Of a stretch of DNA of 64,000 nt, positions 1-64,000 are shown in pieces (position 1 is the stretch's first letter; each line of letters opens with the position of its first letter). Location of the stretch: NCBI RefSeq assembly GCF_044704955.1, contig NC_091980.1, forward strand, positions 130,510,001 through 130,574,000, in the 5' to 3' direction. Source of the DNA: Pristiophorus japonicus (lineage: Eukaryota). Below the pieces are notes generated by a model. The model did not search any database. It worked only from the letters and a program-made list of their open reading frames with translations, and was not told where the DNA came from. The position numbers were made by a program, and so were the translations under genes.

Positions 1-1879
1 CCCATGTTAATTCTAAGATCAATTGTATCCCGACCAGTATATGACATTATTCGAATCCAAGGATGGATGTTCACATTTATTCCCCACTCCCAGACCTTTC
101 TCCACCAACTCTGACTTTGTAAGTCTACTTCGATATCATCTTTCAGTACTTTGATTTTAGTTTGCAGTTAGTGGTAGAGCTTTACGGATTGACCCACCCT
201 GAGCCTCAATTCTCGTAATACTTCGGTTAGATGTGGGATCGGGACCTGCTCTGGCTCGTCATAATCCTGCAAATGATCGTGGAGCTGATCGGTTACATCA
301 ATAACTTCAGGCTTCCGGTGCCTAACCTGGGTGATATGCGCTTGCCCGATTGTGACAGGTTGTAGCGGCGCAAAGCAAATGTTCGGCTGTGGTATCGGGC
401 ACTGCAGGTCATTATACCGGTATGAACGCTCTGTGGTAGAGACGCAGTATCTTCCCTTCCCTCTGTAGCCTACCCTCGCGAAGTGCCTGTGTGCGGGCAC
501 TATTTCTAGTACACACCCATCGGTTCGGTTAAACCCGTACTCGTCTAGCTCACCTCGGCCGACCGGGTGAGGGCATACTGCGATCTCCCCCTTTGCTTGC
601 ATTCTGTTAGGGAGATCCCGGTTTCTCCTCATCTCAGTCCCAAATGGCCGACCCCTTACCCTGAGACTGTGACTCCTGGTTCTAGACTCCCCAGTCCGGA
701 GGGGAAACAGCCTCCCAGTATCTAAGCTGAATTATGTATGTCGCATGTCGTTTCGACGAACGGCGGATGTGCTGGTCAGATAGTAACGTATGGAGACATT
801 TTTCCGTATTACTCCGATATTCTCTAGTTGGTACAGGGGGAACGGCCCTGAGTCCGGCGTGGCGATAGGGATCATCAGAACTATCCCTATCCCAGTATTG
901 CTACCCATCTGGCAATCTGGAATTGCTGGGTGTACTCTGGTCAGTCCCTTCAGAGTACAATTATCCTTTGTCCCCATCTGCTTAGTCAACTGAGCTAAAT
1001 GTGAACTGTCTATCCAATCGGGTACTTCCCCGCGTTGGATCTGGTTGAGATTGTGGCGGATCTGTCCCACCATCCACAGACCATAAGCGTGACAGAGTTG
1101 CCCCAGTCTTTGCTTTCCTGTATCTTCTTTTTCTCTATCAATGAGGTGATTGATGGTTTTGGCGTGAGCTTCCAGGACTCAGATGCCATCCAACTGGATT
1201 TTGGCACCCTCCTTTCCTAGGTTGTACATTGTACATTTTCCTTGACTCTTCTGTATAGTATTCTGGCATCTGTATGCCTGAAATATTGATCAGGACAGGC
1301 ACAATTTCATGTTTAACATTATCATACAATAATTCCCCTTTGTTGTACATTACAATCCCATTTTCTGATCCCTTAGTAGTTATGGGACAAGGCAGTTCCT
1401 CGGGCAATGTAATGGTTCTTATGGGGCGCAGTGTCGGAGTGGCTGAGAAGCATACATACAATGATATTGCAGCTGACTCCACCTCCTCGTAGTACCCACA
1501 CAGCCCCACTCTCTTTTTGCAGATGCCTGATTGCTGGGACTGTCCCGGAGGTGTGCAAATTATGCCGAAAGTACATTCATCGGGCCCTTTGATATCCCTC
1601 CGTTTAATGCAGCTGCTCCTTATACCCGTGGAGCACTGTACACATACCCGGTTCTTATTAGGATTCACTTGTAACCATGCATTAAAATAAGTCCTGTCCT
1701 TGCTCCAGTCCTTGGCTGCTGGGATGCACATTCCATCCGTTAAATTAAACGACTCCATAGTTCATGTAGTTTATTTCCTGAGTGCGCTGCAATCTGTTGG
1801 TATCATCCAGTGTTTGCGTGGGTCTTGAGGTTCCCAGTATCACGAGTCCCCAGAGTCGAAGTCACCACTGTGGTCCCAT
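1..1879 (-). pseudogene. Decayed envelope / class I fusion (F-like) glycoprotein gene
   Basis: ATG at 1879 follows a TTTTCAG acceptor and a signal-peptide-like LRLWGLVILG. Then a Cys-rich ORF 1758-1138, a heptad region, VLMIPIATPDSGPFPLYQLENIG, GISLTECKQRG/EIAVCPHP, GFNRTDGCVLEIV, GRYCVST, an HR2-like helix, Trp-rich SQSWWRKVWEWG and TM-like ILVGIQLILELTW at the window edge. Several stops and frameshifts. Confidence 0.75.
622..724 (-). mobile_element. Tail-less internal CR1 LINE fragment interrupting env
   Basis: Reverse complement encodes the CR1 ORF2 C-terminal motif (ESRTRSHSLRVRGRPFGTEMRRN), also seen at 25430-25500. Confidence 0.7.
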
Positions 1880-2001
1880 CTTGAGTGTTTTATCTGAAAA
1901 TTTTAAACCGGTAGCATGGTTGTCACCAGGTGTTAGGTTCTGGTCTACTTGTGTCATTGTCACTCTGGAATCGGAGGTAAGGATTAGGTTAACCATATTC
2001 T

Positions 2002-2154
2002 TTATAGTCGTACCATCTCTATCACTTCATGTCCCTGTCTGGGCTGCTGTCGGTTTTGCGTATGAGCCTGCTGTGCTCGAGCCTGCGCGATGACCCATCT
2101 AAATATTATCCAAACTCCAATCAACACCAATGCTACCATTATTCCTCCAAACAT
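2002..2154 (-). CDS. Putative 50-aa single-pass membrane accessory peptide (MFGGIMVALVLIGVWIIFRWVIAQARAQQAHTQNRQQPRQGHEVIEMVRL)
   Basis: Hand-translated intact small ORF below the ORF-track cutoff. About 20-aa hydrophobic segment then a polar tail, just upstream of env. Confidence 0.35.
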   Translation of the reverse strand: MFGGIMVALVLIGVWIIFRWVIAQARAQQAHTQNRQQPRQGHEVIEMVRL

Positions 2155-4912
2155 CGCTGTCTGCTTTACCGTTGGGTTGGGTTTGTGGACTACACCTACC
2201 CACCGTGGGGTACATTGGCTCTATTGCCATAGGTGATGGTGCTATGGCTGTGCACTGCACTATCCATCTAGTCCTGTTTTTAAAACATCTCTTCCAGCCT
2301 GTTTATCTTAGCTTTTAACTCTTGACCAGCTAGTTCTGTTTTATTTTAATTCTGAATATTCCACCATTTCCTCTGTCAGGTGAGTCTTCTTTATTTTATT
2401 AAGAAATCCAAATTAATAATGTCCAGTATAAAACAGCTGTCAATGGAAAGGGTTAACTGCTTTACAGGTTTGTAAGAAAGCCTGATGTCATTACGTGACT
2501 TCATGTAATCATCCGAAAAAATTTTTTTTTCAAGTCTTTGTGCCTTAAACTTGCTTAGAAATTAGGAATCTGTTAAACAGCATAAATCATTAGTAACGTG
2601 GTCATCATAAAAAATCTTCTCATTGGGAAAGACAGCATTTTAGATTAAACTCCAATTTTTTCTTAACTTCTAATTCAAGTACTTGCCAAATAATTTTTTT
2701 TAAATTGATTTAAGACGAGACCACACATTTTTAATAGCTATTTTGTTTACTGAAATTCATTTTTTTATTTTTTTTATTTCTCTCAGCACAAAATGTAAAC
2801 ATCTGTGCCAGTTCCATTTTCTAAGAATTTAAAATTTCAGTAAGATTCTCTAATTCCCAGTTTTTTTCTTTCTGTGCTGAGTTCGCATAGCTTGGGTCTT
2901 TTCTCCTCGTTCTCTTCAAAACCCTCCTGCTTGTTTAGACTGTTCGGGACTTTTCTTGATAAACACTGTCCATTTTGGAAATCTTTTCAAAGTGCATTGA
3001 AACTTTCTCATAATTTAAAATCTTTATCGATGTAGAGTGTCTTTTACCTCTTCCAGTTTTTTCTTTTTCTAATTAAACCATTATCTTTTTCACAGCAAAC
3101 ATCAACCAGCATTTAGTAAGTTTAGTCTTTTTCCATCACAAACATTTTTTTTTTCAGCACTTATTTAGCACGTTACATCTTTTTTTTTCAGATCTCCTTT
3201 CTTCAAATTTAGGTTTTGTATTCTACACGGAGGGCTCGTGACTCCACAAATTTGTTAATTTAAAATCATTTGTTTACTTTCAAAGTGTCGTCTTTATCTT
3301 TTTCTTTGCTCCATGACTAGAATGGAGTCCAGCAATTAGGTTTCGAGGGCTGCTTTTTGTGATCTCAAAATGCTCCAATTTCAAAGTCGTTAAAATGTCT
3401 CTTCTAAACTGCTAAAGCTTGCTGTTTTCAACATTTTTCAAAAGTCCCTTTTACACCTTCGCAGATAGTTCGCCACTCGCCCAGGAGTTTGACCTGATCC
3501 CTGAAGGTATTTCTATATTGTTTCCAAACCTTTTAATTTTATATCTCATTTTTTCCTTTAAGAGATCAGATTTAATACAATTTTTTTTTTTTTAATCCAC
3601 CTCAGTATTTTGCTGTGCCTTCTCTGAATATCTCAAAATCCTAATGTAAATCTTTATTTAAAACCTTTTTTGAGCTAGAATTTTTTTTTTAAAAGGCATT
3701 CTTTATCTCCTTCCTAGACTAAATTTATGTCTTTCAACCCAATGTAATCAATCATTGCATGTTTTCTTTTGACAAGTAAGTGAGCGTGTCAAATAAATTC
3801 TTTTTTTTAAACCACCGGGACCATGTATTTTTTATCTTTTGCTCAACAAACCTATCCTTTGTACATTTCCTAGCTCTGTAACTTATCATCCAAATAAATC
3901 CACACCTGTGTTTCTAACTTAAAATGTCTTAAAACTTCCCACATACAGGATAACACTACAAAGGGTTTAAAAAAAACTTTCACTCTGTTTAGAAAAGTGG
4001 GTGGAGCTAAAATAAACAGACACTTGCATTCCTCTTCCAACCAGGCTTTTGGAAACATGAAAACATAAAAAAATTCATTCGGCAGTCAAGAAATCACAAG
4101 GACGCAACAACATACATTCACAAGTCTCTCCATTCAACAAGCTTAATTTTTTTTTTTGGCCAGCTCTATTCTTGGATCCATACTTCACTTAAGATTAATA
4201 AAAAAAAAAAAAAAAAACCTGATAGTGATTATTTCTTACATGTTGATTTACTTCCTGTTTGTTTTACGTGGGCTCGCAGTATCAAAACTACAGCCTTTTC
4301 ATTTTTGTCTTTCTTTTCCTTCTCCCACCATTCCGCTGGTCTGCTGGCAGGTCCTGAGGATCCCACCCTACTCGAATCATTTTCTCGATTTTGTTTTTCC
4401 GCCAGGTGGTGGGTAAGGGACCCTTCTGGTCCCCACTCGGTTATTTGTTTTATTGGCCATACCTGGGTAGGACTAGAACCATTAGGAATCTACTCTCGGA
4501 GGTCCGCTTTCTACCTAGCGTAACTTGTAGTAGACCGTCTCCTGGCTACTCTCAGGTCACAAGTTCTGCTGTTGCACAAACTTATTCAATTCTTAAAACG
4601 CGTTTAAGCAATTCCCGCAGTGCTCTACGTATCCTTAACGACTACCTACCACCGCTCTGCCCGTTGGTCAGACCCTGTTCACAGGTTTGGATTCCGTTAG
4701 CTGCTGTACACCGCTTGGTTCTACTCCGGGGTATATTTCAAATTACACTAATGGGTCTGGAAGATGTCTTTCAGTATCATGATCCCACGGTCCAAGTGTG
4801 TTCCCGGCACCTACTTAGTTCCTGGCTGCCACGTGGGACTAAAGTCCTCTTAATTCAGGCTCAGGCTAGGTGTTTGAGATATTGGACTGTCTCCTCATGT
4901 TTATCTTCCAGC

Positions 4913-4929
4913 ATCCACCTTCCGCACCA
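4913..4929 (-). promoter_or_regulatory. Primer-binding site TGGTGCGGAAGGTGGAT (tRNA identity uncertain, loosely Leu-like)
   Basis: TGG (complement of tRNA CCA) lies directly after the LTR end; partial resemblance to the tRNA-Leu PBS TGGTGTCAGAAGTGGGAT. Confidence 0.55.
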
Positions 4930-5560
4930 GTTATAAAATTTTGTTTAAGGTATACACACCCGGTTTCTCCAAGAGCGCCACTGTTAGCGTGAATGTGTTC
5001 TCCCAAGAATCACAACACTGAGTCGGTTCCAACGCCAATGTGGCCTTTATTTTGCATGTTGGGAGGAAGCCTCACGACTGGATCCAGGCATTTCTCTCCG
5101 ACGAATAAAGAAACTCATCGATATTTATATGTTTTACAATAGTGCTTTACAGTTAGCCCACTTTGGCTGGTCACAATCCAATCATAACGATTATAGATTA
5201 CATATAGGTTTCTTTAACCCAATAGAATTCCCCATATACCTCAGGGGCTGTATGTTTGGTTTTGTCAGCTCGGGCTGATTAATGACCTCGTTATGTGAGG
5301 CAGGATCTCTCCTTATCTCTGTTCCTCGTGGCTCGGCTGTGTGAAGTCACTGATTATACCAGTGTACTATAATGGTTTGTTATAATTATCTTGTTTCCAA
5401 GGCATTCCTGGTAGTGGGCCTCACTAGGTCATTGCTCGGTCAGCCCCAGTTCATTACTTGACTAATTGAGTACCCATCATGCCTGGGCAGCCATTTTATG
5501 TGTGGCCACTTTAACCATATGAGTTTGGATATATTCAGCAGGTCCCTAATGCCTACAACA
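4930..5560 (-). repeat. 5' LTR (~630 bp) of the ERV-like element
   Basis: Minus strand starts TGTTGTA and ends TATAAC (imperfect terminal inverted repeat). TATAAA near 5124-5129 precedes AATAAA at 5046-5051, the expected U3-R-U5 order. The PBS follows immediately. Confidence 0.75.
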
Positions 5561-5954
5561 CAGTAAAACTCAGCTAGCTTTTCTCTTTTTTTATATATAC
5601 AATATGAATTCTGCACTGTGACTCGATCTCTAGTTTAGGAAGTTGCTTTGACTGCCAATACTGCCTCTCAATTAGCCTATACAAAATGTATTTGGGTTAA
5701 TAAAGTAGTATTATTAGAGCATGCTACTGGTGACCAGGGTATAAATTTTGTGGCAACTCCTTCACTAATTTCCAGAGCCAAAATGAATATAGGGTGCCAA
5801 GATTAAGATTCCAGTTTTAAGCATGTTCAATCAAAGCTGAATTGGTGATTATGGAGTGATGCAGCACAGGAGGCCATTCAGCCCATTGTGCCTTGCTGAA
5901 TGTTGGGTGGAGCGAAACAACTGTTTCCATAGCCTGCAAATTTTTCTAAATCAC

Positions 5955-7310
5955 GCAAGAGGATGAGACTGGGGAATTAGTAATGGGCAACATAGAGATG
6001 GCAGAAAATCTGAACAAATATCTTGTATCTGTTTTGACAGTAGAGGACAGGAACAACATTCCAATGGTGGATAGTCAAGGGGCTATAGAGGGGAGGTACT
6101 TAATGCAGTAACAATCACCTGATGAGGTAGGACTCACTAAGATAATTGGGCTAAAGGCAGATAAATGGTCCTGAAGGCTTGCATCCTAGGGTCTTGAGAA
6201 GTAGCGGCAGGGATTGTGGATGCATTGGTTGTAATTTACCACAATTCCCTGGATTCTGGGGAGGTCCCAGCAGATTGGAAAGATGCAAATGTAATGCCCC
6301 TATTTTTTTTATTTTGAAAAGTCGGAAACTATAGACCAGTTTGCCTAATATCTGATTGGAAAAATGTTGGCGTCCATTATTAACATAGCAGCAGGGACAT
6401 TTGGAAAAGCAAAATTTGATCAGGTAGAGTCTGCATGGATTTATGAAGGGGAAGTCGTGTTTGATATATTTGCTGGCATTCTTTGAGGATGTAACGAACG
6501 GGTTGATGGTGAACCAGTGGCTGTGGTGTATTTGGACTTCCAGAATGCATTTGACAAGGTGCCACAAAATTACTGCACAAGATGAAAGTTCACAGGCTTT
6601 GGGGGTAATATACTAGCATGGATAGAGGATTGGCTAAAGAACAGAGTCGGGAAAAATGGTTCATTCTTTGGTTGGCAACCAGTATCTAGTAGAGTGCTGC
6701 AGGGATCAGTGCTGGGACCACAACTATTTACAATCTATATATATATATTACACTCTGTCCCTCCATCCAAGTCTGTAACGTAGCCTAGTTTGTTCCTCCC
6801 AACTTTGTCAGTAATGTGTGAGAACACACATCTGCAAAAGGACATAGGCAGGCTAAGTGAGTGGGCAAAAATTTGACTGTTGGAAAGTGAGGTCATGCAC
6901 TTTAGCAGAAAAAAAAATCAGAGCAAATTTTTATTTTAAATGAAGCAAGATTGCAAAGTGCCACAGTACAGCGGAGTGGAGTGGAGTTATTGAAATGTAT
7001 AAGATTGAGGGGGCTTGACTGCGTGGATACAGAGAGGATGTTCCCGCTGATGGGGGAGACTACAACTAGAGGCATGATCTTAGAATAAGGGGCTGCCCAT
7101 ATAGAACTGAGAAAGTTCTTAAGGGTTGTCAATCTGTGGAATTTGCTGAGCTGTGGAAAGCTGAGACATTGAATAAATTTAAGACTGTAATACAGTTTCT
7201 TAAATGCTAAGGGATTATGAGGGGATAAGTCCATGATCAGATCATCCATAATATTAAATGGTGGAACAGGCTCTGAGCTGTGTGATCTACTCCTGTTCAT
7301 ATTTCTCATA
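5955..7310 (+). mobile_element. Degraded CR1 LINE (RT to 3' end) in A-gene intron 1; paralogs ~32815-34205 and ~56975-58380
   Basis: GFMKGKSCL, YLDFQ.AFDKVP and QGSVLGP motifs, plus a CR1 3' region. Confidence 0.85.
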
Positions 7311-7509
7311 AGTTTCCCTATGGCTGGAGCTGAAATTATCCAATGTCTTTACCAGGTTAGTTGAGTAGGTGCTAGTTTCCATAACTATACATTCAAGTTC
7401 AGTGAGACTGAGCCCTTAAAGCAAGAAAAATGAGTTTGACTTCATGTACAGTGCCCATGATGATGGGTGTGCCATGGAATAATCAACTTCTCTTCTGACC
7501 CCTTCGCAG

Positions 7510-13467
<5,958 letters not shown>

Positions 13468-14039
13468 TCAGTACTCGTGTTTATACAATGTGTGTGATAC
13501 TCTGTCCTACATAGAATGGTGGCTTTGTACAGGCTGAGACCTGGGCTCTTGATGTGAAATGTAATCAACTGTAAATAAAATGTTCAATATTGAGCTGGGT
13601 TTTATCTCTTTGCAAGTTACTGGTTGCTTATTTTCCATTTACCATAACTTGCAGCACAAGTATTGCACTCGGTTATGCAACAATCATACATTGGCCTCCT
13701 GTGCTGTAACCACTCAGCCTGTTGAGCCTCTGCTGGCTCTCCAAGAGCACTTCAGCTCGTCCTACTCCCTTGCATTTTCCCTGTAGCCCTGCAATGTTTT
13801 TCCTTCATGGACTTGTTCAATCCTATGATTGAAACTGACTTCACCACCCCCTCGGGCAGTGCAATCCAGATATTATCCACTCACTGCATAAATTTTTATC
13901 CTCATGTCAGCTGTAGTTCTTCTGCCAATTGACTTAAATTTGTGTCTGCTGGTTCTCGTCCCTGCTGCCAGTGCAAACAGTCCTATAATTTTTCACTTTG
14001 CTGGAATAATTTCAATATATTGACATTTATATTCACAAA

Positions 14040-15975
14040 AACATAAATCGGAGCAGTAGTAACCCATTTGGTCATGTGAAGCCTGCACCGCCATTCAATA
14101 TGATCATTACTGATCCTTTACCACCACCATGTTCATGCTTTTACCCCATAGCCCTTGATGCCTATTGTATCAAGATATCTCACATCCTTCTTAAATATAT
14201 TCAGCAATTGGGCTCCACTGCCTTCTGTCGCCAACAGTTCCTCAGCTTCCCCATCCTGAGTGAAAACATTTCTCATCTCAGCGCTAAATTTCCTACCCCG
14301 TATCCTGAGCCTGTGACCTTTTGTTCTCAACTTCCCAGCCAGGAGGTACTTCCTCCCCACATCCAGTCTCCAAACCAGTCCAAATTTTATGATTCATTAA
14401 GATCCCCTTTCACTCTTCTGGTGAATACAGGCCTGGTCAACCCATTCTCTCTTCACACGACAATCTTTCCATCCAAGGAATCAGTCTGGTGGAACTTCGC
14501 TGCGCTCTTTCTTGGTTAAAGAGACCCAAAACTGTGCAAAATACACCAGGTGTCATTTCACCAAGGCTGTGTATAATTGTTGTAAGACATCCTTGCTCCT
14601 GTACAGTGGAAAAAAAATTGTAAATATTACATTTGGTTTCTTCCTCCTCCAAATCTATTTATATACGTGACAAGCTGGGGCCCAAGCACTGATCCCTGTG
14701 GTATCCCACTCGTCACTGCCCACCACCCAGGAAAAGACCTGTTTATTCCGACTCTGTTTTCTATCAATTAACCAATTTTCAATCCATGGCAGTATATTAC
14801 CCCCAATCCCATGTGCTTTAATTTTGCTCACTAACCTCTTGTGGGACTTTATCAAAGGCCTTCTGACAATCCAAATACACTACATCCACTCGTTCTCCCT
14901 TATCTAATCTGTTACATCCTCAAAAAAAACTCCAGTAGGTTTGACAAACACCATTTTCATTTCATAAATCCATATTGACTTTGTCTAATCGTGTTGATAT
15001 TGTCTCAGTGTCCCTTTATCACATTCTACTAATGTTAGGCTAACCGGGCTGCAGTTACCTGTTTCTTTCTCCTCCCTTTTTAAAGAGTGGGGTTATATTT
15101 GCCACACTCCATTCTGCGGCAACAGTACCATAATCTGTAGAATGCATCCACTATTTCCATAGCTACCACTTTTAGTACTCTGGGATGCAGATTATCAGGC
15201 CCTGGGAATTTATCAGATTTCAGTCCCATTAGTTTCTCCAGCACTATTTTCTTACTAATAATCATTCCCTTTAATTTCTCTTGCTCACTCGACCTTTAGT
15301 TCCCTAGCATTTCTGGGATGTTAGTGTTCTCTTCTGTGAAGACAGAACCAAAGTATTAATTGTTCTGCCATTTCCTTGTTCCCCATTATAATTTATCCCA
15401 TTTGTGACTGAAAAGAACCTACATTTGTGTCTCTTTCTTTTTACATACTGGGAGAAACTTTTACAGTCGGTTTATATGATCCTTGCAAGTTTAGTCTCAT
15501 ACACTATTTTCCCCCTCTTAAACAATCTCTTGGTCATTTTTTGCTGGATACTAACTGCTCCCAATCCTCAGGATTGCTACTTGTTCTGGCAACTTTGTAT
15601 GACTCCTCTTTGGATCTAATACTAACCTTAATTTCTTGTGTAAACCATGGTTGGGCTACTTTTCCTTTTGTGTCTTTGCAGAATAAAGGAATGTATAATT
15701 GTTGCAATTTATGCATGCGTTCCTTAAATGTTAGCCATTGACAAACCACTATCATGTCTTTTAATGAATCTTCCCAATCTGTCATAGCGATTCCTCATAC
15801 CTTTGTAGTTTCCTTTGTTTAGATTTAGGACCTAGTTTTGGATTGGACAACTTCACTTTCAGTCTTCATGAAGATTGAAAATCATGTTATGAACATTCGT
15901 CCCTAAAGGATCCCGCACAAAAAGACTATTAATTAACCCCTTCTCATTGTACAATACCCAATCTACGATAGCTAT
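14040..15975 (-). mobile_element. Degraded CR1 LINE; paralogs ~40870-42825 and ~60490-62440
   Basis: KSPGPDNLHPRVLK, KIKAHGIGGNILPWIENWL, and a CR1 3' end. Confidence 0.85.
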
Positions 15976-16013
15976 TCTGACATGTTGAAGACCTAATTTC
16001 ACTTGCATGTATA

Positions 16014-16210
16014 TGTAATGACTCAAAAATCTGGTTACTGTAAACTCACTCAGGTGCAATATCATCCATCTTTATTCCAGTGCCAGTGTGACAAAGACAC
16101 CCAGCTTATATACAGGTGATCAAGCACACATGCCACGTGTATACAGCCCGATGATCTCCGACCGCAGCGCCCTCTGGTGTCTTGTGACTACCAAGCATTA
16201 ATCCATAAGA
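16014..16210 (-). mobile_element. Short solo LTR (paralogs 42864-43068 and 62481-62825)
   Basis: TG start, 5-bp TSD GTATA on both sides in all three units, AATAAA and TATA-like signals on the minus strand. Confidence 0.75.
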
Positions 16211-16548
16211 GTATATCTTGCAAATTCTATTCATGCATTTCAATCGAGCATTGCAATGCTGTAATCCAACAATTGAAAATGATCACGTTTGTTCAGCCAC
16301 ATAAGGCAGTGGGACCACAGGTACATTTTAGTGTCTTAAAGGAGGCAGAGAGGTTTACATAACATTCGTATGCCATTTGGCACCTCGAGCCTGTTCCGCC
16401 AATCAGTAAAATCGTGACTGGTCTGATCTTGGTCTCAACACTTTCCTGCCTGTTCCCCATAACCCTTGACTCCGCTATTGTTAAAAAATCTATCTATCTC
16501 CACCTTAAATGTATTCAATGACCCTGCCTCCACACACGCACACAGACA

Positions 16549-16695
16549 CACAGTACTGAGGGAGTGCCGCACTGTCAGAGGGGCAGGACTGAGGGAGTGC
16601 AGCACTGTTAGAGGGGCAGTACTCACAGGATTCTTCACTGTCGGAGGAGCAGCACTCAGGGATTGCCACACTGTCTGAAGGGCAGTACTGAGGGA
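16549..16695. repeat. 33-bp minisatellite (CAGTACTGAGGGAGTGCCGCACTGTCAGAGGGG); longer copy at ~43421-43665, third copy at ~63166-63310
   Basis: Direct tandem repeats are visible; copy number differs between units. Confidence 0.85.
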
Positions 16696-16924
16696 TTGTT
16701 GTACAGACTCATGTTTGATTCAAGTGGGTCAACTGTGCTCATTGGTGGCATCTCCCCCGAAAGGGTAGTGTCTGTGGTGTGATTGGTGGCTCCGGATCTG
16801 AATCACTGCCGCACTCTCTGCCTCATCGAAAGCAGAGTTTTAATCCAAGGGAACACCTCTCATCAGCTCATCCAGGACTGAAACACTTCTGCACTGAAAT
16901 CAGACGTCACGGCTTTGGATCTCC

Positions 16925-17200
16925 GGGATACACCAGCATGAAAGGTCAATGACCAGAGGGGAGAGATAAGGACGATTATTTTAACGCAGGGAGTTGTTGT
17001 GATCCGGAACGCGCTGCCTGAAAGGGCGGTGGAATCAGATTCAACAGTAACTTTGAAGAGGGAATTGCATATACACTTGACAAAAGTTGCAGGGCTATGG
17101 GGAAGGAGCTGAGGAGTGGGACTAATTGGATCGCTCTTACAAAGTGCCTGCACAGGCACGATGGGTCGAATGGCCTCTTTCTGTGCTGATAGAATCTATG
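16925..17200 (+). mobile_element. CR1 3'-end fragment (paralogs ~43910-44170 and ~63560-63815)
   Basis: TQ.VVVIRNALPERAVE, a GGCACGATGGGCCGAATGGCCTC 3'UTR and a tail remnant. Confidence 0.75.
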
Positions 17201-17231
17201 ATGAGCCAGACAGTTAGAGCATATCTGAGCC

Positions 17232-17283
17232 TCATCATTTCAATCAGATTTAAATATTCATCATTTCAATCAGATTTAAATAT
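17232..17283. repeat. 26-bp tandem duplication, present in all three units
   Basis: TCATCATTTCAATCAGATTTAAATAT x2. Confidence 0.8.
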
Positions 17284-17396
17284 TCTTTCGAGTCACTGAA
17301 AACCGACTGTAAAAGGACTCGTCTAACACATCAAATTGAGGGGCAGGAAAAGACCAGCTGGTCCATCAAGCCTGCCCCAAAACATGCCGGAGCAAA

Positions 17397-17763
17397 TCAT
17401 AGAATCATAGAATGGTTACAGCACAGAGGGAGGCCATTCGGCCTGTCGAGCCCGTGCCGGCTCTCTTCAAGAGCACTTCAGCTAGACCCACTCCCCCGCC
17501 CTTCCCCTGCAACCCTGCTATTAATTTTTCCTTCAGGTACTTATCCAATTCCCTTTTGAAAGCCACGATTGAGTCTACCTCCACCACCCTCTCGGGCATT
17601 GCATTCCAGATCCCAACCACTCGCTGTGTAAACATGTCGCCTTTGGTTCTTTTGCCAGTCACATTAAATCTGTGTCCTCTGGTTCTCGACCCTTCTGCCA
17701 ATGGGAACAGTTCCTGTCTATCGACTCTGTCCAGACACCTCATGATTTTGAATCCCTCTATCA
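17397..17763 (-). mobile_element. CR1 3'-end fragment (paralog ~44366-44731)
   Basis: ORF LFPLAEGSRTRGHRF...FTQRVVGIWNAMPE, with an (ATCATAGA)n tail. Confidence 0.85.
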
Positions 17764-18234
17764 AATGGAGATGTGGGTGACAATGTGTTCAGTCATGTTC
17801 ATTCCCTCTCATTCTCACTCAATATATTGAATTTTACCAGGCATCATTCCATGAGAATAAAAATGACAGATCGTTGATGCCCCCATGTAGCCAATCCTCA
17901 GACACATGCCCATTCTCTATATTCGAACTGGGGGAAGTTCACACCACCCACAAGATGGAATTCCCATTCCACTGGCCAATGCTTGGTTTGTAAATGCACC
18001 AAGACGACTTGATTGCTTTGAATATTGTCTCAGTGCCACAGAAACTTGCAAGTAACAAACTTCGCCAGATTGTGAAAAACTCCTTTGGCGAAAGTAGAAC
18101 ATTATCATTTCATTCAAGTGAGAGCTTGAAACAACAGCACACTTTCAGATTTGAAGACGTTCAAGGAACCCAAAGGCAGTGACATCTGCAAGACTGATCT
18201 TCCCCAGCCCCCTCCGCCGAGCCCCCTCTCCTTT

Positions 18235-18345
18235 GTTAATTGGTGCCTCAATTCAGTGAAGATTCCTGATTGGCTCTGAGGGATTGTCAATCATCATTGG
18301 TGATGTCATACCCTGTTTGAATGCAGCTGTTCCAATAGTATAAAT
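18235..18345 (+). promoter_or_regulatory. Ferritin B1 promoter: clustered inverted CCAAT boxes + TATA
   Basis: ATTGG at 18239, 18269 (CTGATTGGCT) and 18296; TATAAA at 18339, 76 nt before the ATG. Confidence 0.7.
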
Positions 18346-18994
18346 ACAGTAGCTTGTGCAAGATAGAGTGAGTTCTTGAACTGTGTAGGTGATAGTGAAA
18401 TATAGATAGAGAAGATGGCCTCCCAAGTGCGTCAGAACTACCACAAGGACTGTGAGGCTGCTGTCAACAAGCAGATCAACATGGAGTTCTGTTCCTCCTA
18501 TGTTTGAGTTGTGTATTCTTTGTTGCTGCATTCTGAAAAGTTGTTAATTCTCCAGTTCAATGAATTGGCTTTAAGTTGTATTTCTCTTGACTTCCTTCCC
18601 TGGGGGAGCAGAGTCTTTGGGCAGTGAGAACTTCAACTGTGTAATACAGGGGATCTTGTTGAGTTCATGGACTGCTCCCTACAGCAGCTGCCCTCTATTG
18701 AGGTTTAATATCGGAAATCAGCGCAGCTGCTGCCTGAGTGTGACAGAAGAGCACAAACCTGGTCAGGGGCCTGTTGACCTGAGACAATGTTCAGTTTCAG
18801 TGGGGGACTGCAGTGAGTGAAATGTGGGTAGGTTCTCATTAGTGCTCTCATTAATTGGAGGTGATGTACTGAGAATCCTGCTGTTGGAGCCCTGCTCACT
18901 GCTGAGATCTCTTGCACTATTGTTGTGTAAACTACTAGAGTGGAGGATTTTTCTCACTCCATGTCCAAACTTTGATTTAGAATGGAAGAAGAAT

Positions 18995-19210
18995 CATTTC
19001 TATAATGCCTTTCACTACCTTGGAATATCCCAAATGCTTTGTAGCCAATGAAGGAGTTAAGTGTAGTTACCTGTTATGTGGGAAATGCAGCAGCCAATTA
19101 GTGCACAGGATGCTCCCACAAACTGAAATGAGATAATGATCAGATCATCTGTTTTAGTGGTGTTGGTTGAGGGATAAATATTAGCCAGGGCACTGCAGAG
19201 AGCTCCTTGC
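18995..19210 (-). mobile_element. SINE 3' fragment (DeuSINE/SacSINE-like) in B intron 1, followed by a minus-strand CR1 fragment to ~19600; paralog ~45980-46585
   Basis: Recognised from memory of the TATA..GCCTTTCAC..CCCAAA.GCTTT..AGCCAATGAAG..GCAGCCAAT..GAGGGATAAATATT motif. Confidence 0.55.
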
Positions 19211-20662
19211 AGTAGTATCTAGAACATGGAGAAGGCTTGAGGGACCAATGGCTGACTCCTGTCATTCACTAAGATCATTGCTAATCTTGTACCTCAACTC
19301 CACCTCCTGCACTGTCCCCATATCCTTTGCTATCCAAAAATCTATTGCTCTTGAATATACTCAATGACTGGAATTCTCTAACCCAGGAGCTGTGGAGGCT
19401 CAAAGAGTCATCACTGAGTGAAGACATTTCTCCTCATCTCAGTCCTCAATGACCCCTGGTTCTAGTCTCTCTCCAGCAAGGGGAACCATCCTCCCTGCAT
19501 CCAATCCTTCAAGTCCTGTAAGAATTTTGTACATTCCTAATGACATCACCTCTCATCCTTTGAACCTTGAATAGAGGCTCAGTCTGCTCAATCTCTCCTC
19601 CTTGATCTTTCACATCCACCTCATGACTGACACACTCTTGTGTGAATGGCAGAAAGTAGAGGAGTTATTGCTTATCCAGGAGTAGAATTTAGTTTGACTG
19701 GACATGAAATGTAATCCTGAACTTTAGTTTTATATGTTCAACCAGCAAAGGAAAAACTTTCATCATGCTATGGGGAGGTGAGGCTCAACTCCAATTGATG
19801 AAGTCAATGGCATTTTGCTAGTTTACAAATGGTGTCTATCTTTTTAAGAATTCATTCATTCTGGGGAAAAATAACTCTTGCATTGTATATGAAGATCAAG
19901 GTCTAAATAGGCTGTCTTAATTTCTCTCTGCAGTCCTTCTACTTTGACCGGGATGATGTTGCCCTGTGTCACTTTGCTGAGTTCTTCAAGGAGCAGTCAC
20001 ATGAGGAACGTGAGCATGCTGAGAAACTGATGCAATTCCAGAATCGCCGTGGAGGACGGATCATCTTGTCTGACATCAAGGTTTGGTTCAATTATTTAGT
20101 GGCCTTCTGTCTGGATACCCTTAGACCTGATTGTTTCAAATACCTCCTAAAGCAATTGATTCTGTGGTAGTGGAATTCAGTAATTCTATATTCCTGTGAC
20201 ACATTGTTTATGGTAAAATGGACTTCTGGTTGCTTTTTTATCCTATTTTTCTTTGTACTGTCTTTTGTATTTTGTTTGTTCCATTGTAAGTGAACTACCT
20301 GTGATTTTCCTCTTCAGAAACCAGAGCAGGATGAGTGGAGCAATGGTCTGGATGCAATGCAGAGAGCTATGCAGATGGAGAAGAATGTGAACCAGAGTCT
20401 GCTGGATCTGCACACAATCTCCACTGGGAGCACTGACCCTCATGTAAGTTCCTCATGTGGGTTTCTGGGCAACTTGGAGGTGGTGGAACATTGCTATCCT
20501 TGAGCTGTTTCAAAAGTGCTCCATGTCCAATAGCTTTGTTTTTAGGGGGGGGTGGTCTCTCTTGGGTTCTTCAGGGGGTGGGGGAGAGGACCATGAAGTT
20601 GGCCAACTATGGACATTGAGACATAAATGGGTCCCAATGTTTCCAGGATCTGAGCTCTCATT

Positions 20663-21959
20663 TGTAGGGGAGGATGAAAACCCCCTCATTTTACCCAGAA
20701 GGAAAAGGGCTGTGGGATCAGTCTGTGCTGTGAATTGAAACCGATGGAAGGAAAACTTTGGGACACAAATGGAGACCCCCCCAGTGTTTGGACTCAAAGG
20801 AAAGTGAATTTAATTTGGAACGATCTACCAAAAAGTTTGAAATCCTCAAGTGCACATGGAAGAAACTATGAACTTTAATCGAATTTGGGATTTTTTAAAA
20901 GGTCTGCAAGAAAAGGGATGTAGTCAATATCAAAAGGGCCAGTTTGGACATTGGAACTAATCAAATTGTCTGGGAACTGTATACCCTCGAAACTTGCCCC
21001 TTGAAAACATTAGCATTTAAACAATGCCACATACATATTCCAACACCTTTTTCATCAGGCATAGAAATATCTGGCTCAGGCCAGATTAGCACAATGGCTG
21101 CAGGAGGCGAATGCAATCAACACCCACTCAAACCTTGAGTAGGTTAAGATCAGTGGGGGAAAAAAAACCTAAAAACCTCAAACTGCTGCATTTTTCAAAA
21201 TCAAAAGTCCACCAATGAGAAGAATCGACTTCAGCAGGAGAGGCGGACTGGATAATCTGGCTATCAACAAGGGGTTTCTGACGTAGTGAAAAAAGAAATG
21301 ATGATTTTCCCTGCCCTCATGATTCAACAACCACAACCACAAGCCTCTCGACACTGAAGGAAAACCAGTGTCCGAAGATAGAAGAAACAAACCACCAGAC
21401 TGCGGAAGGCACAGTAGTGAGTATAACCTCCGGTCCCCAGAACTCCCAACTCAGTTAGGCCAGGAAAGGTGGGAGGTTGGGCATTGTACTGCTAAACTGG
21501 TGTAAAGATTTTTGTTGGGTCTGTTTTTGTGGGATTTAGGGGGATTGTTTTGTTGGTTTGCTGTTTGTTGAATTACACCTTGTCAAATAAATTGGAAGCC
21601 TAAAGTTCCTCTTGGAATCACCTTGTCTCAGTTCTATTGTATTACATCTCCTGATCGTGAGTCTTATGTCAGAACTGTGTAAGGGAAGCTAGGAGTGCCT
21701 TGAAAACGCTCAACTGTGTGTCACAGGCTAGGGAAGAAGGTGTTAGGAGTGTTTGACACTCACAGGTGCCTCACAGGCTAGGCAAAAGCTGTGGGGACGC
21801 ACGAGTCTCAAAACCCCCTTCATAAGCTGTGGATACAGTCTCTCCAGGGGTGCTCTTGCAGCACTCAGGGTACCTCACAGGTCAGGCATAAGCTGTGAGG
21901 GCAGAAGCCCAGAGAGAGACACCCAAGGCACAACAACAACCCTGTGAAAACCCCTTGCA
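20663..21959 (+). mobile_element. 1.3-kb solo LTR in B1 intron 3
   Basis: Termini TGTAGGGG...CCCCTTGCA; 4-bp TSD CATT (20659-20662 and 21960-21963); internal AATAAA near 21586; absent from B2 intron 3 (~47657). Confidence 0.85.
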
Positions 21960-22081
21960 CATTGCACAGTAGCAACTGGATCATTAGAGCAAATGTACAT
22001 CAATTTCAAATGCCCTACCTGATCCTTCTCCACTCCTAGAGAATTAAAATCCTAACTTGGGGGGGATGCACTGATCCTTGA

Positions 22082-22276
<195 letters not shown>

Positions 22277-23989
22277 TAAACTGACTGGGATCAAGCTTAT
22301 TGTGTTTAGTACTTGTATTTATATAATCAGGCCCCTATACTGTAGGGAATGAATGCTTGTGACTTTGTACAAAAAGAGCTGAAACCCATAACAGTAAATA
22401 AACTGTTCAACATTGGGCTGTGTTTTGTCACCTTGTAAATTTGAGTGGTTACTTATTTTTCATTTAACATAACTTGGTTTCTATCAAACAAGAATTACAC
22501 TGACCTGTGCAACATTTATATGGGATTCAGTCTTATGAAATATGTTTTCCCCCTTGTGTAATGTCTATGTATTGACTGGGCCATTCAGGCACCTGTTATA
22601 AGATCTAAAATGTTCAATGGTGTGTTTGGACAACTGACAGTCCCAGGGGATATTGGCCCAGTTACCAAAAGTCTGGTCAGAGGTATGTATTGAGAAGGTA
22701 CAGAGATGTTTAGGAAGGCATGTCTAGAGCTTGGGACTGATAAGCTGTATACAATTACCTGTTCCAACGATCTGGTTTTTACAAAGGAGAATTCAATCCA
22801 ACAAGATGTAACATCTGCTAAATTCAGGACCAATTTGCCAGTAATTCATTGCTGCACCATTTCAGTCGAATGAAGAAGTCCTGCATTAGCTTCCTATTTA
22901 GTCTATCTGCCTCGTGAACGAACAGCAGTTTGTATTCAATCGCTGCAACAGATCCTCTTCAGTTATGCAGGTCGTTCAGTAATGGGATTCACCACTGCTG
23001 CTATCGGCTTGCTGTTAAGCTTTGTAGGCAGAAAAGCAATATCTCAGCACACTGAACCCTGGGCACTACAATTGGGTGAGGAGGGAAAGCAACAGCTGGC
23101 ATCAACTTGCTGTCATAGCTTCAGTGCTTCGTGTGGATACCCTAGTCGTTCTGGGACAGCTTCTCTTCCGTCTGCTCCCCTAATGGTTGAATAACTTGCC
23201 AACACAACCTCCATTCAAACATGAATAAGGTATTGCAAGACTAACGATACTCCAACAACATTTAATACTTGGGGAAGGTGTAAATGTATTTAATTCCACA
23301 AAGCAAAAGGCACAAAATGTTAAACCCATTTCTGGCCACAATGCCTAAGCACTCAATTTATAAGCCTATCAATTTTTTTTTTGTTAATAATGAAATTCAC
23401 AGTGGTACTAACACCCTGGATTAGATCTCCATTTCTCTCCTTCATGGCTATGAATGGATACAAATGGTACTGCTGCTCCAATAATCCAGTGTTTCCGAGT
23501 TATTTTTAGGAATTTAACTGAGAACTGTGTTGAGTGCAATTAAATAGCCATGCACAGACATTCCAGGTTAATGTCTTGGCAACACTCAAGTGCCTTTCGG
23601 CTATTGATGTTACAAACTGTCATATATTGATGAGCCACAGTTCCACGAGTCGGCCTGGGTTTGCGTGCTGATGGGTTTGATGGCTTCATGTATCAACAAA
23701 TCTCTTGCTCACTCGATGTGAAACTTTACAGGTGCTCGTGTTTTAAGAATTACTTACAATTTGCAGCTCAGGAAAAAGACCATTTGGGCCAACTGGGCCA
23801 TGCTGTGGTTTATGCTCTATGTGAAACTTGTCCCACCCCACTTCATCTAGACCTATTAGCATATCCTTCTATTCCTTTCCCCTTTGTGTTGATCAAGCTT
23901 TCCCTTAAATGCATCTATGCTCTTTGCATTCAGAGTTATTACTGCGGGTAGCTCAGTAAACGCACCGCTGCTGCTGTGGATTTTCTGTT

Positions 23990-26900
23990 CAGCTGTGTGG
24001 GTAAAGAAGTGAGTAACAGCTTTCAAGACCCGCAATGTTTGAGCTCAAGGACAGCATTTATTGTCCGTCACTAATTGCCTTTGAGAAGGTGCTGGTCAGC
24101 CATCTTCTTGAACCGCTGCAGTCTTGTGGTGAAGGTACTCCAACAGTGCTTTTTGGGAGGGAGTTCCTGGATTTTGCCGCAGTGACGAAAAAGGAATGGT
24201 GATATAAACCAACCTGACTTGGAAATATAACGTGGAGGTGAACTTGCAGGCGATAGTATTCCCAAACTTCTGCTGCCCTTGTCCTTCTAATTGCTAGAGC
24301 TCGTGGGATGGCTTGTGCTGCTGAAAAAGCCTTGGCGAGTTGCTGCAGTGCATCTTGTCGATGGTACACACTGCAGCCATGGTGCACCGGTGGTGGAAGC
24401 AGTGAATGTGGAAGGTGGTGGATGGGATGCCAATCAAGCTGCCTGCTTTGTCCTGGATGGTGTCGAGCTTCTTGATGATTGCTGAAACTGCACTCAGCCA
24501 GTCAAGTGGAGAGTATTCCACCACACTCCTGACTTGTGCCTTGTCGATGCTGGAAAGACGTTAGGTGTCAGGAGGTGAGACACTCACCGCAAAATACCCA
24601 GCCTCTGGCCTGCTCTTATTACCAGAGTATTTATGTGGCTGGGCGAGTTCAGGTCCTGATCAGCGATGATCCCCAGGGGTTAATGCTGGGGAATTCAGCG
24701 GCAGTGAATGTTAAGGGCAGGTGGTTAGACTCTCGCTTTTTGCAGATAGTCATTGCCTGGCACTTGTGTGGTGCCATTGTTACTTGCCCATTATCAGCCC
24801 CACACTGAATGTCAAGCAGGTCTTGCTGCATGTGGGCATGGACTGCTTCATTTTCTGATGTCTTGCAAATGGAACAGAACACTGTGTAATCATCAGCAAA
24901 CATTCCCACTTCTGGCCTTTATGATGGAGGGAAGTTCATTGATGAAGCAGCTTAAGATAGTTGGGCCAAGGACACTGCCCTGAGGTATTCCTTCAGAGAT
25001 GTCCTGGGACTGAGATGATTGACCTCCAACAACCACTTCCTTTGTGCTAGATATGAGTCCAGCTCATCGAGAGTTTTCGATATTCACATCGACTTCAATT
25101 TTGCAAGGGCTACTTGATGCCGCACTCCATCAGGTGCTGCCTTGCTGTGAAAGGTAGTCACTCTCACCTCACCTGTAATTCAGCTCCTTTGTACATGTTT
25201 GGACCAAGGCTGCAACGAGATCAGGAGCTGAGTGGTCGTGGCACAACCCAAACTGGGAATCGGTGAGCAGATTATTGTCGACTGACCTATCAAGAAAGAT
25301 TGGATCAATTGGGATTGTATTCACTGGAGTTCAGAAGAATGAGAGGGGACCTCATAGAAACGTTTAAAATTCTGACGGGTTTAGACAGGTTAGATGCAGA
25401 AAGTATGTTCCCAATGTTGGGGAAGTCCAGAACCAGGGGTCACAGTCTGAGGATAAGGGGTAAGCCATTTAGGACCGAGATGAGGAGAAACTTCTTCACC
25501 CAGAGAGTGGTGAACCTGTGGAATTCTCTACCACAGAAAGTAGTTGAGGCCAATTCACTAAATATATTCAAAAGGGAGTTAGATGAAGTCCTTACTACTC
25601 GGGGGATCAAGGGTTATGGCGAGAAAGCAGGAAGGGGGTACTGAAGTTTCATGTTCAGCCATGAACTCATTGAATGTCGGTGCAGGCTAGAAGGGCTGAA
25701 TGGCCTGCTCCTGCACCTATTTTCTATGTTTCTATGTTTCTATGTTTCTATGGCAGGACTGTCATATGAGGAGAGACTGGATCAACTGGGCTTGTATCCA
25801 CTGGAGTTTAGAAGACTGAGAGGGGATCTCATAGAAACATATAAAATTCTGACGGGATTGGACAGATTAGAGGCAAGAAGAATGTTCCCATTGCTGGGGA
25901 GTTCCAGAACCAGAGGTCACAGTCTAAGAATAAGGGGCAAGTCATTTAAGACCAAGATAAGGAGAAACTTCTTCATTCAGAGAGTGGTTAACCTGTGGAA
26001 TTCTCTACCGCAGAAAGTTGTTGAGACCAGTTCATTGGCTATATTCAAAAGGGAGTAAGGTATGGCCCTTACGGCCAAAAGGATCAAGGGGTATGGAGAT
26101 AAAGCAGCAAAGGGGTACTGAGGTTGAATGATCAGCCATGATCTTATTGAATGGTGGTGCAGGCTCGAAGGGCTGAATGGCCTGCTCCTGCATCTAATTT
26201 CTATGTTTCTATGTTTCTATGTTTCTATGACAAAATCTTCCCTCACTTTGCTGATGATTGAGTGTAGACTGATGGGGCGGTAATTGGCCTGAATGGATTT
26301 GTCTGGCTTTTTCTGGACAGGACGTACCAGAGCAGTTTTTCACATTGTTGGGTAGATGCCAGTGTCTCTGTACTGGAACAGCTTGGCTAGAGGTGTGGCC
26401 ATGAATTTACAGATTGTGGTGCAATACAATTCTGCAGTTGCTAATGACACAGTGCCTCATGGATGCCCAGTTTTGAGCTGCGAGATCTGTTTTGAATCTA
26501 TTCCATTTAACACTGGTCAAACCACTCACCACAAAGGAGGGTGTCCTCAGTGTGAAGACAAGACTTTGTCTCCACAAGGACTGTGTGGTGGTCACTGCTA
26601 CCAATGCTGTCATGGACAGATGAATCTGTGACAGGTAGATTGCTGTGGATAAGATCAGTAGGTTTTTCCCTTGTGTTGATTCTCTCACCATCTGTCGGAA
26701 GCCCAATCTCGATGCTATGTCTTTCAGGACTCAGCCCGCTTGCTCAGTGCTACCGAGCCCCTCTTGGTGATGGACATTGAAGCCTATTGCTATATCAGTG
26801 CTTCTTCCAAGTGGCCTTCAACATGGAGGTGTACGGATTCATCAGCTGAGCGCGGGTGGTAGGTGGTAATCAGCAGGAGGTTTCCATGTCCAAGCTTGAC

Positions 26901-27290
26901 CTAAACCCATGAGACTTGATAGGTTCCAGATTAAATGTTCAGGACTCCTATCGCTACTCCCTCCCGACTGTATACCACTGAGCCGCCACTTCTGTTGTGT
27001 CTGCCCTTCTGGTGGGACAGGACATACGCAGGGATGGTGAAGGAGGAATCTGGGACATTGGACGAAAGGTATGATTCTGTGATTATGACTATGTCAGGAT
27101 GTTGCTTGACTAACCTGTGAGACAGCTCTCCCCATTTAGGCACAAGATACCAGATGTTAGTGAGGAGGACTTTGCAGGGTCGACTGGGCTGGGTGTACCA
27201 TTGTCATGTCAGAAGCCGGTGCCGAGGTCAATGCCGGGTTGTCCATCCTGTTTTATTCGAATTATTGTTTCTTGTAACGGTTTGTTATAA
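23990..27290 (-). mobile_element. Degraded CR1-clade LINE with endonuclease and RT remnants; paralog ~49680-52030
   Basis: EN: GELSHRLVKQHPDIVIITESYL, RSGGSVVY. RT: GMFADD, MQQDL..IQ, KLDTIQDKA. Confidence 0.85.
25283..26228 (+). mobile_element. Two head-to-tail young 5'-truncated CR1 copies (junction ~25752), unit 1 only
   Basis: Two LGLYSLEFRRMRGDLIE-type ORFs, each ending in (TTTCTATG)n; empty site GTCGACAAAAT at ~50965-50975. Confidence 0.92.
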
Positions 27291-27570
27291 CTGATCGGCT
27301 TGCTTGGCCATTTCAGAGGGCAGTTAAGACTCAACCACATTGCTTTGGGTTTGGAATCATATCGGCCAGATTTCCTTCCTGAAGGACATTAGTGAAGCAG
27401 ATTGGTTTTTATGACAATCCGATAGCTCCCTGGGCAACATTACTGATACTAGCCTTTTATTCCTGATTTTAATTTAATTAACTGAATTTCAATTCCCCAG
27501 CTGCCATGGTGGGACTTTGGATTATTAGTCCAGGCCTCTGAATTACTTGTCCAGTAACTTAACCACGATG
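27290..27570 (-). mobile_element. SINE-like / LINE 5' region repeat; paralog ~52030-52310
   Basis: Minus-strand motifs CACTAATGTCCTTCAGGAAGG and AATGTGGTTGAGTCTTAACTGCCCTCTGAAATGGCC, recalled as common shark interspersed repeats. Confidence 0.5.
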
Positions 27571-28705
27571 TTACCGCACTCTTTGCACCTCTTAATGGCA
27601 CTTTTGGACTATCGATGTCACCACAATTCATACATTGATGAGTCACAATTCTACAAGTCATGTTGGGTTTTGCGTGCTGATGAGTTTCACGGCTTCATGT
27701 TTCAGATAAAATAAATTCTTCAGCTCACTCGATGTGAAAAACTTTACAGATGCCCTTGTTTTAAGAATTACATAGAATTTACAGCACAGAAAAAGGCCAT
27801 TCAGCCTGGCAAATTGCAGTGGTGAGCGGTCCTTCTTGAACGTAAAACGCATCTAGGATGAGGTGAGGAACCGAATGAGACAAGATCGATTTAATTGTCT
27901 TTCAATCATGAGCATGGAGAGCGAAGTACTGAGAGGACTTGACTTCACACACTGAGCCTCCTCCCAACTTCATTTAACCCTATCAGCATATCCTGCCAAT
28001 CCTTCCTCCCTCATGTGTTTATCCAGCTTCACCTTAAACACTGTCTATGCTTTTTGTCTCAACTATTCCTTTTGATAGCGAGTTAAAAATTCTGAACACT
28101 CTCTGAGTAAAGAAGTTTCTTTGAAGTCTCTCTTAGATTATTCATTCTAACTTTCTATATAATCTATGGAGATCAGAACTGTGCGCAATACTCCAAGTGT
28201 TGTCTTGCCAAGGTTCTCTTTAAATTTAACATGCTGCACAGGGATGTGGTTCAGTTCACCTCAACTGTGTTCTCCCTGTGGCCGAGGAGCTCCGTCCGGA
28301 GTCACAGTGTGTATTTCGTCCCCTACGGGTAACAACGGACATGATCTTCGCAGCACGCCAATTGCAGGAAAAATGCAGGGAGCAGCGCCAGCCCTTGTAC
28401 ATGGCATTTTTTGATCTTATAAAGGCCTTTGAGACTGTCGACCGTGAGGGCTTATGGAGCGTCCTCCCTCCATTTTGGATACCCCCAAAAGTTTATCAAC
28501 ATTCTTCGCCTGCTCCACGTCGACATGCATGCCGTGATCCTAATCAGCGGATTTGTTACAGACCCATTCCACGTCCGAAGCTGGGTCAAACAGGGCTGCT
28601 TCATCGCTCCAAAGATTTTCTCAATCTTCCTCGCTGCCAACTCCACCTCACTGGCAACAAGCTTCCTGCTGGAGTGGAAATAATATACAGAAGCAGTGGG
28701 AAGCA

Positions 28706-29078
28706 ATTCTGACGGGTTTAGACAGGTTAGATGCAGAAAGAATGTTCCCAATGTTGGGGAAGTCCAGAACCAGGGGTCACAGTCTGAGGATAAGGGGTAA
28801 GCCATTTAGGACCGAGATGAGGAGAAACTTCTTCACCCAGAGAGTGGTGAACCTGTGGAATTCTCTACCACAGAAAGTAGTTGAGGCCAATTCACTAAAT
28901 ATATTCAAAAGGGAGTTAGATGAAGTCCTTACTACTCGGGGGATCAAGGGTTATGGCGAGAAAGCAGGAAGGGGGTACTGAAGTTTCATGTTCAGCCATG
29001 AACTCATTGAATGGCGGTGCAGGCTAGAAGGGCTGAATGGCCTGCTCCTGCACCTATTTTCTATGTTTCTATGTTTCT
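28706..29078 (+). mobile_element. Young truncated CR1 nested in the RTE, unit 1 only
   Basis: Nearly identical to 25369-25745; (TTTCTATG)n tail; absent at ~53388. Confidence 0.9.
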
Positions 29079-29717
29079 AACCTATGCCCTCTCCAGACCA
29101 GTGCAAGACCACCCAAACCTCTGTCGTTGAACTGCACTATGCGGACGACGCCTGCGTCTGCGCACATTCTGAGGCTGAACTCCAGGATTTAGTCGATGCC
29201 GTCACTGAGGCATATGAAATCATGGGCCTTGCACTTAACATCCATAAGGGAAAGTGCCTCCATCAGCCTGTCTTCGCCGCACAGCACGGCCCCCCAGACA
29301 TCAAGATTCACGGCGTGGCTCTCGACAATGTGGACCACTTCCTATACCGTGGGAGCCTCTTGTCAACAAAGGCAGACATCGATGCGGAGATTCAATATCG
29401 CCTCCAGTGCGCCAGTGCAGCCTTCAGCTGCCTGAGGAAAGGAGTGTTCGAAGACCAGGCCCTCAAACCTACCACCAAGCTCACGCTATACAGGACTGCA
29501 GTAATACCCACCCGACTGTATGGATCAGAGGCATGGATGACTTACAGAAGGCACATCTCGTCGCTGGAGATATATCACCAAAGATGCCTCCTTAAGATGC
29601 TGTAAATTCCCTGGGAGGACAGATGCACCGACATCAGTGTCCTCGCGCAGGCTAACATCCCCAGCATTGAAGCACTAACCACATGTGATCAGCTTTGCTG
29701 GGCAGGCCACTTGGTCC

Positions 29718-29869
29718 TTACTGCTAGGGGGATCAAGGGGTATGGCGAGAAAGCAGGAATGGGGTACTGAAGTTGAATGTTCAGCCATGAACTCATTGAA
29801 TGGCGGTGCAGGCTAGAAGGGCCGAATGGCCTACTCCTGCACCTATTTTCTATGTTTCTATGTTTCTAT
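29718..29869 (+). mobile_element. Young 152-bp CR1 3' end nested in the RTE, unit 1 only
   Basis: GTCC flanks both sides; (TTTCTATG)n tail; absent at ~54027. Confidence 0.88.
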
Positions 29870-30334
29870 GTCCACATGCCAGACATGAGACTCTCGAAGC
29901 AACTGCTCTATGCGGAACTCCTTTATGGCAAACGAGCCAAAGTTAAGCAGCGGAAACGTTACAAGGACACCCTCAAAACCTCTCTGATGAAGTGCGACAG
30001 CACCACTGATGCCTGGGAGACTCTGGCCGAAGTCCATCCTAGTTGGAAAAAGTGTATCCGGGAGAGCGTTGAGCTCTTCGAATCTCAACGCTGCAAGCGT
30101 GAAGAGGTCAGGCAGCGGAAGGAAGGTGTGGTAAATCAGTGCCACCCACCCCCTTCCCCCGACGAATATCTGTCCCATCTGTGACAGGGTCTGTGGCTTT
30201 CATGTTGGACTGTTCAGCCACCAACGAACTCACTTTAGGAGAGAAAGCAAGTCTTCCTCGATGCTGAGTGACTGCCTATGATGATGGGTTCAGCTGCAGG
30301 TATTCCTCGCTCTGAGCTCAGAACTGCGCCAATG

Positions 30335-30570
30335 GTTAACACTCATCTGTGCCTTTTTATCTCTAGAATTGACTATTTCAATGCTCTCCTGCTGGCCTTA
30401 CATGCTCCATAAACTTAAGCTTATCCAAAACTCTGCTGCCCGTATCCTAACACACACCGAGTCCCACTCACCCATAACCCCTGTGCTTGTGGACCATCAT
30501 TGGCTCCCGGTCTGACAGCGCCTCAAATTCAAGATTCTTATCCTTGTATTAAATCCCACCAGAGCCCTTC
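30335..30570 (+). mobile_element. L2-like LINE fragment; paralog ~54495-54730
   Basis: SRIDYFNALL..L..LKLIQNSAARILT..HWLPV..RL.FKIL motif. Confidence 0.7.
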
Positions 30571-30587
30571 CCTCACCTCTTTTCCCA

Positions 30588-30732
30588 GCACATTGATAAT
30601 ATCGGTGCTGTTTCCTGTTTTCACAATAAACTGGAACAATTAATTCACTATGTTCCCAATTTCCACCCTTCACTCACCTTCACATGGTCCATTTCTGTCA
30701 CTTCACTTCCCTTTCTCGACTTCTCTGTCTAT
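30588..30732 (+). mobile_element. Penelope-like RT fragment; paralog ~54745-54890
   Basis: HIDNI...NFHPSLTFTWSIS.TSLPFLDFSV, matching Penelope YIDD..LPFLD motifs. Confidence 0.65.
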
Positions 30733-31284
30733 CGCCTCAGTCTATCAGACAAATATCCAATGAGCTGTTTGGATGTTGCTTCAAACCCGCAGATACCTGC
30801 AAATGACCAACCTACTGAACAATCCAGAACTCTTAAAAAGACACTGAATCGCAAACAACAGAGGATTCAATGAATCTTTCAAGGTGGCCATTAACTGGTC
30901 CAGGCAGAGCACGGTCGATAGGGTGTTCTCTCTGTCTGCCTGCCTTTGTTCCGCAGCTATATCCGTGCCCGGGTATCCCTGGATTGGGAGCACGCGGTGT
31001 CTGCCGGTATGCTTGAGGCTTTCCGTCACCGGAGGGCACCAGAGGGAGGGGAGCGCAGCGTGGATACAGGGAAATAGTGTAAATTTTTAAAGTTTTTATG
31101 TTAGTTTTGTCATAATGTGGATCTGACAGTTTATTCCCCCTTATAAAGGGAGCACTTATGGTTTAAGTGTTTCCGATAGCTGAATTAAAATGCCCAAAGA
31201 ATAGAGAATCCAATTAAACCTGTGACTCTGGATATTTAAACTGTGTTTGAGGAAAGTTCGGACAATTGAGATCCTCATTGAGAT

Positions 31285-31452
31285 GTCAGCCAATGATGCT
31301 CATTCTTCGAAGATCTGATTGGCTCTGGGAGTCCATCTCCCTCCTCCCTTTACTTGATTGGTGCTCTGAGAAGATGCAACTTCTGATTGGGTATTGATGA
31401 CTGTCACTCATCATCAAGAGTGCCACACCCTGGATTATCCCTCAGTATAAAT
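31285..31452 (+). promoter_or_regulatory. Ferritin A2 promoter: four CCAAT/Y-boxes + TATA
   Basis: AGCCAAT at 31288, CTGATTGGCT at 31315, TTGATTGGT at 31354, CTGATTGGG at 31383; TATAAA at 31446, 83 nt before the ATG. Confidence 0.7.
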
Positions 31453-31528
31453 ATTGGAGTTTGATATTAGTGAAATGTTATCTTTGTACTTCTAAAAAGT
31501 TTTTACTTTGGAAAAATAAAATATTAAG

Positions 31529-40304
<8,776 letters not shown>

Positions 40305-43300
40305 TGCTTCTGATCAGTACTCTTGTTTATACAATATGTGTGAGACTCTGTCCTACATAGAATGATGGCTTTGTACAGGCTGAGACCTGGGCTCTTGATG
40401 TGAAATGTAATCAACTATAAATAAACTGTTCAATATTGGACTGGGTTTTGTCTCCTTGCAATTAGTGGTTGCTTATTTTCCATTTACTGTAACTTATTTG
40501 CAGCACAAGTATTGCACTAGGCTATGCAATAATCATACATTGGCCTCCTGTGCTGTAACCACTCAGCTGGCTCTCCAAGAGCACTTCAGCTCGTCCTACT
40601 CCCTTGCATTTTCCCTGTTGCCCTGCAATGTTTTTCCTTCATGTACTTGTTAAATCCTATGATTGAAAATGTCTTCACCACCCTCTCGGACAGTGCAATC
40701 CAGATATTAACCACTCATTGCATAAAAGTTTATCCTCATGTCAGCTGTGGTTCTTCTGCCAATTGTCTTAAATTTGTGTCTGCTGGTTCTCGTCCCTTCT
40801 ACCAGTGTTAATAGTCCTATCATTTTGCTCGTTGCTGGGGTAATTTCAATATATTGACAGTTATATTCATAAAAACATAAGAGCAGTCGTTGTCCATTTT
40901 GGTTCTGTAAAGACTGCACCACCATTAAATATGATCATAACTAATCCTTTACCACCACCATGTTCATGCTTTTACCCCATAGCCCTTGATGCCTTTTGTA
41001 TCAAGATATCTCATATCCTTAAATATATTCAGCAATTGGGCTCCACTGCCTTCTGTAGTCAATAGTTCCCCAGTTTCCCCATCCTGAGTGAAAACATATT
41101 TATTATCTTTGCGCTAAATTTCCTACAGCATATTCTGAGCCTGTGCCTTTTTATTCTCAACTTCCCAGCAAAGGGCTACTTCCTCCCCACATCCAATCTC
41201 TCCAAACCAGTCTGAATTTTATGATTTAATAAGATCCCCTTTCACTCTTCTGGTGAATACAGGCCTGGTCACGCTATTCTCTTGTCAAACAACAATCTTT
41301 CCATCCAAGGAATCAGTCTGGTGGAACTTCGCTGCGCTCTTAAGGAGATCCAAAACTGTACACAATACACCAGGTGTAGTTTCACCAAAGCCATGTATAA
41401 TTGTAGTAAGACATTCTTGCTCCTGTACTGTGGAAAAATTGTGAATATTAAATTTGGTTTCCTCCTCCAAATCTATTTAGAAATGTGATTAGTTGAGGCC
41501 CAAGCACCGATCCCTGTGGTATCCCACTAGTCACGACTCACCACCCAGGAAAAGACCTGTTTATTCCGACTGTGTTTTCTATCAATTAACCAATTTTCAA
41601 TCCATAGTATATTACCCCCAATCCCATGTGCTTTAATTTTGCACACTAACCGCTTGTGGGACTTTATCAAAGGCCTTCTGAAAATCCAAATACACGACAT
41701 CCACCGGTTCTCCCTTATCTAATCTCAGTTACAGTCTCGAAAAAAAACTCCAGTAGGTTTGTCAAACACAATTTTCTTTTCATAAATCCATATTGACTTT
41801 GTCTAATCTCGTTGATAGTTTCTAAGTGTCCCTTTATCACATTCTACTAATGTTAGGCTAACCGGGCTGCAGTTACCTGTTTTCTTTCTCCTTCCTTTTT
41901 AAAATTGTGGGGTTACATTTGCCACCCTCCATTCTGCGGCAACTGTTCCATAATCTGTAGAAATTTGGACGATGATAACCAATGCAACCACTATTTCCAT
42001 GGCTACCACTTTTATTCCTCTGGGATGCAGATTATCAGGCCCTGGGGATTTATCAGCTTTCAGTCCCATTAGTTTCTCCAGCACTATTTTCTGACTAATA
42101 ATCATTACCTTTAATTTCTCTTGCTCACGAGATCCTTAGTTCCCTAGCATTTCTGTGATGTTATTTGTGTCCTCTTCTGTAAAGACAGAACCAAAGTATT
42201 TAATTGTTCTGCCATTTCCTTGTTCCCCATTATAAATTATCCCATTTGTGACTGAAAAGGACCTACATTTGTCTTCACTAATCTTTTTCTTTTTACAGAC
42301 TGGGAGAAACTTTTACAGTCGGTTTTTATGATCCTTGCAAGTTTAGTCTCACACTATTTTCCTCCTCTTAAACAATCTCTTGGTCCTTTTTTGCTGAATA
42401 CTAAATTGCTCCCAATCCTCAGGATTGCTACTTGTTCTGGCAACTTTGTATGACTCCTCTTTGGATCTAATACTATCCTTATATTCTTGTGTAAACCATG
42501 GTTGGGCCACTTTTCCTTTTGTGTTTTTGCAGCAGAAAGGAATGTATAATTGTTGCAATTCATGCATTCGTTACTTAAATGTTAGCCATTGACTATCCAC
42601 CATCATGCCTTTTAATGACTCTTCCCAATCTATCATAGCCATTCCTCATACATTCATAGTTTCCTCTGTTTAGATTTAGGACCTAGTTTTGGATTGGACA
42701 AATTCACTTTCAATCTTCATAAAGAATTCAATTATGTTATGATCATTCTTCCCTAAAGGACCCCGCACAAAAAGACTATTAATTAACCCCTTCTCATTGT
42801 ACAATACCCAATCTACGATAGGTATTCAGACATGTTGAAGATCTAATTTCAATTGTACGTATATGTAACGACTCAAAAATCTGGTTCCTGTAAACTCACT
42901 CAGGTGCAACATCATCCATCTTTATTCCAGCCCAAGAGTGCCAGTGTGACAAAGACACCCAGCTTAAATACAGATGATCAAGCACACATGCCACGTGTGT
43001 CCAGCCCGATGATCTCCGACCGCGGCGCCCTCTGGTGTCTTGTGACTCCCAAGCATTAAGACATAAGAGTATATCTTGCAAATTCTATTCATGCATTTCA
43101 ATCTAGCGTTGCAACGCTGTAATACAACAAGTGAAAATGTTCACGTTTGTTCAGCCACATAAGGCAGTGAGACCACAGGTACATTTTAGTGTCTTAAAGG
43201 AGGCAGAGAGGTTTACATAATAACATGCTATGCAATTTGGCACCTCGAGCCTGTTCCGCCATTCAGTAAAATCATGACTGGTCTGATCTTGGTCTCAATA

Positions 43301-45202
43301 CTTTCCTGCCTGTTCCCCATTACCCTTGACTCCGCTATTGTTCAAAAATCTATCTATCTCCACCTTAAATGTATTCAATGACCCTGCCTCCACACACGCG
43401 CACACACACACAGACACACACAGTACTGAGTGAATGCCGCACTGTCAGAGGGGCAGTACTGAGGGAGTGCCGCACTGTCAGAGTGGCAGCACTGAGGGAG
43501 TGCCGCACTGTCAGAAGGGCAGGACTGAGGGAGCGCCGCACTGTCAGAGGGGCAGGACTGAGGGAGCGCCGCACTGTCAGAGGGACAATACTCACAGGAT
43601 TCTTCACTGTCGGAGGAGCAGCACTAAGGGATTGCCACACTGTCTGAAGGGCAGTACTGAGGGATTGTTGTACAGACTCATGTTTGATTCAGGTTGGTCA
43701 ACTGTGCTCATTGGTGGCATCTCCCCCGAAAGGGTAGTGCCTGTGGTGTGATTGGTGGCTCTGGATCTGAATCACTGCCGCACTCTCTGCCCCATCTAAA
43801 GCAGAGTTTTAATCCAAGGGAACACCTCTCATCAGCTCATCCAGGACTGAACCACTTCTGCACTGAAATCAGACGTCACGGCTTTGGATCTCTGGGATAC
43901 ACCAGCACGAAGGTCAATGACCAGAGGGGAGAGATGAGGACGATTATTTTAACGCAGCGAGTTGTTGTGATCCGGAACGCGTTGCCTGAAAGGGCGGTGG
44001 AATCAGATTCAACAGTAACTTTGAAGAGGGAATTGCATATACACTTGACAAAAGTTGCAGGGCTATGGGGAAGGAGCTGAGGAGTGGGACGAATTGGATC
44101 GCCCTTCCAAAGTGCCTGCACAGGCACGATGGGCCGAATGGCCTCTTTCTGTGCTGATAGAATCTATGATGAGCCAGACAGTTAGAGCATATCTGAGCCT
44201 CATCATTTCAATCTGATTTAAATATTCATCATTTCAATCAGATTTAAATATTCTTTCGAGTCACTGAAAACCGACTGTAAAAGGACACGTCTAACACATC
44301 AAATTGAGGGGCAGGAAAAGACCAGCTGGTCCATCAAGCCTGCCCCAAAACATACCGGAGCAAATCATAGAATCATAAAATGGGTACAGCACAGAGGGAG
44401 GCCATTCGGCCTGTCGAGCCCGTGCCGGCTCTCTTCGAGAGCACTTCAGCTAGTCCCACTCCCCCGCCCTTCCCCTGCAACCCTGCTATTAATTTTTCCT
44501 TCAGGTACTTATCCAATTCCCTTTTGAAAGCCACGATTGAGTCTACCTCCACCACCCTCTCGGGCATTGCATTCCAGATCCCAACCATTCGCTGTGGAAA
44601 CATGTTGACTTTGGTTCTTTTGCCAGTCACTTTAAATCTGTGTCCTCTGGTTCTCGACCCTTCTGCCAATGGGAACAGTTCCTGTCTATCAATTCTGTCC
44701 AGACACCTCATGATTTTGAATCCCTCTATCAAATGGAGATGTGGGTGACAATGTGTTCAGTAATGTTCACTCCCTCTCATTCTCACTCAATATATTGAAT
44801 TTTACCAGGCATCATTCCATGAGAATAAAAATGAAAGATTGTTGATGCCCCCATGTAGCCAATCCTCAGACACATGCCCATTCTCTGTATTCGAACTGGG
44901 GGCAGTTCACACCACCCACAGGATGGAATTCCCATTCCACTGGCCAATGCTTGGTTTGTAAATGCACCAAGACGATTTGATTGCTTTGAATATTGTCTCA
45001 GTGCCACAGAAACTTGCAAGTAACAAACTTCGCCAGATTATGAAAAACCCCTTTGGCGAAAGTAGAAAATTATAATTTCATTCAAGTGAGAGCGTTAAAC
45101 AACGGCACACTTTTAGATTTGAAGACGTTCAAGGAACCCAAAGGCAGTGACATCACCAAGACTGATCTCCCCCAGACCCCTCCTACAAATCCCCTCTCCT
45201 TT

Positions 45203-45313
45203 GTTAATTGGTGCCTCAATTCAGGGAAGATTCCTGATTGGCTCTGAGGGATTGTCAATCATCATTGGTGATGTCATACCCTGTTTGAATGCAGCTGTTC
45301 CAATAGTATAAAT
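45203..45313 (+). promoter_or_regulatory. Ferritin B2 promoter: CCAAT boxes + TATA
   Basis: Paralog of 18235-18345; TATAAA at 45307. Confidence 0.7.
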
Positions 45314-45382
45314 ACAGGAGCTTGTACAAGACAGTATGAGTTTCAGAACTGTGCAGAGGATAGTGAAATATAGATAGTGAAG

Positions 45383-47979
<2,597 letters not shown>

Positions 47980-50900
47980 ACTGACTGAGATCAAGCTTTG
48001 TGTTTAGTACTTGCATTTATATAATCAGGCCCATATACTGTCGGGAATGAAGGCTTGTGACTTTGTGCAAAAAGAGCTGAAACCCACAACAGTAAATAAA
48101 CTGTTCAACATTGGGCTGTGTTTTGTCACCTTGTAAATTTGAGTGGTTACTTATTTTTCATTTAACTTAACTTGATTTCCATCAAACAAGAATTACACTG
48201 ACCTGTGCAACATTTATATGGGATTCAGTCCTATGAAATGTGTTTTCCCCTTGTGTAATGTCTCTGTATTGACTGGGCCATTCAGACACCTGTTATAAGA
48301 TCTAAAATGTTCAATGGTGTGTTTGGACAACTGACAGTCCCATGGGATATTGGCCCAGTGACCAAAAGTCTGGTCAGAGGTATGTATTGAGAAGGTACAG
48401 AGATGTTTAGGAAGGCATGTCTAGAGCTTGGGACTGATAAGCTGTATCCAATGATCTGCCTTTGTACAAATGACAATTCAATCCAACAAGATGTAACATC
48501 TGCTAAACTCAGGACCAATTTGCCAGTAATTCATTGTTGCACCATTTCAGTCCAATGAAGAAAAAGTCCTGGATTAGCTTCCTAGTTAGTCTATCTGCCT
48601 CGTGAATGAACAGCAGTTTGTATTCAATAGCTGCAACAGATCCTCTTCAGTTATGCAGGTCGTTCAGTAATGGGACTCATCACTGATGCTTTAGGCTTGC
48701 TGTTAAACTTTGTAGGCAGAAAAGCAATATCTCAGCACACTGAACTCTGGGCACTACAATTGGGTGAGGAGGGAAAGCAACAGCTGGCATTAGCTTGCTG
48801 TCATAGCTTCAGTGCTTCGTGTGGATACCCTAGTCGTTCTTGGACAGCTTCTCTTCCGTCTGCTCCCCTAATGGTTGAATAACTTGCCAACACAACCTCC
48901 ATTCAAACATGAATAAGGTATTGCAAGACTAACGATACTCCAACGACATTTAATACTTGGGGAAGGTGTAAATGTATTTAATTCCACAAAGCAAAAGGAA
49001 CAAGATGTTAAACCGATTTCTGGCCACAATGCCGAAGTACTCAATTTATAAGCCCATCAATTTTTTTTTTTTTTTGTTCGTACCACTGTGAATTTCATTA
49101 CTATCACCCTGGATTCGATCTCCATTTCTCTCCTCCGTGGCTATGAATGGATACAAATGGTATTGCTGCAGCTCCAATAATCCAGTATTTACTAGTTATT
49201 TTTAGTAATTTAACTGTGTTGAGTGCAATTAAATAGCCATGTACAGACATTCCAGGTTAATGTCTTGGCAACACTCAAGCGCCTTTTGGCTATCGATGTT
49301 ACAAAATGTCATATATTGATGAGCCACAGTTCCACGAGTCGGCCTGGGTTTGCGTGCTGATGGGTTTGATAGCTTCATGTATCAACAAATCTCCAGCTCA
49401 CTCGATGTGAAACTTTACAGGTGCTTGTGTTTTAAGAATTACTTACAATTTACAGCACAGGAAAAAGACCATTTGGGCCAACTGGACCATGCTGTGGTTT
49501 ATGTTCCATGTGAAACTTGTCCCACCCCACTTCATCTAGACCTATTAGCATATCCTTCTATTCCTTTCTCCTTGTGTTTATGTAGCTTTCCCTTAAATGC
49601 ATCTATGCTCTTTGCATTCAGAGTTATTACTGCGGGTAGCTCAGTAAACGCACCGCTGCTGCTGTGGATTTTCTGTTCAGCTGTGTGGGTAAAGAAGTGA
49701 GTAACAGCTATAAAGATCCGCAATGTTTGAGCTCGAGGACAGCATTTATTGTCCGTCACTGATTGCCTTTGAGAAGGTGCTGGTCAGCCATCTTCTGGAA
49801 CCGCTGCAGTCTTGTGGTGAAGGTACTCCAACAGTGCTTTTCGGGAGGGAGTTCCTGGATTTTGCCGCAGTGACGAAAAAGGAATGGTGATATATTTCCA
49901 AGTCAGGTTGGTGTGTAACATGGAGGTGAACTTGCAGGTGATAGTATTCCCAAACTTCTGCTGCCCTTGTCCTGCTAATTGCTAGAGCTCGTGGGATGGC
50001 TTGTGCTGCTGAAAAAGCCTTGGCGAGTTGCTGCAGTGCATCTTGTCGATGGTATACACTGCAGCCATGGTGCACCGGTGGAGGAAGCAGTGAATGTAGA
50101 AGGTGGTGGATGGGGTGCCAATCAAGCTGCCTGCTTTGTCCTGGATGGTGTCGAGCTTCTTGATGATTGCTGAAGCTGCACTCAGCCAGTCAAGTGGAGA
50201 GTATTCCACCACACTCCTGACTTGTGCCTTGTCGATGCTGGAAAGACGTTAGGTGTCAGGAGGTGAGACACTCACCGCAAAATACCCAGCCTCTGGCCTG
50301 TTCTTATTACCAGACTTTTTATGCGGCTGGGCGAGTTCAGTTTCTGATCAGCGATGACCCCCAAGGGTTAATGCTGGGGAATTCAGCGGCAGTGAATGTT
50401 AAGGGCAGGTGGTTAGACTCTCGCTTTTTGCAGATAGCCATTGCCTGGCACTTGTGTGGTGCCATTGTTACTTGCCCATTATCAGCCCCACACTGAATGT
50501 CATCCAGGTCTTGCTGCATGTGGGCATGGACTGCTTCATTTTCTGATGTCTTGCAAATGGAACAGAACACTGTGTAATCATCAGCAAACATTCCCACTTC
50601 TGGCCTTTATGATGGAGGGAAGTTCATTGATGAAGCAGCTTAAGATAGTTGGGCCAAGGACACTGTCCTGAGGTATTCCTGCAGAGATGTCCTGGGGCTG
50701 AGATGATTGACCTCCAACAACCACTTCCTTAGTGCTAGATATGAGTCCAGCTCATCGAGAGTTTTCGATATTCACATCGACTTCAATATTGCAAGGGTTA
50801 CTTGATGCCGCACTCCATCAGCTGCTGCCTTGCTGTGAAAGGTAGTCACTCTCTCCTCACCTGTAATTCAGCTCCTTTGTACATGTTTGGACCAAGGCTG

Positions 50901-53900
50901 CAACGAGATCAGGAGCTGAGTGGTCCTGGCACAACCCAAACTGGGCATCGGTGAGCAGATTATTGTCGACAAAATCTTCCCTCACTTTGCTGATGATTGA
51001 GTGTAGACTGATGGGGTGGTAATTGGCCTGAATGGATTTGTCCTGCTTTTTCTGGACAGGACGTACCAGAGCAGTTTTTCACATTGTTGGGTAGATGCCA
51101 GTGTCTCTGTACTGGAACAGCTTGGCTAGAGGTGTGGCCATGAATTTACAGATTGTGGTGCAATACAATTCTGCAGTTGCTGATGACCCACAGTGCCTCA
51201 TAGATGCCCAGTTTTGAGCTGCGAGATCTGTTTTGAATCTATTCCATTTAACACTGTGGTCAAGCCACTCACCACGAAGGAGGGTGTCCTCAGTGTGAAG
51301 ACAAGACTTTGTCTCCACAAGGACTGTATGGTGGTCACTGCTACCAATGCTGTCATGGACAGATGAATCTGTGACAGGTAGATTGCTGTGGACAAGATCA
51401 GTAGGTTTTTCCCTTGTGTTGATTCTCTCACCATCTGTCGGAAGCCCAATCTGGATGCTATGTCCTTCCGGACTCAGCCCGCTTGCTCAGTGCTACCGAG
51501 CCCCTCTTGGTGATGGACATTGAAGCCGATTGCTATATCAGTGCTTCTTCCAAGTGGCCTTCAACATGGAGGTGTACTGATTCATCAGCTGAGCGCGGGT
51601 GGTAGGTGGTAATCAGCAGGAGTTTCCATGTCCAAGCTTGACCTAAACCCATGAGACTTGATAGGGTCCAGATTAAATGTTCAGGACTCCTACCGCTACT
51701 CCCTCCCGACTGTATACCACTGAGCCGCCACTTCTGGTGTGTCTGCCCTTCTGGTGGGACAGGACATACGCAGGGATGGTGAAGGAGGAATCTGGGACAT
51801 TGGCTGAAAGGTATGATTCTGTGATTATGACTATGTCAGCTGTTGCTTGACTAACCTGTGGGACAGCTCTCCCCATTTAGGCACAAGATACCAGATGTTA
51901 GTGAGGAGGACTTTGCAGGGTCAACTGGGCTGGGTGTACCATTGTCATGTCAGAAGCCGGTACTGAGGTCAATGCCGGGTTGTCCATCCTCTTTTATTCT
52001 AATTAATGTTTCTCGTAATGGTTTGTTATAACTGATCGGCTTGCTAGGCCATTTCAGAGGGCAGTTAAGACTCAACCACATTGCTTTGGGTTTGGAGTCA
52101 TATCGGCCAGATTTCCTTCCCGAAGGACATTACTGAAGCAGATTGGTTTTTATGACAAGCCGATAGCTCCCTGGGCAACATTACTGATACTAGCTTTTTA
52201 TTCCAGATTTTAATTTAATTAACTGAATTTCAATTCCCCAGCTGCCGTGGTGGGACTTTGGATCATTAGTCCAGGCCTCTGGATTACTCGTCCAGTAACA
52301 TAACCACGATGTTACCGCACTCTTTGCATCTCTCAATGGCACTTTTGGAGTATAGATGTCACCACAATTCATACATTGATGAGTCACAATTCTACAAGTC
52401 ATGTTGGGTTTTGCGTGCTGATGAGTTTCATGGCTTCATGTTTCAGATAAAACAAATTCTTCAGCTCACTCGATGTGAAAAATTTTACAGATGTCCTTGT
52501 TTTAATAATTACATAGAATTTACAGCACAGAAAAAGGCCATTCAGCCTGGCAAATTGCAGTGGTGAGCGGTCCTTCTTGAACGTAAAACACATCGAGGAT
52601 GAGGTGAGGAAACGAATGAGACAAGATCGATTTAATAGTCTTTCAATCATGAGCATTGAGAGCGAAGTACTGAGAGGACTTGATTCACACACTGAGCCTC
52701 CTCCCAACTTCATTTAACCCGATCAGCATATCCTGCCAATCCTTCCTCCCTCATGTGTTTATCCAGCTTCACCTTAAACGCGTCTATGCTTTTTGTCTCA
52801 ACTATTCCTTTTGATAGCGAGTTAAACATTCTGAACACTCTCTGAGTAAAGAAGTTTCTTTGAAGTCTCTCTTAGATTATTAATTATAACTTTCTGTATA
52901 ATTCTACGGAGATCAGAACTTTGCACCATACTCCAAGTGTTGTCTAGCCAAGGTTCTGTATAAACTTAACATGCTGCACAGGGATGTGGTTCAGTTCACC
53001 TCAACCGTGTTCTCCCTGTGGCCGAGGAGCTCCGACCGGAGTCACAGTGCGTATTTCGTCCCCTACGGGTAACAACGGACATGATCTTTGCAGCACGCCA
53101 ATTGCAGCAAAAATGCAGGGAGCAGCGCATTTATACATGGCATTTTTCGATCTTATAAAGGCCTTTGAGACTGTCGACCGTGAGGGCTTATGGAGCGTCC
53201 TCCCTCCATTTTGGATACCCCCAAAAGTTTATCAACATTCTTCGCCTGCTCCACGTCGACATGCGGGGTCAAACAGGGCTGCTTCATCGCTCCAACGCTT
53301 TTCTCAATCTTCCTCGCTGCCAACTCCACCTTACTGTCAACAAGCTTCCTGCTGGAGTGGAACTAAACTACAGAATCAGTGGGAAGCAGTTTAACCTATG
53401 CCCTCTCCAGACCTGGTCCAAGACCACCCAAACCTATGTCGTTGAACTGCACTATGCGGACGACACCTGCGTCTGCGCACATTCTGAGGCTGAACTCCAG
53501 GATATCGTCGCTGCAGTCACTGTGGCATATGAAATCATCGGCCTTATACTTAACATCCAAAAGGGAAAGGTCCTCCACCAGCCTGTCTTCGCCGCACAGC
53601 ACGGCCCCCAGACATCAAGATTCACGGCGTGGCCCTCGACAATGTGGACCACTTCCCATACCGCGGGAGCCTCCTGTCAACAAAGGCAGACATTGATGCG
53701 GAGATTCAATATCGCCTCCAGTGCGCCAGTGCAGCCTTTGGCTGCCTGAGGAAAGGAGTGTTCGAAGACCAGGCCCTCAAACCTTCCACCAAGCTCACGC
53801 TCTATAGGGCTGTAGTAATACCACCCTATTGTATGGATCAGAGGCATGGACAACTTACAGAAGGCACATCCAGTCGCTGGAGATATATCACCAAAGATGC

Positions 53901-55427
53901 CTCCATAAGATCCTGCAAATTCCCTGTGAGGACAGACACACCGACATCAGTGTCCTAACACTGGCTAACATCCCCATCATTGAAGCACTAACCACATGTG
54001 ATCAGCTTTGCTGGGCAGGCCACTTCGTCCACATGCCAGACATGAGACTCCCTAAGCAACTGCTCTATGCGGAACTCCTTTATGGCAAACGAGCCAAAGT
54101 TGAGCAGTGGAAACGTTACAAGGACACCCTCAAAACCTCTCTGATGAAGTGCGACAGCACCACTGATGCCTGGGAGACCCTGGCCGAAGACCATCCTCAT
54201 TGGAAAAAGTATATCCGGGAGGGCGTTGATCTCTTCGAATCTCAATGCTGTGAGCGTGTAGAGGTCAGGCAGCGGAAGGAACGTGTGGTAAATCAGTGCC
54301 ACCCACCCCCTTCCCCCGACGAATATCTGTCCCATTTGTGACAGGGTCTGTGGCTTTCATGTTGGACTGTTCAGCCACCAAAGAACTCACTTTAGGAGTG
54401 AAAGCAAGTCTTCCTCGATGCCGAGCGACTGCCTATGATGATGGGTTCAGCTGCAGGTATTCCTCGTTCTGAGCTCAGATCTGCGCTGATGGTTAACACT
54501 CATCTGTGCCTTTTTATCTCTAGAATTGACTATTTCAATGCTCTCCTGCTAGTCTTACATGCTCCATAAACTTAAGTTAATCCAAAACTCGGCTGCCCGT
54601 ATCCTAACACACACCGAGTCCCACTCACCCATGACCCCTGTGCTTGTGGACCATCATTGGCTCCCGGTCTGACAGCGCCTCAAATTCAAGATTCTTATCC
54701 TTGTATTAAAATCCCACCATGGCCCCTCACTCACCTCTTTTCCCAGCATATTGATAATATCAGTGCTTTTTCCTGCTCTCACAATAAACTGGAACATTTA
54801 ATTCACTATGTTCCCAATTTCCACCCTTCACTCACCTTCACATGGTCAATTTCTGTCACTTCACTTCCCTTTCTCGACTTCTCTGTCTATCGCCTCAGTC
54901 TATCAGACAAATATCCAATGACCTGTTTGGATGTTGCTTCAAACCCGCAGATACCTGCAAATGACCAACCTACTGAACAATCCAGAACTCTTAAAAAGAC
55001 ACTGAATCGCAAACAACAGAGGATTCAATGAACCTTTCAAGGTGGCCATTAACTGGTCCAGGCAGAGCACGGTCGATAGGGTGTTCTTTCTGTCTGCCTG
55101 CCTTTGTTCCGCGGCTATATCCATGCCCGGGTATGCCTGGATTGGGAGCACGCGGTGTCTGCCGGTATGATTGAGGCTTTCCGTCATCGGAGGGCACCAG
55201 AGGGAGGGGAGCGCAGCGTGGATACAGGGAAATAATATAAATTTTTTAAGTTTTTATGTTAGTTTTGTCATAATGTGGATCTGACAGTTTATTCCCCCTT
55301 ATGGTTTAAGTGTTTCCGATAGCTGAATTAAAATGCCCAAAGAATAGAGAATCCAATTAAACCTGTGACTCTGGATATTTGAACTGTGTTTGAGGAAAGT
55401 TCGGACAATTGAGATCCTCATTGAGAT

Positions 55428-55595
55428 GTCAGCCAATGATGCTCATTCTTCAAAGATCTGATTGGCTCTGGGAGTCCATCTCCCTCCTCCCTTTACTTGA
55501 TTGGTGCTCTGAGAAGATACAACTTCTGATTGGGTATTGATGACTGTCACTCATCATCAAGAGTGCCACACCCTGGATTATCCCTCAGTATAAAT
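55428..55595 (+). promoter_or_regulatory. Ferritin A3 promoter: CCAAT/Y-boxes + TATA
   Basis: Nearly identical to the A2 promoter; TATAAA at 55589. Confidence 0.7.
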
Positions 55596-55671
55596 ATTGG
55601 AGTTTGATATTAGTGAAATGTTATCTTTGTACTTCTAAAAAGTTTTTACTTTGGAAAAATAAAATATTAAG

Positions 55672-59918
<4,247 letters not shown>

Positions 59919-62553
59919 AGCTTCTGATCAGTACTCATGTTTATACAAATGTGTGTGAAACTCTGTCCTACATAGAATGGTGGCTTTGTACAGGCTGAGA
60001 CCTAGCCTCTTGATGTGAAATGTAATCAACTGTAAATAAGCTGTTCAATATTGGACTGGGTTTTGTCTCCTAGCAAGTTAGTGGTTACTTATTTTCCATG
60101 TACCATAACTTGTTTGCAGCACAAGTATTGCATTCGGCTATGCAACAATCATACATTGGCCTCCTATGCTGTAACCACTCAACTGGCTCTCCAAGAGCAC
60201 TTCAGCTCGTCCTACTCCCTTGCATTTTCCCTGTTGCCCTGCAATGTTTTTCCTTCATGTACTTGTTCAATCCTATGATTGAAACTGCTTTCACCACCCT
60301 CTCAGGCAGTGCAATCCAGATATTAACCACTCATTGCATAAAAGTTTATCCTCATGTCAGCTGTGGTACTTCTGCCAATTGTCTTAAATTTGTGTCTGCT
60401 GGTTCTCGTCCCTTCTACCAGTGTTAATAGTCATATAGTTTTGCTCTTTGCTGGGGTAATTTCAATATATTGACAGTTATATTCATAAAAACATAAGAGC
60501 AGTCGTTGTCTATTTGGTTCTTTAAAGACTGCACCACCATTAAATATGATCATAACTAATTCTTTACCACCACCATGTTCATGCTTTTACCCCATAGCCC
60601 TGGATGCCTTTTGTATCAAGATATCTCACATCCTTCTTAAATATATTCAGAAATTGGCCTCCACTGCCTTCTGTCGTCAATACTTCCCCAATTTCCCCAT
60701 CCTGAGTGAAAACATTTATCATCTTTGTGCTAAATTTCCTACAGTATATTCTGAGCCTGTGACTTTTTATTCTCAACTTCCCAGCAAAGGGCTACTTCCT
60801 CCCCACATCCAATCTCTCCAAACCAGTCTGAATTTTATGATTTAATAAGATCCCCTTTCACTCTTCTGGTGAATACAGGCCTGGTCAAGCTATTCTCTCT
60901 TCATACGACAATCTTTCCATCCAAGGAATCGGTCTGGTGGAACTTCGCTGCGCTCTTAAGGAGACCCAAAACTGTGCACAATACACCAGGTGTAGTTTCA
61001 CCAAGGCCATGTATAATTGTAGTAAGACATCCTTGCTCCTGTACTGTGGGAAAAATTGGAAATATTACATTTGGTTTCTTCCTCCAAATCTATTTATATA
61101 TGTGATTAGTTGGGGCCCAAGCACCGATCCCTGTGGTATCCCACTAGTCACGACACACCACCCAGGAAAAGACCTGTTTATTCCGACTGTGTTTTCTATC
61201 AATTAACCAATTTTCAATCCATAGTATATTACCCCCAATCCCATGTGCTTTAATTTTGCACACTAACCGCTTGTGGGACTTTATCAAAGGCCTTCTGAAA
61301 ATCCAAATACACGACATCCACTGGTTCTCCCTTATCTAATCTCAGTTACATCCTCGAAAAAAACTCCAGTAGGTTTGTCAAACACAATTTTCTTTTCATA
61401 AATCCATATTGACTTTGTCTAATCCCGTTGATATTTTCTAAGTGTCCCTTTATCACATTCTACTAATGTTAGGCTAACCGGGCTGCAGTTACCTGTTTTC
61501 TTTCTCCTTCCTTTTTAAAATAGTGGCGTTACATTTGCCACTCTCCATTCTACGGCAACTGTTCCATAATCTGTAGAAATTTGGAAGATGATAACCAATG
61601 CAACCACTATTTCCATGGCTACCACTTTTATTCCTCTGGGATGCAAATTATCAGGCCCTGGGGATTTATCAGCTTTCAGTCCCATTAGTTTCTCCAGCAC
61701 TATTTTCTGACTAATAATCATTACCTTTAATTTCTCTTGCTCACGAGATCCTTAGTTCCCTAGCATTTCTGTGATGTTATTTGTGTCCTCTTCTGTAAAG
61801 ACAGAACCAAAGTATTCAATTGTTCTGCCATTTCCTTGTTCCCCATTATAAATGATCCCATTTGTGACTGAAAAGGACCTACATTTGTCTTCACTTATCT
61901 TTTTCTTTTTACAGACTGGGAGAAACTTTTACAGTCAGTTTTTATGATCCTTGCAAGTTTAGTCTCACACTATTTTCCTCCTCTTAAACAATCTCTTGGT
62001 CCTTTTTTGCTGAATACTAAATTGCTCCCAATCCTCAGGATTGCTACTTGTTCTGGCAACTTTGTATGACTCCTCTTTGGATCTAATACTATCCTTATAT
62101 TCTTGTGTAAACCATGGTTGGGCCACTTTTCCTTTTGTGTTTTTGCAGCAGAAAGGAATGTATAATTGTTGCAATTCATGCATTCGTTACTTAAATGTTA
62201 GCCATTGACTATCCACCATCATGCCTTTTAATGACTCTTCCCAATCTATCATAGCCATTCCTCATACCTTCATAGTTTCCTCTGTTTAGATTTAGGACCT
62301 AGTTTTGGATTGGACATCTTCACTTTCAGTCTTCACGAAGATTGAAAATCATGTTATGAACATTCTTCCCTAAAGGACCCCGCACAAAAAGACTATTAAT
62401 TAACCCCTTCTCATTGTACAATACCCAATCTACGATAGCTATTCTGACATGTTGAAGACCTAATTTCACTTGCATGTATATGTAATGACTCAAAAATCTG
62501 GTTACTGTAAACTCACTCAGGTGCAACATCATCCATCTTTATTCCAGTGCCAG

Positions 62554-62689
62554 AAAATTTGATTTTAGCGCCCCAAAAAAAAACAAAAACCAAAAAAAAA
62601 AAAGGGGCCTTGAAAATGTCTGCTGTGTCACCCAGGTCGGGTGGCACCGTTTAATGTTTTATGTTTTGCAGGTGAACTCCAAAAAGAGT
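62554..62689. mobile_element. 136-bp insertion with 12-bp TSD inside the unit-3 solo LTR (probable truncated non-LTR retroelement)
   Basis: TTCCAGTGCCAG is duplicated at 62542-62553 and 62690-62701. The insert is absent in units 1 and 2. Confidence 0.75.
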
Positions 62690-64000
62690 TTCCAGTGCCA
62701 GTGTGACAAAGACACCCAGCTTATATACAGGTGATCAAGCACACATGCCACGTGAAAACAGCCCGATGATCTCTGACCGCAGCGCCCTCTGGTGTCTTGT
62801 GACTACCAAGCATTAATCCATAAGAGTATATCTTGCAAATTCTATTCATGCATTTCAATCGAGCATTGCAATGCTGTAATCCAACAATTGAAAATGATCA
62901 CGTTTGTTCAGCCACATAAGGCAGTGGGACCACAGGTACATTTTAGTGTCTTAAAAGAGGCAGAGAGGTTTACATAACATTCGTATGCCATTTGGCACCT
63001 CGAGCCTGTTACGCCAATCAGTAAAATCGTGACTGGTCTGATCTTGGTCTCAACACTTTCCTGCCTGTTCCCCATAACCCTTGACTCCGCTATTGTTAAA
63101 AAATCTATCCATCTCCACCTTAAATGTATTCAATGACCCTGCCTCCACACACGCACACAGACACACAGTACTGAGGGAGTGCCGCACTGTCAGAGGGGCA
63201 GTACTGAGGGAGTGCAGCACTGTTAGAGGGGCAGTACTCACAGGATTTTGCACTGTCGGAGCGGCAGCACTAAGGGATTGCCACATTGTCTGAAGAGCAG
63301 TACTGAGGCATTGTTGCACAGACTCATGTTTGATTCAGGTGGGTCAACTGTGCTCATTGGTGGCATCTCCCCTGAAAGGGTAGTGCCTGTGGTGTGATTG
63401 GTGGCTCCGGATCTGAATCACTGCCGCACTCTCTGCCCCATCTAAAGCAGAGTTTTAATCCAAGGGAACACCTCTCATCAGCTCATCCAGGACTGAACCA
63501 CTTCTGCACTGAAATCAGACGTCACGGCTTTGGATCTCCGAGATACACCAGCATGAAAGGTCAATGACCAGAGGGGAGAGATGAGGACGATTATTTTAAC
63601 GCAGGGAGTCGTTGTGATCCGGAACGCACTGCCTGAAAGGGCGGTGGAATCAGATTCAACAGTAACTTTGAAGAGGGAATTGCAAATATACTTGACAAAA
63701 GTTGCAGGGCTATGGGGAAGGAGCTGAGGAGTGGGACGAATTGGATCGCTCTTTCAAAGTGCCTGCACAGGCACGATGGGCCGAATGGCCTCTTTCTGTG
63801 CTGATAGAATCTATGATGAGCCAGATAGTTAGAGCATATCTGAGCCTCATCATTTCAATCAGATTTAAATATTCATCATTTCAATCAGATTTAAATATTC
63901 TTTCGAGTCACTGAAAACCGACTGTAAAAGGACACGTCTAACACATCAAATTGAGGGGCAGGAAAAGACCAGCTGGTCCATCAAGCCTGCCCCAAAACAT

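Follow-up and report, generated by a model that had tools for sequence, protein, structure and literature searches.

The window, a 64,000-nt stretch of the Pristiophorus japonicus genome, begins with a pseudogene of a retroviral envelope gene (env) on the minus strand, which is part of a 6.4-kb LTR element with TG...CA LTRs when the neighboring sequence on the left is included (Table 1). The original prediction had described positions 1-1879 as an LTR element; the element is real, although no LTR falls within 1-1879 itself. The env motifs that it named all lie on the minus strand in the order it gave, spread over three reading frames. They are not a product of chance, because the stretch is matched by 40 scored copies, the best of them at 95-98%, and near-full natural frames exist elsewhere. 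These copies came from a DNA search of the species' own genome (5.9 Gb), in which 40 of 2831 first-look candidates were scored.

Table 1. Features of the env pseudogene and of the LTR element that carries it (window positions unless stated otherwise)
Feature	Position	Strand	Remarks
env pseudogene, predicted F-type (class Ib) fusion glycoprotein	1..1879	-	runs on ~130 nt left of window
env ATG	1879	-
TGA at env codon 6	1862..1864	-	common to 38/40 pol-less copies
Junction of 239-240-nt deletion	1224..1225	-	seen at window locus and its two segmental duplicates
LCHAYG	1080-1097	-
VLMIPI	864-881	-
PFPLYQL	825-845	-
122-nt inserted interspersed repeat fragment	623..744	.	33 matches in fetched loci
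ISLTEC	599-616	-
AVCPHP	564-581	-
GFNRTDGC	513-536	-
GRYCVST	435-455	-
SWWRKVWEW	84-110	-
Half of small accessory membrane ORF with its TM and tail (terminal E-M-x-x-L)	2002..2154	-	remnant in window
A-rich filler where pol and most of gag would be	2170..4250	-	common to pol-less family
Remnant of first ~70 gag codons	4256..4438	-	tblastn 59% identity, E 1e-8
Leader region	4439..4975	-	~80% identical to autonomous family
Truncated primer-binding site	4976..4981	-	intact sisters carry TGGCGTCACGAACAGGAT
5' LTR (TG...CA)	4982..5560	-	91.6% identical to 3' LTR, K2P 0.068
5-bp target-site duplication TACTG	5561..5565	-	second copy beyond 3' LTR
3' LTR	G000:C4:130509165-130509741		left of window

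The feature is thus real, yet it is a dead env pseudogene without key fusion elements. Relative to natural unbroken frames, the 239-240-nt deletion takes away the furin site, the fusion peptide and the N-terminal half of HR1, and dispersed env copies align in two pieces around this gap. The inserted fragment resembles what we take to be a shark SINE/CR1 tail, and small indels and a frameshifted transmembrane segment (TM) add to the damage. Of the parts predicted at the outset, the signal peptide is present but broken by the stop at codon 6, and the series leading from heptad helix to TM is correct in its motif order, while in this copy the HR1 half is missing and the TM is out of frame. The window env is 85-91% identical in nucleotides to the env of an autonomous family, compared with ~95% to a pol-less sister.

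Upstream of env, the A-rich filler contains poly-A runs and, when compared with the fetched loci, matched no other family except one short flanking repeat; an Rfam scan of window positions 1-6000 likewise gave no match. Frames within the filler had been considered as integrase or smc candidates and were dropped, no pol match being found inside any element. Weak pol matches (25-33%) in four loci are of gypsy level and lie outside the LTRs in the three that were checked. The leader is likely to hold the packaging signal, and the primer-binding site (PBS) of intact sisters, TGGCGTCACGAACAGGAT, is complementary to a tRNA-Ser(CGA) gene of the same genome. Depending on which of the two rates applied in the accessible text of PMC4422223 is chosen, the distance between the two LTRs corresponds to ~15 or 154 million years, so the age of the window copy is poorly fixed. 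Positions 5800-64000 of the window contain large segmental duplications in tandem, spaced 20-27 kb apart, and a 33-nt minisatellite. Two further copies of the element's locus, with the same target-site duplication, lie on C4 at distances of ~160 kb and ~105 kb.

Autonomous relatives and a small membrane ORF

Intact relatives with pol, a search for which had been suggested with the original prediction, are present in the same genome. A Chiloscyllium protein that bears an integrase C-terminus ahead of env gave 150 scored matches, many of which sit in open frames of ~1180 aa. Eight of ten loci fetched for these pol ends belong to an autonomous family of ~9.4 kb with LTRs that are 99.1-100% identical (L056, L059, L060, L062, L065, L066, L069 and L071, at least two of which share flanks); the other two are an older sister and an env-less derivative. 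In six of the eight copies gag, pol and env are all open and gag and pol are in frame, and in all eight a single in-frame UGA separates gag from pol, from which readthrough at this codon may be inferred. Gag carries CCHC knuckles, pol is ordered PR-RT-tether-RH-IN with a dual RNase H, an MLV-type IN C-terminal match (E 0.003) falls below the cut-off, and env is 87-88% identical to protein P0001. The autonomous sisters therefore combine the features of Retroviridae (LTRs, tRNA PBS, gag, PR-RT-tether-RH-IN and env), of which the window copy lacks pol. As young elements, they provide natural full-length Env sequences and suggest recent activity of a retrovirus of the SnRV grade in sharks.

Other related elements were encountered. 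The env-less derivative (L080, L052-L055; C3, 316-319 Mb) has retained the small TM ORF described below and, of pol, the RH-IN part, and occurs as several near-identical, clustered copies. Older sister families (L077, L079, L041-L049) have env genes that are 41-75% identical. A more distant retroviral element, split by a gypsy insertion (L078:1-9740), differs in RH/tether type, and its env is 30% identical to the shark env family; the similar proteins P0019 and P0040 bear an Ig-like N-terminal label.

In the sister families, an ORF of 66-79 aa lies between pol and env (e.g. L076:6417-6614); it has one TM and ends in E-M-x-x-L, and the half that includes the TM survives in the window. Of 15 pairs compared, nine had a dN/dS of 0.14-0.41 and one close pair had 1.0, while the five others were saturated and gave no defined value. 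Searches of Pfam and Atlas with this ORF gave no match. Its position recalls, in our view, that of Vpu, and its conservation makes it a candidate new accessory protein.

The pol-less family and the fate of its env

The 40 scored copies comprise the window copy, its two segmental duplicates and 37 others; as the top matches to the window env, they are a biased sample. None has a pol of its own, 35 retain the first 50-85 gag codons, and all 40 contain most of the A-rich filler. Where LTR pairs were cleanly found, they are 91-98% identical. Most PBSs match the tRNA-Ser(CGA) gene, while a subgroup carries TGGCGTAGTCGGCAG. The env tree of these copies is star-like. The family also looks mosaic, with a small ORF and env start that resemble the L047/L079 type and an env body of the young autonomous type.

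Selection on env was estimated from 33 of the 40 copies; the other seven were partial or misaligned, or else duplicated the window locus. Differences between the pol-less and autonomous families gave an omega of 0.21, private (singleton) non-CpG changes gave ~0.78 with stops accumulating, and shared variants gave 0.5-0.55 (p 0.025 and 0.075), a hint that selection may have acted to some extent while the family spread. Env was thus constrained in the replicating virus and most likely became a passenger in the pol-less family; that it was already a passenger there follows from the codon-6 stop that its copies have in common.

If instead the pol-less family had kept a working env, it might have supplied envelope in trans to env-less relatives and spread by reinfection. 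An env of nearly full length in elements devoid of gag and pol, the occurrence of env-less derivatives in the same genome and the omega of ~0.5 among shared variants would all fit such a history, and the early stop might be bypassed by a spliced leader or by UGA-C readthrough. However, 38 of the 40 copies have that stop, stops at later positions are found in 3-5 pol-less copies each, and the shared-variant signal fades (64:41 vs 314:147, p 0.17) once letters equal to those of the autonomous family are removed, so that we regard working env in this family as unlikely.

Trans mobilization is known for non-autonomous LTR elements generally, and on this basis the passenger-bearing family would have spread in a burst with Gag-Pol borrowed from an autonomous helper, the kept LTRs, PBS, leader and polypurine tract probably serving as the cis-acting parts. 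The window copy would then have decayed more and been duplicated twice together with its flanks.

Predicted fold of the shark envelope protein

Natural frames of the family contain a furin site, fusion peptide, HR1, central helix, beta core, HR2 and TM, as judged from the frames themselves, a structural model and fold searches. Folding of a 724-aa natural frame with 37 sequences gave a model (pLDDT 62.5, pTM 0.44) in which the core is confident and the head poorly modeled. In Foldseek, the fold check proposed at the outset, all listed PDB matches were paramyxo- or pneumovirus F proteins, led by RSV F (E 1.8e-9) and hPIV3 F (E 4.6e-9), with TM-scores of only ~0.3. In VIA, hMPV F and RSV F both matched at Z 11.6, with an rmsd of 5.7 across 280 residues for hMPV F; foamy virus Env 8rm0 matched at Z 8.3 (rmsd 5.8 across 261 residues), and unrelated rows reached at most 5.7. 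The top ESM Atlas clusters carry PF00523 at 0.92-0.93, with a low recognition score. Based on these model matches, which favor the class I F-type fold originally proposed, we predict that the Env of the shark family belongs to the F-type (class Ib) fusion proteins. Paramyxo- and pneumovirus F proteins are its best solved-structure matches in model comparisons, yet they are only 9-16% identical in sequence and lack the extra N-terminal head that precedes the F2-like strand of the shark protein.

Pfam returned no F (PF00523) or TLV_coat match for the env fragments or the full natural frames, and phmmer of P0001 against PDB found nothing useful. A motif scan of the natural frames detected neither CX6CC nor LQNRxxLD, in agreement with the absence of a CX6CC or immunosuppressive motif noted before; the gamma-type control P0103 itself lacks CX6CC, which makes P0103 a weak negative control. 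Env homologs at 49-83% identity come from sharks only, which makes the proposed cartilaginous-fish host likely, and weaker ones come from sharks, a skate and frogs. The frog proteins P0025, P0029 and P0043 (Pelodytes, Mantella with 16 cluster members, and Xenopus) are 23-25% identical, and the env family thereby extends to amphibians.

The same scaffold was detectable in the envelopes of other retroviruses. Against WDSV Env, the shark env profile reached an HH probability of 97% (score 92, E 1.2e-10) with a colinear core over 420 columns; three foamy virus Envs gave 63-92% (scores 47-62) and SnRV Env 80% (score 53, 291 columns). In controls, shuffled sequences (15 for each of three targets) scored at most 27, reversed ones at most 26, and four unrelated proteins below 20. 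A BFVD search placed WEHV1 Env second and WDSV Env eighth (E 6.7e-14 and 7.7e-11). SnRV Env was weak by hmmsearch (E 0.015); a model of its core matched F proteins (E 3.3e-6) and in VIA had its best match in foamy Env (Z 7.8, rmsd 7.4, 273 aligned), but the underlying alignment consists mostly of shark-family sequences, so this result is not independent. Env identities below 20% across groups are too low for an env tree. Because foamy Env is F-like (PMC11468914, accessible text) and WDSV/WEHV Env score as F-like here, matches to epsilon- or spumavirus envelopes, which the original prediction had counted against an F fold, are no argument against it. Nor is an F-type Env a hallmark of lokiretroviruses, given that the scaffold can also be detected in the envelopes of WDSV, foamy viruses and SnRV.

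In the intact virus, Env would be made with a signal peptide and cleaved by furin at R-x-K-R, after which the trimeric protein would expose its fusion peptide, and HR1 and HR2 would refold into a six-helix bundle around the paramyxo-like beta core. The Cys-rich N-terminal head is the likely receptor-binding module.

Placement among retroviruses and the origin of the envelope

The RT phylogeny called for in the original prediction contained 43 rows, namely 31 of 120 listed homologs, 2 shark sequences, 8 references and 2 gypsy sequences as the root. The references were SnRV (L082, 10,688 nt, in agreement with the length given in the accessible text of PMC12193657), WDSV (L083), 5 of 17 foamy virus records, and L101, a single partial loki-type RT labeled by motifs in the accessible part of the supplement of PMC7947760; ERV-L, HERV-S and CmiERV RTs are absent from the tree and its foamy rows are of mammalian type only. 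The shark rows formed a clade (99/98) inside Retroviridae (96/94), sister to teleost elements (95/88) and outside both the foamy clade (100/100) and the class I gamma/epsilon clade (100/98) that contains WDSV, while L101 branched outside and SnRV fell in a basal polytomy. A clade of shark and loki-type RTs was rejected (p-AU 0.0016). Union of the 13-row shark/teleost clade with SnRV, a grouping named after the tree was seen, was not rejected (p-AU 0.15). A search of viral contigs with the shark RT gave no loci.

Several characters point to SnRV and its relatives. The shark family shares with the SnRV-like elements or clade Huo, as described in the accessible text of PMC4422223 and PMC8922424, an in-frame gag-stop-pol arrangement, a CCHC Gag with a near-identical NC motif (the zinc-knuckle region is 54% identical to SnRV over 41 aa), the RT motifs RLTIDY, LDIxNGFWSI and WTRLPQGFHxSP, a CAAWA motif in the tether, a group-III-type RNase H, and an RT outside class I. 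One autonomous copy has the same tRNA-Ser PBS as CmiERV lineage I, which clusters with SnRV, and SnRV-clustering ERVs have already been reported in the elephant shark (PMC4422223, accessible text). The likeness has limits. The shark RT is only 42% identical to that of SnRV (41.6%, compared with 39.2% to MLV), and the shark IN scores higher against WDSV and foamy viruses than against SnRV. The shark family is smaller (~9.4 kb with an Env of 715 aa, compared with 10.7 kb and ~1100 aa for SnRV), has UGA at the gag-pol junction instead of the UAG found in the SnRV and WDSV records, and has just one small TM ORF in the pol-env interval. From these sequence characters, the family may provisionally be filed in the SnRV-like/clade Huo grade, beside the teleost elements.

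That the element might be a cartilaginous-fish lokiretrovirus, or a sister lineage beyond the sampled retroviruses, as first suggested, is a reading that rested on real resemblances: by the description in the accessible text of PMC7947760, lokiretroviruses have an LTR-gag-pol-env layout, dual RNase H, and an F-like Env that includes a signal peptide, an RxKR site, a fusion peptide, a coiled coil and a TM. Membership in that group would further call for an RT that is sister to those of all other retroviruses and for an integrase akin to CGIN1. However, the shark RT lies within Retroviridae and outside the loki branch, which is represented by one partial sequence, and reads LPQGFHNSP instead of the loki motif CPFGYxNSPA, one exact loki RT pattern having no match in the same genome (G000). 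The shark RNase H is of the gamma/epsilon/SnRV type (41-45% identical to SnRV, WDSV and MLV and 24-27% to foamy viruses in pairwise comparison), whereas loki RNase H groups with that of foamy viruses (Wang and Han, PMC7947760, accessible text), and the listed autonomous copies have no smc ORF. In the accessible part of the same authors' screen, six chondrichthyan genomes are unmarked, by our understanding of the mark, and among the unmarked species is Chiloscyllium punctatum, which carries the shark env family. The lokiretrovirus reading is thus largely refuted, and we hold it to be very improbable.

An equally poor prospect is an endogenous foamy-like virus of cartilaginous fish. Foamy Env, a class Ib fusogen according to the accessible text of PMC11468914, shares the predicted F-type core with the shark protein and is the best solved-structure match of the env sequence profile (E 0.063), in addition to its HH probabilities given above. 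Yet the mammalian-type foamy RTs of our tree form a separate long clade, and the shark gag and pol are of orthoretrovirus type, with CCHC in Gag, gag and pol in frame across one stop, and an RNase H and tether unlike those of foamy viruses; foamy Gag has no CCHC, and foamy pol is expressed separately. The envelopes differ as well, a shark Env of ~715 aa with an N-terminal signal peptide and a small Cys-rich head contrasting with a foamy Env of 990 aa with a leader peptide and a large inserted RBD.

F-type env genes are common among invertebrate Ty3/gypsy elements (PMC13524379, accessible text), which might make the locus an env-carrying, errantivirus-like element of that group or, alternatively, a domesticated host gene. 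The dual RNase H and the retroviral RT placement argue against Ty3/gypsy, while dispersed, LTR-bounded copies with target-site duplications and near-neutral decay argue against a host gene; linkage of env to pol in eight autonomous loci speaks against an assembly artifact. We regard this last pair of origins as exceedingly improbable. By contrast, we consider it highly probable that the env in the window is a decayed gene from a gag/pol-deleted LTR element, and that this element goes back to a retrovirus of the SnRV grade, likely from a shark, with a predicted F-type Env.

Since the intact relatives of the window element cluster with ordinary fish retroviruses, not with lokiretroviruses, the F-type envelope is likely to be more widespread among retroviruses than the searched papers describe. 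As far as their accessible text goes, Wang and Han (PMC7947760) found no overall similarity of loki Env to other retroviral Env proteins and left four origin scenarios open, PMC9967133 calls WDSV/WEHV Env 'distinct', non-gamma and thought to be recent, and bioRxiv 2021.11.23.469661 deals with gamma-type Env only. In the passages covered by our literature search, no statement was found that the Env of an SnRV-grade shark ERV or of WDSV is F-type. The epsilonretroviruses WDSV and WEHV share the colinear core of the shark Env, although the WDSV RT belongs to a separate clade and its Env of ~1220 aa has a long N-terminal extension.

We tentatively suggest that an F-type Env may have been the ancestral envelope of Retroviridae, which loki, foamy, SnRV, WDSV/WEHV and the shark clade retained and which gamma- and beta-type envelopes later replaced elsewhere; the shark version would be a compact one, whose very young proviruses seem intact and also encode a small, Vpu-like membrane protein that has not been described before. 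If true, this would favor those scenarios of Wang and Han in which the common ancestor had F, and it would put a name to the unexplained envelope of WDSV. As a bridge profile, the shark env family connects the envelopes of WDSV, foamy viruses and SnRV, and it extends the predicted F-type Env into fish Orthoretrovirinae. The window locus is dead, but the family to which it belongs bears on the origin of retroviral Env.

Follow-up and report, generated by a model that had tools for sequence, protein, structure and literature searches.

Canonical vertebrate cytosolic ferritin mRNAs carry an iron-responsive element (IRE) within their 5' leader, and this 5' IRE is the textbook means of their control. 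The locus described here raises the question whether a whole family of ferritin genes in the sawshark Pristiophorus japonicus stands outside that control. An earlier note on this DNA had proposed that an amplified ferritin family was uncoupled from iron-dependent translational control and was made in bulk under a tissue programme, for example in oocytes, in yolk or for secretion. The stretch analysed, called the window below, comprises 64,000 nucleotides of contig NC_091980.1 (positions 130,510,001 to 130,574,000, forward strand), and positions are counted from its first letter.

The window contains five four-exon ferritin genes, all on the plus strand, in the order A1, B1, A2, B2, A3. They form a tandem (A-B)n array with an A-B unit length of about 24-27 kb, which extends past both ends of the window. 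Three of the five copies (A2, B2 and A3) have open frames of 176 codons, and two are broken. A1 (7510-13579) is represented by exons 2-4 only, its exon 1 lying outside the window, and has an in-frame stop in exon 2; no fifth exon 1 was found in the window by blastn. B1 (18239-22402) has CCAAT boxes, a TATA box at 18339, an ATG at 18415 and exons 2-4 at 19934, 20318 and 22124, and is broken by a 13-nt deletion that takes the end of exon 1 and the first splice donor. In A2 the coding part of exon 1 (31529-31630) comprises 34 codons, which are spliced to exon 2 letters in contigs of relatives; exon 2 occupies 34410-34556, exon 3 39715-39840, and exon 4 with the 3' UTR 40149-40425, with the TGA at 40302-40304 and an AATAAA at 40420. 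B2 (45207-48100; exons 45383-45484, 46920-47066, 47311-47436 and 47824-47979) has CCAAT boxes, a TATA box at 45307 and the ATG at 45383, and A3 (55433-59918; exons 55672-55773, 58571-58717, 59329-59454 and 59763-59918) has CCAAT boxes, a TATA box at 55589 and the ATG at 55672; both have an open 176-aa frame. The closest proteins were annotated products of the same species, with identities of 98% between A2 and P0007, 99% between A3 and P0010, and 98% between B2 and P0023. Between A and B, 25 of 528 coding nucleotides differ, whereas the non-coding DNA is only about 50-65% alike. Roughly half of the codon differences are non-synonymous (6 synonymous and 5 non-synonymous between A2 and A3, 8 and 9 between A2 and B2), which, taken together with two broken copies out of five, points to relaxed selection on each copy.

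The claim that in the four visible starts (B1, A2, B2 and A3) the TATA box lies 76-83 nt from the ATG proved exact: the distance from TATAAATA to the ATG is 83 nt in A2 and A3 (A type) and 76 nt in B1 and B2 (B type). In A2 the box, which is identical in the two types, is located at 31446-31453 on the plus strand (ATG at 31529). It is preceded by four CCAAT/ATTGG boxes, NF-Y-type sites, within 31290-31390 (at 31290, 31318, 31357 and 31386), two of which align with boxes of the B type, and by a decamer on the minus strand (31401-31410) resembling the DECA motif of TALE (Pbx-Prep) proteins in 9 of the 10 published letters. The spacing between the last box, an inverted CCAAT, and the decamer is exactly 10 nt in all four promoters of both types (31386-31410 in A2, 18269-18293 in B1, 45237-45261 in B2, 55529-55553 in A3). 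A shuffle test of the decamer was circular, the pattern having been written from the same promoters, and the weight lies on its conservation between A and B and on the 9/10 motif match. The motif and its pairing with NF-Y were taken from PMC6023610; according to the accessible part of that paper, maternally supplied TALE and NF-Y bind pairs of DECA and CCAAT elements in zebrafish blastulae, both factors are ubiquitous, and such elements by themselves rarely drive expression. TATAAA occurs 23 times on the plus strand of the window. Four CCAAT boxes within 170 nt upstream were found at 4 of the 23 sites, all of them gene starts, and the remaining 19 sites have 0-2 boxes each; a second TATAAA upstream of A2, at 31142, has one. 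When A and B, whose non-coding DNA separated long ago, were compared against shuffles, the block from -150 to the TATA box was conserved (z 8.5), and neither the leader (z 1.4) nor the DNA farther upstream (z -0.4 to 0.3) was. Judged from CCAAT count and A/B conservation, TATAAATA looks like a real promoter element.

With the cap site placed by the textbook spacing at TATA+30, the predicted 5' leader of A2 extends from 31476 to 31528 (plus strand), is about 53 nt long and shows neither a significant fold nor an IRE. Predicted leaders are 53 nt with 19% G+C in the A type and 46 nt with 35-37% G+C in the B type. The description of the A-type leader as nearly all A/T is thus apt (81% A+T), and only 0.3% of the 53-nt segments of the window are as rich. 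Folding was no better than that of shuffled sequences (z -0.50 for A2, 1.11 and 0.56 for others). A2 and A3 show no difference over the 83 nt from TATA to ATG and lie in a tract of about 1% divergence, so the four starts amount to roughly two independent observations. In A2 a 6-codon upstream ORF (31475-31495, plus strand) opens close to where the cap site is predicted. Short upstream ORFs that start at TATA+29 are present in A2, A3 and B2 (45336-45377 in B2), and B1 has none. They are probably too close to the cap for use; if transcription started farther upstream, they could possibly act as a translational brake. All 15 true splice acceptors of the genes consist of CAG with at least 14 pyrimidines in 20 positions. 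The leaders contain no good acceptor, the best AG being an AAG with 13/20 pyrimidines, in the A type only, 29 nt before the ATG. An upstream exon could be joined only through an acceptor within the leader, so that the weakness of this candidate counts against such an exon.

IREs, which have a CAGWGH loop, a C bulge and two stems, were searched for by sequence pattern, by Rfam and by a custom covariance model; the loop is defined in the available part of bioRxiv 524991. Neither strict nor relaxed patterns found an IRE in the four leaders or in the 1 kb upstream of them. The strict pattern had no match on the whole plus strand of the window, three complete intergenic spacers included, and the relaxed pattern gave one non-canonical match (28545) within 3 kb upstream. 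The earlier note had called for a scan with the Rfam IRE model; run on genomic DNA in E-value mode (E<=10), it found no IRE in 29500-32500, a stretch around A2 equal in size to the controls, or in the whole window. Rfam in gathering mode gave no match in the window either, a result that is uninformative because the same mode missed 20 of 20 control ferritin loci, five of which have a pattern-detected IRE. The controls were 61 metagenome ferritin loci, mostly mRNAs of 50-70% identity and none above 82%, and are not shark FTH1. Of the 27 best-matching among them, 10 had an IRE by the strict pattern, and Rfam in E-value mode reported IRE_I in two of three. As an observation on these metagenome loci (L001-L045), many clear IREs score below the Rfam gathering score for IRE_I, so that default Rfam scans under-report them.

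The custom covariance model was trained on 9 control IREs and tested on 37 loci, the other 15 of the 61 lying outside the model search. It matched 23 of the 37 at 17.5-50.7 bits, three of these being near-copies of training sequences. In the window it produced 19 matches at E<=10, the best reaching 14.0 bits (minus strand) and, on the plus strand, 11.6 bits. No match lay within 2 kb upstream of any start, and the best plus-strand matches have no CAGUG loop. Weak model matches at 27340, 52081, 24696 and 50384 were folded and were not IRE-like. The sequence near TAGTGA in the A promoter was also weighed as what might be left of a degenerate IRE, and discarded: its position is at or ahead of the predicted start, B does not share it, and neither pattern nor model scored it. 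The absence of a CAGUG loop from some 50 nt is normal for random DNA (the loop is present in 127 of 1207 tiles of the window), and the weight of the finding therefore rests on the sequence being the promoter-proximal leader of a ferritin. The leaders lack an IRE in genomic DNA, as confirmed by three methods with working controls; the note's statement that the leader of about 50 nt has no CAGTGN-loop hairpin held for all four starts by pattern, Rfam and custom model alike. IRP1 and IRP2 repress ferritin through the 5' IRE, and in humans mutations of the FTL IRE lead to unregulated overproduction and disease, as stated in the accessible text of PMC11719527. With leaders that have no IRE, IRP1/2 should not block translation, and the family most likely lies outside IRP translational repression, as far as can be judged from its sequences.

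Evidence on transcripts came from relatives. Five sequencing runs, none recorded as RNA, hold 12% of the sampled words, and four of the five were examined. Exon 1 runs on into exon 2 letters in three of the four (X1, X4 and X5). A shallow contig of X2 (on 31528-31630) has exon 1 joined directly to exon 3, exon 2 being skipped. Exon 1 joined to letters of later exons indicates that the family is spliced in relatives. In the X2 contig the ATG is preceded by 87 nt, more than the 46-53 predicted; the 30 visible letters of the 87 contain no IRE loop and have a 7-nt run in common with the B1 leader. By eye, the 9 nt ahead of the ATG in X4 are the same as the last 9 of the genomic B2 leader, and a contig that retains an intron agrees with B-type intron 1 in 26 of 30 letters, which suggests that the B type exists in another species. 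Among the exon-1 contigs listed, depth was 14 to 20,833 in X4 and 404 to 1,604 in X5 (the same organism), and 2.8 and 4.5 in X1 and X2. These depths pool family members and are a poor measure of expression, so they give a weak hint of very high and uneven expression of the family; the contigs cannot give the start site. No contig covered the A2 promoter or leader at 80% likeness, which carries no weight on the start site. Ferritin is mentioned in liver in the available portion of a shark transcriptome study (PMC5568229), and ranks among the top transcripts of shark skin and eye, possibly derived from blood cells, in what is accessible of bioRxiv 364992; in those portions the paralog is unnamed.

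The encoded protein is an animal ferritin (PF00210): exon 2 matched 237 of 177,635 PDB sequences at E<=0.001, and the alignment of human H ferritin with P0007 (98% identical to A2) spans residues 2-176 (E about 1e-89). The ferroxidase ligands E27, Y34, E61, E62, H65, E107 and Q141 (human H numbering) are present in all three open copies (A2, B2 and A3), which are predicted to encode a complete, catalytic ferroxidase centre; the loss of ligands that marks an L subunit was not found. There is no N-terminal extension or signal-like segment, as the 176-aa chain starts level with cytosolic ferritins by eye, and in A2 the reading from an upstream in-frame ATG ends at a stop. The proposal of secretion finds no support in this cytosolic-type chain. 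The acidic segment FFKE is the extra cavity carboxylate mark of M chains. In the window proteins FFKE aligns with the frog M chains 3ka9 and 4mjy, and many non-M rows of the alignment share it. Residue 144 (human H numbering), beside the ferroxidase centre, is Met in exon 4 of all copies (40149-40301 in A2). Of the 31 rows that represent the amplified elasmobranch clade, 30 have Met144; at this position Ala, Ser or Asp is found in most other vertebrate ferritins, and Met in one teleost row. Tyr29, usually conserved, is replaced by Cys (A2, B2) or His (A3), and the same changes were seen in several sawshark database copies.

Two trees were built from 62 and 42 rows picked from match lists, with fused and partial matches mostly left out and no L chains. 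Both contained three chondrichthyan lineages, namely the orthologues of FTH1, a lineage of low copy number and the clade to which the window genes belong, the sister of which is one Callorhinchus protein, P0070 (support 100/96 and 100/97). The FTH1 clade (99/99 and 99/89) holds other chondrichthyan proteins, and the window genes fall outside it. A grouping with frog or fish M chains received no supported placement, the backbone of the trees being poorly supported. Copies group largely by lineage. A clade signature was present in 61 of 77 chondrichthyan cluster representatives versus 2 of 107 other fetched proteins, both from sharks; it was found in 23 of 27 sawshark-named clusters, with 294 member sequences. 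Clusters named Heptranchias, Chiloscyllium and Stegostoma have 180, 127 and 69 members, counts that may include other species, isoforms and duplicates. For the sawshark, at least 23 distinct protein clusters is a safe floor, and a hundred or more copies are possible. No relative was found among viral contigs. By these comparisons the window genes constitute a third chondrichthyan clade, amplified across sharks, which is neither FTH1 nor a signal-peptide ferritin. The proposed uncoupling from IRP control is supported, as the most likely reading, for an amplified family with a TATA-proximal, IRE-less leader. The comparison with canonical H and L ferritins has to be qualified: these genes are not orthologues of FTH1, and according to the trees FTH1 and a further ferritin of low copy number are retained in cartilaginous fishes.

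The array also carries traces of recombination and insertion. In a tract of about 1.25 kb (31120-32370), the promoter, exon 1 and the first part of intron 1 of A2 are only about 1% diverged from A3. The edge near 32370 is sharp and is followed by 6-16% divergence, the units elsewhere being mostly 2-16% diverged; recent gene conversion is the likely origin of the tract. Intron 2 of A2 contains a decayed LTR retroelement on the minus strand (35074-39600) with reverse transcriptase, RNase H and an integrase zinc domain. It is also present at the same intron-2 site of A1 (8173-12766), has LTRs of about 240 nt and has no counterpart in A3. As the element is common to A1 and A2, yet downstream of it A2 is nearer to A3 than to A1, the units appear to be mosaic. 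Judged from lineage-wise grouping, broken copies and codon differences, the family is one of birth-and-death evolution with conversion and relaxed selection per copy. Other repeats were noted in passing. An insertion of about 1.3 kb (20663-21957) lies in intron 3 of B1 and is missing from B2. A 33-nt minisatellite is found upstream of each B gene (16551-16698, 43421-43664 and 63166-63308, with 4.5, 7.4 and 4.3 copies), the third preceding a B3 gene past the window end. Positions 1-5560, unique to A1 intron 1, contain broken frames on the minus strand, some of them rich in cysteine and one including a hydrophobic stretch, which give the impression of a decayed virus-like envelope gene; none of four frames tested matched Pfam, and one frame tried had no atlas match.

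The family resembles known ferritins in part. The promoter of human FTH1 has a TATA box with an upstream inverted CCAAT, as in the window genes. The window proteins are about 74-76% identical to FTH1, with complete ferroxidase ligands and four exons, but the genes differ from it in the missing IRE, the leader of about 50 nt, the many copies and a clade apart from shark and mammal FTH1. With the M subunit of frogs and ray-finned fish they share the length of 176 aa, the ferroxidase centre and the FFKE segment; in contrast, they have Met144 where frog M has Asp, and do not group with frog or fish M with support. In the hadal snailfish, tandem expansion of fthl27 gave 14 copies versus 3, and overexpression lowers ROS, according to the available part of PMC10746142. 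That family is likewise a tandemly amplified, highly expressed fish ferritin, but it belongs to a single teleost lineage, whereas the shark family is found in several lineages and seems to be larger. FTMT is described in the accessible parts of PMC4118045 and PMC7760355 as a vertebrate ferritin with no functional IRE that is not iron-controlled, and the second of these also describes mouse FTHL17 as a six-gene germ-cell family. FTMT is IRE-less like the shark genes, but is intronless and has a targeting peptide, whereas the shark genes have three introns and no extension; FTHL17, unlike them, has no ferroxidase activity. An IRE-less ferritin (FTMT) and a fish ferritin array (fthl27) were thus already known separately, and what appears to be new is that introns, a predicted intact ferroxidase centre, the lack of an IRE and amplification across lineages of sharks occur together. 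No work on shark ferritin expansion or its leader was found in the open-access literature. Piccinelli and Samuelsson reportedly treated the evolution of the IRE in 2007, and IRE-less fish ferritins may already appear there.

Three other explanations have to be weighed against escape from IRP control with a function of its own. The array could for the most part have arisen incidentally, through unequal crossing-over and gene conversion in DNA rich in repeats; one or a few copies would then matter, the IRE-less leader would be inherited from a founder and copy number would have no special function. The two broken copies of five, the nearly equal numbers of non-synonymous and synonymous codon differences, the retroelement insertions, the mosaic identities and the grouping of copies by lineage all fit such a history; yet the multi-copy clusters in several shark lineages, a coding sequence far more alike between A and B than the non-coding DNA, the conserved promoter and the deep transcripts of one run speak against it, and on balance we consider it unlikely. 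Somewhat less probable still is a ferritin of the oocyte or yolk, or a secreted one, produced in bulk to supply the embryo; as a special case it overlaps with the reading we prefer. The DECA and CCAAT pairs bound by maternal factors in zebrafish (PMC6023610) would suit it, as would database names reading 'oocyte isoform-like', which are apparently automatic labels. A chain with no signal-like segment, the ubiquity of TALE and NF-Y together with the rarity with which their elements alone drive expression (in the same partly available source), and the report of shark ferritin in liver, skin and eye (the accessible parts of PMC5568229 and bioRxiv 364992, paralog unnamed) argue against it, and the synthesis in oocytes or yolk proposed earlier found no support here.

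The least probable of the three, in our opinion, is a hidden IRE or its equivalent, either beyond the scanned region, through an upstream start or a non-coding exon, or in the form of a non-canonical hairpin bound by IRP. The 87-nt leader on one X2 contig, the AAG at -29 in the A type and the second TATAAA at 31142 could be cited for it. Against them stand the absence of a strict IRE from the plus strand with its three complete spacers, the plus-strand model matches of 11.6 bits at best with no CAGUG loop, leaders that fold no better than shuffles, the single CCAAT box at the upstream TATAAA, and the lack of conservation between A and B more than 150 nt above the TATA box.

The explanation that we regard as probable is an IRP-independent cytosolic ferritin whose output is set by transcription and gene dose and which serves as a pre-made iron sink, FTH1 keeping the iron sensing. 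The compact promoter, with CCAAT boxes, the TALE-type decamer and the TATA box, would start a leader of about 50 nt with no IRE; the mRNAs would then be translated at any iron level, and output would follow transcription and copy number. As the open copies represent cytosolic 176-aa chains with a full ferroxidase centre, an iron-oxidising sink is likely, and the job of the family may be to provide a large pre-made one, for storage, as an antioxidant or for iron withholding, in particular cell types. A separate FTH1 gene, on which we assume an IRE in sharks, would keep iron-sensed control. A more far-reaching version is offered only tentatively: that in several lineages of sharks and their kin an array of tens to more than 100 ferroxidase-active genes escaped IRP control. 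It would form, next to FTH1, a second system of iron buffering driven by dosage, possibly the largest vertebrate ferritin family, and would act as a pre-loaded sink in eggs or in cells of the blood or immune system, IRE loss and amplification having been selected together. A vertebrate ferritin family with introns and an intact catalytic centre that has no IRE and has been amplified many times would show that, in one vertebrate lineage, transcription and gene dose govern some of the iron storage. It would offer a natural setting in which to ask what purpose IRE control serves, and a lead into iron handling, oxidative defence and iron withholding in sharks.
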